This document shows, in pieces, positions 1 to 64,000 of a DNA stretch of 64,000 bases. The translations under genes were made by a program, and so were the position numbers. The stretch comes from Ensifer sp. (GTDB lineage: Bacteria; Pseudomonadota; Alphaproteobacteria; Rhizobiales; Rhizobiaceae). The stretch covers positions 10,154 to 74,153 of the forward strand of contig NZ_DASYHB010000121.1 of assembly GCF_035999185.1 (NCBI RefSeq), read 5' to 3'. Every line of letters starts with the position of its first letter. Positions within the stretch are counted from its first letter, which is position 1. Below the pieces are notes generated by a model, which was not told where the DNA came from, made no database searches, and saw only the letters and a list, made by a program, of their open reading frames with translations.

Positions 1-2
1 AT

Positions 3-197
3 GATGGTGCGCTGCTGTCGGGCAGCTTCAACGAGCGCGTTGCCTCCGTTCCCTTGCCGCCGCGCGACAAGGCCTCGGTCATCGGCCTTGCCAAGGGCCG
101 GCGCAAATATGATGCGCTAAGGGCGGCCGTGAAGGGTGGAATCATCAACGGCCTCATCACCGATGAGGCGACGGCGAGCTACCTGCTCAACGCCTGA
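3..197 (+). CDS. smoC: 3' end of SorC/DeoR-family sugar-binding transcriptional regulator (SmoC-like), truncated by window start
   Basis: Frame from nt 3 reads ...KYDALRAAVKGGIINGLITDEATASYLLNA*, typical SorC sugar-binding domain C-terminus; lies directly upstream of the smo operon. Confidence 0.75.
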   Translation, partial: DGALLSGSFNERVASVPLPPRDKASVIGLAKGRRKYDALRAAVKGGIINGLITDEATASYLLNA

Positions 198-217
198 TCG
201 CAATACGAAACGTTTGA

Positions 218-243
218 AAAGGCCGGCCGACGCGCCGGCCTTT
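218..243 (+). terminator. Hairpin terminator after the regulator
   Basis: AAAGGCCGGC-cgacgc-GCCGGCCTTT inverted repeat 20 nt after the stop codon. Confidence 0.6.
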
Positions 244-321
244 CGCATTTGCGTAAAGAAAAAATCGGCAATCAAAACAACCTTCTAATGTTTCTGTGTG
301 CGGCGCAGCAACGATTGCGCA

Positions 322-375
322 TTGACAATTTGTCATGAGAAGTGAGTAATTGCCCATGAGCAAGGCAAATGCTCA
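322..375 (+). promoter_or_regulatory. smoE promoter region with TTGACA and candidate operator
   Basis: TTGACA at 322-327; imperfect inverted repeat TGAGTAATTGCC (343-354) / GGCAAATGCTCA (364-375) just upstream of the smoE RBS. Confidence 0.5.
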
Positions 376-396
376 TTTTCTTCTGGGAGGAAGTCG

Positions 397-1707
397 ATGA
401 ATTTGAGAACTTTCCTGCTGGGCACGTGCTCGGCAGTCGCTCTGTCGGGTCTGGCCCAAGCAGAAACCCTGACGATTGCGACCGTGAACAATGGCGACAT
501 GATCCGGATGCAGAAGCTGACGGAGGATTTCACGGCCAAGAATCCGGACATTCAGCTCGAATGGGTCACGCTTGAGGAAAACGTCCTGCGTCAGCGCGTG
601 ACGACCGACATCGCCACCAAGGGCGGGCAGTACGACATCATGACGATCGGCACCTATGAAGTGCCGATCTGGGCCAAGCAGGGTTGGTTGCTGCCGCTCG
701 ACAACCTCGGCGCCGACTATGACGTCGACGATCTGCTGCCGGCGATCCGCTCGGGCCTCACCATCGACGGCAAGCTCTATGCGGCACCGTTCTACGGCGA
801 AAGCTCGATGGTGATGTACCGCAAGGACCTGTTCGAAAAGGCCGGGCTCAGCATGCCCGACGCACCGACCTGGGACTTCATCGCCGACGCGGCACGCAAG
901 ATCACCGACAAGAACGCCGAGGTCTACGGCATCTGCCTGCGCGGCAAGGCCGGCTGGGGCGAAAACATGGCCTTCCTGACGGCGACCGCAAACGCCTTTG
1001 GCGCCCGCTGGTTTGACGAGAACTGGAAGCCGCAGTTCGATCAGCCGGAATGGAAGAACGCACTCGACTTCTACGTCAAGCTGATGAACGACGCCGGACC
1101 GCCCGGTGCATCCTCGAACGGCTTCAACGAAAACCTGTCGCTGTTCCAGACCGGCAAGTGCGGCATGTGGATCGACGCGACGGTGGCAGCGTCCTTCGTG
1201 ACCAATCCGAAGGAATCGACGGTTGCCGACAAGGTGGGCTTCGCGCTTGCTCCGGATACCGGTCTTGGCAAGCGTGGCAACTGGCTCTGGGCCTGGAACC
1301 TCGCCATCCCCGCAGGCTCGCAGAAGGTCGCTTCGGCCGAGAAGTTCATTTCCTGGGCAACCGGCAAGGGCTACCTGAATCTGGTGGCGGAGAAGGAAGG
1401 CTGGGCCAACGTTCCTCCGGGCACGCGCACCTCGCTCTACGCCAACGCCGAATACCAGAAGGCGGCGCCGTTCGCGAAGATGACGCTCGACTCGATCAAC
1501 GCGGCCGACCCGAAGAACCCGGCGGTGAAGCCCGTTCCCTATGTCGGCGTGCAGTTCGTGGCGATCCCGGAATTCCAGGGTCTCGGCACGGCGGTCGGCC
1601 AACAGTTCTCCGCAGCGCTTGCCGGACAGATGAGCGTCGACGATGCGCTGGCCAGCGCGCAGAAGCTCACCGAACGTGAGATGACCAAGGCCGGCTACAT
1701 CAAGTAG
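397..1707 (+). CDS. smoE: Sorbitol/mannitol ABC transporter substrate-binding protein
   Basis: Signal peptide, family-1 SBP, GGGAGG RBS, operon context. Confidence 0.92.
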   Translation: MNLRTFLLGTCSAVALSGLAQAETLTIATVNNGDMIRMQKLTEDFTAKNPDIQLEWVTLEENVLRQRVTTDIATKGGQYDIMTIGTYEVPIWAKQGWLLPLDNLGADYDVDDLLPAIRSGLTIDGKLYAAPFYGESSMVMYRKDLFEKAGLSMPDAPTWDFIADAARKITDKNAEVYGICLRGKAGWGENMAFLTATANAFGARWFDENWKPQFDQPEWKNALDFYVKLMNDAGPPGASSNGFNENLSLFQTGKCGMWIDATVAASFVTNPKESTVADKVGFALAPDTGLGKRGNWLWAWNLAIPAGSQKVASAEKFISWATGKGYLNLVAEKEGWANVPPGTRTSLYANAEYQKAAPFAKMTLDSINAADPKNPAVKPVPYVGVQFVAIPEFQGLGTAVGQQFSAALAGQMSVDDALASAQKLTEREMTKAGYIK

Positions 1708-1869
1708 GGCTCCCAAGGGCCCGGGGTGCCGGCCGCGAATGGCCGGTGCCCCGGTAATTCTCCTCCGGGTCGCTCTCCCGAAGGATATCCCGCGGCGCGC
1801 GCGGTGACCCGTGCGCGCCCGGTCCGAGCAATCAATACAGCGTTGAATTCCGTCATTTGGGGGGACGCC

Positions 1870-2742
1870 ATGGCGACCTTGCACACCCGCTCCGCCGCGC
1901 GGCTGATGATCGCGCCCTCGGTGCTTCTGCTTCTGGCCTGGATGATCGTTCCCCTGGCCATGACGATCTACTTCTCATTCCTGCGCTACAATCTCCTGAT
2001 GCCGGGCATGGAGGAGTTCGCGGGGTTTTCGAACTACAGCTACTTCCTCACTGATCCCGCTTTTTTCCAGGCGCTGTTCAACACGCTGGCGATCGTGCTC
2101 GGGGTGTTGTTCATCACCGTCGTCGGTGGCATTGCGCTGGCGCTTCTGCTCGACCAGCCGATGTTCGGGCAGGGGATCGTGCGCATCCTCGTCATCGCGC
2201 CCTTCCTGATCATGCCGACGGTGGCAGCACTCGTCTGGAAGAACATGTTCATGAACCCGGTCAACGGGCTCTTCGCTTGGATCGCCAAGCTCTTCGGGCT
2301 GCAGCCCTTCGACTTCCTCGCCAATGCGCCGTTGATGTCGGTGATCCTGATCGTCGCCTGGCAATGGCTGCCCTTTGCGACGCTGATCCTCCTGACTGCG
2401 CTGCAGTCGCTTGACGAGGAGCAGAAGGAAGCCGCCCAGATGGACGGCGCCGGCGCCTTTAGCCGCTTCATCTACCTGGTGCTGCCGCATCTGTCCCGCG
2501 CGATCACCGTCGTCATCCTGATCCAGACGATCTTCCTGCTCTCGGTCTTTGCCGAGATCCTGGTGACGACCAATGGCGGCCCGGGCACGCAGAGCACCAA
2601 CCTGACCTTCCTCGTCTATGCGCAGGCTCTCTTGCAATTCGACGTGGGCGGCGCGTCCGCCGGCGGCATCATCGCCGTCATCCTCGCCAACATCGTCGCA
2701 TTCTTCCTGATGCGCATGATCGGCAAGACGCTGGAGGCTTGA
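1870..2742 (+). CDS. smoF: Polyol ABC transporter permease
   Basis: MalF-type permease with EAA-like loop ([12 protein letters not shown]); start moved to ATG 1870. Confidence 0.9.
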
Positions 2743-2747
2743 GAACC

Positions 2748-3578
2748 ATGGCACGCAACGTCTCCACCCAAAGAAAGATCGTCGTCACCGTCGTCGCCTG
2801 GACGATCGGCATCCTGATCTTCTTCCCAATCCTCTGGACGTTCCTGACGAGCTTCAAGACCGAGGCGGAAGCGATCGCCTCGCCGCCGTCCCTGTTCTTC
2901 TTCGACTGGACGACCGAGAACTATCACGAGGTTCAAAGCCGCTCGAACTACTTCCTGCACTTCATGAACTCGGTCGTCGTCTCCTTCGGCTCCACGCTGA
3001 TCGGGCTCATCATCGCCATTCCGTCCGCCTGGGCGATGGCGTTCTCGCCGACCAAGCGGACCAAGGACGTGCTGATGTGGATGCTCTCCACCAAGATGAT
3101 GCCGTCGGTCGGCGTGCTGGTGCCGATGTACCTGATGTTCCGCAACACCGGTCTGCTCGATACACGCACCGGGCTCGTCATCGTGCTGACGCTGATCAAC
3201 CTGCCGATCATCATCTGGATGCTCTACACCTACTTCAAGGAGATCCCCGGCGAAATCCTGGAAGCGGCCCGCATGGATGGCGCTTCGCTCTCCAAGGAGA
3301 TCATCTACGTGTTGACGCCGATGGCGATCCCAGGCATCGCCTCGACGCTGCTCTTGAACATCATCCTCGCCTGGAACGAAGCGTTCTGGACGCTGAACCT
3401 CAGCGCCGCCAAGGCAGCACCGCTGACCGCCTTCATCGCCTCCTATTCGAGCCCGGAGGGCCTCTTCTACGCCAAGCTCTCGGCCGCCTCGACCATGGCG
3501 ATCGCCCCCATCCTCATACTCGGCTGGTTCTCGCAGAAGCAGCTCGTACGCGGCCTTACCTTCGGCGCGGTCAAATAA
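2748..3578 (+). CDS. smoG: Polyol ABC transporter permease
   Basis: MalG-type permease, [12 protein letters not shown] loop. Confidence 0.9.
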
Positions 3579-3589
3579 GGGATACGACA

Positions 3590-4590
<1,001 letters not shown>

Positions 4591-4594
<4 letters not shown>

Positions 4595-5364
4595 AACGGC
4601 TTGACGGAAAGAGCGCGCTGATCACCGGGTCGGCGCGGGGGATCGGTCGTGCCTTTGCGGAGGCCTATATCCGTGAAGGCGCCACGGTCGCGATCGCCGA
4701 CATCAATATCGAACGGGCGCGCGAGACGGCGGCCGAGATCGGTGCCGGCGCCTATGCGGTCGAGATGGACGTGACGAGCCAGGCCTCGATCGACGAGGCG
4801 ATTGCCGCCGTCGTCCGGCAAGCGGGTGGGCTCGATATCCTCGTCAACAATGCAGCGCTCTTCGATCTTGCACCGATCGTCGAAATCAGTCGCGCAAGCT
4901 ATGACCGGCTGTTTGCGATCAATGTTTCCGGCACGCTGTTCACGATGCAGGCCGCAGCCAGGCAGATGATCGATCAGGGCAGGGGCGGCAAGATAATCAA
5001 TATGGCAAGCCAGGCGGGCAGGCGCGGCGAGGCGCTGGTCGCCGTCTACTGCGCTACCAAGGCGGCGGTCATCAGCCTGACCCAGTCGGCCGGCCTCGGC
5101 CTCATCAAGCACGGCATCAATGTCAACGCGATTGCGCCCGGCGTGGTCGATGGCGAGCACTGGGACGGTGTCGATGCGCTGTTTGCGAAATACGAGAACC
5201 GGCCGCTCGGCGAAAAGAAGCGACTTGTCGGCGCGGAAGTGCCGTTTGGCCGCATGGGAACGGCAGAGGACCTGACGGGCATGGCGATTTTTCTTGCGTC
5301 CTCTGAGAGCGACTACGTCGTCTCGCAGACCTACAACGTCGACGGCGGCAACTGGATGAGCTGA
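4591..5364 (+). CDS. smoS: Sorbitol (L-iditol) 2-dehydrogenase, SDR
   Basis: [17 protein letters not shown] motifs; ATGA overlap with smoK. Confidence 0.9.
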
Positions 5365-5406
5365 GCGCGCGCAAGCGAGCAAGGGCATCGAAAAGGAAAT
5401 GGGATC

Positions 5407-6885
5407 ATGACGACCAAACTCTCACTTGCCACCCTCGACCAGATCAGGGCCAAGGCCGGCGTGCCGCGCTACGACCGGTCGCATCTGACGGCTGGCATCG
5501 TGCATTTCGGCGTCGGCAATTTCCATCGGGCGCATCAGGCGGTCTACCTCGACGATCTCTTCAACGCCGGCCACGACCGGGACTGGGCGATCGTCGGCGC
5601 CGGGGTTCTGCCCTCGGATGCGACCATGCGCGCCAAACTCGCCGCGCAGGACTTCCTGACGACGGTCGTCGAGCAGGATAACAACCGCACCGGCGCCCAT
5701 ATCACCGGCGCGATGATCGACTATCTCGAGCCCGGCGACGTTGCTGCGATCGTCGGCCGGCTCGCCGATCCCGCGATCCGCATCGTATCGCTGACGATCA
5801 CCGAAGGCGGCTACTTCATCGACCCGGCCTCGGGCGTGTTCAACCCGACGCATCCGGCCATCGTTGCGGACGCCGCAAATCCGGGCGCGCCGAAGACGGT
5901 GTTCGGGCTGATTGTCGCCGGCCTGAAAGCCCGCCGCGACAAGAACATCCCGCCCTTCACCGTGATGTCCTGCGACAACATACCCGGCAATGGCGAGGTC
6001 ACCCATGCGGCGGTTTCCGGCCTTGCACGTCTTTCTGATCCTGCCTTTGCCGACTGGATCGACGCCAATGTCGCCTTTCCAAACGGCATGGTCGACCGGA
6101 TCACGCCGGCGACCGGCGCGCGCGAGATCGGCATTGTTGCCGACGATTACGGCATCGACGACGCCTGGCCGGTGTTCTGCGAGGAATTCAAGCAATGGGT
6201 GCTCGAAGACCATTTCCCGCTCGGCCGGCCGGCGCTGGAGAAGGTCGGCGTCCAGTTCGTACCCGACGTCGCGCCCTACGAGCACATGAAGATCCGCATC
6301 CTCAACGGCGGCCATGCGGCAATCGCTTACCCTGCCGCCTTGCTCGACATCCATTTCGTTCACGAGGCGATGGAGGAGCCGCTGATCCGAGCCTTCCTCG
6401 CCAAGCTCGAGCATGAAGAAATCATCCCCGTCATCCCGCCGGTGCCGAACACCAATCTCGGCGACTACTACAAGCTGATCGAGACGCGCTTCTCCAATCC
6501 GAAGATCGGCGACACCATTCCGCGGCTGGCGCAGGACGGCTCCAACCGCCAGCCGAAGTTCATCCTGCCGTCGACCGCGGATCGCCTCCAGCGCGGCGAA
6601 GATGTCGTCGGGCTTTCGCTGGTGTCGGCGCTCTGGTGCCGCTACTCTGCGGGCATCTCCGACAGTGGCAGGCCGATCGACTTCAACGACCAGAACGCCG
6701 ACCGGCTGAACAAGGCAGCGCTTGCTGCCAAGGACGATCCCATGGCTTTCCTGGCGCTTGGCGACATCTTCGGCGATGTCGCGCGCTCCGATCTCTTCTG
6801 CAGCCGTTTCGGGCACGCATTGAAAACCCTCTGGGAAAAGGGTACGCGGGCTACGCTCCAGCTCTATCTGGACGCGAAGCTTTAG
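5407..6885 (+). CDS. mtlK: Mannitol 2-dehydrogenase
   Basis: HFGVGNFHRAHQA, SCDN, MVDRITP, KIRILNGGH motifs. Confidence 0.9.
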   Translation: MTTKLSLATLDQIRAKAGVPRYDRSHLTAGIVHFGVGNFHRAHQAVYLDDLFNAGHDRDWAIVGAGVLPSDATMRAKLAAQDFLTTVVEQDNNRTGAHITGAMIDYLEPGDVAAIVGRLADPAIRIVSLTITEGGYFIDPASGVFNPTHPAIVADAANPGAPKTVFGLIVAGLKARRDKNIPPFTVMSCDNIPGNGEVTHAAVSGLARLSDPAFADWIDANVAFPNGMVDRITPATGAREIGIVADDYGIDDAWPVFCEEFKQWVLEDHFPLGRPALEKVGVQFVPDVAPYEHMKIRILNGGHAAIAYPAALLDIHFVHEAMEEPLIRAFLAKLEHEEIIPVIPPVPNTNLGDYYKLIETRFSNPKIGDTIPRLAQDGSNRQPKFILPSTADRLQRGEDVVGLSLVSALWCRYSAGISDSGRPIDFNDQNADRLNKAALAAKDDPMAFLALGDIFGDVARSDLFCSRFGHALKTLWEKGTRATLQLYLDAKL

Positions 6886-6896
6886 GGTGGGGTGCG

Positions 6897-7565
6897 ATGG
6901 CCGACGCGGCGTCCAGGCTGGTGATCTTCGACTGCGACGGGGTGCTCGTCGATAGCGAACCGATTTCGCTGGAGGTGCTGGTGGACGTGCTTTCGGCCGC
7001 CGGCGTCTCCATGACGACGGAGGAGGCGACAGAACGCTTTCTCGGACGCAGCCTGAAAAGTATGTCGGCGATCCTGCACGACGAGTATGGGCTTGCCACC
7101 GACGACGCCTTTCTCGAAGGCATGCGCCTTCGCCTTTATGACCGCTTTCGCACCGAGCTGCAGCCGATCGCCGGTATCCGGCGGGCGGTCGAGGGGCTCA
7201 AGGGTGCCTGTTGCGTCGCCTCATCCAGCCAGCCTGAGCGCATTCGTCTGTCGCTGACGGTGACCGGTCTTATCGACCTCTTCGAGCCCAATATTTTTTC
7301 GGCCACCATGGTCAAATACGGCAAGCCGGCGCCGGATCTGTTCCTGCATGCAAGCCGCGAAATGGGGTATCTGCCTGGGGATTGCGTCGTCGTGGAGGAC
7401 AGCCCGGCGGGCATCGAAGCCGCCAAGGCGGCCGGTATGCGAGTTTTCGGCTTTGCCGGGGGCAGCCACGCGCGCACGGACAAGCACTGGCAAAGTCTTG
7501 CCGCTCTCGAGCCTGACGTGCTGTTTGACGACATGGGCGAATTGTTACAGTTTGTCGGCCAATAG
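6897..7565 (+). CDS. HAD-family phosphatase
   Basis: FDCDGVLVDS motif I, KPAPDLF, VEDS; ATG at 6897. Confidence 0.85.
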   Translation: MADAASRLVIFDCDGVLVDSEPISLEVLVDVLSAAGVSMTTEEATERFLGRSLKSMSAILHDEYGLATDDAFLEGMRLRLYDRFRTELQPIAGIRRAVEGLKGACCVASSSQPERIRLSLTVTGLIDLFEPNIFSATMVKYGKPAPDLFLHASREMGYLPGDCVVVEDSPAGIEAAKAAGMRVFGFAGGSHARTDKHWQSLAALEPDVLFDDMGELLQFVGQ

Positions 7566-7579
7566 CAGGGACGGAACGG

Positions 7580-7629
7580 GAGCGGAACGAGGAAATGTGT
7601 GCGCGGTCTTCCGCCCGCATGCCGCTCTC
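7580..7629. repeat. RIME-like rhizobial palindromic repeat (degenerate)
   Basis: GAGCGGAACGAGGAAATGTGTGCGCGGTCTTCCGCCCGCATGCCGCTCTC, closely similar to the copy at 27835-27886. Confidence 0.7.
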
Positions 7630-7711
7630 ACGGATGACAATCGATCACGCCTGTGATTCTGGGTAGAGCAGACCCAAATCATCGTGATTTTGGGGGCGGG
7701 GACTTTCTTTG

Positions 7712-9295
7712 ATGCGTGAATTCGTCGTTGCGGTCGATGTTGGTACCGGCAGTGCGCGCGCCGGCATCTTTGACCGGAAAGGCCTGCTGCTGGCGCGTGC
7801 CGACCTGCCGATCGCCATGAACCGGCCGGAAGAAAACCACGCCGAACATGATTCCGAAGATATCTGGCGGGCCGTGTGCGGTGCGGTCAAGGCGGCGCTG
7901 AACAAGGCCGGCATTGCGGCCGAAAAAGTCGCGGCCATCGGTTTCGATGCGACGTGCTCGCTGGTGGTACGCGATCGGGAGGGAAAACCGCTTTCGGTCA
8001 ACCGCAAGGGTGAGGCGCGTTGGGATACGATCGTCTGGCTCGACCATCGGGCACTTGCCGAGGCTGATTTCGTCACGTCGACTGGCCACCCGGTGCTCGA
8101 TTTCTCCGGCCGGGTGATGTCGCCGGAAATGGAAATGCCGAAGCTGATGTGGCTGAAGCGCAATCTGCCGGGGCAATGGCAGAAGGCCGGGTTCTTCTTC
8201 GATCTTGCCGACTACCTCTCCTGGCGGGCGACCGGCAGCGCCGCCCGCTCACGCTGCACGCTGACGGCGAAATGGAACTATCTGGCGCATGAGAAGCGCG
8301 GCTGGCAGTCGGACTATCTCGAAAAGATAGGGCTTGAAGATCTTGTCGAACGCGGCGGGCTGCCCGAAGAGACGCTACCGATTGGAGCCTCGGTCGGTCA
8401 CCTCAGCGCTACGGCCGCTGCCGAGCTCGGGCTGGATGAGGGCTGCCAGGTGGCGCCGGGCCTGATCGACGCCTATGCCGGGGCGCTTGGCGTCGTCGGC
8501 GGCTTCATCGGCAAGCCGGAAAAGCTTGAAAAGCAGTTGGCCCTGATCGCCGGCACCTCGAGCTGCATCGTCGCTTTTTCCAAGGACATGAAGCCGGGCT
8601 TTGGCATGTGGGGCCCCTATTACGAAGCCGTTCTTCCCGGCGCCTGGCTGATCGAGGGCGGGCAATCGGCAACGGGTGCGCTGCTTGACCATATCGTGCG
8701 CCTTCATGCCGGCGGCTTGGAGCCGACGGCGGACACCCATGGCCGGATCATCGCCCGCGTCCAGGAACTGCGCGCGGAGCAGGGAGTAGCCTTTGCCGAT
8801 CGCCTGCATGTGCTGCCCGATTTCCACGGCAACCGATCTCCGCTCGCCGACCCGCACGGGCTCGGCGTCATCAGCGGGCTGCCGCTTGATTCCTCCTTCG
8901 ACGCGCTCTGCCGGCTCTATTGGCGGACCTGCGTTGCGATCGCGCTCGGCATTCGCCACATCCTGGAGATGATGCGGGAAGTCGGTTATCAGCTCGATAC
9001 GTTGCACGTCACCGGCGGCCATGTGCGCAACGCGCTGCTGATGGAGCTCTACTGTGACGTGACCGGGTGCCGCGTTGTGGCGCCCGAGGCGCCGGACGCG
9101 GTGCTGCTCGGGACAGCGATGGCGGCGGCCGTTGCCGGCGGCATGCACGAAGACCTTGCGGCAGCGGGTGCGGCCATGGCGTCGGGCGGCCACGAGCGCT
9201 TGCCGAACTCGGCGGTCCGCGACGCCTATGATCGCGACTACCGCCGCTTCCTGGCGCTTTACCGCCACCGCGACGAACTCGACAACATCGAGTGA
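7712..9295 (+). CDS. FGGY-family carbohydrate kinase (ribulokinase-like)
   Basis: VDVGTGSARA, FDATCSLV, WLDHRA, GTSSC, PDFHGNRSP motifs. Confidence 0.88.
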   Translation: MREFVVAVDVGTGSARAGIFDRKGLLLARADLPIAMNRPEENHAEHDSEDIWRAVCGAVKAALNKAGIAAEKVAAIGFDATCSLVVRDREGKPLSVNRKGEARWDTIVWLDHRALAEADFVTSTGHPVLDFSGRVMSPEMEMPKLMWLKRNLPGQWQKAGFFFDLADYLSWRATGSAARSRCTLTAKWNYLAHEKRGWQSDYLEKIGLEDLVERGGLPEETLPIGASVGHLSATAAAELGLDEGCQVAPGLIDAYAGALGVVGGFIGKPEKLEKQLALIAGTSSCIVAFSKDMKPGFGMWGPYYEAVLPGAWLIEGGQSATGALLDHIVRLHAGGLEPTADTHGRIIARVQELRAEQGVAFADRLHVLPDFHGNRSPLADPHGLGVISGLPLDSSFDALCRLYWRTCVAIALGIRHILEMMREVGYQLDTLHVTGGHVRNALLMELYCDVTGCRVVAPEAPDAVLLGTAMAAAVAGGMHEDLAAAGAAMASGGHERLPNSAVRDAYDRDYRRFLALYRHRDELDNIE

Positions 9296-9326
9296 CGACG
9301 ACTGGCGAAAGGTTGGCGGGGCGGAT

Positions 9327-9351
9327 GGAACCTTTTTCTGCGCCGCGCATT
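9327..9351 (+). promoter_or_regulatory. Candidate sigma-EcfG (RpoE2) promoter
   Basis: GGAAC-N16-CATT, one mismatch to GGAAC-N16/17-CGTT; no substantial ORF downstream. Confidence 0.55.
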
Positions 9352-9359
9352 CTCCTAGC

Positions 9360-9488
9360 GACCGGACGGTGGCGCGCATCGCCCCCAATGCGGCGCCGGA
9401 GGCAGACCGCCGGCCTACAACTCACACTCCCCGAGTGAGTTGCACATACCAGCCAGTGCCTTCCCTCGGCACTGGCTGTTGTGTTTCT
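9360..9488 (+). ncRNA. Candidate trans-acting sRNA with C-rich anti-Shine-Dalgarno loops
   Basis: Stem CAACTCAC/GTGAGTTG with loop ACTCCCCGA (9418-9442); 10-bp stem AGCCAGTGCC/GGCACTGGCT with loop TTCCCTC (9451-9477) and a U/G-rich tail; ends are estimates. Confidence 0.55.
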
Positions 9489-9560
9489 GGAGTTCAAATG
9501 GGGAAACCAAAGCACCTGTCGCCTGGGGCATAACTGGAGAATAGTGCCGTGATGCACACA

Positions 9561-9592
9561 AAAATGCGCCGACGGACAGGCCATCGGCGCAT
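9561..9592 (-). terminator. Terminator of phyR
   Basis: AAAAATGCGCCGA...TCGGCGCAT; hairpin plus U-run when read on the minus strand. Confidence 0.6.
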
Positions 9593-9666
9593 GGAGAAGG
9601 ATGCTTCGTTTCAGCGGCGACAGGCCATTTCGCCGTCCTCGTGGAACGACGAAATGACCTGTCTGC

Positions 9667-10461
9667 TCAGGCCGCCGCCTTGGTTGATTCGTTGAAGAAC
9701 AGCGCCTGGCTGATCAGCGCCTTGACCATGTCGGGGTTGAACGGCTTGGTGACAAGGAACGTCGGCTCCGGTCGCTCGCCGGTCAAAAGCCGTTCCGGAA
9801 ACGCGGTGATGAAGATTACCGGAATGGCGCTCGTTTTCAGGATGTCGTTGACCGCGTCTATGCCCGAGCTGCCATCGGCAAGCTGGATGTCGGCGAGCAC
9901 CATGCTCGGGCGGGTTTTCTTGTAGAGCGCAATCGCTTCGTCGCGTGTGCGGGCGATGCCGGTAACGCGATGGCCAAGGCTTTCAACCATCTGCTCGATG
10001 TCGATGGCGATCAGCGGCTCGTCCTCGATGATCATGATGTCGGTTGCCACCTGCCTGGAGATCTCCTGCGAGGCGCGGTCGAGCAGGCCGCCGACCTTGT
10101 CGGTAGCAACATCGAGAACCTCGGCCGCTTCCTCGGGCCGGAAACCCTCGACGGAGACCAGCAGAAAGGCCTGACGGGCAAGCGGAGAGACCGTCGCAAG
10201 GTTGATCGATGCCCGCTGCTCCCAGGCAAAAGGCGAGATCGGTTCCGGTACCAGGACGGACGAAGAGCCGAAGAGCGACGTGAACAGCCGGAACAGGCCA
10301 ACGCGATCGTTGCTTGCCTCGGGGAAAATCGACACATCGGCGATCAGCGCTTCAAGAACGGCGGCCACATAGGCGTCGCCTGACGTCTGCGAGCCCGTCA
10401 GGGCGCGTGCGTAGCGTCGCAGGTACGGCAGGAGCGGTGCGATCCGCGTGGACAATGTCAT
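9667..10461 (-). CDS. phyR: PhyR anti-anti-sigma factor (sigma-like domain plus receiver)
   Basis: N-terminal LPYLRRYARALTG sigma-like domain, C-terminal receiver (IIEDE, LADIQLADG, TKP); divergent from nepR-ecfG. Confidence 0.95.
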   Translation of the reverse strand: MTLSTRIAPLLPYLRRYARALTGSQTSGDAYVAAVLEALIADVSIFPEASNDRVGLFRLFTSLFGSSSVLVPEPISPFAWEQRASINLATVSPLARQAFLLVSVEGFRPEEAAEVLDVATDKVGGLLDRASQEISRQVATDIMIIEDEPLIAIDIEQMVESLGHRVTGIARTRDEAIALYKKTRPSMVLADIQLADGSSGIDAVNDILKTSAIPVIFITAFPERLLTGERPEPTFLVTKPFNPDMVKALISQALFFNESTKAAA

Positions 10462-10504
10462 AGGGTGAACTCCCTCGAAATTCATTTTACGGTGACGTTC
10501 CGAG

Positions 10505-10529
10505 AACGCTGGCCGGAAAAAAAGGTTCC
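10505..10529 (-). promoter_or_regulatory. sigma-EcfG promoter of phyR
   Basis: Minus strand GGAAC-N16-CGTT, exact consensus. Confidence 0.85.
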
Positions 10530-10534
10530 GCGAG

Positions 10535-10560
10535 GGAACATTTCAATTTTCAAAGGCGTT
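10535..10560 (+). promoter_or_regulatory. sigma-EcfG promoter of nepR-ecfG
   Basis: GGAAC-N17-CGTT, exact consensus. Confidence 0.85.
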
Positions 10561-10597
10561 ATGGCGGCTATGGACACTCGAAGGCGACATTTTGAAA

Positions 10598-10792
10598 ATG
10601 AAGTATAAATCAGGTGCAGGGCGGGCGACCGGCACGACCTTATGGACAGAAGACCCAAATGCGCAGATCGCAGCAAAGCTGAAGGCGCTTTATCAGTCCG
10701 TACAGGAAGAGGCGATTCCCTCGCGTTTTCTCGATCTTCTGGAAAAACTCGACGCGGCCGAGCAGCAATCGGCGCTGCAGGGCAGGGAGTGA
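10598..10792 (+). CDS. nepR: NepR anti-sigma factor
   Basis: QIAAKLKALYQSVQEEAIPSRFLDLLEKL NepR core, directly upstream of the ECF sigma gene. Confidence 0.92.
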   Translation: MKYKSGAGRATGTTLWTEDPNAQIAAKLKALYQSVQEEAIPSRFLDLLEKLDAAEQQSALQGRE

Positions 10793-10800
10793 GTACCGGA

Positions 10801-11355
10801 ATGACATCCGAAAAGAATGATTTCAAGCGAGAGATGCTGTCGGCTCTGCCGAGCCTGCGTGCCTTCGCCATGTCTTTGATCGGTCGCCACGACCGCGCCG
10901 ACGATCTGGTGCAGGACACGATCATGAAGGCCTGGGCAAAGCAGGATCATTTCGAGATGGGCACAAACATGAAAGCCTGGCTCTTCACGATCCTGCGCAA
11001 CGAGCTTTACAGCCAGATGCGCAAGCGCGGGCGCGAGGTTCAAGACAGCGACGGACATTTCACCGAGTCGCTCGCGCACCATCCGGAACAATACGGTTCG
11101 CTCGACCTGCAGGATTTTCGCAAGGCGCTCGAGACGTTGCCGCCCGATCAGCGCGAAGCGATCATTCTCGTCGGCGCCTCGGGCTTTTCCTATGAGGAAG
11201 CGGCAACGATCTGCGGCTGTGCTCTCGGCACGATCAAGAGCCGCGTCAATCGTGCGCGCCAGCGCTTGCAGGATATTCTCCAGGTGAAGGGCGAAAACGA
11301 CTACGGACCGGATGAGACCTCCGCTCCAATTACCTCGCGCGCCTTCGTTTCCTGA
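10801..11355 (+). CDS. rpoE2: ECF sigma factor EcfG/RpoE2
   Basis: Region 2 (ADDLVQDT, AWLFTILRN) and region 4 (YEEAA...GTIKSRVNRAR). Confidence 0.93.
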   Translation: MTSEKNDFKREMLSALPSLRAFAMSLIGRHDRADDLVQDTIMKAWAKQDHFEMGTNMKAWLFTILRNELYSQMRKRGREVQDSDGHFTESLAHHPEQYGSLDLQDFRKALETLPPDQREAIILVGASGFSYEEAATICGCALGTIKSRVNRARQRLQDILQVKGENDYGPDETSAPITSRAFVS

Positions 11356-11566
11356 AGACAAGAATCCAGGCCGGACACCGTTGCAAAAGCGCCGGTGTCC
11401 TGCTTTCACTGGCGGCGCGATCCCGAAGGGATGGCCGTGGTGAAGGGTTTGGCTGACGTATGCGCGGCCTAACGATTTCGGGTCGATACGGTCCGAAATC
11501 GGGCGGGGTGCCGGCAGATGCCCGCGTGGGGATGCCGTTCACGCTCAGAGTGGGAATTGAGACCGG

Positions 11567-13069
11567 ATGCGCGTGACGAAAGACAGGACCGATCCACCTG
11601 TAGCAAGGCTGCTCGACGCACCTGAGCGCCTGGGCGTGTTGCATGCCGTCGTGCCCGACATGTCGGTGCCCGATCCGGATTTTGATGGAATCGTTGAAAT
11701 CGCTGCCGGTCTCTTCAATACGCCGATCGCCTTGGTGACGTTGATCGACCGCGAATGGCAATGGTTCAAGGCAGCGGTCGGTACGACCGAGACCCGTGCC
11801 CCTTCGGAGGAGTCGTTCTGCGTCTACGTGGCGGCGGAGGCGGACGCCAGCCTGGTCGTCCTCGACGCTGCCGCTGATCCGCGGTTCACACACCGCCCGA
11901 GGGTCGCAGGTCCGCCGTTCCTGCGCTTTTATGCCGGGGCGTCGATCCTGCTCGACGGACAGGCCGTAGGCACGGTCTGCGTTCTCGATGACAAGCCACG
12001 TGCCGATGTCCCTCAGTTGCTCGTCGACCAGCTGAACCGGCTCGCCGGGCTCGCTGCTTCCCTTTTCAAACTCAAGGACGAGGCACGAAGGCGCGCCCTG
12101 AAAGAGGCGGCGTTGTCGCGCGAAGAGCAGCGCCACGCCATGGCGCTCGAGGCGGCCAATATCGGCAGTTGGTTGTGGGATATTCGCTCCGGCGCAATCG
12201 CCGGCAACAGCGCCATGAAACGCATGTTCGGTCTGCCAGCCGAAAGCGCGGTCGGGGCCAAGGAGATCTTCGGTGCGATCAGCACGGAGGATCGCGGCGC
12301 GACATTTGCCAAGCTGCGCCAGGCGATGAAGGCCGACGAGGAATATGATGGTATGTTCCGCATCGGCGACAGCGGCCGTTGGTTGCTGGGTCGCGGTCGC
12401 GTGCACGAGCGCGACGCCAAGGGCAATCCACTCACCTTCATTGGCGTGACGATCGACGTCACCGACCAGCAGGCCTCCGTGCAGCGCACGCGGCTCCTGC
12501 TCAAGGAACTCAACCATCGGGTCAAGAACACGCTGGCGATGCTGCAATCGCTCGCCCGGCAGACGCTTCGCCAGACAAGCGACCCCGCCGAATTCATGAC
12601 CGCCTTTGCCGGCCGGCTGCAGGCGATTTCTGAAGCGCATGGACTGCTTTCCGACCATGAGTGGGGCACCATCCGGCTTGCCGACCTGATCGCCAAGCAA
12701 TTGTTGCCGCATGTCAGCTGCTATGCCGAGCAGATCGAGATCCACAAGGACGAGATATCGCTTGGACCCGACCAGGCGGTTGGCCTCGGATTGGTGCTGC
12801 ACGAGCTTGCGACCAATGCAGTCAAGTATGGCTCCTTGTCCGTGCCGAAGGGAAAGGTTGTTCTGACGGCCCGCAACATGCTGGAAGACGGCGACCATGT
12901 TCTTCACCTGACATGGACGGAAGTCGGCGGGCCGCCCGTGCGCGAGCCGAAACGACGCGGCTTCGGCTCGATCCTCATCGAGCGCAGCCTCGACAAGGTC
13001 TTGGGTAGCTCAGTCAAGGTGGAATATCTCGCAGCCGGCGTCACCGCACTCATTCGCCTGCCGCTATAG
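11567..13069 (+). CDS. Cytoplasmic GAF-PAS HWE histidine kinase (RsiC/PhyK-like)
   Basis: ELNHRVKNTLA H-box, HELATNAVKYG, WTE motif, RRGFGS; no TM segments apparent. Confidence 0.9.
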   Translation: MRVTKDRTDPPVARLLDAPERLGVLHAVVPDMSVPDPDFDGIVEIAAGLFNTPIALVTLIDREWQWFKAAVGTTETRAPSEESFCVYVAAEADASLVVLDAAADPRFTHRPRVAGPPFLRFYAGASILLDGQAVGTVCVLDDKPRADVPQLLVDQLNRLAGLAASLFKLKDEARRRALKEAALSREEQRHAMALEAANIGSWLWDIRSGAIAGNSAMKRMFGLPAESAVGAKEIFGAISTEDRGATFAKLRQAMKADEEYDGMFRIGDSGRWLLGRGRVHERDAKGNPLTFIGVTIDVTDQQASVQRTRLLLKELNHRVKNTLAMLQSLARQTLRQTSDPAEFMTAFAGRLQAISEAHGLLSDHEWGTIRLADLIAKQLLPHVSCYAEQIEIHKDEISLGPDQAVGLGLVLHELATNAVKYGSLSVPKGKVVLTARNMLEDGDHVLHLTWTEVGGPPVREPKRRGFGSILIERSLDKVLGSSVKVEYLAAGVTALIRLPL

Positions 13070-13177
13070 GTATTTGATTTTCTGCCTTCTGGTTGGCAAC
13101 AGCCGGGGGCCGATATGCGTTGCCGCAGGCTGCGACGCGCAGGAAGGCGGCGCGGAATTCCAGAAACAGGGAGTGGC

Positions 13178-13609
13178 TTAGTCGTCGCTTCGGCGCTCGC
13201 GCCGCTTGCCGGTGCCGACGAGTGCACCGATCGCAAGGGCCGTTGCCACCGCAAGCAGCGGCTGCTTGCGCAGGATGCCGGCAGCGGCCAGCAATGTCAG
13301 ATTGGTTTGCACCTGCCTGCGGCGCCGGCGTTCTTCGGCCAGGCGTCGGTCGCGCTCTTGCAGCATCACCGAGATACCGAACAGGACCAGCGCTGTGACC
13401 GCCAAGGCGATCGCGATCGCGGCTGCGGCGGCAATCGGGGAATACCGATCGCTGAGGAACAGGAACGTGGCTGCCAGCCCGAAGACATAGGCCGTGGCAA
13501 GCAGCACGCCCATGATGCCCCATAAGATTGCATTGCGCTTTACCCGCGCCGCCGTCGCGCCGATATCGGCTGCCATCAGAGCGGAAAGGGCTGCCGTCAA
13601 CGGTCCCAT
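13178..13609 (-). CDS. Small membrane protein (holin-X/YqjE-like)
   Basis: Two or three hydrophobic segments; follows a DUF883 gene as in yqjD-yqjE-type clusters. Confidence 0.65.
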   Translation of the reverse strand: MGPLTAALSALMAADIGATAARVKRNAILWGIMGVLLATAYVFGLAATFLFLSDRYSPIAAAAAIAIALAVTALVLFGISVMLQERDRRLAEERRRRRQVQTNLTLLAAAGILRKQPLLAVATALAIGALVGTGKRRERRSDD

Positions 13610-13679
13610 GCATTGCCCCCGATCGTGTGCCCGGACAGGCAGGAGAACCGCTCGTCCGTTTCAATGGCCCACATCATTT

Positions 13680-14045
13680 TCAGCGACGGAGAAGTGCTGC
13701 GACGGCAAGGCCGATCAGTGCGGCGGCTCCAAGCGTCGCAATCGGGTGCTCGCGCACTGCCTGACGGACCTGCTTTTCGGTCCCGGAATACCGTCCGCGA
13801 AGTTCGGCGAGCAGCTCTTCACCGCTGGCCAAGAGTTCGCTCACACTTGCTTCTGCCTGCTCGCGGGCGTCCTGTGCCTTGCTGCGCGCCTGCTTGGATG
13901 CCGCCGACCCACGATCGGCCAACAGGGCAACCAGCGTTGCAACGTCATCGCGCAGTTCGCTCAGCTGTTCCTCGACGGAGATGTCGGCGAGCTTGCCGTT
14001 CTTGTTAGATCGCGCGCTCGAACCGGAGAAGAGACCTGGTGCCAT
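13680..14045 (-). CDS. DUF883 / ElaB-YqjD family protein
   Basis: Coiled N-terminus and C-terminal anchor VREHPIATLGAAALIGLAVAALLRR. Confidence 0.85.
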   Translation of the reverse strand: MAPGLFSGSSARSNKNGKLADISVEEQLSELRDDVATLVALLADRGSAASKQARSKAQDAREQAEASVSELLASGEELLAELRGRYSGTEKQVRQAVREHPIATLGAAALIGLAVAALLRR

Positions 14046-14149
14046 GTTAGATACTCCCTTTCACACATGCGCCGGCCGCGAACGGTCGGCGCTGTCTCAT
14101 GGAACCGGCGGGCGCAACCATAGGGCTCGTGCCGGCGTTTCAGGAGCAC

Positions 14150-14174
14150 AACGCGCGAATGCGGAAATTGTTTC
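14150..14174 (-). promoter_or_regulatory. Candidate sigma-EcfG promoter for the DUF883 operon
   Basis: Minus strand GAAAC-N16-CGTT, one mismatch in -35. Confidence 0.45.
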
Positions 14175-14249
14175 GTTAAATCTTGGTGTTGAGAGCCTGC
14201 GGATATCCGCAGAGGCTTTGCGGGGCCTCTGCGCCTCATGGCATAGGGT

Positions 14250-15053
14250 TCAGAGCGAGGCCGTCTGCGGCAGGACGAAGGGCACGGGTGGTGCTGGTGC
14301 GACACCCACCTGCATGCGGCAGCCGAAGACGGCTTCCATCGTCTCGTCTGTCAAAACCTCGCGAGGCGCACCGCTGGCGAGAACCTTGCCGGCCTTCATC
14401 ATCACCATATGGTCGGCGAACATGGCCGTCAGGTTGAGGTCGTGCATGACAGCAACGACGCCGCCGCCGCGTTCGCAGAACTTGCGCGCAAGCTGCATGA
14501 TCCCAAGCTGGTGGCGGATGTCGAGGCTGGACACGGGCTCGTCGAGCAGAAGATAGCGCGGCTCCCCGTCGATGACCGGCTCGGCAATCTGGCAAAGGAC
14601 ACGGGCAAGCTGGACGCGCTGCTGTTCTCCGCCCGAAAGCTCCTGGTAGAAGCGGCCGGAAAAACCTGCGAGATCGACGGCGTCCAGTGCGTCGGTCGCG
14701 ATCCGGTCATGAACGCCCGGATCGGCGTTCGCGCCGGCGGCAAGGCCCAAACGGACCACTTCGCGCACGGTAAAGGGGAACGAGATGACGGTCGATTGCG
14801 GCAGCACGCCGCGCATCGACGCGAGCTCCCATGGCTTCAGACCGCGCAGGTCGCGGCCGTTGATCCGGATGGTTCCGCCGGCAGGCGCAAGCTCACCCGA
14901 AATTGCCTTCAGGGTCGTCGTCTTGCCGCAGCCGTTCGGGCCGACGATCGCCGTCAGGGCGCCAGGCAGGGCCTCAAGCGAAACCCCGTTGATGACTGGT
15001 CGTCCACCGAGCCGCACGGAGAGATTGGCAACGTTGATCATGGTTTCGTTCAC
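14250..15053 (-). CDS. hmuV: Heme ABC transporter ATP-binding protein
   Basis: GPNGCGKTT, LSGGEQQRVQLARVL, LLDEP. Confidence 0.9.
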   Translation of the reverse strand: MNETMINVANLSVRLGGRPVINGVSLEALPGALTAIVGPNGCGKTTTLKAISGELAPAGGTIRINGRDLRGLKPWELASMRGVLPQSTVISFPFTVREVVRLGLAAGANADPGVHDRIATDALDAVDLAGFSGRFYQELSGGEQQRVQLARVLCQIAEPVIDGEPRYLLLDEPVSSLDIRHQLGIMQLARKFCERGGGVVAVMHDLNLTAMFADHMVMMKAGKVLASGAPREVLTDETMEAVFGCRMQVGVAPAPPVPFVLPQTASL

Positions 15054-16168
15054 AGTCCCAAGTTCGAGCGGCCGCGCAGCAGAATCCAGAGAAAGAACGG
15101 CGCGCCGATAAAGGCGGTGACGATGCCGATCGGCAGTTCCGCCGGGGAAACAATGGTGCGGGCGATCATGTCGGCTAGGATCAACAGCGTCCCGCCGAGC
15201 AGCGCCGAAGCCGGCAGAAGATAGCGGTGATCGGGGCCGATGACGAGGCGCAGGAGATGCGGAACCACGATGCCGACAAAGCCGATGCCGCCGCTGACGG
15301 CAACGGAGGCTCCGGTGGCGGCCGCGACGCTGACGATTGCGACGTTCTTCAGCCGCTGGACCGGGATACCCATGTGGAAGGCGGCAGCTTCGCCAAGCGT
15401 GATCGCATTCAAGCCGCGCGCCAGAAACGGCGTGACGGCGAGCGAAAGCAGGATGATCGGCGCCGACGCCAGGATCTTCGTCCAGTTGGCGCCCGCAAGC
15501 GAGCCGAGACCCCAGAAGGTCAGGTCGCGCAATTGTTTGTCGTCGGCCATGAAGACCAGCACGCCGGTGACCGCGCCCGTCAGCGCCCCGAGGGCGATGC
15601 CGGCAAGCAGCAGCGTGGCGATGGACGTCTGTCCACCGCGCGTGGCGATGCGATAGAGCAGCAGCGTGGTGACAAGACCACCGGCGAAGGCGGCAATCGG
15701 CAGGGCATAAAAGCCGAAGAGCGCAAACAGCGGCCCGAAGGTCGCCGTTCCAAGCACGATCAGCAAGACGGCGCCAAGGCTCGCGCCCGAGGAGACGCCG
15801 ACGAGGCCGGGGTCTGCCAGGGGGTTGCGGAAGAGGCCCTGCATGACGACACCGGAAACGGCGAGGGAGGCGCCGACGAGCATGCCGAGCACTGCGCGCG
15901 GTAGGCGAATGTCAAGAATGATGATGCGGTCGCGCACGCTGAGCGCCTGATCGGCTTCACCGATCAGCCAGTACCAGACGTTCGACAGCGACGCGTCGGC
16001 CGCGCCGGTCATGATCGAGCCGACGAACGTCGCGATGGCTGCGGCCACAAGGGCGACGATGACGAGACGCGCCAGCCGCGAGCGGTTGCCGGAGCGCCAC
16101 TCGCTGCGGATTTCTGTTGCGAACGTCGTCAGGCGCATGCCGTGGCCCAATGCCTCACTGCGAGGCAT
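15050..16168 (-). CDS. hmuU: Heme ABC transporter permease (FecCD family)
   Basis: IRLPR, FRNPLADP, GGIGFVGIVVPH, ELPIG motifs; start estimated at 16168. Confidence 0.9.
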   Translation of the reverse strand: MPRSEALGHGMRLTTFATEIRSEWRSGNRSRLARLVIVALVAAAIATFVGSIMTGAADASLSNVWYWLIGEADQALSVRDRIIILDIRLPRAVLGMLVGASLAVSGVVMQGLFRNPLADPGLVGVSSGASLGAVLLIVLGTATFGPLFALFGFYALPIAAFAGGLVTTLLLYRIATRGGQTSIATLLLAGIALGALTGAVTGVLVFMADDKQLRDLTFWGLGSLAGANWTKILASAPIILLSLAVTPFLARGLNAITLGEAAAFHMGIPVQRLKNVAIVSVAAATGASVAVSGGIGFVGIVVPHLLRLVIGPDHRYLLPASALLGGTLLILADMIARTIVSPAELPIGIVTAFIGAPFFLWILLRGRSNLGL

Positions 16169-17105
16169 TGGCCTTCTTTCCGTAGATGGCGGCATTCAGT
16201 TCGCGAACGGCACTCGCCGTGCGCGGGCCGAAGCCGAGCAGGTGCAGGCCGTCCATGCGGATGAGTACCTTTTCCTTGGCGGCGGGCGTCAGGCTGAGCG
16301 CCGGCAGGGCGAAGATTTCGTCGGCCTTGGCGGAATGTTCGCCGCCGCGATCCATCATCAGCACCACGTCGGGCTTGGCCTCGATGATCGCCTCGTCCGT
16401 CAGCGCCTTGTAGCCGGGGAACGTGCCGACGGCGTTGACGGCACCAGAAAGCTCGATGATGCCGTTTGCAGCCGTGCCCGTTCCCGATGCCATGATCTTT
16501 CCGCCCTGGGTGCTCAGGACGAAGAGCACGCGCTTGCGCTCGGCTTGCGGACGTGCGGCGCTTTCGGCAACCGCCGCATCAAGATCGGCTTCAACCGTTT
16601 TTGCCAGGGCTTCAGCCTTGTCCTCGACGCCCAGGAAGGCGCCGATCGTGCGGATCTTGGCGGGGATGCCCGCCTTGTCGAAGGTCTCGGGCACGCTGGT
16701 GAAGGCGATGTTCGCGTCCTTCAGCACGGCCAGCGCCTCCGGCGGACCGCTGCCGTCGACGGCGACGATCGCGCTCGGGTTGACGGCGATGATGCCTTCC
16801 GGCGCGAGCTGGCGCATGTAGCCGACATCCGGAAGCGTTTTCGCCGCTTCCGGATAGGTGCTGGTGGAATCGCGGCCAACCAGGCGCGCTTCCTCGCCAA
16901 GTGCGTAGATGATCTCGGTGACGGCTCCGCCGACGGAAACGACGCGCGACACGTCGGTCTTCCCAGCGCTCTCAGCCATTGCGGGCTGGACGAAGGAGCC
17001 GGCGCCGGGTGCGACCGTCGGCAGGAGGAAAGGGGCCGACAGGGCAAAAGCTGCGAGCGCCAGTTTCCGGCGGCGAAGGCGACGGAAGTCGAGACCGTTG
17101 ATCAT
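16155..17105 (-). CDS. hmuT: Heme ABC transporter periplasmic binding protein
   Basis: RVVSVGGAVTEIIYALG, DSTS, GYMRQL (heme-ligating Tyr), GFGPR; start ATG 17105. Confidence 0.9.
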   Translation of the reverse strand: MINGLDFRRLRRRKLALAAFALSAPFLLPTVAPGAGSFVQPAMAESAGKTDVSRVVSVGGAVTEIIYALGEEARLVGRDSTSTYPEAAKTLPDVGYMRQLAPEGIIAVNPSAIVAVDGSGPPEALAVLKDANIAFTSVPETFDKAGIPAKIRTIGAFLGVEDKAEALAKTVEADLDAAVAESAARPQAERKRVLFVLSTQGGKIMASGTGTAANGIIELSGAVNAVGTFPGYKALTDEAIIEAKPDVVLMMDRGGEHSAKADEIFALPALSLTPAAKEKVLIRMDGLHLLGFGPRTASAVRELNAAIYGKKANASQ

Positions 17106-17116
17106 CTTCGCTATCC

Positions 17117-18184
17117 TTAAGCGGCAACCGTGGTGTCGAGGCGTGACATGCCTTCGGCAATTGAACGCCATTCCGGACGTTCCGCAAGACCCTCTTTCCG
17201 CTTGCCGAAGAACTGGATGATCATCTCGCCCCTGGCATCCAGCGCTTCGATCGAGGTGACGTGACCGTCTGCCGTCGGCTTGCGCACGGCCCAGAGCTCG
17301 GCGATGTGGTCGGTGCGAAGATGCAGGTGGAACGTCGGGTCCATGACGTTCAGCCACGGTCCCATCATCGCGATCTTTGCGACCGGGCCGGAATGAATCT
17401 GAATCATACCGCGGTTGCCGACGAAGCACATGATCGGAAGCTCGACTTCGGCGCTCGACGTCAGCATCGCCTCGATGCTGGACGGGTCGAGCTGCCAGGC
17501 GAAGTCTTCACCGATGTTGTGCAGCGCCTGGCGACGGCCGATCTTCAGCTTGCGCAGCATGCCGTGGAACTGATGCGTGTCGGTCAGCTTCGCCCAGCGG
17601 TCGCGCAGTTCGGCGATGTCGACGACCGTTTCCGGCTTGTCATCGCTCGAGGGAACGCTCGTGTCCGCGACAAACTCTTGCGTCTGGTCCTCGAGGCGGA
17701 AATCCGCGACGATCTTGTCGTAGGCCTCGACATTCGATGCAGCGCGCAGGTGCACCTTGTGGACGGCGTTGCCCCACTTGTCGAAGAACTGCAGGCTCTT
17801 GCGGGCTTCGCCCTTCTCGTCGGTCTTCGTGACCGCAAAGGCATGGGCCCAGGCGCTCGGGAACACGCGAAGGTCGATCTGTTCGCCAAGCACGATGCTT
17901 GCCATCTCGCCGGTGGTGATCTTCTCGTAGACGCCGATCTTTTCGTGGACGGCGCTTTCGTTGCGGGTCAGCGCCATCACTTCGCCGAGCTCTTCGACAC
18001 GCGACAGGAACCGGTTGGCATCGGCATCGATGCGCACGGCGGTCAGCCCACATTCCGCAGCAACGAGCGCGGCCTCGGAAACGCCGAGCTGGGCTGCGAT
18101 ATCACGCTCGCGCATCTTCGGGTTCTCGGCGCGGTAAGCGCGGATTTCGGAAGGAGTGGGGCGGAGGCTCTCGGTCATTTTCAT
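17117..18184 (-). CDS. hmuS: Heme-degrading/trafficking protein HmuS
   Basis: Duplicated HemS domains; TRNESAVHEK, LQFFD, GMIQIHSG, FHLHLR. Confidence 0.92.
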   Translation of the reverse strand: MKMTESLRPTPSEIRAYRAENPKMRERDIAAQLGVSEAALVAAECGLTAVRIDADANRFLSRVEELGEVMALTRNESAVHEKIGVYEKITTGEMASIVLGEQIDLRVFPSAWAHAFAVTKTDEKGEARKSLQFFDKWGNAVHKVHLRAASNVEAYDKIVADFRLEDQTQEFVADTSVPSSDDKPETVVDIAELRDRWAKLTDTHQFHGMLRKLKIGRRQALHNIGEDFAWQLDPSSIEAMLTSSAEVELPIMCFVGNRGMIQIHSGPVAKIAMMGPWLNVMDPTFHLHLRTDHIAELWAVRKPTADGHVTSIEALDARGEMIIQFFGKRKEGLAERPEWRSIAEGMSRLDTTVAA

Positions 18185-18188
18185 CTGC

Positions 18189-18368
18189 CTATTTGTTCAG
18201 GATCAGTTTGCCTTGCCGGGTGATCTTCATGCGGTAGATCGCGCCGTCGTGGGAAATGAGGATCTCGTTCTCGCTGCCGAAGAGTTCGCGACTTTCAATA
18301 ATCCTCGGCGCGCGCCCTGCCGGCGCCGGCAGGTCGGATGGACGTGCGAAATTATTGTCGTTGCTCAC
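18189..18368 (-). CDS. hmuP: Hemin uptake protein HemP/HmuP
   Basis: C-terminal ISHDGAIYRMKITRQGKLILNK HemP signature; GTG start estimated. Confidence 0.88.
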   Translation of the reverse strand: MSNDNNFARPSDLPAPAGRAPRIIESRELFGSENEILISHDGAIYRMKITRQGKLILNK

Positions 18369-18444
18369 TGCAGTTCGGCCGCTTCGAGAGGGCAGGCCGC
18401 GTTGATTTCCCCGCATTTCCTGCCACGCAATTCGTTTACTATCT

Positions 18445-18459
18445 TGACTTCATTACTCA
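18445..18459. promoter_or_regulatory. RirA IRO box between divergent hmuP and tonB units
   Basis: TGA-CTTCATTAC-TCA matches TGA-N9-TCA in an AT-rich intergenic region. Confidence 0.65.
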
Positions 18460-18579
18460 TATTTATCTATGGACGCAATACCGGACTGGCATACTCAAGT
18501 TAGTTAGTGCCGGCTTGTGGACAAGCGAGGCGCGGGCCTCGTTTTGATCGTCCGCCGCAATGTTTGGAGTGGTGCCGAT

Positions 18580-19017
18580 ATGACGTTTTCCAGCCTCCCG
18601 ATTGTTTCCGTTGCCCTTGTGGCTGTCCTTGCCGCCGGCGCCGTGCGCGCCCAGGAGGCGGCGCCGGCCGGTGCCTTGTCGATCGAACTCAATGAGGTCG
18701 CGCCGTCACAGAAGGGCTGCAAGCTCACCTTCGTTGCCGGCAACGAATTTGCGCAGTCGCTGAGCAAGGTCTCCTTCGAATTCGTGATCTTCGACCAGAA
18801 GGGCCTGGTCGAACGCATGGCGGTTCTGGATTTCCGTGATCTGCCCGCCGGCAAGACCAAGGTCCGGCAATTCGATCTTCCCGGCACCAACTGCGATGCG
18901 GTCAAGAGCTTGCTGATCAACGATGCGCCGGCCTGTGTCGGTGACGGCGTCCAGCCGAACGCTTGCATGAGCGGCATCAAGACCGGCTCGAAGTCGGCGG
19001 TCGAACTCAAGGGCTGA
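18580..19017 (+). CDS. Exported hypothetical protein with four Cys, upstream of tonB
   Basis: Signal peptide (...AVRA-QE), GGAG RBS, coherent codon usage. Confidence 0.75.
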   Translation: MTFSSLPIVSVALVAVLAAGAVRAQEAAPAGALSIELNEVAPSQKGCKLTFVAGNEFAQSLSKVSFEFVIFDQKGLVERMAVLDFRDLPAGKTKVRQFDLPGTNCDAVKSLLINDAPACVGDGVQPNACMSGIKTGSKSAVELKG

Positions 19018-19079
19018 GGCAGAACAGCCCGTTCCGGGCAAGAATTTGCGTCGCCTTGTGCGGCGAAGGTAAGGCTGTA

Positions 19080-19988
19080 ATGAAGCGTATCGTCATCTGG
19101 GCTGGGGCCGCCGTCTTCTCGCTTGCAACGCATGGCGTCGTCCTTGCGACGCTGTTCGGCGGCAATCCGCCGGAGACGCAACTCGACTTGATCGAGGGCG
19201 GGGAGAGTGTCGAAGTGGCCCTTCTCGGCGATGCCTTTGACGAGACACTTCAGGCGGGCGCCGTGTCCGACGTTGTCGAGCCCACGGAAGATGTTCCCGA
19301 AGAGGTCCAGCCGGCGGAGATACAGCCTGTCGAGGACGTGGCTCCGACGCAGGAGATCGCGGCCGAGGAACCCCATGACCTGACCGCCACGGAGGCGGAC
19401 GTCATTCTGCCGGCTGAGGAGATGCCGACCTTGCAGGTCGCCGAGGCCATCGTAACGGCGAGCGTCGCGCCAGTTGAAACGGTGGTGCCGGAAGAAAAGC
19501 CCGAGGAGCCGAAGAAGGAAAAGGTCGAGAAGCCGGAGCCGAAGAAGGAGCCGGTGAAGAAGAAAAAGGTGACCCGCAAGAAGGCCGGCGACCAGGGCGA
19601 GCAGGCGCAGAACCAGATCAAGGGCAAGCTCGACGGCGACATCAAGGGGAACTCTGCCTCTGCGACCGGCAAGAGCGGCGCCTCCCAGGTGGGCAACGCC
19701 AACATGTCCAACTACGACGGCAAGGTGCGGGCCAAGATCAATCGCCGCTACAAGATTCCGTCCGAGGCACGGCGCCAGGGTATTTCGGGAACGACGACGG
19801 TCAGCTTCACCGTCACCGCAGACGGAGCCGTATCGCGGGTAAGGGTTGCCGGCAGTTCCGGTCACCCCGTGCTCGACAGTGCCGCAGTTGACGCGGTTCA
19901 AAGAGCAGCGCCGTTTCCGCCGTTTCCGGATGGCTCCGGCATGAACTCCAAGTCCTACGCGCTTCCGGTCGTCGCCAGCGTTCGCTGA
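19080..19988 (+). CDS. tonB: TonB energy transducer
   Basis: N-terminal TM, acidic and EP/KP-rich linker, C-terminal YP-like domain (SSGHPVLDSAAVDAV, PFPP). Confidence 0.88.
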   Translation: MKRIVIWAGAAVFSLATHGVVLATLFGGNPPETQLDLIEGGESVEVALLGDAFDETLQAGAVSDVVEPTEDVPEEVQPAEIQPVEDVAPTQEIAAEEPHDLTATEADVILPAEEMPTLQVAEAIVTASVAPVETVVPEEKPEEPKKEKVEKPEPKKEPVKKKKVTRKKAGDQGEQAQNQIKGKLDGDIKGNSASATGKSGASQVGNANMSNYDGKVRAKINRRYKIPSEARRQGISGTTTVSFTVTADGAVSRVRVAGSSGHPVLDSAAVDAVQRAAPFPPFPDGSGMNSKSYALPVVASVR

Positions 19989-20034
19989 CGCCGCGGTGCG
20001 TTTTGTCCCGGCGGGTTCGGGCGCTCAAAAAATA

Positions 20035-20049
20035 TGATGAAAAAACTCA
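20035..20049. promoter_or_regulatory. Second RirA IRO-like box
   Basis: TGA-TGAAAAAAC-TCA in an AT-rich stretch upstream of the DUF2325-like gene. Confidence 0.5.
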
Positions 20050-20187
20050 AGTTTATACTTTACTCTGTTTATCAAGTTTAATAGGTTGCCCTTGTCACGC
20101 AGCCGATGGGCGTGTGTCGAGAGGATATCCCGATGTGACCGGCTGCCTGTGATGGCCCTTGTCGCACGATCAGGCGGAGAGGATTGC

Positions 20188-20601
20188 ATGCGCGGCAAGC
20201 GTCATCAGAATGCGGCAAAGAACGGCAAGGGTCGCTCGGGCTCGGAACCGGCCGAAGCTCGCCCGGAGGCCGGCAAGGCGACGCTCGAAGGGCGCAGTTT
20301 CCTTTATGTCGGCGGCCGCGATTGCCAGGTGGCGCACTTGCGCGAAATCGCCAGCTCCTTTGGTGCCGAGCTGCTTCATCATGACGGCGGCCTGCGCGAG
20401 GCGGTCTCACGCATCGACCGGGTGCTGCCGTCCGTCGACTGCGTCTTCTGCCCGATCGACTGCATCAGCCACGACGCATGTCTTCGCGTGAAGACCGGTT
20501 GCAAGAAGTGGGGCAAGGCCTTCGTGCCGCTGCGCAACGGCTCGAAATCGAGCCTGGAGCGGGCACTGCAGGACCTGACCACCAGCCGCGACCAGCGATA
20601 A
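20188..20601 (+). CDS. DUF2325-like protein
   Basis: LYVGGR...LLHHDGG...DCVFCPIDCISHDAC..VK..CK motif set; start uncertain (20086-20188). Confidence 0.75.
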   Translation: MRGKRHQNAAKNGKGRSGSEPAEARPEAGKATLEGRSFLYVGGRDCQVAHLREIASSFGAELLHHDGGLREAVSRIDRVLPSVDCVFCPIDCISHDACLRVKTGCKKWGKAFVPLRNGSKSSLERALQDLTTSRDQR

Positions 20602-20624
20602 TCCTCCGATCTGTTCCAAGACAA

Positions 20625-20906
20625 ATGAGTTTGACGATGAACGAAGAACGTCCTGACCTGTGCATGATGATCGGTCTGCACAAGCTGGCGGCGCAGAATG
20701 GCGATGGCCTGGTGCCCGAGCTCTATGAAATCCTGACGCGTCGCGCGCGCATGCTCGATGAGAACGACAACGTCGCCGAGTTCCCGGCCTGGCAGACCCG
20801 CCCGCCGGTGCGCGATCCGCTTGGACTTGCGGAGCCGAAGGAAGCAACTATTCTCGCCTTTCCGCGCGCGGCCAACGATGCCGCCCGTAAAAAAGAAAGT
20901 GCCTAG
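20625..20906 (+). CDS. Small hypothetical protein
   Basis: ORF with typical codon usage directly after the DUF2325-like gene; start 20625 or 20637. Confidence 0.6.
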   Translation: MSLTMNEERPDLCMMIGLHKLAAQNGDGLVPELYEILTRRARMLDENDNVAEFPAWQTRPPVRDPLGLAEPKEATILAFPRAANDAARKKESA

Positions 20907-21005
20907 ATCATTTCGCTGTTTCGTTGAAACAATGAGATCTAGAGTCTTGAAACCACGCAACTCCGGACGGAAAACCGTTTCACACTTTTCCTGGAATTGC
21001 TTTGA
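20904..21005. repeat. RIME-type composite palindromic repeat
   Basis: TAGATC...GATCTA palindromic unit followed by CGGACGGAAAACCGTTTCACACTTTTCCTGGAATTGCT, a rhizobial intergenic repeat motif. Confidence 0.7.
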
Positions 21006-21014
21006 GAGGTCCCG

Positions 21015-21329
21015 ATGTTTGTTGCCATGAACCGTTTCCGTATCGCCATCGGCCACGAAGAGGCTTTCGAAGCCGTGTGGAAAGGGCGCGACTCCAGTCT
21101 CTCGGAGATGCCGGGCTTCGTTTCCTTCCATCTGCTGCGCGGCGATAGCGTGCCGGAGGAAGGCTATACGCTCTTCGTCTCGAACTCGGTCTGGAAGGAC
21201 AAGGACGCGTTTTCGGCCTGGACGAAGTCGGAGAACTTCCGGGCGGCCCACAGGAGCGCGGGCGACAACAGGGCGATGTATCTCGGCCCGCCGAAGTTCG
21301 AGGGATTTTCCGCCGTCGAGGGTGCCTGA
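21015..21329 (+). CDS. Antibiotic biosynthesis monooxygenase family, IsdG/HmuQ-like heme oxygenase
   Basis: MFVAMNRF, W...F.AW..S..F..AH pattern; heme-locus context. Confidence 0.8.
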   Translation: MFVAMNRFRIAIGHEEAFEAVWKGRDSSLSEMPGFVSFHLLRGDSVPEEGYTLFVSNSVWKDKDAFSAWTKSENFRAAHRSAGDNRAMYLGPPKFEGFSAVEGA

Positions 21330-21363
21330 CCCGGCGGGGCAGCCCGCTTTGATTTCAATCCTG

Positions 21364-21396
21364 TTCGCCTCCCGGATGGCCCATTCGGGAGGCGAA
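21364..21396. terminator. Hairpin between convergent genes
   Basis: TTCGCCTCCCG / CGGGAGGCGAA 11-bp stem. Confidence 0.5.
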
Positions 21397-21407
21397 TGCG
21401 TTTCAGG

Positions 21408-21776
21408 CTAGGCGGTCTTTTTCGGCAGGAAGGCGCCGAGCGAGATGGCGATCCAGCCGACCATGATCGTCGTGCCGCCAAGCGGCGCCGACATCGGAAA
21501 GAGGCCGTGGCCGGCGACATGGCGCATGGCGAGATCGGCCGAAAACAACGCCGTTCCGAGCGCGATCAACAGAGCTGCTACAGGCGCTGTGCGAAAGTTC
21601 GGCCAGGCGGCATAAAGTGCAACGAGTGTCGGCGCATGCGCCAGACACATCGCGGAAATGCCGGCGAGCAGCCGCGGGTCGGCCCCATGGGAGGCGCCGG
21701 CGGCGCTGACGACGCCGGTCAATCCCATCAGGCCGGCAACAAAAAGCGTTGTCGCGCGAAAGCCGCTGTTCGGCAT
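21408..21776 (-). CDS. DUF423 family membrane protein
   Basis: AAGASHG, HAP, LFSADL, PLGG motifs with four TM segments. Confidence 0.8.
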   Translation of the reverse strand: MPNSGFRATTLFVAGLMGLTGVVSAAGASHGADPRLLAGISAMCLAHAPTLVALYAAWPNFRTAPVAALLIALGTALFSADLAMRHVAGHGLFPMSAPLGGTTIMVGWIAISLGAFLPKKTA

Positions 21777-21782
21777 GTCAGG

Positions 21783-22181
21783 TTATTCCTTGTTCTGCAT
21801 GTGGAAGGCGAGCCGGGTGATCGGCTCGAGGATGATTTCGCGCAGCTTCGGATGGGCGACGGTTTCTTCCAGCGCGCGGGTAAAACAAAGGAGCCATTCG
21901 TCCCGCTCCTGCGGGCCAATCTCGGCGACGAAATGGCGGCGGCGCAGCATCGGATGGCCGCGCTTCTCGACATAGATGGGCGGGCCGCCGAGCCAGCCGG
22001 TGAGATACTCGTAGAACTTTTCTTCACTGCCCGAGAGGTCGGGCGGATGCACGGCGCGACAGCGCGCCGCTTCAGGCAATGTATCCATCAGCTCATAGAA
22101 ACGGCGCGTGAGCCCTTGCACAGTCGGGTCGCCGCCGATTGCGTCGTAGAGGGTGGTGGTTTCCGTTTCGGCCATGCGCAT
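21783..22181 (-). CDS. Group II truncated hemoglobin
   Basis: LYDAIGG, FYELM, WLGGPPIY, HPMLRRRH, RDEWL motifs. Confidence 0.9.
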   Translation of the reverse strand: MRMAETETTTLYDAIGGDPTVQGLTRRFYELMDTLPEAARCRAVHPPDLSGSEEKFYEYLTGWLGGPPIYVEKRGHPMLRRRHFVAEIGPQERDEWLLCFTRALEETVAHPKLREIILEPITRLAFHMQNKE

Positions 22182-22279
22182 GTCCTTCGTTCCATCGGTC
22201 CTAACCTGCAGTGCCCGTCCGAACAATGGGTTTTGGGGGCGGCGCTTTGCGGCGTTTCACCGCGGCGCATATCGGAAGT

Positions 22280-22309
22280 CTTGACAAACCGTCCAGACGG
22301 TATCTTTAT
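22280..22309 (+). promoter_or_regulatory. sigma70 promoter overlapped by a palindromic TetR operator
   Basis: CTTGAC (22280-85), ACCGTC-CA-GACGGT (22288-22301), CTTTAT (22304-09). Confidence 0.7.
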
Positions 22310-22315
22310 GCGTTT

Positions 22316-22876
22316 ATGACCGAAGCTCATCGACGCAAGAAACAGCCGGAACAGGTGCGCCAGCAATTGCTGGATGTCGCAGCACGCCTGTCGCATCAGC
22401 AGGGGATATCCGGCGTCACGCTCGATGCCGTCTCGCAGGCGGCGGGCGTCAGCAAGGGCGGGCTCCTGCACCACTTTCCGAACAAGCTCGCTCTGCTCGA
22501 CGGGCTGTTCGACGATCTCGTGACGCGGTTCGACCGGGAGATCGAGGCGGCGATGGCGCGTGACCCGGTGGAGATGGGGCGATTTACCCGCGCCTATATC
22601 GACGTCTGCTTTGCGCTGGATCCTGCGACCGATGTACCGGGCTGGCGCATGCTGACGATCGCGCTCATCGCCGAGCCGCACCTGAAGGGCCGCTGGCGCG
22701 ATTGGGTCAGCCAGCGGTCGGCGGAATTTGCCGAGACGGATGGCGCGCCTGGCTGTGTGCTCGCGCGCTTTGCCTGCGACGGCGTGTGGCTGGCCGATCT
22801 GATGCAAAGCCACGATCTCGACGCTGCGGCGCGAGCCGGTCTTGTTGAAAATCTCAAGGCGCTGTCAGCGCAATAG
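22316..22876 (+). CDS. TetR-family transcriptional regulator
   Basis: HTH TLDAVSQAAGVSKGGLLHHF; TetR C-terminal domain. Confidence 0.9.
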   Translation: MTEAHRRKKQPEQVRQQLLDVAARLSHQQGISGVTLDAVSQAAGVSKGGLLHHFPNKLALLDGLFDDLVTRFDREIEAAMARDPVEMGRFTRAYIDVCFALDPATDVPGWRMLTIALIAEPHLKGRWRDWVSQRSAEFAETDGAPGCVLARFACDGVWLADLMQSHDLDAAARAGLVENLKALSAQ

Positions 22877-22894
22877 TCCGGAATGGAGACCACC

Positions 22895-23236
22895 ATGAAC
22901 CCCGCCATGCTCTACAGCGTTCTGGTCGCGGCGATCGTTTTCGAAGTGCTCGGCACCTCGGCGATGCAGGCGGCGCAGCATTTTTCGCGGCTGGGGCCGA
23001 CAGTCCTGATGATGGTCTGCTACGCGATCGCCTTCTTCTTCCTGTCCTACACGCTGCGCTTCATCCCGGTCGGGATTGCCTATGCGGTGTGGAGCGGCCT
23101 CGGCATCGTGCTGATTTCGCTCGTCGGCTATTTTGCCTTCGGCCAAAAACTCGATCTGGCGGCGATCCTGGGGCTGGGCCTGATCATCGCCGGCGTGGTT
23201 GTGCTTAACCTTTTTTCAAAATCGACGTTCCACTGA
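22895..23236 (+). CDS. SMR (EmrE/QacE) multidrug efflux protein
   Basis: Conserved TM1 Glu (FEVLGT), IPVGIAYAVWSGLG, four TMs. Confidence 0.9.
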   Translation: MNPAMLYSVLVAAIVFEVLGTSAMQAAQHFSRLGPTVLMMVCYAIAFFFLSYTLRFIPVGIAYAVWSGLGIVLISLVGYFAFGQKLDLAAILGLGLIIAGVVVLNLFSKSTFH

Positions 23237-23254
23237 CGCGATCGCCTGGCGGTT

Positions 23255-24283
23255 TCAAGCGTTTTTCGCCGCCGCCGGCGCTGCTGTCGATTCACGCAGG
23301 ATCAGCTCCACAGGCCACAGTTCCTGAACCTCGGCGACCGGTCGTCCCGCCAGCAGCTGCAGCACGAGATCGGCCGAGCGTACGCCGGCGGCGCGCATCG
23401 AGGAGCGTGTCGCCGAGAGCGACGGCACCATGTTTCCCGCCGTCAGGTAAGGGAACACGTCGTCATGGGCGATCACCGAGACTTCGCGGCCGATCTCAAG
23501 CCCCATCGACCGCGCCGCCCTGTAGATGCCCAGCGCCGTCATCATCGAGCCGGCGACAAAGGCGGTCGGGCGCGGCGTCTGTTCGAGGAAGGAGCGGGAG
23601 AAGCGAAAGCCAAGCTCGTCGGTGAAATTACCGTGGGCGACGAGACGCGGATCGAAGGGGATGCCGCGGGCTTCGAGGGCATCGCGATACCCCTTGTCAC
23701 GATGGAGCGAGAAGGTGCGCCCCTGGCGCCCGTTGATCATGGCGATCCGGCGATGGCCGAGGTCGATGAGATGCGAGGTCGCCCGGCGAATCGCGCCTTC
23801 GTTGTCGATGTCTAGCCAGGCATGCGGAACATCGACGTCGGATCGCCCGTGCACGAGAAAGGGCATGCCGAGCCTATGAAGTAGGGCAATGCGTTCGTCG
23901 TTCGGTTCCGGCGAATGCACGATAACCGCATCGACGCGGCCGCTGACGGCGAGCCGGCTGTAGAGCTGGAGTTCGCTCGTCGGGTTCTTGTCATCCATGG
24001 GGCTGACGAGAATGTCGATGTCCTCGGCGCCGAGCCGTTCGGCAAGGCCCCCCATGAATTCGGAGAAGTGAAACTCGCCTGATCGGCCCATCACGACGCC
24101 AATGGCGCCGGCGCGTCCGGTGACGAGGCGGACGGCATTGATGTTCGGGCGATAGCCGAGGCGTGCTGCCTCCTCTGTCACGCGTTGACGGGTCTTTTCG
24201 CTGACCTCGGGATAGCCGCTCAGCGCGCGGCTGACGGTTGTCGGCGAAAGGCCCAGTTGTTGTGCGAACTCCCTCAGCTTCAT
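23255..24283 (-). CDS. thuR: LacI-family regulator (ThuR/AglR-like)
   Basis: HTH LGLSPTTVSRAL, YRPN hinge, periplasmic-binding fold; divergent from thuE. Confidence 0.8.
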   Translation of the reverse strand: MKLREFAQQLGLSPTTVSRALSGYPEVSEKTRQRVTEEAARLGYRPNINAVRLVTGRAGAIGVVMGRSGEFHFSEFMGGLAERLGAEDIDILVSPMDDKNPTSELQLYSRLAVSGRVDAVIVHSPEPNDERIALLHRLGMPFLVHGRSDVDVPHAWLDIDNEGAIRRATSHLIDLGHRRIAMINGRQGRTFSLHRDKGYRDALEARGIPFDPRLVAHGNFTDELGFRFSRSFLEQTPRPTAFVAGSMMTALGIYRAARSMGLEIGREVSVIAHDDVFPYLTAGNMVPSLSATRSSMRAAGVRSADLVLQLLAGRPVAEVQELWPVELILRESTAAPAAAKNA

Positions 24284-24390
24284 TCGGTCTGTGTATCCTC
24301 ACCCTGGCCCGTCTCAGAAATATACAGCTTCCATCCCGGTAACAATCGGTTTGTCGCCGCGACCTGCCGCCTCACATCTCGGCGTAAAAG

Positions 24391-24404
24391 AGCCAAACCG
24401 TTTT
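24391..24404. promoter_or_regulatory. Candidate LacI-type operator, copy 1
   Basis: AGCCAAACCGTTTT, identical 14-mer also at 24576-24589; AANCGNTT core. Confidence 0.55.
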
Positions 24405-24575
24405 AAAATAACACATGGCCCCTTGGATTTTATGGGTCTATGATCCCGTGGCGCCACCCCTCGGTCTTCTCTGCAGTTAGTTGAAAAATTTACATTATTT
24501 TCAGTTTCACACACCCGTCGCACTTTTGAGGACGTGTGGATTGACAGTTTTTCCGTCTTCTGCCAACTTTTCTCC

Positions 24576-24589
24576 AGCCAAACCGTTTT
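24576..24589. promoter_or_regulatory. Candidate LacI-type operator, copy 2
   Basis: AGCCAAACCGTTTT downstream of TTGACA (24541) upstream of thuE. Confidence 0.55.
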
Positions 24590-24642
24590 CGATTTTGCGG
24601 AGGAGCAATCGGGCGGTCGAGGGGAGCAGGAGGAGTCAAACC

Positions 24643-25905
24643 ATGAAAATCACGCTGAATGTCCTGAGCTTTTGCGCGGCAGTCGTCGCCGCCGATGCTG
24701 CCGCCGCCGCCGAGCTTTCGCTCGCTGCCAACACGACCGGCAAGAACGTCAATTTCATTCGCGAGCAGCTCGACATCTTCGAGAAAGAGACCGGCCACAA
24801 GGTGAGCCTGGTCACCATGCCGCCGTCGAGCAGCGAACAGTTCAGCCAGTACCGGCTGTGGCTTGCTGCCGGAAACAAGGATGTCGACGTCTACCAGACC
24901 GACGTTGTCTGGGCGCCGCAGCTGGCCGACCAGTTCGTCGACCTGACCGAGGCGGCGAAAGACGTCGTCGGGCAGCATTTCCCGTCGATCATCGCCTCGC
25001 AGACAGTCAACGGGCGTCTCGTGGCGCTGCCGGCCTTCACCGACGCGCCGGCGCTCTACTACCGCAAGGACTTGCTTGAAAAGTACGGCAAGGCACCGCC
25101 GAAGACCTGGGACGAACTGGCTGTGATCGCCAAGGAAATCCAGGAGAAGGAGCGCGCGGCCGGAAAGCCCGATCTCTGGGGCTACGTCTTCCAGGGCAAC
25201 GCTTACGAAGGGCTGACCTGCAACGCGCTCGAGTGGATCAAGTCGTCAGGCGGCGGCCAGATCGTCGAGCCTGATGGCACCGTCTCGGTCAACAACGAGA
25301 AGGCAGCCGCCGCGATTGACCGGATCAAGGGCTGGATCGGCACGATCTCGCCGCAGGGTGTGCTTGCCTACCAGGAAGAAGAGTCGCGCGGCGTCTGGCA
25401 GACCGGCAATTCCGTCTTCATGCGCAACTGGCCCTATGCCTATGCGCTCGGCAATGGCGACGACAGCGCGGTCAAGGGCAAGTTCGCCGTCGCACCGCTG
25501 CCGACCGCGACCGATGGCGACCAGCCGTCCTCGACGCTCGGCGGCTGGAATGTCGCCGTCTCCAAGTACTCCGAAGACCAGGAAGCGGCGATCGCGCTCG
25601 TCAAGTTCCTGTCCTCGGCCGAGGTCCAGAAACGCCGGGCGATCGAACTCTCCAACCTGCCGACGGTAGCCGCTCTTTACGACGATCCGGAGGTGGCGAA
25701 GGCCCAGCCGTTCATGCCGGCCTGGAAGCCGATTTTCGAGAGCGCCGTGCCGCGCCCGTCGGCCGTCACCAAGGTCAAGTACAACGAGGTTTCGGCCAAG
25801 TTCTGGGGTGCCGTTCACAATTCGCTCTCCGGCAACGGCACGGCTGCGGAAAACCTCGAACTGCTCGAAATCGAACTCACCGAGATGAAGGGCGATAGCT
25901 GGTGA
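24643..25905 (+). CDS. thuE: Trehalose/maltose ABC transporter substrate-binding protein
   Basis: Signal peptide, YEGLTCNALEW, FMRNWPYAY; AGGAGG RBS. Confidence 0.88.
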   Translation: MKITLNVLSFCAAVVAADAAAAAELSLAANTTGKNVNFIREQLDIFEKETGHKVSLVTMPPSSSEQFSQYRLWLAAGNKDVDVYQTDVVWAPQLADQFVDLTEAAKDVVGQHFPSIIASQTVNGRLVALPAFTDAPALYYRKDLLEKYGKAPPKTWDELAVIAKEIQEKERAAGKPDLWGYVFQGNAYEGLTCNALEWIKSSGGGQIVEPDGTVSVNNEKAAAAIDRIKGWIGTISPQGVLAYQEEESRGVWQTGNSVFMRNWPYAYALGNGDDSAVKGKFAVAPLPTATDGDQPSSTLGGWNVAVSKYSEDQEAAIALVKFLSSAEVQKRRAIELSNLPTVAALYDDPEVAKAQPFMPAWKPIFESAVPRPSAVTKVKYNEVSAKFWGAVHNSLSGNGTAAENLELLEIELTEMKGDSW

Positions 25906-26011
25906 TCCTCCCGGGGGCGAGGGGAGTGCTTCTCAAGCCTCCCTTCGCTCCACCCGATCACCCCGCATTCCTCTCCGATCAACCGCTCGGCCGCGTGCCG
26001 ACTGGCAAAGG

Positions 26012-27007
26012 GTGAGTAAAGAGATGACCGACCTTTCCCTCACGGATCCGCCTTCCGCGCTCGGGCAGCAGACCCGGATCCGCTCCGACCTCAACGCCGA
26101 GCGCATCCGCTCCGCCTGGATCTTTCTCGCGCCGACGCTGCTGGTGCTGGCACTTGTCGCCGGCTGGCCGCTTGTGCGCACCGTCTATTTCAGCTTCACC
26201 AATGCGTCGCTGACCAATCTTGAAGGCGCCGAGTTCGTCGGCTTGAAGAACTACTTTACCTGGATCACGCTGAAGAGCGGGCGCACGGTCTACAACGGCC
26301 TTCTCGCCGATCCCGCCTGGTGGAACGCCGTCTGGAACACGCTGAAGTTTTCCGCCCTTTCCGTCACCATCGAGACGGTGCTCGGCCTGATCGTCGCCCT
26401 GGTGCTGAACGCCCATTTTCCGGGGCGCGGGCTGGTGCGCGCGGCAATCCTCATCCCCTGGGCGATCCCGACCATCGTTTCGGCGAAGATGTGGGCCTGG
26501 ATGCTCAACGACCAGTTCGGCATCTTGAACGACCTCCTGCTGGGCCTCGGGCTCATCAGTCAAAAGATCGCCTGGACCGCCAATCCGGAGACGGCGATGG
26601 TCGCGGTCCTGATCGTCGACGTCTGGAAGACGACGCCGTTCATGGCGCTCCTGATCCTTGCCGGACTGCAAATGGTGCCTTCGGATATTTACGAGGCGGC
26701 CAAGATCGACGGCGTGCATCCGATCAGGGTCTTCTGGCGGCTGACGCTGCCTCTGATCCGGCCGGCGCTGATGGTCGCGGTGATCTTCCGCATGCTCGAT
26801 GCACTGCGCATTTTCGATCTGATCTACGTGCTGACGCCCAACAACGCCCAGACCAAGACCATGTCGGTGCTGGCGCGCGAGAACCTCTTTGACTTCGACA
26901 AGTTCGCCTATGGCGCTGCCGCCTCGACGATGCTGTTCCTGATCATCGCCGCGATCACCGTTGCCTATATGTGGTTCGGCCGGGTCAATCTTGAGGGAGA
27001 GCGCTGA
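26012..27007 (+). CDS. thuF: Trehalose ABC transporter permease
   Basis: WKTTPFMALLILAGLQ, YEAAKIDG. Confidence 0.87.
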   Translation: MSKEMTDLSLTDPPSALGQQTRIRSDLNAERIRSAWIFLAPTLLVLALVAGWPLVRTVYFSFTNASLTNLEGAEFVGLKNYFTWITLKSGRTVYNGLLADPAWWNAVWNTLKFSALSVTIETVLGLIVALVLNAHFPGRGLVRAAILIPWAIPTIVSAKMWAWMLNDQFGILNDLLLGLGLISQKIAWTANPETAMVAVLIVDVWKTTPFMALLILAGLQMVPSDIYEAAKIDGVHPIRVFWRLTLPLIRPALMVAVIFRMLDALRIFDLIYVLTPNNAQTKTMSVLARENLFDFDKFAYGAAASTMLFLIIAAITVAYMWFGRVNLEGER

Positions 27008-27837
27008 TGGTTGCCACCTTCGCCAGGCGCACGGCGTTCTACGCCCTTGTCGTCGCTATCGTCATCATGGCCGTGTTCCCGTTCTACTATGCGGTGCTGA
27101 CGAGCTTCAAATCCGGAACGGCGCTGTTCCGGGTCGACTACTGGCCAACCGAAATCTCCTTCGACAACTACGCCGGCATCGTCACGAGCAGCGGTTTCCT
27201 GCGCAACCTTGCCAACTCGCTGATGGTTGCGACCATTGTCGTCGGCATCTCGCTGCTGCTTGCGGTCACCGCGGCTTACGCGCTGGCGCGGGTGCGCTTT
27301 CGTGGCCGCGCGCTGCTGCTTCTGACGATCCTGTCGGTGTCGATGTTCCCGCAGATCGCGGTGCTTGCGGGCCTGTTCGAACTGATCCGCGCGGTCGGCA
27401 TCTTCAACACGCCGCTCGCACTGATCTTTTCCTACATGATCTTCACGCTGCCGTTCACGGTCTGGGTGCTCACCACCTTCATGCGCGACCTGCCGGTTGA
27501 AATCGAGGAAGCGGCGATCGTCGATGGGGCGACGCCCTGGGTGATCATCACGCGGGTATTCATGCCCTTGATGTGGCCGGCATTGGTGACGACGGGGCTG
27601 CTTGCCTTCATCGCCGCCTGGAACGAGTTCCTGTTCGCGCTGACCTTCACGTCGTCCGACAGCCAGCGCACGGTGCCTGTCGCGATCGCGCTTCTCTCGG
27701 GCAACAGCGAATACGAAATCCCGTGGGGCAACATCATGGCCGCATCGATCATCGTCACGGTGCCGCTGGTGATCCTTGTGCTGATCTTTCAGCGGCGGAT
27801 CATCTCCGGGCTCACCGCCGGCGGCGTCAAAGGATAG
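27007..27837 (+). CDS. thuG: Trehalose ABC transporter permease
   Basis: SMFPQIA, IEEAAIVDGA, AWNEFLFA; TGATG overlap with thuF. Confidence 0.87.
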   Translation: MVATFARRTAFYALVVAIVIMAVFPFYYAVLTSFKSGTALFRVDYWPTEISFDNYAGIVTSSGFLRNLANSLMVATIVVGISLLLAVTAAYALARVRFRGRALLLLTILSVSMFPQIAVLAGLFELIRAVGIFNTPLALIFSYMIFTLPFTVWVLTTFMRDLPVEIEEAAIVDGATPWVIITRVFMPLMWPALVTTGLLAFIAAWNEFLFALTFTSSDSQRTVPVAIALLSGNSEYEIPWGNIMAASIIVTVPLVILVLIFQRRIISGLTAGGVKG

Positions 27838-27886
27838 AGCGGGATGAGGAAAAGCGTTCGCGGTTTTCCGCCCGCATCCCGCTCCA
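27835..27886. repeat. RIME-like palindromic repeat
   Basis: TAGAGCGGGATGAGGAAAAGCGTTCGCGGTTTTCCGCCCGCATCCCGCTCC; GAGCGGGATG/CATCCCGCTC arms. Confidence 0.75.
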
Positions 27887-27911
27887 ATCTCGTGGAATCG
27901 AGGAGAAAAAC

Positions 27912-28940
<1,029 letters not shown>

Positions 28941-29043
28941 CTGGCTATCCTGAAATCGAACGGTTTCTAACGTCGGGGCCGCCAATTCGTGGCGGCCCCC
29001 TCCATCGTAAGAGCACATGCCCGTGAGGGCGAACGCAAGGAGA

Positions 29044-29835
29044 ATGAACGTGCCTATCAGAACAGTTGTTTGGGGCGAGAATATCCACGAGCAGACCAAC
29101 GAGATCGTCCGCAGCATCTATCCGAACGGGATGCACAACACGATCGCGGCGGCGCTGAACACCGAAGGCGGCATCGAGGCGACGACCGCGACGCTGCAGG
29201 AGCCGGAACACGGGCTCAGCGTCGAGCGCCTCGCCAATACCGACGTGCTTTTGTGGTGGGGCCACAAGGACCACGGCGCCGTCAACGACGAAATCGTCGA
29301 GCGGGTTGCAAAGCGCGTCTGGGAAGGCATGGGCCTGATCGTGCTGCATTCCGGCCACTTCTCCAAGATCTTCAAGCGGCTGATGGGCACCCCTTGCGCG
29401 CTGAAGTGGCGCGAGGCCGGCGAGCGCGAACGCGTCTGGGCGATCAACCCGCGCCATCCTATCGCCGAGGGTATCGACGAGAACTTCGTGCTGGAAAACG
29501 AGGAGATGTACGGCGAGCAGTTCTCGGTACCCGAGCCGCTCGAAACCGTGTTCATTTCCTGGTTTGCCGGCGGCGAAGTATTCCGTTCGGGTCTTACCTG
29601 GCGCCGCGGTGCCGGTAACATCTTCTACTTCCGCCCGGGTCATGAAACCTACCCGACCTATCACGACGCCAATGTGCAGAAGGTCCTGCGCAACTCGGTG
29701 AAGTGGGCCTACAACGCCGACAACCGCTACACGGCGATCCACGATGCGCCGAACGTGCCGGTCGAAAAGGCGCTGGAGCCGATCGTCGAGCGTGGGCCTC
29801 GGCTGCATCAGGCCGGCGAAGCAGGATACAGGTGA
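29044..29835 (+). CDS. thuA: Trehalose utilization protein ThuA
   Basis: [33 protein letters not shown]. Confidence 0.92.
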
Positions 29836-29840
29836 GAACC

Positions 29841-30884
29841 ATGCGTCTTCTTGTAGTTGGAACCGGCGGCATGGCGAACAGCCATGCCCAGGCCTTTGCC
29901 AAGATCGAAGGCGTCGAGATGGTTGGCGCCGTCGATGTGGACCCGAAGCGCGCCGAGGCCTTTGCCGACAAGCATGGCATCGCCAACAGCTTCACCTCGC
30001 TCGACGAGGCGATCGCCTGGGGCAAGTTCGATGCCGCGACGAACGTGACGCCCGACAAGGCGCACCACCCGACGACGCTCGCTCTCATCGCCGCCGGCAA
30101 GCACGTGCTTTGCGAAAAGCCGCTCGCCGAAAACTACGCCAAGGCGGCGGAGATGGCGGAGGCCGCTGAGCGCTCCGGCCTGGTGACGATGGTGAACCTC
30201 ACCTACCGCAATGTTGCGCCATTGCAGAAGGCACGGGCAATGGTGCTTGCCGGCGAGGTCGGCAAGCTGCGCCACCTCGAGGCGTCGTACCTGCAGAGCT
30301 GGCTCGTCTCCAAGGCCTGGGGCGATTGGGCGACGGAATCGCAATGGCTCTGGCGGCTTTCGACCAAGCACGGCTCGAACGGCGTGCTCGGCGACGTCGG
30401 CATCCACATCCTCGACTTTGCCGGCTATGGTGCGGGCACCGATGCGTCGCGCGTTTTCGCGCGGCTGAAGACCTTCGACAAGGCGCCAGGCAACCGCATC
30501 GGCGAGTATGACCTCGACGCCAATGACAGCTTCGTCATGACCGCCGAGTTCGGCAACGGTGCCATGGGCGTCGTCCATGCCAGCCGCTGGGCGACCGGGC
30601 ATCTGAACGAGCTCCGGCTCCGACTGCACGGCGATAAGGGCGCGCTCGAAGTGGTGCACACGCCCGACGGCTCGACGCTCAGGGCTTGCCTCGGCGCCGA
30701 CGTTGAAAAGGCGATCTGGCGCGATGTCGATGCGGGCACGGTCCCGACGAACTACGAGCGGTTCGTGGCTGCGGTCCGCAAGAGCAAGACCGAAGAGCCC
30801 GGGTTCCGCCATGCGGCAAACCTGCAGAAGGTGCTCGACCTCGCGATGGTGACCGAAGCCGAGCGGCGCGAGCTGCCCGTCTAA
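29841..30884 (+). CDS. thuB: Gfo/Idh/MocA oxidoreductase ThuB
   Basis: VGTGGMA, VLCEKP, DVGIH; follows thuA. Confidence 0.85.
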   Translation: MRLLVVGTGGMANSHAQAFAKIEGVEMVGAVDVDPKRAEAFADKHGIANSFTSLDEAIAWGKFDAATNVTPDKAHHPTTLALIAAGKHVLCEKPLAENYAKAAEMAEAAERSGLVTMVNLTYRNVAPLQKARAMVLAGEVGKLRHLEASYLQSWLVSKAWGDWATESQWLWRLSTKHGSNGVLGDVGIHILDFAGYGAGTDASRVFARLKTFDKAPGNRIGEYDLDANDSFVMTAEFGNGAMGVVHASRWATGHLNELRLRLHGDKGALEVVHTPDGSTLRACLGADVEKAIWRDVDAGTVPTNYERFVAAVRKSKTEEPGFRHAANLQKVLDLAMVTEAERRELPV

Positions 30885-30922
30885 AGCACCCTGTCTCAAG
30901 TGGGCTTACTTGCGGGCAGAAG

Positions 30923-30982
30923 GACGCTCTAGAACAAAATCCTAGAGCGTCTTTGTGCCTTGCATGAACGCACAGCGCGCTA
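30923..30982. repeat. RIME-like palindromic repeat
   Basis: GACGCTCTAG/CTAGAGCGTC inverted repeat (30923-30951) continuing into TAGAGCGTCTTTGTGC...GCACAGCGCGCTA. Confidence 0.65.
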
Positions 30983-32305
30983 ACGAGAGTGACGGTCGGG
31001 GGTGTTGCTTTTCGCGGCGCCCCCGTTTTCCGGCGGCACCCAAGGGGTCACCGTCGAACCGACCGTGTTTTCCATCGACTGGCCGAGACGCCGCACCTGC
31101 GCGTCGTAGTTCCTGCGGGTGTTGGGGTCGAAGATCATGATCGGCGTTGATACCGCAAGGCTCGCGGCGCTGCCAACCGTCTGGGTGGCACCGAGCGTGA
31201 CGGCGCCGATGCGTTCGCCGAGACCGACGTCGGAATCGGTCACGGTCTGGCCGGCGATCAGGCGGTTGCCGAGCAGGCGCACGACCTCGGGGCTTTCGGC
31301 GAATTTGCCGTGGTTCAGCTTGTCGCCGCCCTTAAGCGCCGTCAGGTCGATGACGCTGATGCCGGCCTGTTCCAGCTGCGTGCGATAGGGTTCGGCGGTC
31401 GGATCGATCTGGCCAAGGCGGTCGACATTGCCGGAGATGCGCCTCGACAAGGTCAGCGCCCGGTCGTCGCGCGAGACGAACAGCGTGAACTTCGGGCGTT
31501 TCGTACCCATGGCTCGGATCTGCTGGCCGAAGACGTCGACGTCGAGATCGGGCGACGCGAGGATGACGTCGGTGATCTTGGGCGCGATGCGTCCGTCGCG
31601 GATCGCCATCTGGCGCAGGGCCTCGACCGTGACCCACGACCCCATGGAATGGGCCATGACGGTGATTTCGCCGACTTGGGGATTGCTTGAGGCGCGCCGA
31701 AGCAGTTCCTCCAGCGCGTCGCGCGAATAGTTGGTGCTTTCCTTGTCGTAATTGTAGTCGAAGATGCTAGCGCGCGAGGGCCAGGTGAAGATGACGGGGG
31801 CGACGTCGGTGCCGCTGTCGTGCACGATCTGGGCAAAACGATAGACGGCGTCTTCGTAGCGGTTGTTGAAGCCGTGAACGAAGATCAGCACGCGCCGGGT
31901 TTTCGGCAGATGACCCTTCACCCAGTTCTGGACGTCGTTGCCCTCGTGCAGCGGCGTGACGCTGACGGTGGAGAAATCGCGCTCCGGATTGGCGGGTAGC
32001 TTCGTCGGCCATTGCACCTGGCCGACCTTGCGGTTCTTTTCCGGCGGAATGGAGACGGCAATTTCCGTCAGTGAAAGCTCGGCCGAGCGTTCGCCGCTAA
32101 AAAGTACGCCCGGCTCTGCCGAGGGAGCGCGCGTCGTTGCGACCAGCAGGTCGACCTTGGAGGCGCCGCCCGTCGTGCCCGAAGGGACGAGCACGCCCAC
32201 GGGGCGTCCGGCGCAGGCCGCAAGCGTGGCTGCCAGGAGAAGCGTCGCAGCGATGCGGCCCCAGGGCCTCTTCGAGCCCGCAAGAGAAAACGAACGCACC
32301 GCCAA
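30980..32305 (-). CDS. Alpha/beta hydrolase lipoprotein (DUF900-like esterase)
   Basis: Lipobox LAAC, FVHGFNN, AHSMG nucleophile elbow, LNHGKF. Confidence 0.85.
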   Translation of the reverse strand: MAVRSFSLAGSKRPWGRIAATLLLAATLAACAGRPVGVLVPSGTTGGASKVDLLVATTRAPSAEPGVLFSGERSAELSLTEIAVSIPPEKNRKVGQVQWPTKLPANPERDFSTVSVTPLHEGNDVQNWVKGHLPKTRRVLIFVHGFNNRYEDAVYRFAQIVHDSGTDVAPVIFTWPSRASIFDYNYDKESTNYSRDALEELLRRASSNPQVGEITVMAHSMGSWVTVEALRQMAIRDGRIAPKITDVILASPDLDVDVFGQQIRAMGTKRPKFTLFVSRDDRALTLSRRISGNVDRLGQIDPTAEPYRTQLEQAGISVIDLTALKGGDKLNHGKFAESPEVVRLLGNRLIAGQTVTDSDVGLGERIGAVTLGATQTVGSAASLAVSTPIMIFDPNTRRNYDAQVRRLGQSMENTVGSTVTPWVPPENGGAAKSNTPDRHSR

Positions 32306-32601
32306 CCTCCCTGTACCGCATCATGCAGCATGTCGGCCCGATCCGTGGGCCCAAGCCATTCTCCTTGCATGAGAAACGCTGGGTTTTCATCCCTTGGCTG
32401 GGGTTCGAAGCCTTGTGGCACCGTGTTTGCCAGCGGCTATGCGGCAATCATGCAACATTTCGCTACAGGCAGGCCTGGGTAAAACCCCCTGATATTCATT
32501 GAAAAGGCTTTGGGGTTTCACTAGCATCGCGGCGACTTCCCTTGGGTGCCGTCGAAAGAGGACGCATCCGATCTCCCTGAAATGAAAAAGGAAATTCAGG
32601 A

Positions 32602-33657
32602 ATGCAGGCGGTTTTCGATGGCCACAACGACGTGCTTCTGCGCCTGTGGCAGAACGCCCGGAAGGGTGCAGACCCCGTGCGCGAATTCGTCGACGGCATC
32701 GACCAGGGTCATATCGACGGGCCGCGCGCCAAGGCGGGCCATCTCGTCGGCGGTCTCTCGGCGATCTACGTGCCTTCGGGGGATCTGATCCTGCAGCCGC
32801 CGGGCGAGAACGGCCACTATGATACGCCGCTTTCCGCTCCACTTGAGCACCTGCCGTCGCTGGCAATCGCCATCGAACTCGCCGACATCGCCGTGCGCCT
32901 CGACCGGGCAGGGGCCTGGAAGCTCTGCCGCTCGACCGCCGAAATCCGCGGGGCGGTGGAGAAAGGCGTGTTTGCCTCGGTGCTGCACATGGAAGGGTGC
33001 GAGGCGATCGGTGCCGATCTGTCCGCGCTCGAGACCTTTTATGCCGCGGGCCTGCGTTCGCTCGGCCCCGTCTGGAGCCGCCACAACGTCTTCGGTCACG
33101 GCGTGCCGTTCTCCTATCCGATGTCGCCGGATACGGCGCCGGGATTGACCGAGGCTGGTTTCGAGCTCGTGGAGGCCTGCAATCGCCTGGGTATTCTGAT
33201 CGATCTCGCCCACATCACCGAGCAGGGGTTCTGGGACGTCGCGAAAACCACGGATCAGCCGCTGGTCGCCAGCCATTCGAACGCACATGCTCTGACGCCG
33301 GTTGCGCGCAACCTGACCGACAAGCAGCTCGACGCCGTCCGCGAGAGCAAGGGGCTCGTCGGTCTCAACTACGCAACGACCATGCTGCGCGCCGATGGGC
33401 AGGAGAACGCCGCCACGCCGCTTTCCGACATGGTCCGCCACATCGACTACCTGGTCGAGCGCATGGGCATCGACTGCGTCGCGCTCGGGTCCGACTTCGA
33501 CGGGGCGACGATCCCCGAGGAGATCGCCGACGCTGCCGGTAACCAGGCGCTCGTTGCGGCGCTCAGAAGTGCCGGATATGGTGACGCCGAACTGGCAAAG
33601 ATATGCCGGGAGAACTGGTGGAGAGTTCTGGGACAGGCTTGGCACGAAGCCGCCTGA
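32602..33657 (+). CDS. Membrane dipeptidase (peptidase M19)
   Basis: DGHND, LHMEG, IDLAH, SHSN, LGSDFDG. Confidence 0.9.
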   Translation: MQAVFDGHNDVLLRLWQNARKGADPVREFVDGIDQGHIDGPRAKAGHLVGGLSAIYVPSGDLILQPPGENGHYDTPLSAPLEHLPSLAIAIELADIAVRLDRAGAWKLCRSTAEIRGAVEKGVFASVLHMEGCEAIGADLSALETFYAAGLRSLGPVWSRHNVFGHGVPFSYPMSPDTAPGLTEAGFELVEACNRLGILIDLAHITEQGFWDVAKTTDQPLVASHSNAHALTPVARNLTDKQLDAVRESKGLVGLNYATTMLRADGQENAATPLSDMVRHIDYLVERMGIDCVALGSDFDGATIPEEIADAAGNQALVAALRSAGYGDAELAKICRENWWRVLGQAWHEAA

Positions 33658-33702
33658 ACCATGAAGAAGAGCCCGTTAGGGGCATAACGAGGGAACTGCA
33701 AA

Positions 33703-35343
33703 ATGATGCACAAGCTCAACGGACGTCTTCGTCTTCTGACCGCTTCGGCGGCGCTGGCCATGGTCATGGCTGCGACCGCGCCGGCCTTCGCCGAGACGCC
33801 GAAGGACACGCTGGTCGAAGCTTTCGCGATCGACGACGTCATCACCATGGATCCGGGCGAAGCCTTCGAGCTGACCGCTGCCGAAGTCACCGGCAACACC
33901 TACAGCATGCTGGTGCGCCTCGACATCAACGACACCTCCAAGGTCGTTGGCGATCTCGCCGACAGCTGGACCGTGTCCGACGACGGCCTGACCTACACCT
34001 TCAAGCTCAAGTCCGGCCTGAAGTTTGCCTCCGGCAACCCGGTGACCGCTGAAGACGTCGCCTGGTCGTTCGAGCGCGCCGTCAAGCTCGACAAGAGCCC
34101 GGCCTTCATCCTCACACAGTTCGGCCTCACCGGCGACAACGTGACGGAAAAGGCAAAGGCTGCGGACGAACAGACCTTCGTCTTCACCGTCGACCAGCCC
34201 TATGCACCGAGCTTCGTCTTGAACTGCCTAACGGCGACCGTTGCTGCTGTGCTCGACAAGAAGGTGGTCCTCGACAACGTCAAGCCGGTCACGCCGACCG
34301 ACGACTACAAGTACGACAACGACTTCGGCAACGAATGGCTGAAGACCGGCTATGCTGGCTCCGGTCCGTTCAAGCTGCGCGAATGGCGCGCCAACGAAGT
34401 CATCGTGCTCGAGCGCAACGACAACTACTACGGCGAGCAGGCAAAGCTCGCTCGCGTCATCTATCGCCACATGAAGGAAAGCTCGGGCCAGCGCCTGGCG
34501 CTTGAAGCCGGCGATATCGACGTTGCGCGCAACCTCGAGCCGGGCGATCTCGACGCCGTCACGAAGAATGCGGATCTGGCGGCCACCAGCGCGCCCAAGG
34601 GCACGGTCTACTACATCAGCCTCAACCAGAAGAACGCGAACCTCGCAAAGCCTGAAGTGCGTGAAGCCTTCAAGTATCTGGTCGACTACGATGCACTCGG
34701 CTCGACGATCATCAAGGGCATTGGCGAAATCCACCAGAGCTTCCTGCCGAAGGGCGTGCTCGGCGCACTCGACGAGAACCCTTACAAGCTCGACGTCGCC
34801 AAGGCGAAGGAACTGCTCTCCAAGGCCGGCCTTGCTGACGGCTTCACCGTCACCATGGACGTGCGCAACGGCCAGCCGGTCACCGGCATTGCCGAATCCT
34901 TCCAGCAGACGCTCGGCCAGGCCGGCGTGAAGCTCGAAATCATCCCGGGCGACGGCAAGCAGACGCTGACGAAGTACCGTGCGCGTAACCACGACATGTA
35001 TATCGGTCAGTGGGGCATGGACTATTTCGATCCGAACTCCAACGCCGAAACCTTCACCAGCAACCCTGACAATTCCGACGAAGGCAAGAACAAGACCCTT
35101 GCCTGGCGCAATGCCTGGGACGTTCCGGAGCTGACGAAGAAGACCAAGGAAGCTCTGCTCGAGCGCGACAGCGCCAAGCGTGCGGAGACTTACAAGGAAC
35201 TGCAGAAGACGGTGCTTGGCGAAAGCCCGTTCGTCATCATCTTCCAGCAGACCGAAGTCGCCGGCTACCGCGCCAACGTCAAGGGCCTGAAGCTCGGTCC
35301 GAGCTTCGACACCAACTTCGTCGCCGGCATCACCAAAGAATAA
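33703..35343 (+). CDS. dppA: Dipeptide ABC transporter substrate-binding protein (family 5)
   Basis: Signal peptide, LADSWTVSDDGLTYTFKL, GSGPF. Confidence 0.88.
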   Translation: MMHKLNGRLRLLTASAALAMVMAATAPAFAETPKDTLVEAFAIDDVITMDPGEAFELTAAEVTGNTYSMLVRLDINDTSKVVGDLADSWTVSDDGLTYTFKLKSGLKFASGNPVTAEDVAWSFERAVKLDKSPAFILTQFGLTGDNVTEKAKAADEQTFVFTVDQPYAPSFVLNCLTATVAAVLDKKVVLDNVKPVTPTDDYKYDNDFGNEWLKTGYAGSGPFKLREWRANEVIVLERNDNYYGEQAKLARVIYRHMKESSGQRLALEAGDIDVARNLEPGDLDAVTKNADLAATSAPKGTVYYISLNQKNANLAKPEVREAFKYLVDYDALGSTIIKGIGEIHQSFLPKGVLGALDENPYKLDVAKAKELLSKAGLADGFTVTMDVRNGQPVTGIAESFQQTLGQAGVKLEIIPGDGKQTLTKYRARNHDMYIGQWGMDYFDPNSNAETFTSNPDNSDEGKNKTLAWRNAWDVPELTKKTKEALLERDSAKRAETYKELQKTVLGESPFVIIFQQTEVAGYRANVKGLKLGPSFDTNFVAGITKE

Positions 35344-35385
35344 GCCGTCTCGAAGGAATAAACCGAAAGGATAGTTCCCTTGAGC

Positions 35386-36447
35386 ATGAGCGGAACAGGG
35401 ACCATGGACGGGCGCAAACGCGCCCGTCCCGGCAAGATCGTGGCAGCCGTGCTGCGTTTTCTCGTGGTCGTGCTGACGACCTATCTCGGCCTCCTGGCCG
35501 TCACCTTCTTCATCGGCCGGGTGATCCCGATCGATCCGGTTCTGGCCGTCCTCGGTGACCGGGCGCCGTCGCATGTCGTCGAAAGGACGCGCGAGGCGAT
35601 GGGGCTGAACCTGCCCCTCTATCAGCAGTTTTTCATCTATGTCCGCCAGGCGCTGACCGGCGATTTCGGCGTTTCGGTGCTGACGACCAATCCGGTCATG
35701 ACCGACATCCGCCGCGTCTTCCCGGCGACGATGGAACTTGCGACGCTCGGCACGCTGATCGGCGCCATCTTCGGCGTGCCGCTCGGGGTGCTCGCCGCCG
35801 TCAAGCGCGGCAGCATCGCCGACCAGATCGTCCGCGTCATCGGCCTTGTCGGCTATTCCGTACCGATCTTCTGGCTGGCGCTGCTGTCGCTGCTCGTCTT
35901 CTACGCGCGGCTGAAATGGGTCGCCTATCCCGGCCGTATCGATATCGTCTTCGAATACACGTTCACCCCGATCACCGGTTTCTACCTGTTCGACGCCCTT
36001 TGGCAGCGGCAGTGGGACGTGCTCTGGGATGTGTTTCGCCACATCATCCTGCCGGCGTCGTTGCTCGGCTACTTCTCGCTCGCCTATATCAGCCGCATGA
36101 CGCGCAGCTTCATGCTCAACGAGTTGCAGCAGGAATATATCGTCGCGGCGCGGGCCAAGGGCCTGTCGGAGACCCGCATCATCTGGGGGCATGCGCTCAG
36201 AAACGCTGCCGTGCCGCTCGTGACGGTGATCGCGCTTTCCTATGCCGGCCTGCTCGAAGGCTCGGTATTGACGGAAACCGTCTTCGCCTGGCCTGGCCTT
36301 GGCCTCTACATCACCAACTCGCTGCAGAATGCCGACATGAACGCCGTCCTCGGTGGCACCATCGTCATCGGCTCGGTCTTCATCGGCATCAATCTCTTGT
36401 CCGACCTTCTCTATCGGACGCTCGACCCGAGGACGCGCCAGCGATGA
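35386..36447 (+). CDS. dppB: Dipeptide ABC transporter permease
   Basis: GDFGVS, FPATMEL, YIVAARAKGL, HALRNA; start uncertain by a few codons. Confidence 0.88.
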   Translation: MSGTGTMDGRKRARPGKIVAAVLRFLVVVLTTYLGLLAVTFFIGRVIPIDPVLAVLGDRAPSHVVERTREAMGLNLPLYQQFFIYVRQALTGDFGVSVLTTNPVMTDIRRVFPATMELATLGTLIGAIFGVPLGVLAAVKRGSIADQIVRVIGLVGYSVPIFWLALLSLLVFYARLKWVAYPGRIDIVFEYTFTPITGFYLFDALWQRQWDVLWDVFRHIILPASLLGYFSLAYISRMTRSFMLNELQQEYIVAARAKGLSETRIIWGHALRNAAVPLVTVIALSYAGLLEGSVLTETVFAWPGLGLYITNSLQNADMNAVLGGTIVIGSVFIGINLLSDLLYRTLDPRTRQR

Positions 36448-37376
36448 GCACCGTTACCCAGACACGTCCGATGACGCGCCGCGAATGGCTTTTGTCCGAT
36501 CGTCCCCAGTCGCGCACGCAGGCCCGCCTCGGTCGCGCCTACATGACCTGGCAGCGTTTTGCCGCGAACAAGCTCGCCGTTCTCGGCCTGCTCATTCTGT
36601 TGGCGCTGGTCTTCGTGGCCGCTTTCGCCGATCTTCTGGCGCCGCATTCGCCCTACATCGGCGATCTCGCCAATGCACGGCTGATGCCGCCGGGAAGTCC
36701 CGGCTACCTGCTCGGCACCGATGATCTCGGCCGCGACATCCTATCGCGGCTGATCCACGGATCGCGGCTGACGCTCGCCGTCGTCCTGCTCGTCGCCATC
36801 ATTGCCGCGCCGATCGGGCTCATCGTCGGCGCTGTCGCCGGCTATGCCGGCGGCTGGGTCGATGCCGTGCTGATGCGCATCACTGACATCTTCCTCGCCT
36901 TCCCGAAGCTGGTGCTGGCGCTCGCCTTCGTCGCAGCCCTCGGCCCGGGCATCGAGAATGCCGTGATCGCCATCGCCATCACCTCCTGGCCTCCCTATGC
37001 CCGCATCGCCCGCGCCGAAACGCTGACGGTGCGCAATTCCGACTACATCGCCGCCGTTCAGCTGATGGGCGCTTCGCCGACCCGTATCGTCTTCCGGCAC
37101 GTCATGCCGATGTGCATGTCGTCGCTGATCGTGCGTGTCACGCTCGACATGGCCGGCATTATCCTGACTGCCGCGGGCCTCGGCTTCCTTGGCCTCGGCG
37201 CCCAGCCGCCACTTCCGGAATGGGGCGCGATGATCGCGTCCGGCCGCCGCTTCATCCTCGACCAGTGGTGGGTGGCGACCATGCCCGGCATCGCGATCCT
37301 GATTGTCAGCCTCGGCTTCAACCTGCTCGGCGACGGCCTGCGCGACGCGCTTGACCCGCGGGAGAGCGGCCAATGA
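36444..37376 (+). CDS. dppC: Dipeptide ABC transporter permease
   Basis: LGTDDLGRD, YIAAVQLMGAS, PEWG, GDGLRDALDP. Confidence 0.88.
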   Translation: MSTVTQTRPMTRREWLLSDRPQSRTQARLGRAYMTWQRFAANKLAVLGLLILLALVFVAAFADLLAPHSPYIGDLANARLMPPGSPGYLLGTDDLGRDILSRLIHGSRLTLAVVLLVAIIAAPIGLIVGAVAGYAGGWVDAVLMRITDIFLAFPKLVLALAFVAALGPGIENAVIAIAITSWPPYARIARAETLTVRNSDYIAAVQLMGASPTRIVFRHVMPMCMSSLIVRVTLDMAGIILTAAGLGFLGLGAQPPLPEWGAMIASGRRFILDQWWVATMPGIAILIVSLGFNLLGDGLRDALDPRESGQ

Positions 37377-38206
37377 GCGCGCTTCTGACGGTAGAAGACC
37401 TCAAGGTCTCGTTTCCGACCCGCACCGGCCTCATCGAGGCCGTGCGCGGCGTCTCCTTCACGCTCGGCCGCGAACGCCTCGGCATCGTCGGCGAAAGCGG
37501 CTCCGGCAAGTCGCAGACCGGCCGGGCGATCATGGGGCTGACGCCTTCACACGCACAGGTGACGGCAAAGCAACTGTCCTTCGACGGCATCGACCTCTTG
37601 TCCGCGTCGCCGAAGGTCCGCCGGGACCTCAGGGGCAAGCGCATCGCCATGATCCTGCAGGATCCGAAATACTCGCTGAACCCGGTCATGAGCATCGGCC
37701 GGCAGATCGTCGAGACGCTCAGGCAGCACGAGAATGTCAACCGGGGTGAAGCCCGCGAGCGGGCGCTCGACATGCTCGCAGCCGTCCAGATCCGCGACCC
37801 GAAGCGCGTCTACGATCTCTATCCGCACGAGGTTTCGGGCGGCATGGGTCAGCGCGCGATGATCGCGATGATGCTGGTTGCCGGACCGGAACTCCTGATC
37901 GCCGACGAGCCGACCTCGGCGCTCGACGTGACGGTCCAGCTCGAGGTGCTCGGTATCCTCGACAAGCTCGTGGCCGACCGCGGCATGGGCCTGATCTTCG
38001 TCTCGCACGACCTCAGGCTCGTCTCGTCCTTCTGCGACCGGGTGATCGTCATGTATGCCGGCCGGATCGTCGAGGAGCTGGCGGCGTCCGAGCTTGCCAA
38101 CGCCAAGCATCCCTATACCCAAGGGCTTCTGAATTGCATGCCGGCGATCGGCTCCGATCGCCATCCCCTGCCGGTCCTCGACCGCAAGCCGGAGTGGGCC
38201 CAATGA
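37373..38206 (+). CDS. dppD: Dipeptide ABC transporter ATP-binding protein
   Basis: GESGSGKS, VSGGMGQR, ADEPT, HPYTQGLL. Confidence 0.88.
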   Translation: MSALLTVEDLKVSFPTRTGLIEAVRGVSFTLGRERLGIVGESGSGKSQTGRAIMGLTPSHAQVTAKQLSFDGIDLLSASPKVRRDLRGKRIAMILQDPKYSLNPVMSIGRQIVETLRQHENVNRGEARERALDMLAAVQIRDPKRVYDLYPHEVSGGMGQRAMIAMMLVAGPELLIADEPTSALDVTVQLEVLGILDKLVADRGMGLIFVSHDLRLVSSFCDRVIVMYAGRIVEELAASELANAKHPYTQGLLNCMPAIGSDRHPLPVLDRKPEWAQ

Positions 38207-38970
38207 CATCAGCCGTTTCTGTTTCGAATGTCGTCGTCACCTATGACGAGTTCAAGGCGTTGAACGACGTCAGCGTCGAGATCGCGCCCGGCGAATCCTT
38301 CGGGCTCGTCGGTGAATCCGGATCGGGCAAGTCGACCCTGCTGCGGGCCGTCGCTGGTCTGGCGCCGGTCACGTCAGGCACGATCCGTGTCCATGATCGG
38401 GTGCTCAAGGGCTCCAAGCGCGACAAGGCTTTTTATCGCGCCGTGCAGATGGTCTTCCAGGACCCTTACGGCTCGCTGCATCCGCGTCAGACGATCGACC
38501 GGCAACTGCTCGAACCGCTGGCCGTCCACGGTGTCGCCGACGGCGAACGGCGCATTCTGAAGGCGTTGGACGAGGTCGGCCTCGGATCCGGTTTCCGGTT
38601 CCGCTATCCGCACCAGCTCTCGGGCGGCCAGCGCCAGCGCATCGCAATCGCCCGGGCGCTGATCCTCGAACCGTCGATCCTGCTTCTCGACGAGCCGACT
38701 TCGGCGCTCGACGCGTCTGTGCAGGCGGAAGTGCTGAACCTTCTTGAGCAGGTCAGGCGCGACCGCAAGCTCACCTTCATCATGGTCAGCCACGACCTCG
38801 GCGTCGTTACCCATATGTGTGACCGGTTGGCGGTGATGCAGGGCGGCCGCGTCGTCGAACGGCTGTCGTCAGCCGATCTCGTCGCCGGGCGCATCGGCGA
38901 GGACTATACGCGCAGCTTGATGGTGGCGAGCAAGGGCTTTCAGCGCAAGGACGCCGCTGCGACCGTGTGA
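38203..38970 (+). CDS. dppF: Dipeptide ABC transporter ATP-binding protein
   Basis: [22 protein letters not shown]. Confidence 0.88.
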   Translation: MTSAVSVSNVVVTYDEFKALNDVSVEIAPGESFGLVGESGSGKSTLLRAVAGLAPVTSGTIRVHDRVLKGSKRDKAFYRAVQMVFQDPYGSLHPRQTIDRQLLEPLAVHGVADGERRILKALDEVGLGSGFRFRYPHQLSGGQRQRIAIARALILEPSILLLDEPTSALDASVQAEVLNLLEQVRRDRKLTFIMVSHDLGVVTHMCDRLAVMQGGRVVERLSSADLVAGRIGEDYTRSLMVASKGFQRKDAAATV

Positions 38971-39039
38971 CGACCGGCGTTTACAGGCAGAGCGAGAACC
39001 TCGCGGGGCATCTGTATCAAACGGGAAAGCGCTGTGCTT

Positions 39040-39777
39040 TCAGGCGCTTTCCCGCCAGACCGAGGTGGAGTCGGTGATCACCTTTTGAATGTGTCGCTGT
39101 TCGCGCCATTCACGTCCCATATCCTTGATCACAGGGCATGCGTCTGGCGAGTAAATGTAGTTGCGACGGCTCGCGACATAGTCTTCCATCACCGGGTTGA
39201 CGCCCGAATAGAACTGCTTCTCCGGATCCCTGGAAAGGTCCATCAGACCGGCGCAGTGCCGAGCGAAGCCACCACGCAGGATCGAGGGCGAGGTGGTGAA
39301 CTTCGGGAAGGTCCGAAACAGTGGGATCCTGATCCCGAAGAGGTGCGCATATTCGTTGCGCCGATGGAAGTGGCCCTTGCGGCCGATATCCCAGTTCTGG
39401 TCCGCCGTATGGAACGACACCTGGCTTATCGTCGGGTCGGCGAAGGGCGCCAGCAGTTCCTCGCCCATATCCCTCAAGGAAATCCAGTCGTCCTCAAGAT
39501 GGAAGACGTAGTCGGCACTTGAGGCAGACCAGAGCCTGGCGACGGCCGCGCAGAAGCCCGGGCTTTCCGGCTGGAAAATGGTGGCCTCAGGAAAATGCCT
39601 GCGGAAGATCTCGACGCAGGCGCGATGGTCGTCCACCGACCCGAAGACCGGGTCGAGATTGAGATAGGCGCCGCGCAGGTTGAGCTTGCCAAAGATTTTC
39701 TCTCCGAAGCTCGCGAGCGTCTGGTCAAGCAAATCCGGGCGCCGGGTGGCGACAACGCAAAGGTCAATCGTGGACAT
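39040..39777 (-). CDS. Glycosyltransferase, GT-A/GT2-like
   Basis: N-terminal beta strand with RRPDLLDQTLASF, FHLEDDW DxD-like motif. Confidence 0.7.
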   Translation of the reverse strand: MSTIDLCVVATRRPDLLDQTLASFGEKIFGKLNLRGAYLNLDPVFGSVDDHRACVEIFRRHFPEATIFQPESPGFCAAVARLWSASSADYVFHLEDDWISLRDMGEELLAPFADPTISQVSFHTADQNWDIGRKGHFHRRNEYAHLFGIRIPLFRTFPKFTTSPSILRGGFARHCAGLMDLSRDPEKQFYSGVNPVMEDYVASRRNYIYSPDACPVIKDMGREWREQRHIQKVITDSTSVWRESA

Positions 39778-39934
39778 AACACATCCTTGGGTGTGTTTTT
39801 TGCAACCGTCAAGACCCACGCGCGGCTCGATCTCGCTTCAATTGTGCAAACCCACCCCTAGGCGATCAACGTGGTTGATTTCCGCCCTTAAAGGGGAAGG
39901 TTGGACGAACCGCCCGCGCCCTGGGCGCTGAAAA

Positions 39935-41167
39935 TCAGAATACGCTGAGCTCCGGTATAGCCACGACGAAGCGGCCGCCCCAGTCGCGGATCGCAGCGTT
40001 GTCGGCAACGATCTCTGCCTTCAGGTTCCACGGCAGGATAACCAGATAATCGGGCCTTGCGTGCTCGATGCGGGTCGGCGCGTGCACCGGAATATGGGTT
40101 CCGGGCAAGAGCTTGCCCTGCTTCAGGTCGTTCCGGTCCACCGCGAAGGCGATCTCGCTTTGCGACAGGCCGCAGACATTGAGGAAGGTGTTGCCTTTCG
40201 CAGCGGCGCCATAGGCCGCCACCGTTTTTCCTTCGGCCTTGGCGCGCGCCAGGAAGTCCTGGAAATCCTTGCAGACGGCGGCAATGCGGGTGTCGAAGGC
40301 CTGGTAGGTTTCCATCTTCATCAGTCCGGCAACCGCCTCGGTGGCGCGCAGCGTCTCAAGCTGAAGCGTGGCCTTCCGCACGCCCGATGCAAGCTGTGCA
40401 TAGACGCGCAACGAGCCGCCATGCGTCGGCAGTTCCTCGACGTCGAAGACCTTCAGGCCGGAACTTTCGAAGATGCGTTCCACGGCGGCGAGCGACAGAT
40501 ACGAGTAGTGCTCGTGATAGATCGTGTCGAACTGCACCTCTTCCATCAGCCGCAGAAGATGCGGGAACTCGAAGGTCGCCACGCCATCCGGCTTCAGCAG
40601 TATGGCAAAGCCACCCACGAAGTCGGCGATGTCAGGCACATGGGCGAGGACGTTGTTGGCGGCCGTCAGGTCGGCGCGGATCCCGCGCTTGACGAGTTCG
40701 GTTGCGGTCTCGCGGCCGAAGAAGGCGACTTCGGTCGGAACCTTGCGTTCCTCGGCAAGCCGTGCCGCGTTGGCGGCGGGCTCGACGCCGAGTACCGGAA
40801 TGCCCTTGTCGACGAAGTACTGCAGCAGGTAGCCGTCATTGGACGCAATCTCGACGACCTGGGAACTGTCGTTCAGCCCGAAGCGCTCGGTCATGGTGTC
40901 GGCATAGCGGCGAGCATGCTCGAGCCAGCTTGTCGAGAAAGACGAGAGGTAGGCGTAACCGTCGGTGAAGATCTCGTGCGCGGGCACGTTCTCCGTCGTC
41001 TGCACCAGCAGGCATTCGGAGCAGACCATTGCTTTCAGGGGAAACGAGCGCTCGCGCGCGATCGCTTCTTCGGTCGGCTCAAGGAACGAGTTCGACCACG
41101 GGGTCGAGCCCAGGTCGGCGACGACAGTGTTGAGCGGTGTCGAGCAGAAACGGCAATTGTGGGACAT
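39935..41167 (-). CDS. NDP-hexose 3-C-methyltransferase family
   Basis: Zn-binding CRFC...CSEC, VEIASNDG SAM motif, TIYHEH, YGAAAKG, LPWN. Confidence 0.88.
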   Translation of the reverse strand: MSHNCRFCSTPLNTVVADLGSTPWSNSFLEPTEEAIARERSFPLKAMVCSECLLVQTTENVPAHEIFTDGYAYLSSFSTSWLEHARRYADTMTERFGLNDSSQVVEIASNDGYLLQYFVDKGIPVLGVEPAANAARLAEERKVPTEVAFFGRETATELVKRGIRADLTAANNVLAHVPDIADFVGGFAILLKPDGVATFEFPHLLRLMEEVQFDTIYHEHYSYLSLAAVERIFESSGLKVFDVEELPTHGGSLRVYAQLASGVRKATLQLETLRATEAVAGLMKMETYQAFDTRIAAVCKDFQDFLARAKAEGKTVAAYGAAAKGNTFLNVCGLSQSEIAFAVDRNDLKQGKLLPGTHIPVHAPTRIEHARPDYLVILPWNLKAEIVADNAAIRDWGGRFVVAIPELSVF

Positions 41168-41175
41168 CGAAGTCG

Positions 41176-42243
41176 TTAGCCTCTCATGAATGCGTCGATT
41201 TGGCTGAGTGTGAGGTCGCGAGCAGCGCCGCCGCGCCGCCAGCCGTCATACCAGCGCGCGGTCCAGTTGATTGCCTCGATTTGGCTGAGGCGGGCGATCC
41301 AGGACAGGGTGCTTGCGGCAAGCGCCGGGTCGAGGCCGAGCGTCTTCATCTCGCGGGGTTGATCTTCCGACGATGTGTCGCGCCATTCGGTCGGCAGGCC
41401 CATCGCGGTCTGGATGGCGGCGGCGACGTCCTTGACGGGGATCTGTGGCTCGGCTGGGGAGGGCCCGAAATTCAGGGCGGTCACCTCGGTCTCGCCGGCG
41501 TGGAGCGCTTCGGCAAGGGTGAAGTAGCCGTTGAGGCAATCAAGCACGTGCTGCCAAGGCCGGGTGGCGAGCGGGCTGCGGATGTCAAGCGTTTTGCCCG
41601 ACTGGGCCGCGCGCACGATGTCGGGAACCAGTCGGTCGACCGAGAAGTCGCCGCCGCCGAGCACGTTGCCCCCGCGGGCCGTCGCCACCTGCACGCCGCG
41701 TTCGCGCAGAAACGAATCCCGCCAGGTCGAGACGACCAGTTCGCACGCAGCCTTCGAGCCGGAATAGGGGTCGTGGCCACCAAGCACGGCGTCTTCCGGG
41801 AAGTGCCGACCGCTTTCGTCGTTGCGATAGACCTTGTCGGTGGTCACGACGACGACGGTCTTGAGCGCGGGCGAGTGACGTGCTGCGTCCAGCAGGCGTA
41901 CCGTTCCCATGACGTTGACGTCGAACGTGTCGGCCGGCGTCCGGTAACTCTCGCGCACCAACGGCTGCGCCGCCATGTGGAGGATGATCTCCGGATCGCA
42001 CTTCAGGATCGCCGCGGCAAGCGTGTCGCTGTCGCGAATGTCGGCGAGGTATTCGTCGATGGTCTGGCCGGCGCCAAGCAGGGCGTGAAGGGAGGGCTCT
42101 GCCGCCGGCGGCAGGGCGTAACCGGTCACGCTGGCACCCATATTGGTCAGCCACAGTCGCGCCCAGCTCCCCTTGAAGCCGGTGTGGCCCGTCAGCAGCA
42201 CGCGCTTGCCGACCCAGAAGGATGGGTTTGCCAGCCGGCTCAT
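41176..42243 (-). CDS. rfbG: CDP-glucose 4,6-dehydratase
   Basis: TGHTGFKGSW, AAQPLVRESY, TTDKVY, YSGSK, RPWQHV. Confidence 0.93.
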   Translation of the reverse strand: MSRLANPSFWVGKRVLLTGHTGFKGSWARLWLTNMGASVTGYALPPAAEPSLHALLGAGQTIDEYLADIRDSDTLAAAILKCDPEIILHMAAQPLVRESYRTPADTFDVNVMGTVRLLDAARHSPALKTVVVVTTDKVYRNDESGRHFPEDAVLGGHDPYSGSKAACELVVSTWRDSFLRERGVQVATARGGNVLGGGDFSVDRLVPDIVRAAQSGKTLDIRSPLATRPWQHVLDCLNGYFTLAEALHAGETEVTALNFGPSPAEPQIPVKDVAAAIQTAMGLPTEWRDTSSEDQPREMKTLGLDPALAASTLSWIARLSQIEAINWTARWYDGWRRGGAARDLTLSQIDAFMRG

Positions 42244-43007
42244 GCCCAGACTTTCCAGGGCGCAGCACCGCCCTGCCAGAGGTCTTCGAGCTGGTTCTTG
42301 TCGCGCAGCGTATCCATCGGACGCCAGAAACCGCCATGTTCAAAGGCCATCAACTGGCCTTCTGCCGCAAGGCCTTCCAAAGGCTCGGCCTCGAACGGCG
42401 TGTGGTCCCCTTCGATCCGGTCGAGGACCGAGCGGTTGAGGACGAAGAAGCCGCCATTGATGTGACCGTTGTCGCCGGCCGGCTTCTCGATGAAGCTTTG
42501 AACCCGCCCATCGTTGACAGCAAGCGCGCCGTAGCGGCCCGGCGGGATGACGCTTGTCACGGTTGCCTGACGGCCGTGATGACGGTGGAAATCGGTCAGC
42601 GCCTTGATGTCGATGTTTGCGACGCCGTCACCATAGGTAAGGCAGAACGTATCGCCCAGGTGATCGGCGACGCGTTTCAGACGTCCGCCGGTCATGGAAT
42701 CGGTTCCGGTATCGACGAGCGTGACGCGCCAGGGCTCGGCCTTGTTCGAGTGAAACAGGGTCTCGCCCGTTCTCATGCAATAGGTGACGTCGGAGGAGTG
42801 CAGCACGTAGTTGGCGAAGTACTCCTTGATCATGTAGCCACGGTAGCCGAGGCAGATCACGAAATCCGAAAACCCGTAGTGGCTGTAGATCTTCATGATG
42901 TGCCAAAGGATCGGCCGACCGCCGATCTCGATCATCGGTTTCGGCCTGAGATGGCTCTCTTCCGAGATGCGCGTGCCGTAGCCACCGGCAAGAATGACAA
43001 CCTTCAT
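42240..43007 (-). CDS. rfbF: Glucose-1-phosphate cytidylyltransferase
   Basis: LAGGYGTRISEES..PKPM, TGGRLKR, TYGDG, WRPMDTLRD. Confidence 0.93.
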   Translation of the reverse strand: MKVVILAGGYGTRISEESHLRPKPMIEIGGRPILWHIMKIYSHYGFSDFVICLGYRGYMIKEYFANYVLHSSDVTYCMRTGETLFHSNKAEPWRVTLVDTGTDSMTGGRLKRVADHLGDTFCLTYGDGVANIDIKALTDFHRHHGRQATVTSVIPPGRYGALAVNDGRVQSFIEKPAGDNGHINGGFFVLNRSVLDRIEGDHTPFEAEPLEGLAAEGQLMAFEHGGFWRPMDTLRDKNQLEDLWQGGAAPWKVWA

Positions 43008-43210
43008 GTAAGTGCCCTGTAGTTGCATGTGCCCCGAACACAACGGGTTGCCTCGCCGTATATCAGCGCGACCTTGTGTGTAGATGGCTCCGGCGCATTG
43101 ACAATCCCGCTTGTCGAACTATGAACCACGACACACAACTTTTTGGCGCGAAGCGCCAGGTTCATTGCACGATTTGCGATATTAATGCAATCGCTGAGTG
43201 AGACGGCGGA

Positions 43211-44062
43211 ATGGCGAGAGTAAGCATCGGTTTGCCGACCTATAACGGCGCGGAGTTCATCGGCGAGTGCCTTGCCTCCCTTCGGGATCAGAGCTTCGAG
43301 GATTTTGAAGTCTTCATTTCCGACAACGGCTCGACCGACGGCACCAGCGACATTTGTGCGGACTTCGCAAGGACGGACAAACGGTTCCGTCACGTGTTCT
43401 ATCCTGAAACCGTACCCGCGACGGAGAACTTCATAAGAGCGCGGGATATGACGAGCGCGCCCTATTTTTGCTGGCGCGCGGATGACGACCTGGCCGATCG
43501 CGAGCATCTCGCGGGCCTGGTGTCGGCGCTGGATGGAAACCCCCAAGCGGTGCTGGCGGTTTCTCCGGTGCTTCGGATTACGGAAAGCGCTGAGCGGCTG
43601 TTCGAGCTTCCGTCTTCAATCGCGAACGACCGCGTGGGGCGTATTCGTGATATCCTGATCGGGTGCCATCCCAGCTGGTTCTACGGTCTATGGAGGCGAG
43701 AGGCGACCGACAGCGCCCTGGGCGGTTTCGCGAACTACGAGTTTGCCTGGGCGGCCGATCATCTGGCGATGCTGCCGGCGATCCTCGACAATGCCGTTGC
43801 GCTGTCGCCCGAAGGGCGCTTCATTCAGCGCATCAAGCGGCAAGCGAACTACCATCTGCCGCCGGACAAGTTGCTGCAGGCGCGTAAGCAGTATCGGCAA
43901 CTTGCGCTTGAGATGATCGCTGAGCGCGAGTGGTCACCGGCCGAATTGAAGATCATAAGACGCGCGCTGGAACTCCACCTGGAACGCCGTGTTGCGCCGT
44001 GGTTCAAGACGCACAAGCGTGCGATAAAGCATAAACTGCGCTCGGCCTTGCCGTTCGGTTGA
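43211..44062 (+). CDS. GT2 family glycosyltransferase
   Basis: SIGLPTYN, DNGSTDGT, ADDD. Confidence 0.88.
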   Translation: MARVSIGLPTYNGAEFIGECLASLRDQSFEDFEVFISDNGSTDGTSDICADFARTDKRFRHVFYPETVPATENFIRARDMTSAPYFCWRADDDLADREHLAGLVSALDGNPQAVLAVSPVLRITESAERLFELPSSIANDRVGRIRDILIGCHPSWFYGLWRREATDSALGGFANYEFAWAADHLAMLPAILDNAVALSPEGRFIQRIKRQANYHLPPDKLLQARKQYRQLALEMIAEREWSPAELKIIRRALELHLERRVAPWFKTHKRAIKHKLRSALPFG

Positions 44063-44071
44063 AGACCGGCC

Positions 44072-45181
44072 TCAGGCCGCAGCGCAATCGCGCAGGACCT
44101 GAACCACGCGCGCGATCTCTTCGCCCGTCATGTCGTGATAGCTCGGCAGGTTGATCGCCCGGCCGGGCAAGTCGTAGGCCGTGGCGTTGGCCGGCACGTC
44201 ATCGAAGGGCGGCAGGGAGCTCAGCGGCCAGAAGAAGACGCGGGCGTCGATGTTTTCGACCGCAAAGGCTTCCTGCAACCTTTCCCGTGTTACGCCTGTC
44301 TCCTGCGCAAAGACGACGGTCGGCATCCAGAAACCGTTTTTCGTTCCTTCCGGCTCCGGGTTCATGGCCAGGGCGTTCACGCCGGAAAGCTGTTCCCGGT
44401 AGGCGTAGAAGATCTCGCGCTTGCGCTCCACCAGTTCATCGACGCGCTCGATCTGCGCCAGGCCGATGGCGGCCTGCAGGTTCGACATCTTGTACTTGAA
44501 GCCGATTTCGTCCGGCCAGAACTGCTTTTTCTGGCCGCGGGCGCGGCCATGGTTGGAAAGCGTCAGGACCTTGTCGTAAAGCTTGCTGTCGCTGGTGACG
44601 AACATGCCGCCTTCGCCAGTCGTCACGGTCTTGGTGCCGTGGAAGGAGAAGGCACCGAAGGCGCCAAGCGAACCGGCCTTACGTCCGCGCCATTCCGAGC
44701 CGAGCGCTTCGGCGGCATCCTCGACGACCGGAATGTTGTGCCGCGCGCCGATCTCGAGCAGACGATCCATGTCGCAGAGATTGCCGTAAATATGCACGGC
44801 CATGATGGCCTTCGTCTTCGGCGTAATCGCCGATTCAACTTTTTCCGGATCGATGCACCAGCTGTCTGCGAGGACGTCGACGAAAACAGGCTTCGCGCCG
44901 AGGTGAACGATCGGGGCAGCTGAAGCCGTCCAATTGGTGTCGGCGAGGATAACCTCGTCACCCGGTCCGACGCCGAGAGCGGCAAGCCCCATGTGCAATG
45001 CACCGGTGCAGCTCGACGTCGAGATCGCGTGCGTCGTGCCCAGATGTGCAGCAAAGGCAGCCTCGAACCGGTTGATATAGTCGTAGCAGCGCTCGCCCCA
45101 TCCGTTGGCCGCGGCGTCTGTGGCATAGGCGACTTCACGCTCTGTGATCGAGGGCTTGGTGTAGAGAATGCGGGGTTTCAT
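44072..45181 (-). CDS. DegT/DnrJ/EryC1/StrS sugar aminotransferase (perosamine synthase-like)
   Basis: SSCTGALH, VEDAAEALG, FSFHGTK (PLP Lys), GEGG, GFKYKM. Confidence 0.92.
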   Translation of the reverse strand: MKPRILYTKPSITEREVAYATDAAANGWGERCYDYINRFEAAFAAHLGTTHAISTSSCTGALHMGLAALGVGPGDEVILADTNWTASAAPIVHLGAKPVFVDVLADSWCIDPEKVESAITPKTKAIMAVHIYGNLCDMDRLLEIGARHNIPVVEDAAEALGSEWRGRKAGSLGAFGAFSFHGTKTVTTGEGGMFVTSDSKLYDKVLTLSNHGRARGQKKQFWPDEIGFKYKMSNLQAAIGLAQIERVDELVERKREIFYAYREQLSGVNALAMNPEPEGTKNGFWMPTVVFAQETGVTRERLQEAFAVENIDARVFFWPLSSLPPFDDVPANATAYDLPGRAINLPSYHDMTGEEIARVVQVLRDCAAA

Positions 45182-45295
45182 GGGGCGCCGTTCGATAGAG
45201 ACCTGGACGTTGCTGGAAAGCCGTGGATGCCGGAGCGGGAGAGACAAGGCATCTTGTTTCGTTCTCCCGCTGCCGCTTGTTCTGGTTCGCCCGCG

Positions 45296-46447
45296 TCAGA
45301 GCCAGACGTGGTCGAGGCCTGGTCGCTCGAGCCACGGTTGCGCGGCGATGGCGGCGCGGGCCTTCAAGGGGTTGAGGCCGATGAACAGCGCCTCGGCGTC
45401 CCCCGGCAGGTCCTCTGGCGACAGGACGGGAATGCCGAAGTGGGTTGCGCCCTTCATGTTTTCGTTGCGATCCAGGAACGCCACGACATCGACGGCCTGG
45501 CCGATGCGCCCGTAAATCCAGCTTCCGTAGAAGCCGGCGCCGTAGATCGCGACCTTGCGCTTGGCGTAGCGCTCAACCCCGTCTTTAAGTTTTACCGATG
45601 CCTGATCCCAGAAGGCGCAGATGTCACGCGCCTGTTTGGCCGCCTCAACGGCCGCAGCGGACGTGCCTGGAACGTCGAGCGCCGCCGCGGAGCTGCGCGC
45701 GACGACGAAAAAGGCGCCGGGAAACGAGGTGTTGTCGACGGTTTCCACCTCAAAGCCTGCGCTTGTGAGGGCATGGACAATCGACGCCTGGCTGAAATGG
45801 TTGAGGTGGTCGGCAACCGCCATGTCACCGGGATTGCCCGCAACGTCGGGCACGGAGAACAGGAAGGTGCCACCCGGGCGCAGCAGGTTGTGCACGTCGC
45901 GCATGAAGCCGACGGGATCGGCCACGTGCTCGACGACGAAATGGCACATGACCGCCTCAAACGTCTTCTGCCAGGTCTCGGGCACCGTATAGGTTGCCTG
46001 TGCCGCTTCCGGCACCCAGCCCTGCCAGGCGGCCGCATAGTCCGAACTGACATCGAAGACGTGGGGGTGAAGGTCGTCGCGCGCCGCAACCATCTTGCGC
46101 AACGTGTCCGCCTTGGCGGCACCATAGTCGAGGATCGAAGCGCTCTTGGGAAGGTCAAGCAGGCGGAGTGACAATGCGGCCTGGTGATCGGTGCGATAGA
46201 TGATCGTGCCATCTGCCGCGATCGCGAAGAACTGGTCGTGGTTCTCGCTGCTGAGAGAGATCCGATAGCCGGTGTCGTAGAAGGCCTCGATATCAGGAAT
46301 ATCGTCGCTTTGCGCATGTCCGCAGACGCCGCACACGTAGACGCGCGTCGGCACGTCGAGCAACGTGGTGCTCGACGTCAGGGCCGGCGCAGGCACTTCA
46401 TAGGATGGGGCGCCGATGTGGTCGCCACAAACTCGGCAGGCAGTCAT
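45296..46447 (-). CDS. Zn-finger class I SAM-dependent methyltransferase (C-methyltransferase-like architecture)
   Basis: CRVC...CGVC, ILDYGA, HFVVEHV, C-terminal IYGAG Rossmann-like domain. Confidence 0.78.
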   Translation of the reverse strand: MTACRVCGDHIGAPSYEVPAPALTSSTTLLDVPTRVYVCGVCGHAQSDDIPDIEAFYDTGYRISLSSENHDQFFAIAADGTIIYRTDHQAALSLRLLDLPKSASILDYGAAKADTLRKMVAARDDLHPHVFDVSSDYAAAWQGWVPEAAQATYTVPETWQKTFEAVMCHFVVEHVADPVGFMRDVHNLLRPGGTFLFSVPDVAGNPGDMAVADHLNHFSQASIVHALTSAGFEVETVDNTSFPGAFFVVARSSAAALDVPGTSAAAVEAAKQARDICAFWDQASVKLKDGVERYAKRKVAIYGAGFYGSWIYGRIGQAVDVVAFLDRNENMKGATHFGIPVLSPEDLPGDAEALFIGLNPLKARAAIAAQPWLERPGLDHVWL

Positions 46448-47301
46448 GCCGGCTCTCCTTGCGGAGCGACCAGCTCCGGCAGGACGTCGGCGAACTTCAC
46501 GCCGGCCGCGAACGAGCCCTTCCATCCGATGCGGATGCCCACCGGTTCGGCGAAGTTGAAGTAGCGGAACTGTATGCTCCAGCGCGGGATCTGCGAGACA
46601 TTGTGGCCCGACTGGTGCAGAGTCAGGAAGTCCATCAGAATGAGGTCGCCGGGCTTGCTGAGCGGCGCGACATGCTTGTAGCGCGCCAGCCGTTCCTCGC
46701 CCTTGTGGAGATGCAGCGCATAGGCACCCGTCTTTCCGGCGCCGGCGTCATCCTCATACACGGGCACGAGCCCCTCGGCATGCGAGCCCTCGGCGATCTG
46801 AACCGGCCCCATGTCTGCGCTGACTGGCAGCAACGGTGTCCAGAAGACAATGCCGTCGACGCTGCGCAATTGCGACGGGAATTCCTGATGCCACTGTGCG
46901 CGGAACTTTTCCTCGCCGGGATTGTCGATACGCATCCCGTAGCCGCCAGCGGCGATACCGGGAATGCTGCCAGGTCGCAGCGCCTTGAAGACCTCGTCGT
47001 TGGCAGCGGCGCTGACGAGGCGCATGAAGGCGGGGATCTGCTTCACCGCATCATAGACCTCGCCGCCCCAGGAACGGTTGACGGCAATGAGCCTGCGGTA
47101 GGCGATAGACATCGCTTCCTCAGCGGTCCCAGTCGGCGCGTCGACGCCGTACTTCTTGCAAAGCAGTTCGAGGATCTGGCGGACGCCCTCCTGGATGGGG
47201 GCGATCTCAGCCTGGATATCGTAGAAGCCCGGCACCAGATGATAGCCGTCGGTCTCGAACTGTTGGCGCGCGCTTTCGGAAATGATGGTGCTGTTCTTCA
47301 T
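46444..47301 (-). CDS. Phytanoyl-CoA dioxygenase (PhyH) family Fe(II)/2-oxoglutarate oxygenase
   Basis: FETDGY start, WHQE and LHQSG facial triad (HxE...H), GSH. Confidence 0.82.
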   Translation of the reverse strand: MKNSTIISESARQQFETDGYHLVPGFYDIQAEIAPIQEGVRQILELLCKKYGVDAPTGTAEEAMSIAYRRLIAVNRSWGGEVYDAVKQIPAFMRLVSAAANDEVFKALRPGSIPGIAAGGYGMRIDNPGEEKFRAQWHQEFPSQLRSVDGIVFWTPLLPVSADMGPVQIAEGSHAEGLVPVYEDDAGAGKTGAYALHLHKGEERLARYKHVAPLSKPGDLILMDFLTLHQSGHNVSQIPRWSIQFRYFNFAEPVGIRIGWKGSFAAGVKFADVLPELVAPQGEPA

Positions 47302-48023
47302 GATACGCGATCTTCCTCCTTCAGGAATTCCCGCCAAGACACGGTCGTCGGTGACAAATGCTTGCGCGCATCGGGACCGGTGCGCGCGATGAGGTCCAGT
47401 ACGGATACATAAGGCGTGAAGGTTTCGCGGGGCTGGGGCCACGGCGTGCAGCTATAGCTCATGTACTCGACGTGGACGCCGGCGGCTTCGAATGCGCCGT
47501 GATCGAGATAGTTGGCAGCGCCGTGCCCGGTCAGATAGCGCGTGCCTCCAGCCGAAAGCACCAAATTGAGCACGCGCTGCCACGACGTTCCGGTAATCGC
47601 CATTTCACTGGAGCGTTGCACGATGCGTTCAGCGCCGATGCCCATGTAGCGGGCAGAGACCTCGATGCTGGCGATCAGCAGATCGCAAACCGTCTCCTTG
47701 GCGTAGACCTCGTCGAAGACAGCCAGCGCATCGTCGATGAAGGGCGCTCCGCTCAGTGACTGGCGCAGCAGCGAGCGGTGGCTTGCGCGCCACTCTTCGC
47801 CGGTTCCCGATAGGTCACGGATTTTCTGAAAGCTTCCCTTGCCGGCAAGCGGGATCGTCATCCACGCCCGATCGTTGCCGTTCAGCAGTTGGATGCGATT
47901 GGTGAAGCTGCCTTTCGAAAACTGGGCATCGTCCAGATAGATGTATCCGTCGGCAACCATCAGTTGCTCAAAGAAGCCCGGCCAGGGAAAAAGCATCGGC
48001 TGTGAGATGACGACAGCTGTCAC
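47298..48023 (-). CDS. WbqC family protein
   Basis: QP..FPW.GFF, DDAQF, NRIQL, YLTGHGA..Y, S.LDL motifs. Confidence 0.85.
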   Translation of the reverse strand: MTAVVISQPMLFPWPGFFEQLMVADGYIYLDDAQFSKGSFTNRIQLLNGNDRAWMTIPLAGKGSFQKIRDLSGTGEEWRASHRSLLRQSLSGAPFIDDALAVFDEVYAKETVCDLLIASIEVSARYMGIGAERIVQRSSEMAITGTSWQRVLNLVLSAGGTRYLTGHGAANYLDHGAFEAAGVHVEYMSYSCTPWPQPRETFTPYVSVLDLIARTGPDARKHLSPTTVSWREFLKEEDRVS

Positions 48024-48580
48024 GAGCCCACCTCGCTCAACACATGCTCCAGCAGCGCGACATCATGTTGGTGCCCTTCGGCGTCGACGAAGTGTTTCTC
48101 CATCGTGCCGACAATGCGGTAGCCGAGCCCGAGATGAAGCTTCATGGAGGGGTGATTGTCCACCCTGATTTCCGCAAGGAGCTTGCGTAGCCCCAGCTGG
48201 ATACGGCTGAACGACATTAGTTGTCGCAGCGCCGATTGGCCAAGCCCACGCCCCCGGGCGTGGGCGGCAAGCACGATCCCGCCATATCCGGTTCCGTTCT
48301 TGCGGTGAACTTGACTGACCTGAACGTAACCGACGGCTCTTCGGGAAGCGCCATCTTCAATCACAAGGAAGGCCTCGCCTGGTTGGCTTTTCCGCCGATC
48401 CACCCATGCTTCCAGGTCGTCGTCGGTCGTTCCGTCTGGCACGGTTAGCAAGAGCGATTGCAGTTCTCGGTCGCGACGCAGCGCAAACAACAGTGGAAAA
48501 TCACCGGCATCGACGGAGCGCAGGTTTAGGTTGCCCTCCGCCGTGTGGGCAATTCCCGCATCCTCTATTTGCGTACGCAC
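48020..48580 (-). CDS. GNAT (RimJ/RimL-like) N-acyltransferase
   Basis: RGRGLG acyl-CoA motif, N..S..L...LGY..VG. Confidence 0.85.
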   Translation of the reverse strand: MRTQIEDAGIAHTAEGNLNLRSVDAGDFPLLFALRRDRELQSLLLTVPDGTTDDDLEAWVDRRKSQPGEAFLVIEDGASRRAVGYVQVSQVHRKNGTGYGGIVLAAHARGRGLGQSALRQLMSFSRIQLGLRKLLAEIRVDNHPSMKLHLGLGYRIVGTMEKHFVDAEGHQHDVALLEHVLSEVGS

Positions 48581-49317
48581 TTCAGGTAGCCCCCAGGCGA
48601 GCTCGATAGCACGAGTTTCCCGTTGAGGACGGGATCGGTCTCGAAGCGATCCGTTTCCTTGAGATAGGTGTTCAGCGCCGCATAGGGCTCGTCGCCCGGA
48701 TACCAGATTTTGGAGCGCTTTGTCGGCGTTTGCGAGGTGTCGCCCCAGCCAAGCAAGGTATCTGCGACAACGATGTACTGGCCTTCGGTTACCAGCGGGC
48801 CATAGGTCCGCAGCTCGTCCAGCACATGGTCGCGGCTGTGGTCGCTGTCGAGCACCACCATGACCGAGGCGCCTGGCGGGATTTCGGCCTTGACCTTCGC
48901 CAGCGTTTCTTCGGTCGTTGAAGGGCCCTCGATCAGCGTGATGCGCGAGGACATGGGGTGTTGCTCGATCGAGTCACGGTTGTGGGCGCGGATGTCGATG
49001 TCGACGCCGATGACCTTGCCCTTGCCGATCAGCTGCAGCATGGCCGCCATGAAGATCACCGAGCCGCCGCGGGCGACGCCTGTCTCGATGATGATGTCGG
49101 GCTTGGTGTTCCAGATGACTTCCTGGGTCGCCATGACATCGGCCGGCATCTGGATGATCGGCACGCCCATGAAGGACCACAGGTAGGAGTAGTCGTACTT
49201 GTCGAGCGTCACCAGGGTGTCGAGCGATTGCTGGAATGCGCCTTGATCCTGGCCCAGCGCAAGCGCCATTTCCGTCTTGTGGGCCTCGAATGCGAGACGA
49301 TCGTCTGCTACTGTCAT
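48565..49317 (-). CDS. CmcI / rhamnosyl O-methyltransferase family
   Basis: W.GVPIIQMP.D, KPDIIIETGVARGGS, VLDSDH. Confidence 0.88.
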   Translation of the reverse strand: MTVADDRLAFEAHKTEMALALGQDQGAFQQSLDTLVTLDKYDYSYLWSFMGVPIIQMPADVMATQEVIWNTKPDIIIETGVARGGSVIFMAAMLQLIGKGKVIGVDIDIRAHNRDSIEQHPMSSRITLIEGPSTTEETLAKVKAEIPPGASVMVVLDSDHSRDHVLDELRTYGPLVTEGQYIVVADTLLGWGDTSQTPTKRSKIWYPGDEPYAALNTYLKETDRFETDPVLNGKLVLSSSPGGYLKCVRK

Positions 49318-49502
49318 TGCTCCTGACACCCTTTTGAATGCACTCTATGGATGCGCCAACGGTGGCGAACCGTGAACTGTGGCGGTTTCGCCGATTCGCG
49401 ACGCTTTTCCTGTGAACGCTTTCATGTCGGCAATTGTAAATACGGTCAAGGCCGGTTTCTTAGGGGCGAAAGGGTCGTCCTTGGTTTCCGGCGGAAGGTT
49501 TC

Positions 49503-50048
49503 ATGTCGCGCTTCGATCGAATTTCTACACCCATAGCGGGTCTGATGGTTGTCGAGCGGCAGCGCAGGGGCGACGATCGCGGTTTCTTTTCGCGCTTCTT
49601 CTGCCGCGACGCGCTTGCCGACTTCGGCGGAGGTGGGACGATCGCCCAGATCAACCATACGCTGACGCAGGCGGCCGGCACGATCCGCGGGCTGCACTTT
49701 CAGCGCGCGCCGCATGACGAGGCGAAATTCGTCTCTTGTCTTTCCGGCGCCGTCTTCGACGTCGCGGTCGACCTCAGACCAGGTTCTCCGACCTATCTGC
49801 ATTGGCACGGCGAAGTGCTGAGTGCGGAAAACGGACGCTCGATGATGATCCCTGGCGGCTTTGCCCATGGATTTCAGACGCTCGCAGACGATTGCGAACT
49901 GATCTATCTGCACGACAAGCCCTATGCACCCGAGGCTGAGGGCGGGCTTAATCCGCTCGATCCGCGACTGGCAATCGCCTGGCCGTTGCCGGTCGGGCAG
50001 ATGTCGGCGCGCGACCAGGCCCTGCCTGTGCTGCCGATCGCGAGCTGA
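49503..50048 (+). CDS. rfbC: NDP-4-keto-6-deoxyhexose 3,5-epimerase (RmlC/RfbC family)
   Basis: DDRGFF, IRGLHFQ, VAVDLR, FAHGFQTL, MSARD. Confidence 0.9.
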   Translation: MSRFDRISTPIAGLMVVERQRRGDDRGFFSRFFCRDALADFGGGGTIAQINHTLTQAAGTIRGLHFQRAPHDEAKFVSCLSGAVFDVAVDLRPGSPTYLHWHGEVLSAENGRSMMIPGGFAHGFQTLADDCELIYLHDKPYAPEAEGGLNPLDPRLAIAWPLPVGQMSARDQALPVLPIAS

Positions 50049-50132
50049 TCGCCGAAGCCTCCATCGTTGACTTCGCAGCGGATGGGAGGAGAATGAAGTC
50101 TCCGCGCCACCACGACAGAAGGGGTGTCGACG

Positions 50133-50603
50133 ATGACGATCGCCAGAAAACTTCAGAACTACATCGATGGTGCCGGGGTCGCCTACGACACCGTCGACCA
50201 TCATCGCACGGCCACCACCAGCCAGACCGCCAGGGCAGCGCATGTGCCCGGCAGCAGGCTTGCCAAGTCCGTGGTCGTCCACCATGAGATGGGCTACGTG
50301 CTTGCTGTGGTTCCGAGCACGCACCGGGTCGAGCTCTCCACCCTGCAGGATGTGATGGACCGCCGCCTCGGCCTTGCTTCGGAAGAGGAGGTGTGCACGC
50401 TTTTTGCCGATTGCGATATCGGCGCGGTGCCGCCTGTCGGATCGGCCTATGACGTGCCGGTGCTGCTCGACGAAAGCCTGGGTGCCGTCAACGACGTCTA
50501 TTTCGAGGGCGGCGACCACAGAACGCTGGTGCACATGAGCGGACCGAACTTCCGCAACCTGATGAAGGATGCGCGGATCGCCCGCTTCAGCCACCCGGCG
50601 TGA
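50133..50603 (+). CDS. YbaK/ProX aminoacyl-tRNA deacylase-like protein
   Basis: AKSVVV, LASEEE, GAVPPVG, EGGDH. Confidence 0.82.
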   Translation: MTIARKLQNYIDGAGVAYDTVDHHRTATTSQTARAAHVPGSRLAKSVVVHHEMGYVLAVVPSTHRVELSTLQDVMDRRLGLASEEEVCTLFADCDIGAVPPVGSAYDVPVLLDESLGAVNDVYFEGGDHRTLVHMSGPNFRNLMKDARIARFSHPA

Positions 50604-50796
50604 TCTCAGTTGTTCAGGTCCTCAGGGTCGTCGGTTTCTTCGGCGGCTCCGACCATGGCGCTTGCCCGGCGATATCTCGGGCTCCAACCAGCGGTCGAGA
50701 CGGGCCACGGCCGGAATGCGCCGGGGAGATCTTGTCAAAGTCCCAACTTGGTTGCACCATCACCGGGATAGGCACCTTTTGATGGGGGTGGGGGCG

Positions 50797-51150
50797 ATGA
50801 CGCAGACGACGTCCAGAACTTTGACCAACAGGTCCTTGACCAAATCGCTGGCGGTACTGTCGGTTGCAGCCGCGGCCCAGACCTTCGGCTTGGCGGCATT
50901 TGCGCAGGCCAACATTTTCGACCAGTTTCCAGTCGTCGTCGCATGCGAATACAAGGGCACGCAGCACGCCTTCTATCTGTCCAAGGTGACGGCCGACGGT
51001 ACCGCGACCTATGTGGCTTCGGACAATTTTGCCGGCACGATCACGCTGACGGGTGCGGCCAAGGTGGTCGGCGCCGAAGAGGGTGGGAGCTGCCTTGGAA
51101 AGACGATCGAGGAGCTCAGGGCGTCGGGGCAGGCGCGCGATATCAAGTAG
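50797..51150 (+). CDS. Small exported hypothetical protein
   Basis: Signal-like Ala-rich segment ending AFAQA; two Cys; start uncertain. Confidence 0.6.
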   Translation: MTQTTSRTLTNRSLTKSLAVLSVAAAAQTFGLAAFAQANIFDQFPVVVACEYKGTQHAFYLSKVTADGTATYVASDNFAGTITLTGAAKVVGAEEGGSCLGKTIEELRASGQARDIK

Positions 51151-51446
51151 TCTGGTCGGCGCGCCCGGGCGGCGCGGCGGCCTGGTCCGTCGCCTGCAAC
51201 GAGAATAGCAAGCTATTGTTGGTACACTGTAAAATGCCGAACAGGACCTGAACGGCGTTCGCGTTGTAATTCGTGTTTGGTGGCACAGCCCCTAAGGCAA
51301 AGCGGCGTCAAAACCTGAAGTCTACGGAAAAAGGCTACTTTTCTAAGGTTCGGCGAAAGAACCGCTGCTTTAGAGTTTTCTGTTGTGGCAATCAGAAAAT
51401 CTGATCTACTGCGACCTCGTTGCTTGGCTTTCGGGGGATATTGCCG

Positions 51447-52136
51447 ATGGAGTTGACGCGCAGGGACATGATGCTTGGCAGTTTGGCGCTTCTCGGCGCC
51501 GGTGCGGCTCAGAGGCCGGCTTTTGCCAAGGCGACATCCTATTTTTCCGGCCCGGCCGTCGACAACGGCGTGACCTACCGCAGCACCAACTTCGCCAAGA
51601 TCGATCCGAAATGGCGGCGCCAGGTCGTCAAGTATTTCAGCAGCGAGCCGATCGGCACCGTCGTCGTCGATACGCGGCACCACTTCCTCTACCTGATCAT
51701 GGAGAACAAGACGGCCATCCGTTATGGCGTCGGCGTCGGGAAGGAGGGCTTCAAGTGGTATGGTCGCGCAACGATCGACCGCAAGTCGCTCTGGCCGCGC
51801 TGGACGCCACCGCCGGAGATGCGCGAACGCCATCCCGAACTGCCTGAATTCGTGGACGGCGGTTCGCCCAAGAACCCGCTTGGTCCCCGCGCCATGTATC
51901 TGCTTCGCGATGGCGTCGATACCGGCTATCGTTTCCACGGCACGCTGGAGCCGGGCAGCATCGGCAAGGATGCCTCCAGCGGCTGCATCCGCATGTTCAA
52001 CGAGGATGCGATCGATCTTTATCAGCGCTGCCCGATCGGCACCGCCGTGCAGGTCCTGCCGCATATCGCCGACAAAGCCCCCGAGGTCAGTCAAGCAACC
52101 CCGGCGGCAGTTCCGGTCGCAACCCCGGTCGAATAA
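51447..52136 (+). CDS. L,D-transpeptidase (YkuD family), Tat-exported
   Basis: Twin-Arg LTRRDMML; RYGVGVG, NPLGPRA, HGT...SSGCIRM catalytic motif. Confidence 0.92.
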   Translation: MELTRRDMMLGSLALLGAGAAQRPAFAKATSYFSGPAVDNGVTYRSTNFAKIDPKWRRQVVKYFSSEPIGTVVVDTRHHFLYLIMENKTAIRYGVGVGKEGFKWYGRATIDRKSLWPRWTPPPEMRERHPELPEFVDGGSPKNPLGPRAMYLLRDGVDTGYRFHGTLEPGSIGKDASSGCIRMFNEDAIDLYQRCPIGTAVQVLPHIADKAPEVSQATPAAVPVATPVE

Positions 52137-52150
52137 GGAATATCACCCCG

Positions 52151-52687
52151 ATGCCCGCTATGCCCGGATTTACGAGGCTGCTGTCTGCTGCGGCCATTCT
52201 GCTGACGCTGACCGCCTGCAACACCACCGAGATTGCCGCGGTCGAAGAGCCGGCCGCAGTCCCGATGACCGGAAAGACCGATGACCCGGCGCCCGGTTTC
52301 GAGACGGTTTCTGCCGGCACCGAAGAGGACTTCATCCTCAATGTCGGTCGCCGGACCTACTTCACGCAAGACTCCTCCGCACTCGACAGCGTTGCCAAGG
52401 CAACGCTCGACAAACAGGCGATCTGGCTCAACAGCAACCCGCGCTGGCTGGTCAAGCTGCAGGGCTTCTCCGACGACAGCGGTTCTGCCTCCAAGATGGA
52501 GACGCTGTCGCAGAAACGCGCCGACGCGGTCATGGCCTACCTCGTCTCGAAGGGCGTGGACGCAAACCGCCTGTGGGCGAAGGGCTACGGCAACGATCGC
52601 GAGGTCCGCGACTGCACCGAACGCTCCTGCAAGGTGCAAAACCGGCGGGTGGTAACGAACCTCAGGACGGAACGCGACGAGACTTGA
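52151..52687 (+). CDS. OmpA/Pal-like lipoprotein
   Basis: Lipobox LTAC; EDFILNVG..TYF, LSQKRA, GYG, NRRV. Confidence 0.85.
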   Translation: MPAMPGFTRLLSAAAILLTLTACNTTEIAAVEEPAAVPMTGKTDDPAPGFETVSAGTEEDFILNVGRRTYFTQDSSALDSVAKATLDKQAIWLNSNPRWLVKLQGFSDDSGSASKMETLSQKRADAVMAYLVSKGVDANRLWAKGYGNDREVRDCTERSCKVQNRRVVTNLRTERDET

Positions 52688-53131
52688 GCACGGATCGGTT
52701 CACGACGATTTGCCGGTTTGTGTGGCGGTCGGGAGGAACGGTGAAGTGCGGCCTAGTTGTTGCCGCGGCTCGGCTTGTTTCGCGTGAGATCTTGCCGAAG
52801 GGTCGGGATCGCAAGTGGGTTCAAGGCTTGACGGCGGCAAACGTTCCACTCTTCCAAGATGGCGCGGTGTTTTTCGGTCAAGCGCTGAACGATACTCCCT
52901 GACCAAGTGGCCTATCGTGCGATCTCCCAAGAAATTCGCGACCAGTTCCAGGAATTCGACGCTGCAACACGTCGCATAGTGCTCGACGCTCGACCTGACA
53001 TCTTGGCAATGAGAATCGGCGAACGGATTTCATGTCAGTCGAGGGAGGCCATCCGCGCAGGTGCCGGGGCAAGATCCTCGCTGCGGAAAGCGACCGCGGG
53101 CTCAGCGAACGTTTGTTTTCATTGAAAAAAA

Positions 53132-53208
53132 TGGCGCACCCGACAGGATTCGAACCTGTGACCTTTGGAATCGGAATCCAACACTCTATCCAGCTGAGCT
53201 ACGGGTGC
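53132..53208 (-). tRNA. tRNA-Arg(CCG)
   Basis: Reverse complement folds: GCACCCG/CGGGTGC acceptor, D-arm, TTGGA-TTCCGAT-TCCAA anticodon arm, GTTCGAATC T-loop, encoded CCA; 77 nt. Confidence 0.97.
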
Positions 53209-53532
53209 ATCCGTTGGCGGCAGGGCCGCCGAAGCAGGCTGTGAGCGGTTCTTAGCCTAGCTTGCGTGCGGCTTCAATGGCCAATCGCAAGAGATTGTGG
53301 TAGAAACAATGATCCTTCGCTGCGCTGTTGTCGTGGCGCATCGTTTCGGGCAAACGATGCGTCGGCTGAAGCGCATTATTGTGAAGCGGCATAACCCGCT
53401 TGGTGTAGCTAGAATTGGTCATGCGATCGTCCTTGCGACGACGGATGTCGCATTATAGATTTCATATTATAGAAAATACTAATTTAGATTGCCCGATGCT
53501 CCATTAACGTTTTTTAGCGAGGGGGCAGGTTT

Positions 53533-55077
53533 TTGGCCATTCGAAACCTCACGACCGGAGAACCGGCGTTGGAGAGGCTGCGCTCCGATCCCGCGTTGAT
53601 GTTACTTCTCGCCTTGTCGGCAGTGCTCTTCGTGCTGAACACCTGGAACGGCATCGGCATCCTTCCGGATTCGACCCGCTATATGCAGATCGTCAGCACG
53701 CCCTACGACGCGCCGCTTTACGCGTGGCTTTTGGGCGCCGGCGGATCCCTTGGGCTCGAACTCGAGCATGTCGCGCTGGGCGCTGCATTCCTGCTCTATC
53801 TTCTGAACACCTATCTCGTCTTCTCGCTGTTCAAGACGGCGTTGCCGGACCAGCCGTTCTATGTGACCGTTGGGACGCTGCTGATCATCGTCCATCCGAC
53901 CTTCCTCTGGACGAGCACCATCGCGATGTCCGAGGCGCTGTTCCTGGCGCTGACGTTTCTCGCCGTCCGTTTTTTCATGCGCTACATGCGGGAGCAGGGG
54001 CGGGGGGCTTTGCTAGCGTCGTCGGCCTGCATCGGTCTTGCCATGCTCGCCCGTTTCGTGGCGCCACCAATCGGCGCGGCTTTTGCAACCATTGCGCTGT
54101 TTTACAATTCGGCGCGCTCCCTGCGCCAGAAGCTGGTTGACGTCGTCATCCTTTTTATCGGCAGCGCCGGTATCTTCCTCGCCTGGGTGATCGTCAGCAA
54201 GCTCCTTGTCGGCCGGGCTGTTGGCCGCGCGGTCTGGTTTTATGGCAACGCTGACGCGGAGCGCTGGCTCGCCGGCCTGTCCCTGCTTGCGAGCTTCCTG
54301 TTACCAAGTCAGGTGCCGCAGATCATCCGCATTCCGGTGCTGCTTCTGGCGCTTGTCATTGCAACGGCGGTCCTGGTTTTAACCCTCAAGCGGAACTGGC
54401 CCGAACGCAAGCCCGACGATCGCGATCTGATCGTGCTCATCTTCGGTCTGTTTGGATATTTCTACCTGCTGTTCGTCGTGCTCGCGGTGCATGTGGAGGC
54501 GAACCTGCAGCTCAACTCGCGCTACTCGCTGCCCTTCTATGTCGGGATCATGTTCGTCCTGGTGATTGCAGCGGCAGACTACTGCGGCCGGCGCGCTTCC
54601 GCCCCGGTCGCCCGTCGATCGATCGCCATTATTCTGCTTTGCCTTCTCTCCATCCACACGCTGCGCAGTGCCGCGCAAACCACCGAGGCCTTCCGGGACG
54701 GCGTCGGCTTTCAAAGTACTGCATGGAAATCGTCGCCGATCGTCGGCGCCGTGCGGGCGCTGCCGGCGGACGCGGTCATTTTCACCAATGCCTGCGACCC
54801 GCTGAATTTTCTTACGCGCCGCTGGACGGATTGGATCCCCTCCTACAGCGAGAGGCGGACCGGCCTTGAAAGCGACGCCGGCCCGCTGGATGCGCAGCTC
54901 GTGCGCCTGCGCGAGGATCTGGTGAAAAAGAAGGCCTATGTCGTCTTCGTCGATGCGATCGACTGGCGGTTTTATCTGGTGACGGAGAAGGAGCTGGTCA
55001 AGCTCGCCAAGCTGAAGCTTGTGCGCTCGGAGAGGGACGGCCGCATCTACCAGGCGGAAGATGCCATCGCGCCATAG
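53533..55077 (+). CDS. Polytopic GT-C-type glycosyltransferase (ArnT/PMT-like)
   Basis: Roughly 11-13 hydrophobic segments, PDSTRY in first outer loop, MSEALF, RY..P before a soluble C-terminal domain; TTG start. Confidence 0.65.
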
Positions 55078-55123
55078 GGGGCGCCGGGACAGGAGCATGT
55101 GATCTTAATCCAAGGAGAAGGAC

Positions 55124-56134
55124 ATGCCTGCAAACCAGGAAAACACGACAAGCATCGAAACGGTCGGCGTTCTGCCGCAGCCGCAGGGACAGATGGCCGA
55201 TTACCTGTCCCTTGCCCGCTTCGATCACGTCACAAAGCATGTCTTCATCCTGCCAGGGCTCATCCTTGCCTGTGCGCTCACCGCGCCGGATTTCGCCTCC
55301 CTCGCCATCAACATCCCCGTTGGGCTCCTGAGCGCGGTGTGCATCGCGTCGGCCAACTATGTCATCAACGAGTGGCTGGATCGGGAAAGAGATGCGGCGC
55401 ATCCGACCAAGTCGAAGCGCCGCGCCGTGGTCGTCGAGATGCAGCCCCGCATCGTCTACGGCGAATACCTGCTTCTCGCCATTGCCGGATTGCTGCTTGC
55501 GGCGGTCATCGGCAAGCTGTTCTTCGCGACCTCGGTGCTCTTTCTGCTTTCGGGCATTGTCTACAATGTCGAGCCGATCCGGGCGAAGGACAAACCCTAT
55601 CTCGATGTGCTGACGGAGTGCCTCAACAACCCCATCCGGTTCCTTCTCGGCTGGGCAATCGTCGACCAGGTGACCCTGCCGCCGATCAGCGTGCTCGCCG
55701 CCTACTGGATGGCCGGCGCCTTTCTGATGGCCGCCAAGCGGCTTGGCGAATACCGCGACATTGCTTCCCATGCGGGCGTTGCCGTGCTGAAGAAGTATCG
55801 ACGGTCGTTTGAATACTACACGGAGGAGAGCCTCACGGTTTCCTGCTTCGTCTATGCGATGATGACGGCGTTCCTCTTGGGGGTCTTCCTGGTCAAGTAC
55901 CGGGTGGAATACATCCTCGTCTTTCCGTTCATCAGCGGGCTCTTTGCCGTCTATCTCTGGCTTGCCACCCGCCCGGGCTCGGTGGTGCAACGGCCTGAAC
56001 GGTTGTTTCACTCGCGCCGGCTGGACGTGATGCTGGCCTTGACCGTCATCGTCTTCCTGTTCGCAAGCTTCGTCGACGTGCCGATACTTGACTTCATGGC
56101 CGCCTCGTTCCTCGTGCCGGTATCGTCGCTGTAA
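55124..56134 (+). CDS. UbiA-family polyprenyl-phosphate phosphoribosyltransferase (Rv3806c/NoeC-like)
   Basis: YVINEWLDRERDAAHPTKSKRR, YLDVL, NNPIR, KRLGEYR...YRRSFEYYT. Confidence 0.82.
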   Translation: MPANQENTTSIETVGVLPQPQGQMADYLSLARFDHVTKHVFILPGLILACALTAPDFASLAINIPVGLLSAVCIASANYVINEWLDRERDAAHPTKSKRRAVVVEMQPRIVYGEYLLLAIAGLLLAAVIGKLFFATSVLFLLSGIVYNVEPIRAKDKPYLDVLTECLNNPIRFLLGWAIVDQVTLPPISVLAAYWMAGAFLMAAKRLGEYRDIASHAGVAVLKKYRRSFEYYTEESLTVSCFVYAMMTAFLLGVFLVKYRVEYILVFPFISGLFAVYLWLATRPGSVVQRPERLFHSRRLDVMLALTVIVFLFASFVDVPILDFMAASFLVPVSSL

Positions 56135-56889
56135 TGGTGGGCTCCAGACTGCCGAATGGCGCTGTTGACTGGGATCAATTGCGCCTTGTCGTCTTCGATC
56201 TGGACGGCACGCTCTACGACCAGCGGCGGTTGCGCAGCGTCATGCTGCTGAGGCTTCTTGCCGATGCGGTACGCACGCGCAGTCTCGACAAGCTTCGCAT
56301 CTTGAGGGCCTTTCGGGACTGCCGCGAGGAGCTTGGCGAAGCGATGGCAACGGACATCGCCACACGGCAATTCGCGCTTGCGGCCGAGCGTTGCGGACGC
56401 CCGGTCGCAACCGTGAAGGCAACGGTCGAGGAATGGATCGAGCGCCGGCCTCTCGATATTCTGCGCTCCTGCCGCTGTCGCGGGGTCGAGCGAGTGTTCG
56501 CGGGCCTTGCGGCTGAGGGAAAAACGCTCGCGGTCCTTTCGGATTACCCGGCTGCAAGGAAGCTGAAGGCCCTCGGCCTCGACGCGGACATTGTCGTCTG
56601 CGGGACTGACCCCGAGGTCGGCGTTCTGAAACCGCATCCGGCCGGCCTTGCCCACGTGCTCAACCGTGCGCAGGCAACTCCCGAAACGGCGATCATGATC
56701 GGCGACCGGGTCGACCGTGACGGGGCTGTTGCCAAGGGCCTCGGCATGCGGGCGCTGATCCGCAGTGCCCGGCCGATTGCGGGTGTCGATACATTCCGCG
56801 GCTATGACGACGAAATCTTTCGTCCCCTGACCGAGCGGCTCGGGGTGGCCGCCGCGGCGTCGCCGTCCTCCGTCACGACATCATCTTGA
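56134..56889 (+). CDS. HAD-family phosphatase
   Basis: FDLDGTLYD, LSD, KPHP, IGDR; TAATG coupling to the UbiA gene. Confidence 0.85.
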   Translation: MVGSRLPNGAVDWDQLRLVVFDLDGTLYDQRRLRSVMLLRLLADAVRTRSLDKLRILRAFRDCREELGEAMATDIATRQFALAAERCGRPVATVKATVEEWIERRPLDILRSCRCRGVERVFAGLAAEGKTLAVLSDYPAARKLKALGLDADIVVCGTDPEVGVLKPHPAGLAHVLNRAQATPETAIMIGDRVDRDGAVAKGLGMRALIRSARPIAGVDTFRGYDDEIFRPLTERLGVAAAASPSSVTTSS

Positions 56890-57901
56890 GCAGCCAGAGC
56901 GCGCCCTGCTTGATCGGGGTGCGGTGCGGGCTCTTTGCGGTGACGGCGGCTGCGATCTTGGAACTCTTCAGGTACCAGTCGTAGCTCTCCTGCAGCATGG
57001 CTTCGTTGGAGTATTTCGGGCGCCACCCCATGGCAAGCAGCGGCTCGACGTCGAAGTAGCACTCCTTGTGGTAGGTCAGGTAGTGCCAGGGCACCAGGGG
57101 CGAGACCCGGAGCCAGTGCAGCGTGCGAAGCGTGTTGATGGTGAGGCCCGTCGGCAGGCTTCTCACCTTCGAGGTGCTGCCCGCATAGCGCACCAGGGCC
57201 TCCAGATCGTGGCGCAACGTGCCGAAGCGATCCGTGCCGACGTTGTAGGTGCCGCTCCTGCCGGCGTTCAGCGCCAGCATGTAGAAGTCCATGAGGTCAT
57301 GGGCGTGGACGAACTGGAACTTGATGTTGCCGGATCCGATGACATAGACCGCGCGGTTCTCGGTGATCCATTCGAACAGGATCTGGAAGATGCCGAGCCG
57401 GCCGCTGCCGAGCGTCGCGCGCGGGCGGATGGTGATCAGCGTCATGTCGGCCGCCTGGCAGATTGCCTCGGCCAGTTCTTCGCCGGCGCGCTTGGATTTG
57501 CCGTAGGGCTCGACCGGGCGAAGGGGCGTGGCTGCCGTGATCGGGCCGGAGGGCGGGATGCCATAGGCGGCGGTCGAGCTGACATGGATCAGCGACCTGA
57601 CGCCGGCCCTGGCCGCTTCCTCGCAGACGATGCGCGTTCCCTCGACGTTGACGTTCCAGTAGTCGCGGCCGGCATCCGTCTGCGCCACGAGGGCTGCATT
57701 GTGGTGCACGACGTCGACATCGCGCATGGCGGCCCGCACGCCGTCGCGATCGAGAACGGAGCAGTTGACGAACTCGATGTCCTTTGGACGGGTCTGATCT
57801 TCCCAGACGTCGAGGACCCGCACCTGGTCGCCCTGTTCGCGCAGCCGCCTGGCGGCAAGGTTGCCGATGAAGCCTGATCCGCCGGTGATGAGATGCCGCA
57901 T
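56873..57901 (-). CDS. NAD-dependent epimerase/dehydratase (extended SDR)
   Basis: TGGSGFIG, HNAA, SSTAAYG, YGKSK. Confidence 0.88.
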   Translation of the reverse strand: MRHLITGGSGFIGNLAARRLREQGDQVRVLDVWEDQTRPKDIEFVNCSVLDRDGVRAAMRDVDVVHHNAALVAQTDAGRDYWNVNVEGTRIVCEEAARAGVRSLIHVSSTAAYGIPPSGPITAATPLRPVEPYGKSKRAGEELAEAICQAADMTLITIRPRATLGSGRLGIFQILFEWITENRAVYVIGSGNIKFQFVHAHDLMDFYMLALNAGRSGTYNVGTDRFGTLRHDLEALVRYAGSTSKVRSLPTGLTINTLRTLHWLRVSPLVPWHYLTYHKECYFDVEPLLAMGWRPKYSNEAMLQESYDWYLKSSKIAAAVTAKSPHRTPIKQGALWLLKMMS

Positions 57902-57935
57902 ATGTCCCTCCAGGCCCTCTAAGGGGAGTGTCTGA

Positions 57936-59408
57936 TCAGATCGCTCGATCCTCGAGCGCGCGGGTGACGTTGCGATGGGCGACCGCCATGACGGTGCCCT
58001 GTGGGTTGACGACCGTCGGGCCGCACAGAAGCGAAGCGTCGGCGATGTAGAGATTGGTGGCGCCGTGCACGCGCCCGAACGAATTGGCCGCACACTTCTC
58101 GGCGTTCTCGCCCATCGGACAGGAAGAGAAGAGGTGAAGCGCGGTGGCATTCGCCTGCTTGGGTGGCAGCGTTTCGGGAAGCCTGGCGATGTCTGCCAGC
58201 GACCGCAGCACCGGGTAGCCAGGGATGCTCGGATAGACGGCAAGCGCGCCGGCGGCAAAGAGAACCTCGGCGAGGCGCGCAAGGCCGTCTGCCAGTTCCT
58301 TCAGGTCCGCAGGCTGAAGGCCGACGCGCACCAGCGGGTCGCGAAAGCCGGGCAGGGAGCGTACCTTGCCGGATCCGCCGGTGCTCTGCACGTAGTAGAT
58401 CGCCATGCGCCGCCAATCCTGGTCGACCGTGTCGATCATGTCAGGGTGCGCAGCCATGGCGAGCGCCAGTGCCGGCCGCTTGCTCATCGAGCAGCCCATG
58501 CTGAAACGCGGGTCGAATTCCTTGATCTGGTGCACCGGCTCAAGTTCGCCGGGGGTGTTGAGTTCGTCCGGGAAGACCGCCACCACCTTCAGCATCGGAT
58601 GGAAGCGCAGGCTGTCGCCCACGTGGCGGGTGATGCCCGAGCGTCGCAGCAGCCAAGGGGTTTGCACCGCGCCGCCGGCGATAAAGACGGTTTTCGCCTT
58701 CAGTTCGATCTGGCGCGGTCCGCCCGCGCCGTTGCTGCGCGCCTGGACCAGCCATTGCCCGTTCGACTGGGTGAGTTTGGTGGCGCAGGTCTCGGGCATC
58801 AACATGCCGCCGGCCTGCAGGAAGCGCGGCACGAAGGTTTCCGACATGGATTGCTTGCGGCCGGGCGCGCCGCCCGCCGCACCTGCCGCGTAGGCATAAA
58901 GGCGCGGCACTTCGAGAGATGACCAGCCGAGCCGCCGTGCTCCCTCATCGAGCCGCACCGAAAGTTGCGGCGCCGGGCCCGGCAGGTACTCGACCCTTGC
59001 CACCGCCTCGCAGGCGTCAAAATGCGGGACGAGCTCTTCAAGGCTCAGCGCGTCCACCCGATAGTCCTTGGCCCAGCGGTCAAGAACCGACGATGAGGTG
59101 CGGTGATAGAGGCCCCGGTTGATCTCGCTTCCGCCGCCGACGCAACGCCCTTCGACATAGGCGATCTTGGTGGCGCCGAAGCCGATGTTGACGCCGGCGT
59201 TGCGGTACTTCTGCAAGATTTCTTCGCGGGAGAAATGCGGGGCCGAGTCCAGGGACAGATGCGGGCCTTCCTCGAGCATCAGCACGGATTTTCCGGCTTC
59301 CGCGCATCGGGTGGCGGTCACCGCCCCGCCCGGGCCGGATCCAATGACGATGACGTCGGGGACGAGCCTCTCAGGGGCCGGCCGGCGCTCCGATTGCGAC
59401 AGGTTCAT
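57936..59408 (-). CDS. GMC-family FAD oxidoreductase
   Basis: VIGSGPGG, GRCVGGGSEIN, LHLFSSCPMG, DAS, NPQGT. Confidence 0.88.
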   Translation of the reverse strand: MNLSQSERRPAPERLVPDVIVIGSGPGGAVTATRCAEAGKSVLMLEEGPHLSLDSAPHFSREEILQKYRNAGVNIGFGATKIAYVEGRCVGGGSEINRGLYHRTSSSVLDRWAKDYRVDALSLEELVPHFDACEAVARVEYLPGPAPQLSVRLDEGARRLGWSSLEVPRLYAYAAGAAGGAPGRKQSMSETFVPRFLQAGGMLMPETCATKLTQSNGQWLVQARSNGAGGPRQIELKAKTVFIAGGAVQTPWLLRRSGITRHVGDSLRFHPMLKVVAVFPDELNTPGELEPVHQIKEFDPRFSMGCSMSKRPALALAMAAHPDMIDTVDQDWRRMAIYYVQSTGGSGKVRSLPGFRDPLVRVGLQPADLKELADGLARLAEVLFAAGALAVYPSIPGYPVLRSLADIARLPETLPPKQANATALHLFSSCPMGENAEKCAANSFGRVHGATNLYIADASLLCGPTVVNPQGTVMAVAHRNVTRALEDRAI

Positions 59409-59769
59409 GCTGATAGTCCTGGCCGTAAAGGTCTGAGTAAATACCGAATAATGCCAATGAAACATGGAACTCGACAAAGCGCCGCTTGAACTCCAGGCGG
59501 GACCGCCGCCATTTGTCGAGTTCGCTCAGCCGATTTTCGAGCGGAAGCTGATGAAAAAATTTGCCTCTGCTGAGCAGGGGCCAGGCATTGAAAAGAAGCA
59601 CGAGAATATGGAAGGGCGGACGCAGATAGTCCGGCATCTGCCGGTGGACACGAAGCAGAAATTCCGCGGCGCGCACGCCCAAGGCGCCCCGCTTGTCATC
59701 GACAGAGCCGCGTTCATGGGCAATCGTCTCGCCGAGCGCCAGGATGGCCTGTTGAAAATGCTGCGACAT
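59371..59769 (-). CDS. Small protein resembling gluconate 2-dehydrogenase subunit 3 / GMC partner
   Basis: F..L..E.R...L..W..S...KR helical pattern; overlaps the GMC start. Confidence 0.55.
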   Translation of the reverse strand: MSQHFQQAILALGETIAHERGSVDDKRGALGVRAAEFLLRVHRQMPDYLRPPFHILVLLFNAWPLLSRGKFFHQLPLENRLSELDKWRRSRLEFKRRFVEFHVSLALFGIYSDLYGQDYQHEPVAIGAPAGP

Positions 59770-59948
59770 GACCGAGCCCGTTATCAAACCGGCCCCATCT
59801 GCGGAGCCTGAGACTGTTCTGATGAATACGGCTGCCTGCTCTTTACTGTTAGTATTTCTATCTGCTCTTATAAGCAAAAGCTACTAAAACATTGGTTCCG
59901 GCTGGTCGCCGGTCGTGATCCTCGACTGCCAAATGCTGAGGCAACCGG

Positions 59949-60374
59949 ATGAGACGCCTTCTGGATACGAGCTTTTTCCGCTACTTCGTCTTCGGCTGCA
60001 TTGCGGCGAGCCTGCAGGTGGCGACGCTCGCCTTGCTTGTGGAGATCGTGCGCCTGGCCCCCGTCTATGCGTCTACCGTCGCCTTCTATTTCGCTGTCGT
60101 CGTCAACTATTTCCTGCAGCGACGCTTCACCTTTCGGTCCGACGAGCCGCACCTTCAGGCCCTGCCGAAGTTCCTGGCCGTGTCGACCCTTGGCGCGGGA
60201 ATAAACGCGGTCGCCTTCAGCCTGCTCACCACCGTCATGCACTACGTGTTCGCTCAGGCGCTGGCGCTGCTCCTCGTCTTCTCGGTGAATTATGCGCTCA
60301 GCCGGCTGCTGATCTTCCGCACGCGGCGTGACGATGAAGCGCCTGACACGGGACAGGCTCAAGCGGGCAAATAA
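59949..60374 (+). CDS. GtrA-family flippase-like membrane protein
   Basis: FFRYFVFG, NYFLQRRFTFR, NYALSRLLIFR; four TMs in about 140 aa. Confidence 0.88.
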   Translation: MRRLLDTSFFRYFVFGCIAASLQVATLALLVEIVRLAPVYASTVAFYFAVVVNYFLQRRFTFRSDEPHLQALPKFLAVSTLGAGINAVAFSLLTTVMHYVFAQALALLLVFSVNYALSRLLIFRTRRDDEAPDTGQAQAGK

Positions 60375-60401
60375 AAATGCCGCATCGCGAGGATGCGGCA
60401 T
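60372..60401 (-). terminator. Terminator between convergent gtrA-like gene and xylG
   Basis: ATGCCGCATC/GATGCGGCAT stem with an A-run on the left (U-run on the minus strand). Confidence 0.65.
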
Positions 60402-60442
60402 CGTTGTGATGGTCGGGTTTCCCGACGAAACCGAGCCTCGTC

Positions 60443-61228
<786 letters not shown>

Positions 61229-61240
61229 GGATCGTACTCC

Positions 61241-62578
61241 TTACTTGGCGCGGGCGCGGTAGATAGTGTCGAGCCAGACGGCAACGACGAGGACGACGCC
61301 GACGACGATGCGCTGGAACGGGCTGTCAATCCCCAAGAGCACCATGCCCGACTGTAGTGATTGCATGACGAGCGCACCGATCATGGCACCGGCAATCGTG
61401 CCGACGCCGCCGGCAAGCGAGGTGCCGCCGATGACGGCTGCGGCGATCGTGTAGAGTTCGTCGAGTTCGCCCTGCGCGTTGGTCGCCGCGTTGAGGCGGG
61501 CAGTCGAGATCGCCGCGGCGATGGCGCACAGAATGCCCATCAGCGTGAAGATCTTGACGGTGACCCAGCGCGTCTTGATGCCGGCAAGTTCGGCAGCCTC
61601 GGGGTTGCCGCCGAGTGCAAAGACATAGCGGCCGAAGCGCAGGCGCGTGGCGATGAAGGTCATGACGATGCCGACGGTAATCGCCATCAGCACCGGAATG
61701 GCGATGCCGTGCGAGATCTGCAGTCCGCCGTCCGGCCAGGCGATGCCGTTGGCGTCGGCGTATTTGCGGGCGATGTTGGTCGGCCAGTAGTAGTGGTTGG
61801 CAACCGAGATCGCGCCAAGCACCAGCACGCAGCCGAGGATCGACAGGAAGTATTCGGCCCAGACCGGGCGCAGCGGGAAGCCGAAGCGCTTGCGCTGCTT
61901 GCGCGAGTTGAGGATGGCGCCGACGATGGCGATGCAGGCGATGATGCCGACGATCCAGCTGGCCGTGGCGCCGATCGAGCCTTCGGTGCCGCCGCCCATG
62001 AGGCGGAAGGTGGTGTTCATCGGTGCAACTGTCTGGCCGCTCGTGACGAACCAGGTGGCGCCGCGCCAGACGAGCAGGCCGCCGAGCGTGACGATGAAGG
62101 CGGGCACGTTGAGGAAGGCGATGATCGAGCCCTGGACCGCGCCGATGGCGGCGCCGACGGCGATGCCGCAGGCAAGCGTGATGATCCAGATGGCCGGATG
62201 TTCAAGGCCTAAGAACTGCGGCAGGAACTTCACCTGCATGACGCCCATGACCATGCCGCAGAAGCCGAGCACGGAGCCGACCGACAGGTCGATGTTGCGG
62301 GTGACGATGATCAGCACCATGCCGGTCGCCATGACGGCGACGGAGGAGGTCTGGACCGTCAGGTTCCAAAGGTTGCGCGGCGTCAGGAACAGGCCGCCGG
62401 TCATGATCTGAAAGCCGGCCCAGATGATGACGAGCGCGCCGACCATGCCGAGCAGCCGGGTGTCGATTTCGGTTGCGCGGAAGAACCGCTTCACCGGGTT
62501 TTCGTCCGCGACACGGGCACGGTTTGCCTGTGCACTTTGTGTCTTGCCCTGAGTTTTACCTTGTGTGATGTCGGCCAT
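61241..62578 (-). CDS. xylH: Monosaccharide ABC transporter permease
   Basis: RNIDLSVG, FIVTLGG, GRYVFALGGNPEAA, IAAAVIGG. Confidence 0.85.
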   Translation of the reverse strand: MADITQGKTQGKTQSAQANRARVADENPVKRFFRATEIDTRLLGMVGALVIIWAGFQIMTGGLFLTPRNLWNLTVQTSSVAVMATGMVLIIVTRNIDLSVGSVLGFCGMVMGVMQVKFLPQFLGLEHPAIWIITLACGIAVGAAIGAVQGSIIAFLNVPAFIVTLGGLLVWRGATWFVTSGQTVAPMNTTFRLMGGGTEGSIGATASWIVGIIACIAIVGAILNSRKQRKRFGFPLRPVWAEYFLSILGCVLVLGAISVANHYYWPTNIARKYADANGIAWPDGGLQISHGIAIPVLMAITVGIVMTFIATRLRFGRYVFALGGNPEAAELAGIKTRWVTVKIFTLMGILCAIAAAISTARLNAATNAQGELDELYTIAAAVIGGTSLAGGVGTIAGAMIGALVMQSLQSGMVLLGIDSPFQRIVVGVVLVVAVWLDTIYRARAK

Positions 62579-62740
62579 GGACGTGCCTTCCCCCCACGTA
62601 TGTTGTTGATGTCATCGCGTCAGGCGGCACCAAGAGCCGGAGTGGACGCGACAAGTCCGGTGCGACGGCAAAAGCCGAGCGATCCCCTGAACTGCGGTGG
62701 TTACGCATGCGGGCATTGTCCGCCGCGTCCGCACCTTGTG

Positions 62741-62773
62741 CAAGCGCCGCAACGGGGTGCGTTGCGGCGCTTG
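62741..62773. terminator. Intercistronic hairpin after xylF
   Basis: 14-bp stem CAAGCGCCGCAACG/CGTTGCGGCGCTTG. Confidence 0.55.
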
Positions 62774-62805
62774 TCTCAGTCAGCGCTTGATTTTGCCGAT
62801 GCGGC

Positions 62806-63843
62806 TTACTTGCAAGCCGCTACGTCGCCCTTGACGCCCTGGCACGCTTCAGCCTTGGAGATCCAGCCCGCGTCGATGACGACGTTCAGGTTGTCCTTGG
62901 TGATCGGCAGCGGTGCGAGGAAGACCGACTGCATGGCCACGCCCTTCGGGCCGCCGTTGAAGGCGGTGACGCCGGCGATTTCTTCCATCTTCTTGCCGCT
63001 TGCAAGCTCGGCTGCGATTTCAGCCGCGCGCTTGCCGAGTTCTCGGCTGTCCTTCCAGACCGAAACGGTCTGCGTGCCGAGTGCCACGCGGTTCAGCGCC
63101 GCCTTGTCGGCGTCCTGGCCGGAAACCGGAACGGAGCCGGCGAGACCCTGTGCATCGAGGGCAGCGATTGCGCCGCCGGCGGTGCCGTCGTTGGAGGCGA
63201 CGACCGCATCGACCTTGTTGTCGCTGGCGGTCAGGAACTGCTCCATGTTCTTCTGGGCGTTTTCGGGCTTCCAGCCGTCGGTGTAGGCTTCGCCCACATT
63301 CTTGATCTTACCGGCGTCGACGGCTTCCTTCAGCACTTCCATCTGTCCGGAGAAGAGGAAGTCGGCGTTCGGGTCGGAAGACGAGCCCTTGATGAAGACG
63401 TAATTGCCTTCCGGCTTCACCTTGAACACTTCGCGGGCCTGCATGCGGCCGACTTCCTTGTTGTCGAAGGTGATGTAGAAGGCGGCCGGGTTTTCGATCA
63501 GGCGGTCGTAGCCGACGACCGGAATGCCTTCGGCGGCAGCCTTTTCGATGGCCGGGCCGATGGCGTCGCTGTCCTGGGCAAGCACGATCAGCGCGTTGGC
63601 GCCCTGGGCAATCAGCGACTCGATGTCGGTCAGCTGCTTGGCGGCGGACGACTGTGCGTCAGCGGAGATGTACTTGTCGCCGGAAGCTTCGAGCGCTGCC
63701 TTGATGGCGGCTTCGTCGGTTTTCCAGCGCTCTTCCTGGAAGTTCGACCAGGAAACGCCGACGACCAGGTCTTTCGCCTGGGCAACGGAATGCAGGGAAA
63801 CGATGACGGCAACGCCTGCCATCAGCTTCAAAACGGATTTCAT
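62806..63843 (-). CDS. xylF: D-xylose ABC transporter substrate-binding protein
   Basis: [41 protein letters not shown]. Confidence 0.88.
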
Positions 63844-63948
63844 TTTATCCTCCCGAGTGACGGCCAGCCGAGCGTGCGAACCTCCCGCACCATCCTCCAC
63901 CGGCCCTAGAACGCTGTCGTAGATTGCGCCGCAGCAGGGTGCGGAATT

Positions 63949-63971
63949 ATTTTCTCGACAGTCGAGAAAAT
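63949..63971. promoter_or_regulatory. Perfect palindromic operator candidate upstream of xylF
   Basis: ATTTTCTCGAC-A-GTCGAGAAAAT. Confidence 0.6.
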
Positions 63972-64000
63972 GAATGTCATGGATTTTTCGGGCTGTCAAC

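Follow-up and report, generated by a model that had tools for sequence, protein, structure and literature searches.

A conserved small RNA gene with an EcfG-type promoter beside phyR in Ensifer, the probable orthologue of SmelC601 and ReC64

What is encoded in the 371-nt gap that separates the gene of an FGGY-family sugar kinase from phyR on an Ensifer-type chromosome, and does it belong to the general stress response whose regulatory genes lie beside it? The window, i.e., the whole stretch of 64,000 nucleotides that was analysed, finds its nearest named loci, among the matches listed, in Ensifer sp. 4252, Sinorhizobium sp. A49 and Ensifer adhaerens. Its plus strand carries, as open reading frames, a mannitol dehydrogenase gene (5407–6885) and the SMc01503-like kinase gene (7709–9295), with a probable HAD-type phosphatase gene between the two, whereas phyR, which encodes an rsiB1-like anti-anti-sigma response regulator, occupies an open reading frame of the minus strand (9667–10485; the start call is crude and the true start is likely the ATG at 10463). 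Beyond phyR, nepR (10592–10792), ecfG/rpoE2 (about 10801–11355) and, after the latter, a histidine kinase gene are again found on the plus strand. This arrangement agrees with what we take to be the gene order of the SMc01501–SMc01507 region of Sinorhizobium meliloti, the species in which SMc01504 is rsiB1, SMc01505 is rsiA1 and an SMc01504–SMc01503 intergenic region exists.

An initial annotation had proposed that a sigma-EcfG-dependent, GsrN-like sRNA is encoded just past the 3′ end of phyR. The position is correct, the phyR stop codon being at 9667 on the minus strand, and the gap does contain an sRNA gene, single-copy and independently promoted, that is oriented like the kinase gene and converges with phyR.

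The first element of this gene is its promoter (9327–9351, plus strand), which was read from the sequence and matched to the EcfG/RpoE2 motif. The GGAAC-N16-CATT reading of the initial annotation is exact, with GGAAC at 9327–9331, a 16-nt spacer and CATT at 9348–9351; in terms of promoter elements, a −35 GGAACCT (9327–9333) is followed by a 13-nt spacer and by a −10 GCATTC (9347–9352), whose GCATT departs from the consensus CGTT. By itself the motif is not significant, since 3 matches occur in 64 kb against 1.85 expected, and its weight derives from the context. Nearby, GGAAC-N16/17-SRTT is matched exactly at just two further places, the phyR promoter (10505–10529, minus strand, GGAACCTTTTTTTCCGGCCAGCGTT) and the divergent nepR-ecfG promoter (10535–10560, plus strand, GGAACATTTCAATTTTCAAAGGCGTT); these stand back to back with 5 nt between them and act as built-in positive controls. 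The sRNA box and the phyR promoter have an extended GGAACCTTTT in common. Furthermore, in all 19 loci of other genera that were read (16/16 family members and 3/3 added members) a GGAAC box is found at equal upstream distance, in the form GGAAC-N16/17-(C/T)GTT or CATT, ending ~8 nt before the first position of the covariance model described below, and the layout is identical to that of the S. meliloti RNA SMc_sRNA_298 (GGAACCT-N13-GCATTC here, GGAACCT-N13-GCATTA there). As side observations, GGAACCTTTTT is common to the phyR box and the sRNA promoter, and another exact match, GGAAC-N16-GGTT (GGAACGTCGATTTTGAAAAAAGGTT), is found at 23207–23231 on the minus strand.

The transcript predicted downstream of this promoter (9360–9488, plus strand, about 120–128 nt) is delimited by the covariance model and by the S. 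meliloti transcription start site (TSS); its 5′ end is expected at G9360/A9361, the first position of model R1 (see below) aligning to A9361, and its 3′ end within the U-rich tail 9479–9488. A 138-nt stretch folds at −64.3 kcal/mol, which is better than 200/200 dinucleotide shuffles (z = −3.97). The RNAalifold consensus defines a 5′ domain (9362–9413) closed by a long-range stem, P1, in which CCGG 9362–9365 pairs with CCGG 9410–9413 and compensatory changes affect 4/4 pairs; within it, P2 (9367–9379 with 9388–9409) displays such changes in 8/10 pairs and the helix next to P1 in 3/3, all counted over 53 distinct sequences. Apical on P2 is C-rich loop 1, CGCCCCCA (9380–9387), the most conserved loop, which is also written GCCCCCAA and whose CCCCCA(AUG) is the near-invariant single-stranded motif of the family. 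Between the 3′ arms of P2 and P1 the alignments place a junction, GGAGGCAGA (9398–9406), that is G-rich in Ensifer/Sinorhizobium and CCCCAAA-like in Rhizobium/Pararhizobium; in Shinella-type members it consists of a GAGGCCCUC mini-palindrome. In the clades where it is G-rich, the C-loops contain U (CCCUC), a co-occurrence that suggests a possible self-pairing within the RNA.

The 5′ domain is followed by hairpin 2 (9418–9442), found both in the fold and in the consensus, with stem CAACTCAC/GTGAGTTG and compensatory changes in 8/8 stem pairs across the family. It exposes C-rich loop 2, ACTCCCCGA (9426–9434). The last element is an intrinsic terminator (9450–9488), recognized by the terminator scan, consisting of an 11-bp stem (9450–9460/9468–9478), C-rich loop 3 TTCCCTC (9461–9467), which is of the UCCCUC or UCCCCC type in the family, and the tail TTGTGTTTCT; 99.8% of the cells of its alignment are paired and 4 pairs have compensatory changes. 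The two C-rich-loop hairpins of the initial annotation, those at 9418–9442 and 9450–9478, are thus both present, yet the C-rich loops number three, as loop 1 and the 5′ domain with its long-range closing stem had escaped that reading. The conservation of the loops, on which the proposal had been made to depend, is borne out by the CCCCCA of loop 1, which is nearly invariant, and by the CCCC(U)C core of loop 2, which is kept.

How far does this structure extend beyond the present genome? BLAST with 9300–9500 returned a single copy in each of 22/22 same-genus genomes, the alignments running from the GGAAC box to the terminator tail with diverging flanks. Inside the genus, column identity over the transcribed part amounts to 89%, and the 17 distinct sequences contain no compensatory changes. 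A covariance model built on these 17 sequences (R1) gave full-length matches in 13 of the 135 sampled genera of the Rhizobiaceae (GTDB), and a second one, built on 19 diverse members (R2), detected full-length copies in 16/135 once weak false matches had been removed. The present genome is matched once, as expected of a single-copy gene, and the reading as a repeat element was rejected for the same reason. Among the matches listed, the named carriers are Ensifer, Sinorhizobium, Rhizobium, Shinella, Pararhizobium and Ferranicluibacter. On the other side of the family boundary, no R2 match at E ≤ 0.001 was obtained in 150 genomes representing 150 other alphaproteobacterial families. The gene order typical of the family is kinase → sRNA → phyR, the last on the other strand; phyR is inside the 1.5-kb flank in 17/19 loci by tblastn (14/16 in the first set), and in many loci it is separated from the RNA by a gene of ~1.2 kb that reads like an HWE-type histidine kinase and is probably tcrY, in accord with the tcrY of Rhizobium etli.

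Covariation across the Rhizobiaceae, which the initial annotation had suggested as a check, is extensive. Over 53 distinct sequences standard pairs fill 92.9% of the cells, as opposed to 28–40% after the 3′ partners have been shifted by 1–3 columns, and compensatory changes are present in 27/36 pairs, none of 500 shuffles reaching any of these measures; in a 15-sequence set the corresponding values are 96.4% and 20/36. The alignments were fitted to the model and are therefore biased towards its structure (they were used because a cross-genus MAFFT alignment misaligned the 5′ domain and yielded 15 pairs only), but the effect is large and compensatory changes are visible in the raw sequences, where ACCGG...CCGG in some members corresponds to GTTCCTGA...TCAGGAAC in others, so that the consensus structure can be considered secure. 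Both sequence and structure are under selection in at least 16 genera, and for the structure this selection is purifying. As to its classification, the initial annotation had not been able to place the RNA in Rfam, and indeed no Rfam 15 family matches the region: a scan at E ≤ 10 yielded only spurious microRNA-type matches on the terminator, the top one being mir-221, whose 21.4 bits fall short of the gathering score, 46.6.

Some of the sequences collected on the way are unrelated to the family. A terminator-pattern scan of named genomes picked up chance matches (Firmicutes, Vibrio and others) along with true members, and R2 split the two cleanly. Weak R2 matches (E > 1e-4) were rejected; they have neither EcfG box nor phyR and mostly fall in conserved coding sequence or on generic terminators. 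Six of them (L049, L051 and L053–L056) lie in a conserved coding sequence whose DNA reads ...TTCACCATCTTCCCGCC...GGCGGCTATCTCAGCCATGCCTTCTCCTGGCACTGGCTGTT and whose CAGCCATGCC/GGCACTGGCTG segment resembles the stem of the sRNA terminator. Yet another weak match devoid of an EcfG box (L046:1501–1622, plus strand, genome G156) is a different three-hairpin RNA, with CCTCCTCCC in all its loops, that looks like an alpha-r14/NfeR1-type sRNA outside the present family.

To which known RNA does this family correspond? SmelC601, also named SMc_sRNA_298 and SMc06778, of S. meliloti 1021/2011 (PMC3616915; PMC3927594; PMC7143759) originates in the SMc01504–SMc01503 intergenic region of strain 1021 from a TSS at 2625439 (minus strand), behind the RpoE2 promoter GGAACCT-TTTTTCGCCTCGT-GCATTA, and its probe set is induced by a log2 fold change of 2.30 upon rpoE2 overexpression (PMC3616915 Table S20). 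Table 1 of a 2020 review (PMC7143759) lists it at 2625313–2625439, i.e., 127 nt, with an RpoE2 promoter and with expression in nodule zones II, IZ and III, and the available part of that review describes no function for it. The exact 34-nt published promoter is present in two Sinorhizobium-genus genomes, where it is immediately followed by an R1 match of 116.6 bits (E 4e-27); in this S. meliloti-type locus the first position of R1 is 1 nt past the mapped TSS, and the published 127 nt, counted along this locus, end on the fourth U past the terminator stem. The Ensifer RNA shares with SmelC601 the place between the kinase gene and phyR, the convergence with phyR, the promoter layout and the 127-nt length class, and the distance from TSS to phyR stop is 306 nt (predicted TSS) here and 295 nt in S. 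meliloti. The differences amount to a few stem substitutions and to loop 2, which is ACUCCCCGA here and AUCCCCCCUCA in S. meliloti; furthermore, RpoE2 dependence and expression were measured in S. meliloti only. A family model of SmelC601 had already been built by Reinkensmeier 2011 (PMC3927594), who described mainly a Sinorhizobium/Ensifer RNA with extensive microsynteny.

The second relative is ReC64 of R. etli CFN42 (Vercruysse 2010, PMC2881028; Jans 2013, PMC3892343), an RNA induced by salt shock for which 5′ RACE located the TSS downstream of an EcfG1 motif and whose gusA fusion is abolished in an ecfG1 mutant and activated in E. coli by EcfG1 or EcfG2 (PMC3892343). The target of its Northern probe, ATCGACCCAACATGCGCGCCCCCAACCCACCAT (Vercruysse 2010 supplement, PMC2881028), is found with 1–2 substitutions within the model matches L036, L115 (Rhizobium mongolense) and L134, the first of which scores 32 bits with R1 and 73.6 bits with R2. 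ReC64 and the Ensifer RNA have in common the EcfG-type promoter, the place beside phyR(-tcrY), the C-rich loops, hairpin 2 and the terminator; on the other hand, the 5′ domain of ReC64 is more diverged, its junction is CCCCCAAC instead of GGAGGCAGA, its upstream neighbour is not the kinase gene and the RNA is separated from phyR by tcrY. Since an R. etli relative is absent from the SmelC601 list of Reinkensmeier 2011 (PMC3927594), the link between SmelC601 and ReC64 relies on Fig. 9 of Tien 2018 and on the present models. In Northern analysis ReC64 runs as a band of 88 nt, accompanied by an unexplained larger one, and the mature form may therefore be shorter than the predicted 120–128 nt; the difference between 88 nt and the ~125 nt of the full-length RNA hints at processing, GsrN being reportedly cut endonucleolytically into stable halves. 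By virtue of the homology with SMc_sRNA_298/SmelC601 and ReC64, the proposal that the gap encodes a sigma-EcfG-dependent, GsrN-like sRNA gains support, although as a prediction from sequence homology.

The likeness to GsrN deserves a closer definition. According to Tien 2018 (PMC5869019), GsrN of Caulobacter crescentus is a post-transcriptional regulator whose most conserved region is a 5′ C-rich loop; GsrN-type RNAs are usually encoded beside ecfG-nepR-phyR, and, from the ReC64 data, putative homologues with a C-rich loop in their 5′ part were proposed beside the stress locus of R. etli, S. meliloti, A. radiobacter and B. abortus. From the criteria stated there, we infer that the S. meliloti prediction is the SmelC601 locus. 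The RNA described here resembles GsrN in having a promoter of the general-stress-sigma (sigT/EcfG) type and an exposed C-rich loop in its 5′ part (loop 1, apical on P2), but differs from it in having three C-rich loops, and C. crescentus gsrN is located away from the stress locus, where it is still functional. That paper confines the BLASTn matches of GsrN to the Caulobacteraceae (PMC5869019), and no homology to GsrN was detected here with R2 in the 150 families, a sample that may or may not include the Caulobacteraceae. The RNA is thus GsrN-like by design, membership of the GsrN family being unproven. Three hairpins and repeated C-rich unpaired motifs are also reminiscent of alpha-r14/NfeR1 and AbcR1/2, rhizobial trans-sRNAs with anti-Shine-Dalgarno loops to which the 2020 review (PMC7143759) ascribes three hairpins and unpaired motifs, rich in C/U, that recur along the molecule. 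Unlike the present RNA, with its EcfG promoter and its CCCCCA/CUCCCC motifs, these have RpoD-type promoters and an CCUCCUCCC or CU-rich motif, and their families gave no Rfam match in the region even at E ≤ 10.

Taken together, these data make it very probable that 9360–9488 (plus strand) is the Ensifer orthologue of SmelC601/ReC64, with its own stress-sigma promoter and with C-rich loops that would pair in trans, as a post-transcriptional arm of the stress response. To judge from the orthologues, transcription would start 8–9 nt past the −10 element and would depend on the general-stress sigma factor, the RNA accumulating in stationary phase, after salt shock and in nodules. It may then act in trans through base pairing, its exposed C-rich loops (GCCCCCAAUG, CUCCCC, UCCCUC) binding G-rich stretches of mRNAs. 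These could be Shine-Dalgarno regions, for which loops 2 and 3 offer CUCC/CCUC, or else G-tracts in 5′ leaders. Binding would change the translation or the stability of the mRNA, with either sign possible, and the PhyR-NepR-EcfG cascade would gain a post-transcriptional arm, as with GsrN in Caulobacter. The target prediction that had been suggested along with the initial proposal did not favour it: when the three loop regions were compared by RNAduplex with the 5249 translation-initiation regions that a crude gene call gave for this genome, the energy distributions were not separated from those of reversed-seed controls. Pairing to ribosome-binding sites is accordingly something that we only infer, and no targets are proposed. 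A rather improbable extension of the scheme would have the general stress response of rhizobia, both in free-living cells and in nodules, exert its post-transcriptional effects mainly through this family, with several redundant C-rich seeds; in Ensifer/Sinorhizobium, where GGAGG has taken the place of the C-rich motif of the junction, the latter could pair with the CUCC/CCUC loops of the same molecule, which would mask them and render their accessibility switchable.

The same outcome of this naive scan, no target signal above control, is what one would see if the RNA were mainly a sponge or decoy, whose repeated C-rich loops bind a protein or another RNA and not the ribosome-binding sites of mRNAs. 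The presence of three to four such loops in one short RNA would suit this role, as would the GGAGG junction of Ensifer/Sinorhizobium, which could pair with the RNA's own loops. The scan is too crude, however, for excluding mRNA targets, nothing at this locus points to a protein that binds C-rich loops, and in GsrN, the best-studied analogue, it is an mRNA leader that the C-rich loop reportedly pairs with, namely a G-tract in that of katG, raising KatG, as Tien 2018 is said to have found. We consider a sponge function unlikely.

Could the hairpins instead be merely the 3′ UTR and terminator of the kinase operon, and the short RNA a by-product of read-through or processing? The kinase gene is located upstream in the same orientation in most genera (17/19 loci by tblastn, 14/16 plus 3/3 added), and from the kinase stop (9295) to 9450 the terminator scan found no other terminator on the plus strand, whence the sRNA terminator, being the sole one after this stop, probably also ends the kinase operon transcript. 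Serving both transcripts, it makes the two readings not mutually exclusive. As an account of the whole RNA, the UTR is nevertheless very unlikely: 32 nt past the kinase stop there is a conserved EcfG box, whose distance to the conserved 5′ end does not vary; a primary TSS was mapped there in S. meliloti (PMC3616915); the R. etli-type loci L035 and L036 keep the RNA without a kinase gene upstream, and the genes flanking ReC64 are on the other strand; finally, covariation is strongest in the 5′ domain, a part dispensable for termination.

Besides a trans-acting sRNA with its own promoter, the convergence of this gene with phyR, whose stop lies only 179 nt from the sRNA end, evokes an action in cis, in which convergent transcription or read-through would generate antisense RNA to the 3′ end of phyR and tune the cascade. 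The place beside phyR or tcrY is conserved, and the U tail (TTGTGTTTCT) is interrupted, so that termination may leak. Yet the sRNA terminator (9450–9488) does not overlap that of phyR (9564–9592, minus strand, from the consensus terminator scan), the ~1.2-kb gene intervenes between RNA and phyR in many genera, and gsrN of C. crescentus functions at a distance from the stress locus; action in cis is highly improbable. With regard to the 3′ side of phyR, a long inverted repeat (9619–9663; GACAGGTCATTTCGTCGTTC ... GGACGGCGAAATGGCCTGTC on the minus strand) is located directly past the stop codon and precedes the canonical terminator, phyR thus having two consecutive 3′ hairpins; in the Rfam scan this repeat surfaced only as a spurious MIR918 match. 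The same intergenic region of S. meliloti is reported to contain SmelC599, on the sRNA strand and starting ~30 nt past the sRNA terminator, and SmelC600 on the opposite strand (PMC3616915), the counterpart of this region in the window being 9489–9666.

A small protein can be practically dismissed. The only internal ATG, at 9388, starts a frame of 16 codons (MRRRRQTAGLQLTLPE) whose end is at 9438, but this ATG lies within the P2 stem, the very next codon in the S. meliloti-type sequence is TGA, and L027 has ATT in its place; the substitutions track base pairing and not codons, and the frame, not being conserved, was rejected.

The reading as an orthologue of SmelC601/ReC64 implies that the RNA is already known, as SmelC601/SMc_sRNA_298 in S. 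meliloti and as ReC64 in R. etli; its promoter and sigma-factor dependence are in print for these two species, and the analogy with GsrN dates from 2018. What is added here is that covariance models unite SmelC601 and ReC64 as a single structured family whose RNAs carry three to four C-rich loops, that this family, for which there is no Rfam entry, is present in at least 16 genera of the Rhizobiaceae, and that it was undetected outside them in the 150 other alphaproteobacterial families sampled. In the literature examined no target or phenotype was found for it, and the family represents a good candidate for Rfam submission and for target-finding rather than a discovery. The sRNA probably belongs to the PhyR-NepR-EcfG general stress response, a system that matters for the survival of rhizobia and for their symbiosis.

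Follow-up and report, generated by a model that had tools for sequence, protein, structure and literature searches.

A twelve-gene Ensifer locus that most likely encodes the synthesis of a CDP-activated, methyl-branched, N-acylated 4-amino-6-deoxy sugar

The modified viosamine of Pseudomonas syringae flagellin and the anthrose of the Bacillus anthracis exosporium are 4-acylamino-4,6-dideoxy-2-O-methyl hexoses, which cap protein-linked filament glycans and are made by an aminotransferase, an N-acyltransferase, a methyltransferase and a dedicated GT. The WbqC family takes its name from the Escherichia coli O121 and Shigella dysenteriae 7 O-antigen genes for Qui4N(N-acetylglycyl), where a WbqC-family gene accompanies those of a C4 aminotransferase and an acetyltransferase, a combination that points to a putative aminoacylation of a 4-amino sugar, followed by N-acetylation. 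The enzymology of Bacillus cereus CDP-cereose and CDP-cillose, both spore glycan sugars, was reportedly worked out by Li et al. in 2017. The CDP-cereose/CDP-cillose pathway is listed among surveyed monosaccharide biosynthesis pathways (PMC7725333). The N-acylkansosamine of the Mycobacterium kansasii LOS is 4-(2-methoxypropionamido)-4,6-dideoxy-3-C-methyl-2-O-methyl-L-mannose. To our knowledge, the genes for its biosynthesis have never been assigned. The M. kansasii LOS cluster contains genes of a glucose-1-phosphate cytidylyltransferase, an SDR, a rhamnose epimerase and a methyltransferase, which M. marinum lacks (PMC4403928), and this gene content lends indirect support to the analogy with kansosamine that was drawn in the initial annotation of the locus described here.

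The analyzed window is a stretch of 64,000 nucleotides from an Ensifer soil bacterium. Its ~11-kb block at 39040-50048 comprises twelve genes (Table 1), the coding status of all of which is backed by GC3 values of 0.73-0.83. As the strand order is -,+,-,+, they form four alternating transcription units, as annotated initially. Pfam and NCBIfam scans recovered all the gene types named previously for this block (8/8, one GT2 being doubtful), and additionally a TcaB9-like second methyltransferase, a PhyH Fe/2OG oxygenase, WbqC and GNAT. Overlaps of the ATGA/GTGA type couple the translation of GNAT and WbqC, WbqC and PhyH, PhyH and the second methyltransferase, and rfbF and rfbG. On the left, the block is bounded by an ABC transporter ATPase gene that is syntenic and 89-97% conserved in all Ensifer chromosomal loci compared, and on the right by a YbaK-type gene that is syntenic in most Ensifer loci. 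Taken together, these data indicate that the block is a real twelve-gene pathway, the product of which is most likely a CDP-activated, methyl-branched, N-acylated 4-amino-6-deoxy sugar.

Table 1. Genes of the Ensifer block and its boundaries, in order of position
Feature	Coordinates	Strand	Evidence
Last ATPase gene of oligopeptide ABC transporter (left boundary)	38134..38970	+	Pfam ABC_tran
GT-A-like protein, 259 aa, EDD motif	39040..39819	-	Pfam GT2, 16.4 bits, below cut-off
NDP-hexose C-methyltransferase, TylC3/MtmC/TcaB9 type	39935..41167	-	Methyltransf_13, Methyltransf_23 (SAM domain), Methyltransf_14 (Pfam)
RfbG, CDP-glucose 4,6-dehydratase	41176..42243	-	TIGR02622 equivalog, 452.7 bits
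RfbF, glucose-1-phosphate cytidylyltransferase	42240..43007	-	TIGR02623 equivalog, 439.8 bits
GT2 glycosyltransferase, 283 aa, in-cluster	43211..44062	+	PF00535, 74.6 bits
PLP-dependent DegT sugar aminotransferase	44072..45181	-	PF01041, 415 bits
Second methyltransferase, divergent full-length paralogue of C-methyltransferase	45296..46447	-	hhalign
PhyH-family Fe(II)/2-oxoglutarate oxygenase	46444..47301	-	PF05721, 2.2e-12
WbqC-family protein	47298..48023	-	PF08889, 192 bits
GNAT N-acetyltransferase	48020..48580	-	Acetyltransf_3, 5.7e-17
CmcI/rhamnosyl-O-methyltransferase family methyltransferase	48565..49317	-	PF04989, 228.8 bits
RmlC-type 4-keto-6-deoxyhexose 3,5-epimerase	49503..50048	+	PF00908, 195 bits
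YbaK-type aminoacyl-tRNA editing domain protein (right boundary)	50124..50603	+	PF04073, 89 bits

The genes at the start of the presumed pathway gave clear assignments, with RfbF and RfbG scoring above the cut-offs of their models (300 bits for TIGR02623 and 278 bits for TIGR02622). The rfbF frame is open to 43043, its likely start being the ATG at 43007, with the N-terminus MKVVILAGG, and the start of rfbG overlaps the rfbF stop as ATGA. The translation of the C-methyltransferase contains FDTIYHEHYSYLS and retains the TIYHEH motif intact, as had been reported for it; its top PDB match was MtmC (4rv9, E 2.6e-83), with an identical FDTIYHEH and four Zn-ribbon Cys. The enzyme is predicted to methylate C3; the choice between C3 and C5 is not readable from sequence, because C5-methyltransferases of the NovU type belong to the same family as TylC3-type enzymes. 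Aligned to Salmonella RmlC (1dzr), the epimerase keeps the His of RGLHFQ, the Lys, the Tyr and the Asp of SARD.

The aminotransferase (open reading frame to 45247; 369-391 aa) had GDP-perosamine synthase as its top PDB match (3dr7, E 6e-80), and the Lys of its HGTKTVT aligned to the catalytic, Schiff-base Lys of 3dr7. It scored 272 bits against perosamine synthase, 156 against QdtB and 136 against E1, and is predicted to act at C4. A 2,3-dehydratase domain was found in no gene, and the sole SDR at 39-50 kb was RfbG, in agreement with the initial statement that neither a 2,3-dehydratase nor a 4-ketoreductase is apparent.

The second methyltransferase aligned to the C-methyltransferase family over 345 columns (hhalign probability 98.4%, E 5e-15), and has a Zn ribbon, a SAM domain and a C-terminal Rossmann-like domain. 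Its invariant D213-H214 aligns with E219-H220 of the C-methyltransferase, and counterparts of the Tyr and the first His of FDTIYHEH are missing. In PhyH, the start of which overlaps the WbqC stop as ATGA, the pattern WHQE...LHxSG...RWS(I/L)Q(F/Y)R is kept in five diverse orthologues. The AlphaFold model of WbqC (pLDDT 96) had a weak top fold match in the PDB, BshC (4wbd; probability 0.92, E 0.065, TM 0.43), an enzyme that adds cysteine to the amine of an aminosugar, and WbqC is a candidate aminoacyl or acyl ligase for the C4 amine. GNAT is a variable member: L009 and L020, loci of the same type in other respects, lack it. The CmcI-type protein (frame open to 49329) is 81-86% identical to the Rhizobium etli and Hyphomicrobium copies, and only remotely matches the CmcI structure 2bm8 (5.6e-6).

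Only one of the two GT2s named initially stood. L008 and L019 have orthologues of the in-cluster enzyme in the corresponding position (75% identity), and relatives at 25-39% identity occur in 18/80 related loci. The 259-aa protein is below the Pfam GT2 cut-off of 23.3 bits; its gene is retained in Ensifer species without the cluster (L018 and L024), and occurs in 3/80 related loci, all three from Ensifer, being absent from the other 77/80. It is probably an Ensifer-specific flank gene that lies outside the conserved pathway.

The distribution of the cassette was followed in the best 80 relatives of PhyH, taken as named loci chosen by the PhyH gene alone, with neighbors counted within 10 kb. 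The second methyltransferase was present in 80/80 of them, the aminotransferase and WbqC each in 78/80, CmcI in 75/80, the C-methyltransferase in 74/80, RmlC in 73/80, rfbF/rfbG in 64/80 and GNAT in 55/80. R. etli and Stappia albiluteola each encode these ten enzymes, PhyH included, at one locus, and most of them recur in many further taxa. Thus, the cassette is widespread and uncharacterized, not peculiar to Ensifer; judging by gene neighborhoods, the enzyme core recurs, unstudied, in several bacterial phyla. The initial annotation expected such a sugar to be unusual in a rhizobial surface glycan, but Rhizobiaceae genomes commonly carry the gene set.

Among 19 chromosomal cluster-bearing Ensifer loci, the rfbF-rfbG-C-methyltransferase core and RmlC were found in 19/19, and the CmcI-type gene in all but L019. 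The aminotransferase and WbqC always co-occurred in the Ensifer-genus loci compared. This comparison across strains, proposed initially as a check, also revealed an extra SDR in 6/6 sister Ensifer loci without the aminotransferase, as well as in the pSymB-type paralogue, and in 0/5 Ensifer loci of the window's type. By gene content, the oppF-ybaK site in Ensifer is a variable glycan locus in which tailoring modules are swapped. The earlier proposal that C4 of a CDP-linked 3-C-methyl-6-deoxyhexose is aminated, not reduced, and that the sugar is then N-acylated and methylated, is thus supported in silico: the aminotransferase keeps its Schiff-base Lys and is closest to C4 enzymes, the SDR and WbqC are distributed as described, and in 64-74/80 independent loci the aminotransferase gene shows physical linkage to rfbF/rfbG and to the C-methyltransferase gene.

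In the pathway that we propose, two steps are well supported: RfbF would form CDP-D-glucose, and RfbG would convert it to CDP-4-keto-6-deoxy-D-glucose. By homology, the MtmC/TcaB9-type methyltransferase would then place a methyl group onto C3 via a 3,4-enediolate, the RmlC-type epimerase would invert C5, and also C3 if it acts before methylation, to give an L-series 4-ketosugar, and the perosamine-synthase-like PLP enzyme would convert the 4-keto to a 4-amino group. More speculatively, the new amine may be acylated by WbqC, GNAT or both, PhyH may hydroxylate the acyl group or the sugar, and the CmcI-type and second TcaB9-like methyltransferases may add further methyl groups, possibly one 2-O-methyl and either a methoxy or an N-methyl group, in the manner of N-acylkansosamine. 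Two candidate transferases, the in-cluster GT2 and a 419-aa GT2 encoded on another contig, would take the finished CDP-4-acylamino-4,6-dideoxy-3-C-methylhexose as their donor in the cytoplasm. We regard this scheme as a whole, including flagellin as the favored acceptor, as reasonably likely.

The aminotransferase and tailoring enzymes might instead use a GDP- or dTDP-4-keto-6-deoxyhexose from elsewhere, as if the CDP and C-methyl genes fed a separate product. The closest solved relative of the aminotransferase is, after all, GDP-perosamine synthase, Gmd and RmlB are encoded on contig C144 of the same genome, and a CDP substrate is weakened by one Hyphomicrobium contig, where no rfbF/rfbG lies within 10 kb of the tailoring genes, and by picocyanobacterial loci in which rfbF/rfbG are not nearby. 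The linkage described above, which extends across phyla, argues against such a substrate, a case already raised in the initial annotation; moreover, without the aminotransferase, the window's CDP branch would have no enzyme resolving the 4-keto group, whereas every sister locus without it has an SDR. We therefore consider this very improbable. It is hardly credible that the DegT protein works as an E1/ColD-like, PMP-dependent 3-dehydratase, or aminates C3, and so yields a 3-deoxy or 3-amino product, even though the DegT-family dehydratase RfbH/E1 is classical in CDP pathways and a long DegT protein of such kind is encoded at a second locus on C144. E1 and ColD have a His in place of the catalytic Lys that the window's protein retains, the latter is shorter (369-391 vs about 437 aa) and scores far better against perosamine synthase, and Pfam scans of the block found neither a 3,4-ketoisomerase nor a 2,3-dehydratase. 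A C5-methylating, NovU-like TylC3-family enzyme, or two methyltransferases acting on two carbons to give a noviose-like gem-dimethyl or doubly branched sugar, seems unlikely. In its favor, the acid-His dyad is retained in the second methyltransferase, a full-length paralogue, and NovW ranks third among the structural relatives of the epimerase. Contrary to this, the solved entries of MtmC and KijD1 are annotated as sugar 3-C-methyltransferases, TcaB9, the third solved homologue, is a C3 enzyme, and MtmC, the best one, shares the whole FDTIYHEH. The second methyltransferase, in which that Tyr and the first His have no counterparts, also travels with PhyH and not with the core.

As for the acceptor, a 414-aa GT2 embedded in the cassette elsewhere has a 54%-identical 419-aa counterpart at G000:C36, the gene of which is convergent with that of a 587-aa flagellin, a pair that at least six other Ensifer species share. 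The Sphingobium sufflavum operon, in its entirety, adjoins the genes of a GT41-TPR protein, a flagellin, a sigma-54 activator and FliF. The flagellins of R. leguminosarum stain as glycoproteins (PMC2936354). The convergence of the 419-aa GT2 and flagellin genes makes flagellin the favored, and a plausible, acceptor, so that the surface glycan proposed initially may be that of flagellin and not LPS or K-antigen. It is possible, though less probable, that the same sugar is placed on a surface polysaccharide assembled elsewhere (LPS O-chain, K-antigen or EPS side group). The R. etli operon adjoins genes of Wzz/GNVR, cellulase-family and Acyl_transf_3 proteins, the in-cluster GT2 is similar to polysaccharide GT2s (for example, TuaG and PglI), only 1/80 related loci has flagellin within 10 kb, and the 419-aa GT2 gene is retained in Ensifer species that lost the neighboring flagellin. 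The cassette also occurs in picocyanobacteria, which are not known to bear flagella; flagellin would hence not be the acceptor in all bacteria with the cassette. On the other hand, no Wzx flippase, Wzy polymerase, polysaccharide exporter or initiating transferase was found at the window's locus or its flanks, and flagellin adjacency appears in two independent lineages.

Compared with known systems, the predicted Ensifer pathway resembles B. cereus CDP-cereose/cillose synthesis by pathway logic alone, in its CDP-glucose synthase, 4,6-dehydratase and C3-methylation of CDP-4-keto-6-deoxyhexose; that the B. cereus product decorates a surface protein fiber is a further likeness. However, the 4-keto group is reduced in B. 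cereus, whereas in the window an aminotransferase replaces the reductase, and nothing in the B. cereus pathway corresponds to the epimerase, WbqC, PhyH, GNAT or the extra methyltransferases. The predicted product is of the N-acylkansosamine type, being 3-C-methylated, 4-acylamino, 6-deoxy, L-series and methylated, but N-acylkansosamine belongs to an actinobacterial glycolipid; as no Mycobacterium was among the best 80 PhyH relatives, the tailoring enzymes are probably not orthologous to those of M. kansasii. Modified viosamine and anthrose differ in being dTDP-based and unbranched at C3, and in lacking WbqC, PhyH and a second C-methyltransferase-like enzyme; similarly, the O121/S. dysenteriae 7 system uses a dTDP-sugar without a C-methyl branch or an oxygenase, and the WbqC role is putative there too. 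The GDP-perosamine synthase of Caulobacter (Per, 3dr4/3bn1) and other C4 sugar aminotransferases share with the window's aminotransferase the fold type I DegT architecture, the catalytic Lys and, as predicted for the latter, action at C4 of a 4-keto-6-deoxyhexose, but the window's substrate would carry CDP and be tertiary at C3. We know of no characterized CDP-4-aminosugar, and a literature search for 'CDP-4-amino' found no paper. Finally, the window's C-methyltransferase is like MtmC, TcaB9 and KijD1, dTDP-hexose 3-C-methyltransferases of actinomycete antibiotic sugars, in its full-length three-domain architecture, Zn-ribbon Cys and YHEH, and unlike them in its presumed CDP nucleotide, a substrate that keeps the 2-OH, and the Gram-negative glycan context.

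Six-frame translation of the window, with filtering of open reading frames on third-position GC and subsequent Pfam and NCBIfam scans, placed twelve genes between positions 39040 and 50048. All the enzyme types listed in the initial annotation, namely RfbF, RfbG, a C-methyltransferase, RmlC, a PLP aminotransferase and a CmcI-type methyltransferase, were present, and the strand pattern agreed with the four alternating transcription units that it had proposed. Its gene list was correct as far as it went, but it left four tailoring genes within the same segment unnamed. Of the two GT2 glycosyltransferases that it had counted, the 283-aa protein stands, but the 259-aa open reading frame on the other strand scored below the GT2 threshold. 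This GT-A-like protein was also considered as the second transferase of the pathway, and was ruled out by its distribution among the Ensifer loci and 80 related loci.

Genes of the sugar cluster in the window, and the separate glycosyltransferase and flagellin genes on contig C36 of the same genome (L034, locus extract containing them)
Feature	Position	Strand	Supporting score
GT-A-like open reading frame, 259 aa	39040-39819	-	16.4 vs GT2 threshold 23.3 bits
NDP-hexose C-methyltransferase	39935-41167	-	PF08421 71 bits, PF08484 197 bits
CDP-glucose 4,6-dehydratase RfbG	41176-42243	-	TIGR02622 452.7 vs equivalog cut-off 278
Glucose-1-phosphate cytidylyltransferase RfbF	42240-43007/43043	-	TIGR02623 439.8 vs equivalog cut-off 300
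GT2, 283 aa	43211-44062	+	
DegT aminotransferase	44072-45181/45247	-	PF01041 fold, 415 bits
Second methyltransferase, 383 aa	45296-46447	-	
PhyH oxygenase	46444-47301	-	
WbqC	47298-48023	-	PF08889 192 bits
GNAT	48020-48580	-	
CmcI-type methyltransferase	48565-49317	-	
RmlC	49503-50048	+	PF00908 cupin 195 bits
GT2, 419 aa (GT2-419)	C36:37313-38569		
Flagellin, 587 aa	C36:39123-40886 (L034:12124-13887)	-	
Acyl_transf_3 gene adjoining the flagellin gene	L034:14069-15115		

At the rfbF/rfbG, GNAT/WbqC, WbqC/PhyH and PhyH/methyltransferase junctions, the stop codon of one gene and the start codon of the next share an ATGA or GTGA. The ends of the convergent GT2 and aminotransferase genes (44062-44072) are separated by 9 bp, so that an intergenic terminator hairpin would not fit between them. 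The cluster lies between the genes of an oligopeptide ABC transporter and those for a YbaK-type protein, an L,D-transpeptidase and an OmpA-like protein. No Wzx/Wzy, ABC exporter, chain-length regulator or initiating phosphoglycosyltransferase was found among the Pfam-scanned open reading frames between 29.7 and 62.6 kb, and the cluster does not have the composition of an O-antigen or capsule cluster. A scan of the 38.5-53.6 kb region with Rfam returned one tRNA and nothing else. Further downstream (53533-59477), adjoining the tRNA gene at 53135-53208, are genes for a GT-C protein (PMT_2), a UbiA prenyltransferase, a HAD phosphatase, an SDR and a GMC oxidoreductase, which as a group resemble a lipid-linked pentose glycosylation system.

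The C-methyltransferase matched MtmC over its full length (E 2.6e-83), as well as KijD1 and TcaB9. It contains a four-cysteine N-terminal zinc ribbon, the cysteines of which line up with those of MtmC, a SAM domain and a C-terminal PF08484 domain. The TIYHEH motif described as intact is indeed so: its translation reads FDTIYHEH, identical to that of MtmC and invariant across six orthologues. The TylC3/MtmC/TcaB9 family also takes in C5-methylating members; the enzyme of this cluster is predicted to act at C3. The aminotransferase was closest to Caulobacter GDP-perosamine synthase (E 6e-80), with ArnB in second place. Its scores against the C4 enzymes Per (272 bits) and ArnB (192) were higher than those against the C3 enzymes QdtB (156) and WbpE (140), and both C3 aminotransferases and the dehydratases E1 and ColD scored far lower than Per. 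PMP-dependent dehydratases such as E1 and ColD have a histidine where aminotransferases have the internal-aldimine lysine, and in the protein studied here the Schiff-base lysine is kept: the Lys in 'FHGTKTVTTGEGG' aligned to that of perosamine synthase. The catalytic residues of RmlC (His, Lys, Tyr and Asp) are all kept in an alignment to 1dzr. The robust part of the prediction is that the product would be a CDP-4-amino-4,6-dideoxy-3-C-methylhexose, probably of the L-series. The earlier interpretation, amination of a 3-C-methyl CDP-sugar at C4, is supported as far as sequence analysis goes.

A related cluster, or its flank gene, was found at the same chromosomal site (oppF-ybaK) in 20 of 22 congeneric species. 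The cluster loci of Ensifer have rfbF, rfbG and the C-methyltransferase and RmlC genes in common, and all but one of them encode a CmcI-type methyltransferase. Type A, represented by the window and four other loci, additionally encodes the aminotransferase, the second methyltransferase, PhyH and WbqC, with or without GNAT. In type B, the aminotransferase is accompanied by a small methyltransferase, an SDR, an ATP-grasp protein and a metallophosphoesterase, followed by a 40%-identical WbqC, and two loci are hybrids of types A and B. Type C (six loci) has neither the aminotransferase nor WbqC, and encodes instead an SDR and other methyl- or acetyltransferases; these counts come from related species and are not independent events. 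Every Ensifer locus without the aminotransferase encodes an SDR that could reduce C4, whereas none of the type A loci does, and the aminotransferase and WbqC were always found together in the Ensifer loci compared. This complementarity and co-occurrence provide the best in silico support for amination at C4, and suggest that WbqC may act on the new amine. The six type C loci (L015, L016, L017, L025, L026 and L027) carry rfbF, rfbG, the C-methyltransferase, RmlC and SDR genes and a CmcI-like methyltransferase gene (40-44%); a hexapeptide acetyltransferase gene is present in some of them. CDP-vinelose of Azotobacter is CDP-6-deoxy-3-C-methyl-2-O-methylhexose, and the type C gene set is that expected for a sugar of this type. 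A megablast search of PLSDB plasmids with the cluster returned only an unannotated, 77%-identical three-gene pSymB paralogue (SMb21416-18 type). The genome studied here also has a second CDP-glucose locus on contig C144 (96000-101000; extract L056:6200-10800), with rfbF (49%), rfbG (42%) and genes for a long RfbH/E1-like DegT protein, an SDR and a GT2. This locus is of the classic 3,6-dideoxyhexose type, without a C-methyltransferase gene, and Gmd and RmlB are encoded on the same contig.

Among the tailoring enzymes, PhyH has the HxE...H facial triad and the 2OG-binding arginine, and its WHQE, LHxSG and RWS(I/L)Q(F/Y)R motifs are kept in five orthologues, down to 53% identity. The second methyltransferase gave only generic SAM-methyltransferase matches in Pfam, and domains specific to sugar C-methyltransferases were not found in it. 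Profile comparison identified it as a divergent full-length paralogue of sugar C-methyltransferases (probability 98.4%, E 5e-15, 345 columns), which has an invariant Asp-His at the position of the Glu-His of the C-methyltransferase, and has lost the Tyr and the first His of the motif. In phmmer searches of PDB sequences, the second methyltransferase and PhyH gave remote matches only, and WbqC gave no match. The AlphaFold model of WbqC reached pLDDT 96 from an alignment of 82 sequences, as compared to pLDDT 35 from the single sequence, and its only notable, though weak, structural neighbour was BshC (probability 0.92, E 0.065, TM 0.43). BshC adds cysteine onto the amine of glucosaminyl-malate. 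A published operon map shows WbqC together with a dedicated ProRS, an unusual tRNA, LmbE and glycosyltransferases (PMC10404621). Taken together, the weak resemblance of the model to BshC and this operon map make WbqC a plausible candidate for the transfer of an aminoacyl or acyl group onto a sugar amine. No functional study of WbqC was found in our literature search. Genes for YbaK-type aminoacyl-tRNA editing proteins directly adjoin both the sugar cluster (50124-50603) and the GT2-419 gene (L034:8882-9343), which is curious given the published WbqC operons with a dedicated ProRS and tRNA. The two are not a duplicated module, as their products are 37% identical over only 41 aa.

The decoration of the amino sugar can be read in two ways. 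In a kansosamine-like reading, the CmcI-type enzyme, which belongs to the rhamnosyl-O-methyltransferase/CmcI family, would provide a 2-O-methyl group, and PhyH would alpha-hydroxylate a short acyl group ahead of its O-methylation. Alternatively, WbqC and GNAT would supply an N-acetyl-aminoacyl group, which would be hydroxylated and methylated afterwards. A further reading is speculative, and we give it a rather low probability: WbqC would belong to a new, distantly BshC-like class of ligase that puts an amino acid on the C4 amine of the CDP-3-C-methyl sugar, GNAT, PhyH and the second methyltransferase would acetylate, hydroxylate and methylate this residue, and the resulting, as yet undescribed sugar-amino-acid conjugate would be carried by a long Ensifer flagellin. 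In that case WbqC might use aminoacyl-tRNA, given the dedicated ProRS and tRNA of the published operons (PMC10404621).

Many Hyphomicrobiales have homologues of the second methyltransferase that are 55-65% identical to it. A single co-directional operon of Rhizobium etli SEMIA 471 encodes the ten enzymes together with a 414-aa GT2, and in Stappia albiluteola all ten are likewise encoded together. A PhyH orthologue was present in 2 of 300 genomes sampled evenly from the order. A PhyH profile search with one genome per species returned 188 relatives. Within 10 kb, the best 80 named loci encoded the second methyltransferase (80/80), the aminotransferase and WbqC (78/80 each), CmcI (75/80), the C-methyltransferase (74/80), RmlC (73/80), rfbF and rfbG (64/80 each) and GNAT (55/80), with contig ends accounting for several of the absences. 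The hosts include Ensifer, at least 10 Rhizobium species, Pararhizobium, Azorhizobium, Hyphomicrobium, Rhodobacteraceae, Sphingobium, Parvibaculum, an acidobacterium and Cyanobium/Synechococcus. Judging from this host range, the cassette is widespread and horizontally mobile, and the cluster is one copy of it. Conservation is higher in the tailoring genes than in the core genes: among Ensifer, Rhizobium and Hyphomicrobium, identity is 81-86% for CmcI and 72-82% for PhyH, whereas between Ensifer and Rhizobium etli it is 49% for RfbG and 44% for RmlC. The loci of Cyanobium, Synechococcus and Aphanothece (L128-L136) keep the genes for the C-methyltransferase, RmlC, the aminotransferase, CmcI, GNAT, WbqC, PhyH and the second methyltransferase, with no rfbF or rfbG within 10 kb, and may use a different activating nucleotide or have the entry genes at another location. 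The initial annotation had considered that the aminotransferase could act on a substrate from another locus, and the genome does encode Gmd and RmlB elsewhere. However, the tight linkage of the aminotransferase gene to the CDP and C-methyl genes in most of the 80 loci argues against this, though not conclusively.

A 414-aa GT2 gene also sits inside the Hyphomicrobium and Sphingobium operons, as it does in Rhizobium, and its counterpart in the Ensifer genome, encoding the 54%-identical GT2-419, lies on contig C36, convergent with the genes for a 587-aa flagellin and an Acyl_transf_3 protein. The gene for this flagellin is not near the sugar cluster, and about 340 aa of the protein form a central domain with 20% Ser+Thr. 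Long flagellins (open frames of 574-710 aa) with central domains 28-53% identical are encoded elsewhere in several Ensifer species, some of them on other replicons. At least six other Ensifer species also have the GT2-flagellin pair. In one more species, an intact GT2-419 gene has beside it a deletion remnant of the flagellin gene, a 126-aa open reading frame (L035:8118-8498) that matches the C-terminal 106 residues of the long flagellin at 87% identity. All 15 Ensifer genomes with GT2-419 also have a CDP-3-C-methyl locus, and GT2-419 is absent from the four that have no chromosomal locus of this kind, a co-occurrence that mostly tracks one clade. In Sphingobium sufflavum HL-25 (L099, 2464-20200), the genes immediately after the ten-gene operon with the 414-aa GT2 encode an 819-aa GT41+TPR protein, a flagellin, a sigma-54 activator and FliF, and the arrangement has the appearance of a genuine flagellin glycosylation island centred on the cassette. 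Moreover, rhizobial flagellins are reported to stain as glycoproteins (PMC2936354), and the lack of lipid-carrier or export genes in the cluster is consistent with glycosylation of a protein in the cytoplasm.

On balance, flagellin ranks first among the possible acceptors in this Ensifer, at about even odds with a polysaccharide. A polysaccharide is favoured by the presence of a flagellin gene within 10 kb in only 1 of the best 80 of the 188 related loci, by the persistence of GT2-419 where the neighbouring flagellin is lost, by the Wzz-like and cellulase-family genes that adjoin the R. etli operon, and by the carriage of the cassette in picocyanobacteria. No flagellin gene was detected by tblastn in the 64-kb window, and the cluster itself is not a flagellin glycosylation island: its flanks are transport and envelope genes, and only GT2-419 on C36 adjoins a flagellin gene. 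CDP-glucose genes are not mentioned in the flagellin-island paper of De Maayer & Cowan.

We know of no pathway to a CDP-activated 4-amino sugar, and our literature search returned no paper on one. In a system that is otherwise a deoxysugar tailoring pathway, the candidates for novelty are the CDP-linked 4-amino branched sugar, the function of WbqC and the second TcaB9-like methyltransferase. Its seven- to ten-gene core spans Alphaproteobacteria, Acidobacteria and picocyanobacteria. Solving the pathway would assign functions to the WbqC domain family and to a second branch of TcaB9-like methyltransferases, and would provide a candidate for the glycan of rhizobial flagellins and a genetic handle on N-acylkansosamine-type sugars. 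Additionally, the swapping of tailoring modules at one chromosomal site in Ensifer makes the locus a natural experiment in surface-glycan diversification, which bears on recognition by phages, predators and plants.

The closest biochemical precedent for the first three steps is the CDP-cereose/cillose pathway of B. cereus, which is included in the survey of monosaccharide biosynthesis in PMC7725333. Our literature search found no functional study of kansosamine, dideoxy-3-C-methyl sugars or vinelose, and no Mycobacterium was among the best 80 of the 188 PhyH relatives. In the kansosamine-like reading, the predicted product resembles in its chemistry N-acylkansosamine (4-acylamino-4,6-dideoxy-3-C-methyl-2-O-methyl-L-mannose). 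The gene table of the M. kansasii LOS cluster lists glucose-1-phosphate cytidylyltransferase, SDR, rhamnose epimerase and methyltransferase genes absent from M. marinum (PMC4403928), and the presence of CDP-glucose genes in that cluster lends the analogy with kansosamine indirect support.

Follow-up and report, generated by a model that had tools for sequence, protein, structure and literature searches.

In a window of 64,000 nucleotides of Ensifer sp. DNA, we identified a cassette of seven genes (Table 1) which, with slightly better than even confidence, we read as a self-contained system in which a lipid-linked pentofuranose would be made and then transferred outside the cytoplasm. Sequence and structure comparison provided the protein family memberships, the conservation of PRPP-site residues and the linkage of the genes.

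We infer each enzymatic step, the oxidised position, the product sugar and the acceptor as follows. Ribose would be loaded onto a membrane lipid carrier, remodelled, flipped outward and attached to an envelope molecule. A translationally coupled HAD phosphatase would take off the 5-phosphate, and a soluble GMC flavoenzyme, with a helical partner of 132 aa, would act on the ring of the lipid-linked ribose, where it would oxidise the C2' or C3' hydroxyl to a ketone. The adjacent extended SDR would reduce this ketone with opposite stereochemistry, giving an epimeric pentofuranose (arabino or xylo), with GMC and SDR replacing DprE1/DprE2 by unrelated proteins. The donor would then be flipped by the GtrA protein, and an ArnT-like GT-C would move the pentose onto its envelope acceptor. 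None of the cassette enzymes reached the equivalog cut-offs that apply to the mycobacterial counterparts. A sequence from PRPP to a lipid-linked pentose, flipping and periplasmic transfer had been proposed in a preliminary description of this DNA, and is supported here, with neither the grouping of the UbiA protein nor the co-occurrence of the genes speaking against it.

Gene content and genomic setting

All seven ORFs of the preliminary description (GT-C, UbiA, HAD, extended SDR, GMC, 132-aa protein and GtrA) were recovered at the same coordinates, with the same domains. The gene set is far above chance, and the same unit recurs in other genera. The seven-gene cassette is a mobile unit among Ensifer, Pararhizobium and Mesorhizobium, carried within the genus by 6 of 23 species. 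A module of UbiA, HAD, GtrA and a polytopic protein of 450-600 aa also recurs, accompanied by varying tailoring genes. Co-occurrence of the cassette genes across genomes, the lack of which had been named beforehand as evidence against the pathway, is widespread.

Table 1. Features of the cassette and its borders (positions within the window).
Feature	Coordinates	Strand	Details
tRNA-Arg(CCG)	53132..53208	-	ARAGORN; left border of indel, outside the system
Indel block	53281..60437		7157 bp (~7.16 kb); blastn against S. meliloti pSymB
GT-C glycosyltransferase	53533..55077	+	514 aa; Pfam PMT_2, 32.2 bits; ~10 TM
UbiA-fold protein, PPPRS/DPPRS-like	55124..56134	+	336 aa; Pfam UbiA, 68 bits
HAD phosphatase (predicted)	56134..56889	+	251 aa; Pfam Hydrolase/HAD_2, HAD 61 bits
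Extended SDR, GalE-like	56873..57901	-	342 aa; Pfam Epimerase, 135 bits
GMC-family FAD oxidoreductase	57936..59408	-	490 aa; PF00732, 92 bits; PF05199, 60 bits
Small GMC partner protein	59371..59769	-	132 aa; no Pfam/NCBIfam match
GtrA-family protein	59949..60374	+	141 aa; PF04138, 79.7 bits; 4 TM
Hairpin followed by T-run, between convergent GtrA and xylG	60376..60402	-	consensus scan only

In S. meliloti pSymB, only 104 bp separate tRNA-Arg from xylG at the site of the Ensifer block (blastn), and homology with pSymB and with E. adhaerens-group genomes begins at the tRNA-Arg(CCG). We searched for a tRNA-derived repeat flanking the block and found none. The position beside tRNA-Arg noted in the preliminary description is true of this genome, but this tRNA neighbourhood is limited to the E. 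adhaerens group, and the adjacency is without meaning.

Predicted synthesis, export and transfer of the lipid-linked pentose

The top NCBIfam model for the UbiA protein was NF008977 (decaprenyl-P phosphoribosyltransferase; 69 bits against a cut-off of 234), with 29 bits obtained for NF008976 (cut-off 474), and its top PDB match was Rv3806c (8j8j). The DPPRS models scored above every prenyltransferase model. Mutagenesis of Rv3806c has identified residues binding PRPP and decaprenyl phosphate (PMC10994848). All of the Rv3806c catalytic or binding residues that we checked (11/11) are kept in the cassette UbiA family, with R22, K28, Y70, N73, D77, D81, K87, R90, Y138, K143 and K191 (Rv3806c numbering) invariant in 28/28 members; five of the checked residues are missing from the canonical UbiA paralogs of the same genome. 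These matches and residues support the PRPP-transferase type assigned in the preliminary description, and the grouping with quinone or chlorophyll prenyltransferases that it had set against its own reading was not seen. The UbiA tree was saturated and supported no grouping. Identity to Rv3806c is ~20-25%, and judged by sequence the cassette UbiA is related to Rv3806c-type DPPRS at a distance and is not orthologous to it. It is predicted to be a polyprenyl-phosphate phosphoribosyltransferase that uses PRPP.

The stop codon of the UbiA gene overlaps the start of the HAD gene (TAATG), supporting the translational coupling previously suggested, and the two genes adjoin in 66 of 80 loci. The HAD protein contains a DLDGT motif and is the predicted remover of the 5-phosphate.

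The GT-C protein combines its TM helices with a C-terminal alpha/beta domain of ~130 aa, and the aspartates D46 and D59 of its first extracytoplasmic loop are invariant. A Foldseek search with the AF2 model (pLDDT 85, pTM 0.87) returned ArnT as the best match (5f15, E=4e-8) and GT-C enzymes for all of the top 41, confirming the fold expected of this membrane protein, which is predicted to be the periplasmic pentosyl transferase. Membership of the GtrA family was likewise confirmed (Table 1), and the GtrA protein is predicted to flip the lipid-linked pentose.

The proposed tailoring trio and alternative readings

The remaining genes form a trio, ordered small protein, GMC, extended SDR, that is conserved at 50-60% identity in at least six phyla; in 66 of 79 loci, a UbiA-superfamily ORF is found no more than 9 kb away. 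This trio is likely to be a tailoring module of lipid-linked ribose, so far undescribed though widespread. The small ORF, which overlaps the GMC gene by 38 nt, gave no match in Pfam or NCBIfam; we regard it as a real gene, since its homologs (48-93% identity) are annotated as proteins of 130-133 aa and the family comprises 1039 representative clusters. Its AF2 model (pLDDT 83) has five helices, and no analogue at E<1 was found in the PDB. In 76 of 79 loci this gene and that of the GMC protein adjoin each other, and fusions of the small protein exist with HAD (P0149), GMC (P0263) and PMT_2 proteins.

The GMC subfamily (50-94% identity) was found in 269 species genomes. The Ensifer protein has the N and C domains of the family, a GSGPGG motif of the N-terminal FAD-binding GxGxxG type, and the C-terminal catalytic His with Asn/His in the form of invariant H426 and N469; residues 432-487 align with residues 443-498 of cholesterol oxidase. 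Its best PDB matches, all weak, were cholesterol oxidase, pyranose oxidase (secondary hydroxyls) and cellobiose dehydrogenase (anomeric carbon). Neither a signal peptide nor a TM segment was predicted for the GMC protein, and it is a predicted cytoplasmic oxidase of lipid-linked ribose. DprE1-like genes were never found in the same locus as the GMC gene.

The SDR contains TGGSGFIG and YGKSK motifs, and in 61 of 79 loci its gene lies close to that of the GMC protein, directly downstream in 45. Within the tailoring module, it is predicted to act as keto-reductase or epimerase. The sole DprE1-like gene of this genome lies in a cluster on contig C89, where the oxidase is partnered by a homologous extended SDR, 32% identical to that of the cassette. 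A 469-aa SDR frame in the ORF list was rejected as an over-extension, and the gene was taken as 342 aa.

Carbonyl-consuming enzymes (an SDR, a class-III aminotransferase, or both) were identified in 55 of 58 GMC loci with full flanks. The aminotransferase is absent from the Ensifer cassette and from 31 of the 58 loci; SDR and aminotransferase occur together in 14 GMC loci, a combination also seen in 63 of 68 DprE1-type loci. We tentatively propose, at less than even confidence, that small partner, GMC and SDR form a phylum-spanning, DprE1/DprE2-independent route that remodels polyprenyl-P-ribose via a lipid-linked carbonyl sugar. The SDR would yield an epimeric pentofuranose in the Ensifer cassette, and the class-III aminotransferase an aminopentofuranose in Sphingomonadales, Mesorhizobium and some Rhizobium, where export by an MprF-like flippase-domain protein and two-component control would make this a cationic modification of the envelope, similar to Arn but with PRPP as its starting material. 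Epimerisation is only one option for the GMC/SDR chemistry.

The presence of SDR and aminotransferase in the same loci is awkward for the idea that both simply consume the same ketone. Furthermore, the nearest matches of the linked aminotransferases are class-III enzymes that use aldehydes (PigE, putrescine aminotransferase and acetylornithine aminotransferase), which hints at oxidation of C5, in which case the SDR would not be the reductase partner. The skeleton of the pathway would be the same, with the GMC enzyme oxidising the primary hydroxyl at C5 once the HAD phosphatase has exposed it. The cassette would then make a pentodialdose or, if oxidation took place twice, a pentofuranuronic acid, its aminotransferase-bearing relatives would make a 5-amino-5-deoxy-pentofuranose, and the SDR would be an independent GalE-type epimerase (cf. 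ORF13 of C. youngae O2) or a UXS-like enzyme. The HAD-small fusion P0149, in which the partner of the GMC enzyme is tied to release of the C5-OH, favours such a scheme, as do the frequent co-existence of SDR and aminotransferase, Bradyrhizobium loci that have UbiA and SDR alone, without an oxidase, and aminoglycoside pathways, in which pairs of GMC and class-III aminotransferase act on primary sugar alcohols. However, the aldehyde would have no obvious fate where the aminotransferase is absent, the weak best PDB matches of the GMC protein act on ring carbons and not on primary alcohols, and the contiguity and high conservation of GMC and SDR genes across phyla fit a coupled pair. We consider C5 oxidation unlikely, though the most probable of the alternatives.

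Two further readings depart from ring oxidation and epimerisation more radically. In the first, the donor would be plain polyprenyl-P-ribofuranose and the trio a hitch-hiking neighbour acting on something else, such as the acceptor or an unrelated metabolite; in its favour, GMC and SDR genes are both missing from many loci of this UbiA-HAD family. The proximity of the trio to UbiA-superfamily ORFs across six or more phyla, the small protein's fusion to HAD, GMC and PMT_2 proteins, and the mobility of the cassette as a seven-gene unit make this improbable. It is less probable still that the UbiA protein is a true prenyltransferase (for a prenylated quinone, an ether lipid or similar) and the cassette not a glycosylation system, as Pfam membership and the public annotation of homologs as 4-hydroxybenzoate polyprenyltransferase might suggest: the PRPP-binding K/R cluster and the ribose/5-phosphate contacts Y70, N73 and K28 are kept, and are missing from the genome's real UbiA and CtaB paralogs, the DPPRS models outscore all prenyltransferase models, and GT-C and GtrA genes flank the UbiA gene.

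Relation to known pathways

Lipid-linked pentofuranose donors were long held to be a mycobacterial speciality, and to our knowledge only two tailoring solutions are known for them, DprE1/DprE2 and the ORF13 SDR. A third is suggested by the cassette and its relatives, a GMC flavoenzyme with a partner of no known family or fold, which we identified in at least 269 species genomes of Alphaproteobacteria, Cyanobacteria, Verrucomicrobiota, Planctomycetota, Myxococcota and Acidobacteriota. Solving the cassette would define new donor sugars, possibly aminopentoses, would account for unassigned modifications of the envelope in rhizobia and sphingomonads, with possible effects on symbiosis, phage sensitivity or peptide resistance, and would give glycoengineering additional enzymes. 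Being compact and self-contained, and present in a genetically tractable host, the Ensifer cassette is a convenient test case.

Such donors were generalised beyond mycobacteria only in 2024, with the three-component extracytoplasmic systems that Kelly et al. (2024, PMC11127046) described from Citrobacter youngae O1/O2 (ORF15/ORF14/ORF12, plus the epimerase ORF13). The cassette is a GtrA-using variant of these systems and of the mycobacterial DPA route, a pathway type that has already been published. It appears from sequence to share with the three-component systems a PRPP-dependent UbiA-fold synthase, a HAD phosphoribose phosphatase, a flippase and a GT-C, and would resemble them in the optional cytoplasmic SDR epimerisation of lipid-linked ribose. 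In contrast, its synthase and phosphatase are separate coupled genes and not a fusion, a GtrA candidate like mycobacterial Rv3789 takes the place of the absent MATE flippase, its GT-C, which may yet belong to family GT136 like the published transferases, matches PMT_2/ArnT, and it lies outside any O-antigen locus. Its tailoring set of GMC flavoenzyme, novel 132-aa partner and extended SDR also differs, and this combination is absent from the text of PMC11127046.

The mycobacterial DPA pathway (Rv3806c, Rv3807c, DprE1, DprE2, Rv3789 and Emb/Aft GT-Cs) has the same order of steps as that proposed here, and resembles the cassette in its conserved PRPP- and lipid-phosphate-binding residues of Rv3806c, its GtrA-type flippase candidate and its logic of FAD oxidase and NAD(P)H reductase. 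Ensifer differs in having a HAD phosphatase instead of PAP2 (Rv3807c), a GMC fold with partner instead of the VAO-fold DprE1, and an extended instead of a classical SDR (DprE2). The Arn (Ara4N) pathway of lipid A provides the best structural match of the GT-C, and, like the system predicted here, uses a lipid-phosphate-linked pentose donor and a small-protein flippase; cassette relatives add an aminotransferase, a flippase-like protein and a two-component system. The cassette donor would, unlike that of Arn, be built on the lipid from PRPP and not from a UDP-sugar, and the cassette has no aminotransferase, formyltransferase or deformylase.

Finally, Azorhizobium noeC and its downstream genes resemble the cassette, by literature description only, as a DPA-like route in rhizobia. 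The preliminary description had drawn an analogy with Nod factors, which contributes nothing and carries no meaning for the cassette; as it had also stated, nod genes are absent, with none found among the ORFs annotated in the 64-kb window. Non-symbiotic Sphingomonadales and members of other phyla carry the cassette as well.

Gene content of the cassette and relationships of its proteins

ORF listing and profile searches bore out the seven-gene cassette claimed in the preliminary description. The 469-aa version of the SDR in the ORF list is over-extended, every profile alignment beginning at residue 128-131. The genes are tightly packed: UbiA ends and HAD begins within a shared TAATG, the small ORF overlaps the GMC gene by 38 nt, and the convergent HAD and SDR genes overlap by 17 nt. 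Catalytic motifs are intact in the HAD (DLDGT), SDR (TGGSGFIG and YGKSK) and GMC proteins (GSGPGG and a C-terminal His/Asn block). Simple hydropathy gave about 10 TM segments for the GT-C protein, 6-7 or more for UbiA and 4 for GtrA, and none for the HAD, SDR, GMC and small proteins, all four of which are also without a signal peptide. A periplasmic, Tat-exported GMC with the small protein as hitch-hiker subunit was rejected on these grounds.

Features of the cassette and the adjoining tRNA gene (window positions)
Feature	Position	Strand	Length	Match
GT-C	53533-55077	+	514 aa	Pfam PMT_2, 32 bits
UbiA	55124-56134	+	336 aa	UbiA
HAD	56134-56889	+	251 aa	HAD
Extended SDR	56873-57901	-	342 aa	extended SDR
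GMC	57936-59408	-	490 aa	GMC oxidoreductase
Small protein	59371-59769	-	132 aa	no family match
GtrA	59949-60374	+	141 aa	GtrA, 80 bits
tRNA-Arg(CCG)	53132-53208

The preliminary description had placed the UbiA protein with the PRPP transferases, and comparison with models of both types agreed. Its top NCBIfam match, the decaprenyl-phosphate phosphoribosyltransferase model NF008977 (69 bits, far under the 234-bit cut-off), outscored the chlorophyll, quinone, heme O and archaeal-lipid prenyltransferase models (19-41 bits). With a single cassette UbiA sequence as query, the sole UbiA-fold match in the PDB was Rv3806c, the decaprenyl-P phosphoribosyltransferase of Mycobacterium tuberculosis; a 20-sequence profile matched Rv3806c at E=1e-6 and AfUbiA at E=0.003. 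In the Rv3806c structure, pyrophosphate is contacted by R22, K87, R90, K143 and Y138, the 5-phosphate by K28 and Y70, ribose by N73, and decaprenyl phosphate by K28 and K191, sites that are said not to be conserved among UbiA prenyltransferases (PMC10994848). In a MAFFT alignment (Rv3806c numbering), 28/28 diverse members of the cassette UbiA family keep R22, K28, Y70, N73, D77, D81, K87, R90, Y138, K143 and K191. Q135 is replaced by G and Y157 by N; the two canonical UbiA paralogs of the same genome are without K28, Y70, K87, K143 and K191. A maximum-likelihood tree of the family, Rv3806c and these paralogs was uninformative because its stem branches were saturated (length ~10), and the class assignment instead rests on residue conservation and HMM ranking, which together identify the cassette UbiA as a predicted enzyme of the phosphoribosyltransferase type.

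For the GT-C protein, a PDB sequence search returned no match, indicating a divergent family. An AlphaFold model built from 21 homologs (pLDDT 85, pTM 0.87) matched GT-C enzymes alone in the PDB, as expected from the initial assignment, with ArnT first (E=4e-8), followed by STT3/PglB, AftD, AftA, ALG9/12 and Pmt4. The first-loop residues D46 and D59 are invariant.

The small protein had no match in Pfam or NCBIfam, and belongs to a family of 1039 representative clusters. It was modelled with confidence (pLDDT 83) as a bundle of five helices, for which a fold search of the PDB gave no analogue below E=1 (best E=1.2). Among metagenomic proteins, we identified fusions of this domain with a GMC oxidoreductase (P0263, 618 aa), a HAD phosphatase (P0149, 366 aa) and a PMT_2 GT-C protein (P0218, 675 aa), some of which may be gene-calling merges.

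Architectures of related loci

We surveyed loci anchored on UbiA (at least 598 species genomes, 80 loci examined) and on GMC (at least 269 species genomes, 79 loci examined). The HAD gene adjoins UbiA in 66/80 loci, and directly upstream of UbiA there is almost always a 450-600-aa polytopic protein, belonging to the cassette GT-C family, the PMT_2 proteins or an unannotated 8-10-TM family. GtrA is frequent in these loci. The tailoring genes vary: cassette-type loci carry the small protein, GMC and SDR, Bradyrhizobium loci the SDR as single tailoring gene, and loci in Polaromonas, Hyphomicrobium and Rhizobium none. Loci in Polaromonas and Sphingomicrobium (L014, L019, L024-L027, L053) have the order 533-aa polytopic protein, UbiA, 604-aa polytopic protein, HAD, GtrA; both polytopic proteins are without a Pfam match and probably represent unclassified GT-C families.

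Around GMC, the small protein adjoins in 76/79 loci, an extended SDR is nearby in 61/79 (directly downstream in 45/79), and 66/79 have an ORF of the UbiA superfamily no more than 9 kb away. The latter loci extend to Cyanobacteria, Verrucomicrobiota, Planctomycetota, Myxococcota, Acidobacteriota and Gemmatimonadota, across which identity is 50-60% for GMC and ~60% for the SDR. Among 58 GMC loci with full flanks, 31 carry only the SDR, 10 only an aminotransferase and 14 both, leaving 3 that have neither one. Genes resembling DprE1, the oxidase of the mycobacterial DPA route, were found in none of the 80 UbiA-anchored or 79 GMC-anchored loci.

We additionally identified a variant cassette in Mesorhizobium (M. 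loti DSM 2626 and M. qingshengii) and Sphingomonadales (Novosphingobium, Sphingobium and Croceibacterium), at loci L011, L029, L009-L045 and L101-L133, with the order class-III aminotransferase, GT-C, UbiA, HAD, small protein, GMC and in some cases SDR; after these come a flippase-like LPG_synthase_TM protein and a two-component system (LuxR/HisKA_3). The aminotransferase and flippase-like genes nearly always occur together, and GtrA is absent. By analogy, this layout resembles an Arn-type cationic modification made from PRPP. The locus of Rhizobium sp. Root1334 (L094) has a window-type cassette, its GMC 77% identical, with a class-III aminotransferase and an LPG_synthase_TM gene added beside GtrA, and is an intermediate of the two architectures.

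Proposed route, its rival and known systems

A second predicted lipid-linked pentose cluster in the same genome (C89:20485-27262, on another contig; L084:5485-12262) encodes an alpha/beta-hydrolase, a HAD-UbiA fusion (NF006088, 581 bits), a DprE1-like FAD oxidase (NF053785, 329 bits, under the 500 cut-off), an extended SDR 32% identical to that of the cassette, and a class-III aminotransferase 36% identical to that of Sphingomonadales-type loci. Its neighbour is a gyrB/parE-like gene, and neither a GT-C nor a flippase gene lies nearby; the order UbiA, oxidase, SDR, aminotransferase is kept in 63/68 Rhizobiaceae loci, and the product may be an aminopentose lipid. Two further ORFs, C89_565 and C89_236, were discarded as antisense artefacts over the gyrB/parE-like gene and over one for cytochrome b561. 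Since the SDR and aminotransferase of this cluster are homologous to those of GMC loci, homologous enzymes partner two unrelated flavoenzymes, and the sequences point to non-orthologous displacement between GMC and the DprE1-like oxidase. This displacement is the strongest argument, by analogy, that GMC would act on lipid-linked ribose as DprE1 does.

We favour, with somewhat better than even confidence, a route in which UbiA would convert PRPP and polyprenyl-P to polyprenyl-P-ribose-5-P, the HAD protein would dephosphorylate it, GMC with its small partner would oxidise a ring hydroxyl of the lipid-linked ribose, the SDR would reduce the ketone to an epimer, GtrA would flip the donor, and GT-C would transfer the pentose in the periplasm. 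The main rival, which we regard as rather unlikely, has GMC acting instead on the C5-OH freed by the HAD protein, giving an aldehyde or uronate, with the SDR as an independent epimerase. It draws on the resemblance of the aminotransferases to aldehyde-type class-III enzymes, on the frequent presence of SDR and aminotransferase in one locus, and on the HAD-small protein fusion. The GT-C family of the cassette also occurs in Sphingomonadales, which are not known to have classical LPS, so the acceptor is not necessarily lipid A or O antigen.

The mycobacterial DPA route is of the same pathway type, and lipid-linked pentofuranose glycosylation has been described as such (Kelly et al. 2024, PMC11127046). 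In contrast to the systems of that study, the cassette has synthase and phosphatase as separate, coupled genes, it carries GtrA where they have a MATE protein, and its GT-C is ArnT-like. The foremost difference is the small/GMC/eSDR module; oxidoreductases of the GMC/eSDR kind, rhizobia and sphingomonads are all unmentioned there. The pathway type is thus already known, and the literature searched contained no description of the module or of a GMC enzyme tied to polyprenyl-P-ribose.

Genomic setting and mobility

The source genome belongs to the E. adhaerens group of Ensifer. Window positions 53126-53280 and 60438-64000, carrying tRNA-Arg(CCG) and then the xylG/H/F ABC transporter, are syntenic with pSymB of S. 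meliloti and S. medicae (83-97% identity); where S. meliloti pSymB has 104 bp between tRNA-Arg and xylG, the window has 7157 bp (53281-60437). In E. adhaerens L18 and Ensifer sp. LC11, alignment begins exactly at the tRNA and runs through the cassette and xyl operon, and the window sequence upstream of the tRNA is strain-specific, aligning with neither. Because close relatives align only from the tRNA onward, the upstream CDP-sugar cluster, L,D-transpeptidase and OmpA gene are unlinked to the cassette, which weakens the idea that the CDP-sugar cluster (39-50 kb) makes the acceptor. The L,D-transpeptidase (YkuD) and OmpA-family genes lie just upstream of the tRNA (51420-52687), and two ORFs further upstream (49446-50594 and 50569-51150) are without a Pfam match.

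Co-occurrence in other genomes, named as a check in the preliminary description, was found: the seven-gene unit is present in further Ensifer genomes and in one Mesorhizobium and one Pararhizobium, in other contexts and with the tRNA absent. The tRNA-Arg adjacency noted at the outset is confined to the E. adhaerens group, and as neither an integrase nor a direct repeat derived from the tRNA is present, a tRNA-integrated mobile island was rejected. The cassette is an accessory module whose genes move together. The GMC gene is carried by 6/23 species genomes of the genus, and in one of the six (G001:C1:2624322-2625787) it is split into two overlapping pieces (residues 1-226 and 210-491), probably a frameshifted pseudogene, suggesting that the cassette is dispensable.

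Follow-up and report, generated by a model that had tools for sequence, protein, structure and literature searches.

A two-piece GMC flavoprotein and an extended SDR in an accessory Ensifer cassette predicted to act on a lipid-linked pentofuranose

Extracytoplasmic pentofuranose addition has been described for the three-component systems of Citrobacter youngae O1/O2, which consist of ORF15, a PPPRS-PRP protein, ORF14, a MATE flippase, ORF12, a GT-C/GT136 transferase and ORF13, an SDR epimerase (Kelly et al. 2024, PMC11127046). The mycobacterial DPA pathway, comprised of Rv3806c, Rv3807c, DprE1, DprE2, Rv3789 and the Emb/Aft GT-Cs, is a second close relative. Here we analyzed a 64,000-nucleotide stretch of an Ensifer sp. 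genome (the window), which harbors a seven-gene cassette at positions 53281–60451. The gene limits of the SDR, the GMC protein and its small partner were set from the lengths of homologues. The features are:

53132..53208, minus strand: tRNA-Arg (CCG), called by ARAGORN, left landmark of the inserted cassette
53281..60451, no strand: 7.2-kb accessory insertion with the seven-gene cassette, absent from the compared congeners G001 and G013
53533..55077, plus strand: GT-C fold membrane glycosyltransferase, 514 aa (Pfam PMT_2, E 1.5e-7, exceeding the gathering score)
55124..56134, plus strand: UbiA-superfamily protein, 336 aa, predicted polyprenyl-phosphate phosphoribosyltransferase of a divergent subfamily (Pfam UbiA, E 1e-18)
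56134..56889, plus strand: HAD-family phosphatase, 251 aa (Pfam Hydrolase, E 3.2e-16; HAD_2, E 7.8e-13)
56873..57901, minus strand: extended SDR, NAD-type, 342 aa (Pfam Epimerase, PF01370, E 4.3e-34)
57936..59408, minus strand: GMC-family FAD oxidoreductase, 490 aa (Pfam GMC_oxred_N, E 6.8e-26; GMC_oxred_C, E 4.1e-16)
59371..59769, minus strand: small helical GMC partner, 132 aa, with no Pfam family, overlapping the GMC gene on its upstream side
59949..60374, plus strand: GtrA-family membrane protein, flippase candidate, 141 aa (Pfam GtrA_DPMS_TM, E 2.6e-22)

The cassette is located between tRNA-Arg and xylG. The tRNA-Arg flank lies about 133 bp from xylG in congeners G001 and G013 compared to 7,171 bp here, and the tRNA-Arg with its flank can be aligned to these cassette-free congeners up to window position 53280. 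Neither direct repeats flanking the insertion nor an integrase was found there. The GMC cassette is carried by 6/23 genomes of the genus and is mobile and accessory. Within it, the small-partner gene shares 38 nt with the start of the GMC gene, the SDR and HAD genes are convergent with a 17-nt overlap, and the GtrA gene is divergent from the small-partner gene. The SDR translation begins MRHLITGGSGFIGN, while the GMC translation begins MNLSQ, has the same length as its homologues and contains GGGSEIN, LHLFSSC and NPQGT. The initial annotation had described a GMC protein, an overlapping small partner and an extended SDR between 56873 and 59769, and both the genes and the motifs that it quoted are present in the translations.

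In the window UbiA, HAD, GtrA and PMT_2-type GT-C genes lie together in 7.2 kb, which unites the PPPRS, phosphatase, flippase and GT-C of a three-component system, and the cassette is a new variant of the systems described in 2024. It has in common with the C. youngae system a UbiA-type phosphoribosyltransferase, a HAD phosphatase, a small flippase, a GT-C and an auxiliary SDR. However, UbiA and HAD are separate genes in the window cassette, a GtrA candidate stands in place of the MATE flippase, and the window cassette has a two-piece GMC flavoprotein. The terms GMC, oxidoreductase and FAD have zero occurrences in the text and SI of Kelly et al. 2024 (PMC11127046). The SI lists plasmid pRCCGE531b, on which there is a paralogous two-SDR GMC cluster, and the GMC of this cluster is 38% identical to the window GMC. 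The mycobacterial DPA pathway is like the window in its PRPP-dependent UbiA protein with the same binding residues, its dephosphorylation step, the logic of an FAD oxidase followed by an NAD(P)H reductase, its GtrA-family protein and its GT-C transferases. The differences are that the mycobacterial oxidase has a VAO/PCMH fold, whereas the window has a GMC fold with a small subunit; that a classical SDR of ~250 aa is used rather than an extended SDR of 342 aa; that the phosphatase is PAP2 rather than HAD; and that the pathway is essential while the window cassette is accessory.

To assess the UbiA protein we used the residues of Rv3806c: Asn73/Asp77 for Mg/PRPP, the Lys/Arg cluster Arg22, Lys87, Arg90 and Lys143, Tyr138, and Lys28 for the polyprenyl-phosphate. 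In an alignment with UbiA proteins that include one above the NF008977 threshold (256.8 bits, cutoff 234), R32, K38, N82, D86, K96, R99, Y147 and K155 are the invariant equivalents of Rv3806c R22, K28, N73, D77, K87, R90, Y138 and K143, and their spacing matches that in Rv3806c. Among the residues checked the exception is the position of Gln135, which contacts the ribose O3 in Rv3806c and is replaced by Gly in this UbiA subfamily. NF008977 (decaprenyl-phosphate phosphoribosyltransferase) is the best NCBIfam match, with 69 bits, far under the cutoff of 234; this score and the Gly both count against our main reading, given below. The protein belongs to a divergent subfamily of polyprenyl-phosphate phosphoribosyltransferases, an activity predicted from its sequence. 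The HAD protein, with motifs DLDGT and GDRVDRD, adjoins or is fused to UbiA in relatives and is a predicted 5'-phosphoribose phosphatase. The GT-C is kept beside UbiA/HAD in alphaproteobacterial loci, gave no match to solved structures by sequence, and is predicted to be a periplasmic transferase that uses a lipid-linked donor. The GtrA protein, found in SDR-only alphaproteobacterial loci, shares its family with Rv3789, which belongs to the mycobacterial DPA pathway (PMC7389260).

The GMC protein scores 91.9 bits on PF00732 (cutoff 23) and 60.2 bits on PF05199 (cutoff 24.6), and 2,659 homologues were found at E ≤ 1e-10 among the candidates scored. The glycines of its GxGxxG motif, G25, G27 and G30, are invariant, and neither H427 (in LHLFSSC) nor N470 (in NPQGT) varies among 15 homologues; the region of these two residues can be aligned with the C-terminus of cellobiose dehydrogenase. 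The protein thus has both defining features of the family, an N-terminal GxGxxG FAD-binding fold with both GMC domains and a C-terminal catalytic His plus His/Asn pair. It is not a DprE1 as judged by the markers PF01565 and NF053785, neither of which matches. The structure model (mean pLDDT 71.5) is closest in fold to cholesterol oxidase, fructose dehydrogenase, the FAD-glucose dehydrogenase alpha subunit and pyranose 2-oxidase, at ~16% identity, a level at which the regiochemistry cannot be read from the structure. No signal peptide was found in the GMC protein or the small partner, and the GMC enzyme is predicted to be cytoplasmic and to be the oxidase of a lipid-linked pentose.

The association of the GMC protein with its small partner far exceeds chance. 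A tblastn search located a small-partner homologue directly upstream of the GMC gene in 74/81 fetched loci, and by HMM tabulation the small partner precedes GMC in all but 3/84 loci, the exceptions being one contig that begins within GMC, and two loci on symbiotic plasmids with a 125-aa hypothetical gene at that place. Moreover, 21/81 loci have the two as an in-frame fusion, with the small partner at the N-terminus of GMC. Based on this adjacency and these fusions, we conclude that GMC and the small partner are parts of a single enzyme. The small partner, matched by 1,089 cluster representatives at E ≤ 1e-3, was modeled as five helices (mean pLDDT 90). Foldseek returned no PDB fold match at E ≤ 0.001, including the FAD-GDH gamma subunit, and the protein has no TAT or Sec signal and no RR motif. 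PF13618 (Gluconate_2-dh3) weakly matches 4/29 small-partner relatives (best E 2.4e-4) and does not match the window protein. A catalytic GMC protein with a small co-encoded partner is also found in the two-subunit GMC dehydrogenases (Burkholderia cepacia FAD-glucose dehydrogenase gamma-alpha, Gluconobacter fructose dehydrogenase, gluconate 2-dehydrogenase), which are among the nearest folds of the window GMC. Unlike these, the window partner lacks a TAT signal and a gamma-subunit fold match, and the window set lacks a cytochrome subunit. Further, the dehydrogenases are periplasmic and act on free sugar, whereas the window enzyme is predicted to be cytoplasmic, with a lipid-linked sugar as its predicted substrate.

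Across all architectures the SDR retains GGSGFIGN, the Asp closing β2 (VLDV), SST and YGKSK, and its homologues are 64–93% identical. The DprE2 model NF053786 is not among its matches at E ≤ 0.01, and the protein is not a classical SDR of DprE2 length. An SDR is near GMC in 65/81 loci, and the best 120 SDR homologues are on the same contigs as GMC matches. In a GMC-independent search, an SDR homologue was found in 4/400 other alphaproteobacterial genomes, with GMC ~0.3–1.3 kb away in 4/4; neither these four genomes nor the present one has the SDR without an adjacent GMC. The neighboring GMC in 4/4 genomes and the shared contigs of the top 120 lead us to conclude that the SDR depends on GMC, and it is predicted to be a keto-reductase or epimerase for a lipid-linked pentose.

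Our main reading, which we hold to be an even call, is that the cassette carries out glycosylation in the periplasm, adding a pentofuranose derived from ribose, and that its SDR, GMC and small-partner genes make up the half that tailors this sugar. In the putative order of steps, the HAD phosphatase would take off the 5'-phosphate, and GMC with the small helical subunit would then act at the cytoplasmic face, converting one hydroxyl of the presumed substrate, polyprenyl-P-ribofuranose, to a carbonyl and passing electrons to a putative acceptor. The extended SDR would use NAD(P)H to reduce this proposed carbonyl intermediate from the opposite face, giving the epimeric pentofuranose; as to the oxidised position, the C3' epimer (xylofuranose) may be slightly favored over the C2' epimer (arabinofuranose). 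GtrA would flip the donor and the GT-C enzyme would pass the sugar to an envelope acceptor, presumably a glycan.

In the majority of 84 loci, which come from at least eight phyla, a UbiA gene neighbors the small partner and GMC. Sphingomonas, Mesorhizobium, Rhizobium and Pararhizobium have the same six- or seven-gene cassette, and the enzyme set, so far unstudied, is widespread. GMC has various partner enzymes: one extended SDR, as in the window; a pair of SDRs; a class-III aminotransferase, alone or together with the SDR; or, in Bacilli, genuine DprE1 and DprE2 homologues. The flippase varies with them, GtrA occurring with an SDR only, SMR with two SDRs and MprF-like LPG_synthase_TM with an aminotransferase, which argues that the donor is tailored on the lipid before flipping. 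This correlation, the UbiA co-location across at least eight phyla and the aminotransferase variants all favor a sugar donor over action of GMC and the SDR on the polyprenol carrier, on another, sterol- or hopanoid-like lipid, or on the glycan after transfer. Such substrates, which we regard as very improbable, would fit cholesterol oxidase as nearest GMC fold and SDR matches to HpnA, 3-beta-HSD and the sterol demethylase partner SdmB, but these matches are weak and far under the family cutoffs, and neither GMC nor the SDR has an export signal, whereas a glycan would be modified in the periplasm.

Six loci have a class-III aminotransferase and no SDR, with GMC as the only adjacent oxidoreductase, and from these the GMC product is most readily taken to be a carbonyl usable by another enzyme. 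A comparable division of labor is seen at aminoglycoside C6', where the flavin dehydrogenase GenQ/Neo11 makes the sugar carbonyl and the class-III PLP aminotransferase GenB1/Neo18 aminates it (PMC4039129). The sphingomonad GMC-plus-aminotransferase variants resemble this chemistry, although GenQ/Neo11 act on soluble pseudo-oligosaccharides without a small subunit, and the window cassette has an SDR rather than an aminotransferase. We tentatively suggest that the two-piece GMC may be a general carbonyl-installing enzyme for polyprenyl-phospho-pentofuranoses in many phyla, with its product as a branch point from which extended SDRs would form epimeric pentofuranoses and class-III aminotransferases would form lipid-linked amino-pentofuranoses flipped by MprF-like (LPG_synthase_TM) flippases. 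If so, keto, amino and epimeric pentoses on a lipid would make up a family of undescribed donors, leading to surface modifications that are likewise undescribed, and the two-piece GMC would be a second flavoenzyme solution alongside, and independent of, DprE1.

Several loci count against oxidation followed by reduction. In two verrucomicrobial loci, both with long flanks, neither an SDR nor an aminotransferase adjoins HAD-UbiA and the fused small-GMC. Aminotransferase, GMC and SDR occur together in ten loci, of which nine belong to one sphingomonad operon, and there the SDR cannot simply use the aminotransferase's carbonyl. Also, C. youngae ORF13 is a single SDR able to epimerise C3 (PMC11127046), so the SDR might need no oxidase. 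These data suit independent tailoring, in which the SDR would be a self-contained NAD+-dependent epimerase like ORF13, its precedent, and the GMC pair would separately act on the exocyclic hydroxyl at C5', yielding an aldehyde or a uronic acid. This would make the donor a pentofuranuronic acid, for example riburonic or xyluronic acid, or, in the aminotransferase relatives, a 5-amino-5-deoxy-pentofuranose. Independent tailoring fits every architecture without a dedicated reductase: GMC alone (loci L051 and L069), with aminotransferase (6), with aminotransferase and SDR (10) and with DprE1/DprE2 (Bacilli). Class-III aminotransferases in sugar pathways typically use exocyclic aldehydes made by flavin dehydrogenases, as in GenQ/GenB1 and Neo11/Neo18, but GenQ also yields a ketone, so the aminotransferase class leaves the position unfixed (PMC4039129). 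The top NCBIfam matches of the locus aminotransferases, PigE, putrescine aminotransferase and acetylornithine aminotransferase, handle aldehydes, and terminal D-riburonic acid is known in the EPS of Sinorhizobium meliloti IFO13336 and Mesorhizobium loti R7A (PMC8227245); there is, however, no established link of the cassette to riburonic-acid-producing strains. We consider independent tailoring unlikely, if a serious contender: an independent epimerase should sometimes stand alone, yet SDR homologues are never without an adjacent GMC, the nearest structural neighbors of GMC mostly oxidise secondary alcohols, and the same aminotransferase type also partners a DprE1-like oxidase on another contig of this genome, described below.

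The initial annotation had instead proposed that DprE1/DprE2 would be expected at this position and that GMC and the SDR are a non-orthologous oxidise-then-reduce epimerase pair or a route to a different pentose or keto-pentose. In the specific form of a DprE1/DprE2 equivalent, GMC with its small partner would oxidise the 2' position and the SDR would reduce the 2'-keto group, the two making polyprenyl-P-arabinofuranose, which we judge improbable. The logic is that of the DPA pathway, an Rv3789-like GtrA protein is present, and no DprE1/DprE2 gene lies next to the window's UbiA subfamily in ~25 loci. Bacillus loci, by contrast, retain GMC and its small partner and have genes resembling DprE1 and DprE2 in place of the extended SDR or both SDRs (the DprE1 homologue is near threshold, at 450 bits on NF053785 against a cutoff of 500). 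A second 2'-oxidase would be redundant there, and GMC is therefore not simply redundant with the 2'-oxidase; these loci also weigh against our main reading. The expectation of DprE1/DprE2 was overstated, as this genome and 23/23 congeners searched have a DprE1-like gene elsewhere, and nothing ties the product to arabinose. The oxidise-then-reduce pairing itself draws support from the cassette context, the SDR-GMC linkage and the parallel described next, set against the Bacillus co-occurrence and the aminotransferase-only loci. Overall, the GMC/SDR set resembles DprE1/DprE2 without simply replacing them.

The parallel comes from a second UbiA locus, on contig C89, where a DprE1-like oxidase (329 bits on NF053785) lies amid HAD-UbiA, an extended SDR and a class-III aminotransferase, with no GMC. 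The C89 SDR is 32% identical to the window SDR. The DprE1-like oxidase and GMC sit in otherwise parallel gene sets, with the same partner families around them, and this is the pattern expected of a non-orthologous flavoprotein swap.

Genes in the window, which has a G+C content of ~62% and many spurious ORFs, were picked by translation and family scans (Pfam and NCBIfam). The scans bore out the gene content that the initial annotation had given for window 56873-59769: a GMC flavoprotein with the motifs listed below, an overlapping small partner and an extended SDR with YGKSK. The GT-C, UbiA and HAD genes form a plus-strand trio immediately upstream of these three genes, and with a GtrA-family gene they make up a seven-gene cassette.

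Genes of the cassette (window coordinates)
53533-55077, plus strand: GT-C (PMT_2) membrane glycosyltransferase, from the family scan
55124-56134, plus strand: UbiA-superfamily enzyme, from the family scan
56134-56889, plus strand: HAD phosphatase, converging on the SDR gene with a 17-nt overlap
56873-57901, minus strand: extended SDR, start MRHLITGGSGFIGN, YGKSK, Pfam Epimerase E 4.3e-34
57936-59408, minus strand: GMC flavoprotein, 490 aa, with GGGSEIN, LHLFSSC and NPQGT; GMC_oxred_N E 6.8e-26, GMC_oxred_C E 4.1e-16
59371-59769, minus strand: small partner, 132 aa, its stop overlapping the GMC start by 38 nt
59949-60374, divergent from the small-partner gene: GtrA-family protein (PF04138, E 2.6e-22)

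Neither the GMC protein nor the SDR matched the DprE1 model NF053785 or the DprE2 model NF053786, the small partner matched no Pfam or NCBIfam family, and export signals are absent from the GMC protein and the small partner. The SDR and its homologues (SDRw) keep the GxxGxxG motif, an Asp at the end of β2, the S-S/T-T element and YxxxK in every architecture described below; the Asp predicts a preference for NAD. A 177-aa ORF (59868-60401, minus strand) runs antisense to the GtrA gene and belongs to no family, and was therefore treated as spurious. The TTG start of the GT-C gene is preceded by an AT-rich leader (53440-53530), and a search for sigma-70-like promoters found none.

The genes around the flavoprotein point to a lipid-linked pentose pathway. 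In the "three-component" systems a UbiA-type polyprenyl phosphoribose synthase and a HAD phosphatase produce Und-P-Ribf (undecaprenyl-linked ribofuranose), which is exported by a small flippase and used by a GT-C enzyme that adds the sugar to the glycan in the periplasm (Kelly et al. 2024, PMC11127046). Auxiliary epimerases vary the pentose, a single SDR (ORF13) giving xylofuranose (Xylf) and DprE1/E2 homologues giving arabinofuranose (Araf) (PMC11127046). The GtrA family includes Rv3789 of the mycobacterial decaprenyl-phospho-arabinose pathway (PMC7389260). The top model for the window UbiA protein is decaprenyl-phosphate phosphoribosyltransferase, at 69 bits against a cutoff of 234, and we aligned it with UbiA proteins of related loci, one of which is above the cutoff (256.8 bits). 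Structural work on Rv3806c identified Arg22, Lys28, Asn73, Asp77, Lys87, Arg90, Tyr138 and Lys143 as binding PRPP-Mg and decaprenyl phosphate (PMC10994848). All eight have invariant equivalents in the alignment at identical spacing, and the sole differing position is Gln135, which is Gly in the window protein. Because these binding residues are kept, the UbiA protein is a credible divergent polyprenyl-phosphate phosphoribosyltransferase. Sequence searches of solved structures gave no usable match for UbiA or GT-C.

To place the cassette among its relatives, we fetched 80 loci carrying the GMC gene from one-genome-per-species contigs, one Sphingomonas locus and two plasmid loci, and classified the neighbouring genes with seed profiles. 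GMC homologues number in the thousands, the best 120 being 58-91% identical. In almost every locus the small-partner gene lies directly upstream of the GMC gene, and in 21 loci the two form an in-frame fusion with the small partner at the GMC N-terminus, an arrangement by which the small partner is assigned to the GMC enzyme. Its family comprises 1,089 representatives of 50%-identity clusters (E <= 1e-3). A UbiA gene is near the GMC gene in nearly all loci, exceptions being mostly on short or truncated contigs, and GMC with small partner occurs beside UbiA-type genes in Proteobacteria, Cyanobacteria, Verrucomicrobia, Planctomycetes, Acidobacteria, Bacteroidota and Bacilli.

Architectures of the compared loci
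Type A (window, rhizobia, Sphingomonas): GT-C, UbiA, HAD, small partner, GMC, single SDRw, GtrA
Alphaproteobacterial (mainly sphingomonad) subclade: class-III aminotransferase and MprF-like LPG_synthase_TM protein in addition; SDRw in 10 loci, absent in 6
Type B (cyanobacteria, Verrucomicrobia, Planctomycetes, Acidobacteria, Bacteroidota, rhizobial symbiotic plasmids): SDRw with another extended SDR; DUF218 and an SMR protein are often present
Type C (three Bacillaceae): small partner, GMC, UbiA, DprE1 homologue scoring 450 bits against NF053785, DprE2-like SDR, LPG_synthase_TM, DUF212, GT-C; no extended SDR; inside a Wzx/Wzy locus

The type A GMC proteins form one clade (100/100 support), which splits into an SDR-only subclade containing the window protein and an aminotransferase subclade. 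The Bacillus GMC proteins are nested in the cyanobacterial type B clade (98/97), which suggests transfer between phyla. In the Bacillus loci (L075:3774-21391 of Peribacillus frigoritolerans, L061 and L077) DprE1/DprE2 took the place of the two SDRs, and the small partner and GMC were retained. In the Bacillus-type Wzx/Wzy locus the UbiA protein exceeds the DPPR synthase cutoff, and a DegT aminotransferase, a formyltransferase and a PIG-L deacetylase are also encoded. The two-SDR cluster on rhizobial symbiotic plasmids (L089, pNGR234a 295290-314774; L090, pRCCGE531b) has the SDR, SMR, small-protein and GMC genes on one strand and those for a 658-aa membrane protein, the second SDR and a HAD-UbiA protein on the other. 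The NGR234 cluster is within a few kb of nodS, and pMLa of M. japonicum MAFF303099 carries homologues. In L026 (12590-13150), other cyanobacterial and some Bacteroidota two-SDR loci, a conserved DUF218 protein is encoded between both SDR genes and a HAD gene is absent; DUF218 might supply the phosphatase that these loci lack, or catalyse a further tailoring reaction.

We propose that GMC and its small partner would oxidise a ring hydroxyl of polyprenyl-P-Ribf and that SDRw would then reduce the ketone to the epimer, a reading to which we give an even chance. The Bacillus architecture weakly tilts the position toward C3' (Xylf) over C2' (Araf). An SDR-first search recovered an SDRw homologue in 4 of 400 other alphaproteobacterial genomes, with a GMC gene ~0.3-1.3 kb away in all four; the converse fails, since GMC occurs without SDRw. 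This asymmetry fits an SDR working on the GMC product. The main rival is that the two enzymes act independently, SDRw as an ORF13-like epimerase and GMC as an oxidase of C5' that would produce an aldehyde or a uronic acid. It accounts more economically for loci with GMC alone, with GMC, aminotransferase and SDR, or with GMC and DprE1/E2. It would also fit riburonic acid, a known component of some rhizobial EPS whose biosynthesis is unexplained and which is found in S. meliloti IFO13336 and M. loti R7A (PMC8227245). The Mesorhizobium homologue comes from records of M. loti and other Mesorhizobium; a link between the cassette and the two EPS strains was sought and not established, leaving a lead only. 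Independent action, which we consider unlikely, is weakened because SDRw depends strictly on a GMC gene next to it.

The nearest folds to the GMC model are cholesterol oxidase, fructose dehydrogenase, FAD-glucose dehydrogenase and pyranose 2-oxidase, all at ~16% identity, and they oxidise sugar C1, C2, C3 or C5, or a sterol 3-OH. At this distance the regiochemistry cannot be inferred from the search, and the fold neighbours of the model do not decide between oxidation followed by reduction and independent action. The small partner is modelled as a confident five-helix bundle (mean pLDDT 90), for which a fold search of the PDB returned nothing at E <= 0.001; 4 of 29 family members weakly match the gluconate 2-dehydrogenase small-subunit family. 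A relation to the gamma subunits of FAD dehydrogenases was considered and is not clear, as the fold search gave no match.

In six loci GMC is the only adjacent oxidoreductase and lies next to a PLP aminotransferase, which implies that GMC makes an aminatable carbonyl, analogous to the flavin dehydrogenase GenQ acting with the class-III aminotransferase GenB1 (PMC4039129). The full locus table shows ten loci with both SDR and aminotransferase, ruling these out as mutually exclusive alternatives. The sphingomonad-type operon order is class-III aminotransferase, GT-C, UbiA, HAD, small partner and GMC, with or without SDR (mostly sphingomonad: L012:4670-12893, L009:6218-12519, L010, L014, L017 and L019; SDR added in L015-L027 and L041), and most have the MprF-like LPG_synthase_TM gene on the opposite strand. 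Of the 16 loci with the aminotransferase, 13 also encode the MprF-like protein, which was otherwise found only in the Bacillus loci and one truncated contig; the pairing suggests a lipid-linked amino-pentofuranose donor with a dedicated flippase. Flippase type follows the tailoring set, with GtrA beside SDR only, SMR beside two SDRs and the MprF-like domain beside the aminotransferase. Together with the lack of export signals in GMC and its partner, this locates the chemistry at the cytoplasmic face, with the lipid-linked donor as substrate.

The same genome encodes a second lipid-linked pentose locus on contig C89 (L088:6386-12169, minus strand). Its DprE1-like FAD oxidase (440 aa) scores 329 bits against NF053785 and shares 41% identity with the Bacillus homologue. 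Next to it are encoded a 486-aa HAD-UbiA fusion (581 bits against NF006088), a 433-aa extended SDR that shares 32% identity with SDRw and has ~100 additional residues at its N-terminus, and a 488-aa class-III aminotransferase that is 36% identical to the Novosphingobium enzyme. All 23 genomes of the genus that were searched have this locus, and the pathway therefore looks core to the genus and uncharacterised; its product is possibly an amino-pentose. The initial annotation took GMC and SDR for a non-orthologous stand-in for DprE1/DprE2, or a route to another pentose or keto-pentose, and proposed a check for mutual exclusivity with dprE1/dprE2 next to this UbiA subfamily; at genome level exclusivity fails, as all 23 genomes of the genus have the C89 DprE1-like gene. 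Homologous loci do not routinely carry dprE1/dprE2, which are found in 3 of 84. In those three they lie beside GMC, and GMC is therefore not simply redundant with a 2'-oxidase. C89 surrounds a different flavoprotein with the partner families of the GMC loci, the pattern to be expected of a non-orthologous swap.

Pentofuranose decorations influence the diversity of O-antigens and envelopes as well as phage and host recognition, and they bear on the options for glycoengineering. To our knowledge, the lipid-linked ribose donor is diversified by just two described routes, one through DprE1/DprE2 to arabinose and one through a lone SDR to xylose. The conserved two-subunit GMC flavoprotein would provide a third and might also lead to amino- or oxidised pentofuranoses that have yet to be observed in glycans. 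As DprE1 is a drug target, an unrelated enzyme with similar chemistry is of comparative mechanistic interest. The pathway type has been known since 2024; the tailoring set of GMC, small partner and SDR is widespread and was not found described in the literature searched, which covered GMC with UbiA, DprE1 or polyprenyl and the pNGR234a y4n genes. The text and SI of PMC11127046 do not mention a GMC flavoprotein; pRCCGE531b, a record listed in that SI, carries a paralogous GMC cluster, as does pNGR234a.

Compared with two congeners that have no GMC gene, window 53281-60451 is a clean 7.2-kb insertion between tRNA-Arg(CCG) and xylG: the flanks (to 53280 and from 60452) are 7,171 bp apart here and ~133 bp apart in the congeners. 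Boundary repeats and an integrase were looked for at the insertion and none were found. Of 23 genomes of the genus, 6 carry the GMC gene, and this distribution and the insertion therefore mark the module as a strain-variable accessory unit. One of the six copies is apparently frameshifted, matching as two overlapping pieces in different frames (G012 contig C1:2624331-2625787, residues 3-225 and 209-490), which suggests that the cassette is decaying in that lineage. Small, self-contained, strain-variable and from a culturable rhizobial genus, the 7.2-kb cassette is convenient for reconstitution. A strong terminator-like hairpin (60376-60402, minus strand; 11-bp stem and T-rich tail) just downstream of xylG abuts the GtrA 3' end and marks the right edge of the insertion. 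About 3.5 kb upstream of the cassette lies a CDP-hexose, O-antigen-like cluster (39040-50048) encoding glucose-1-P cytidylyltransferase, CDP-glucose 4,6-dehydratase, methyltransferases, a DegT aminotransferase and WbqC-like, GNAT and RmlC-like proteins; its glycan is a candidate acceptor for the GT-C enzyme.
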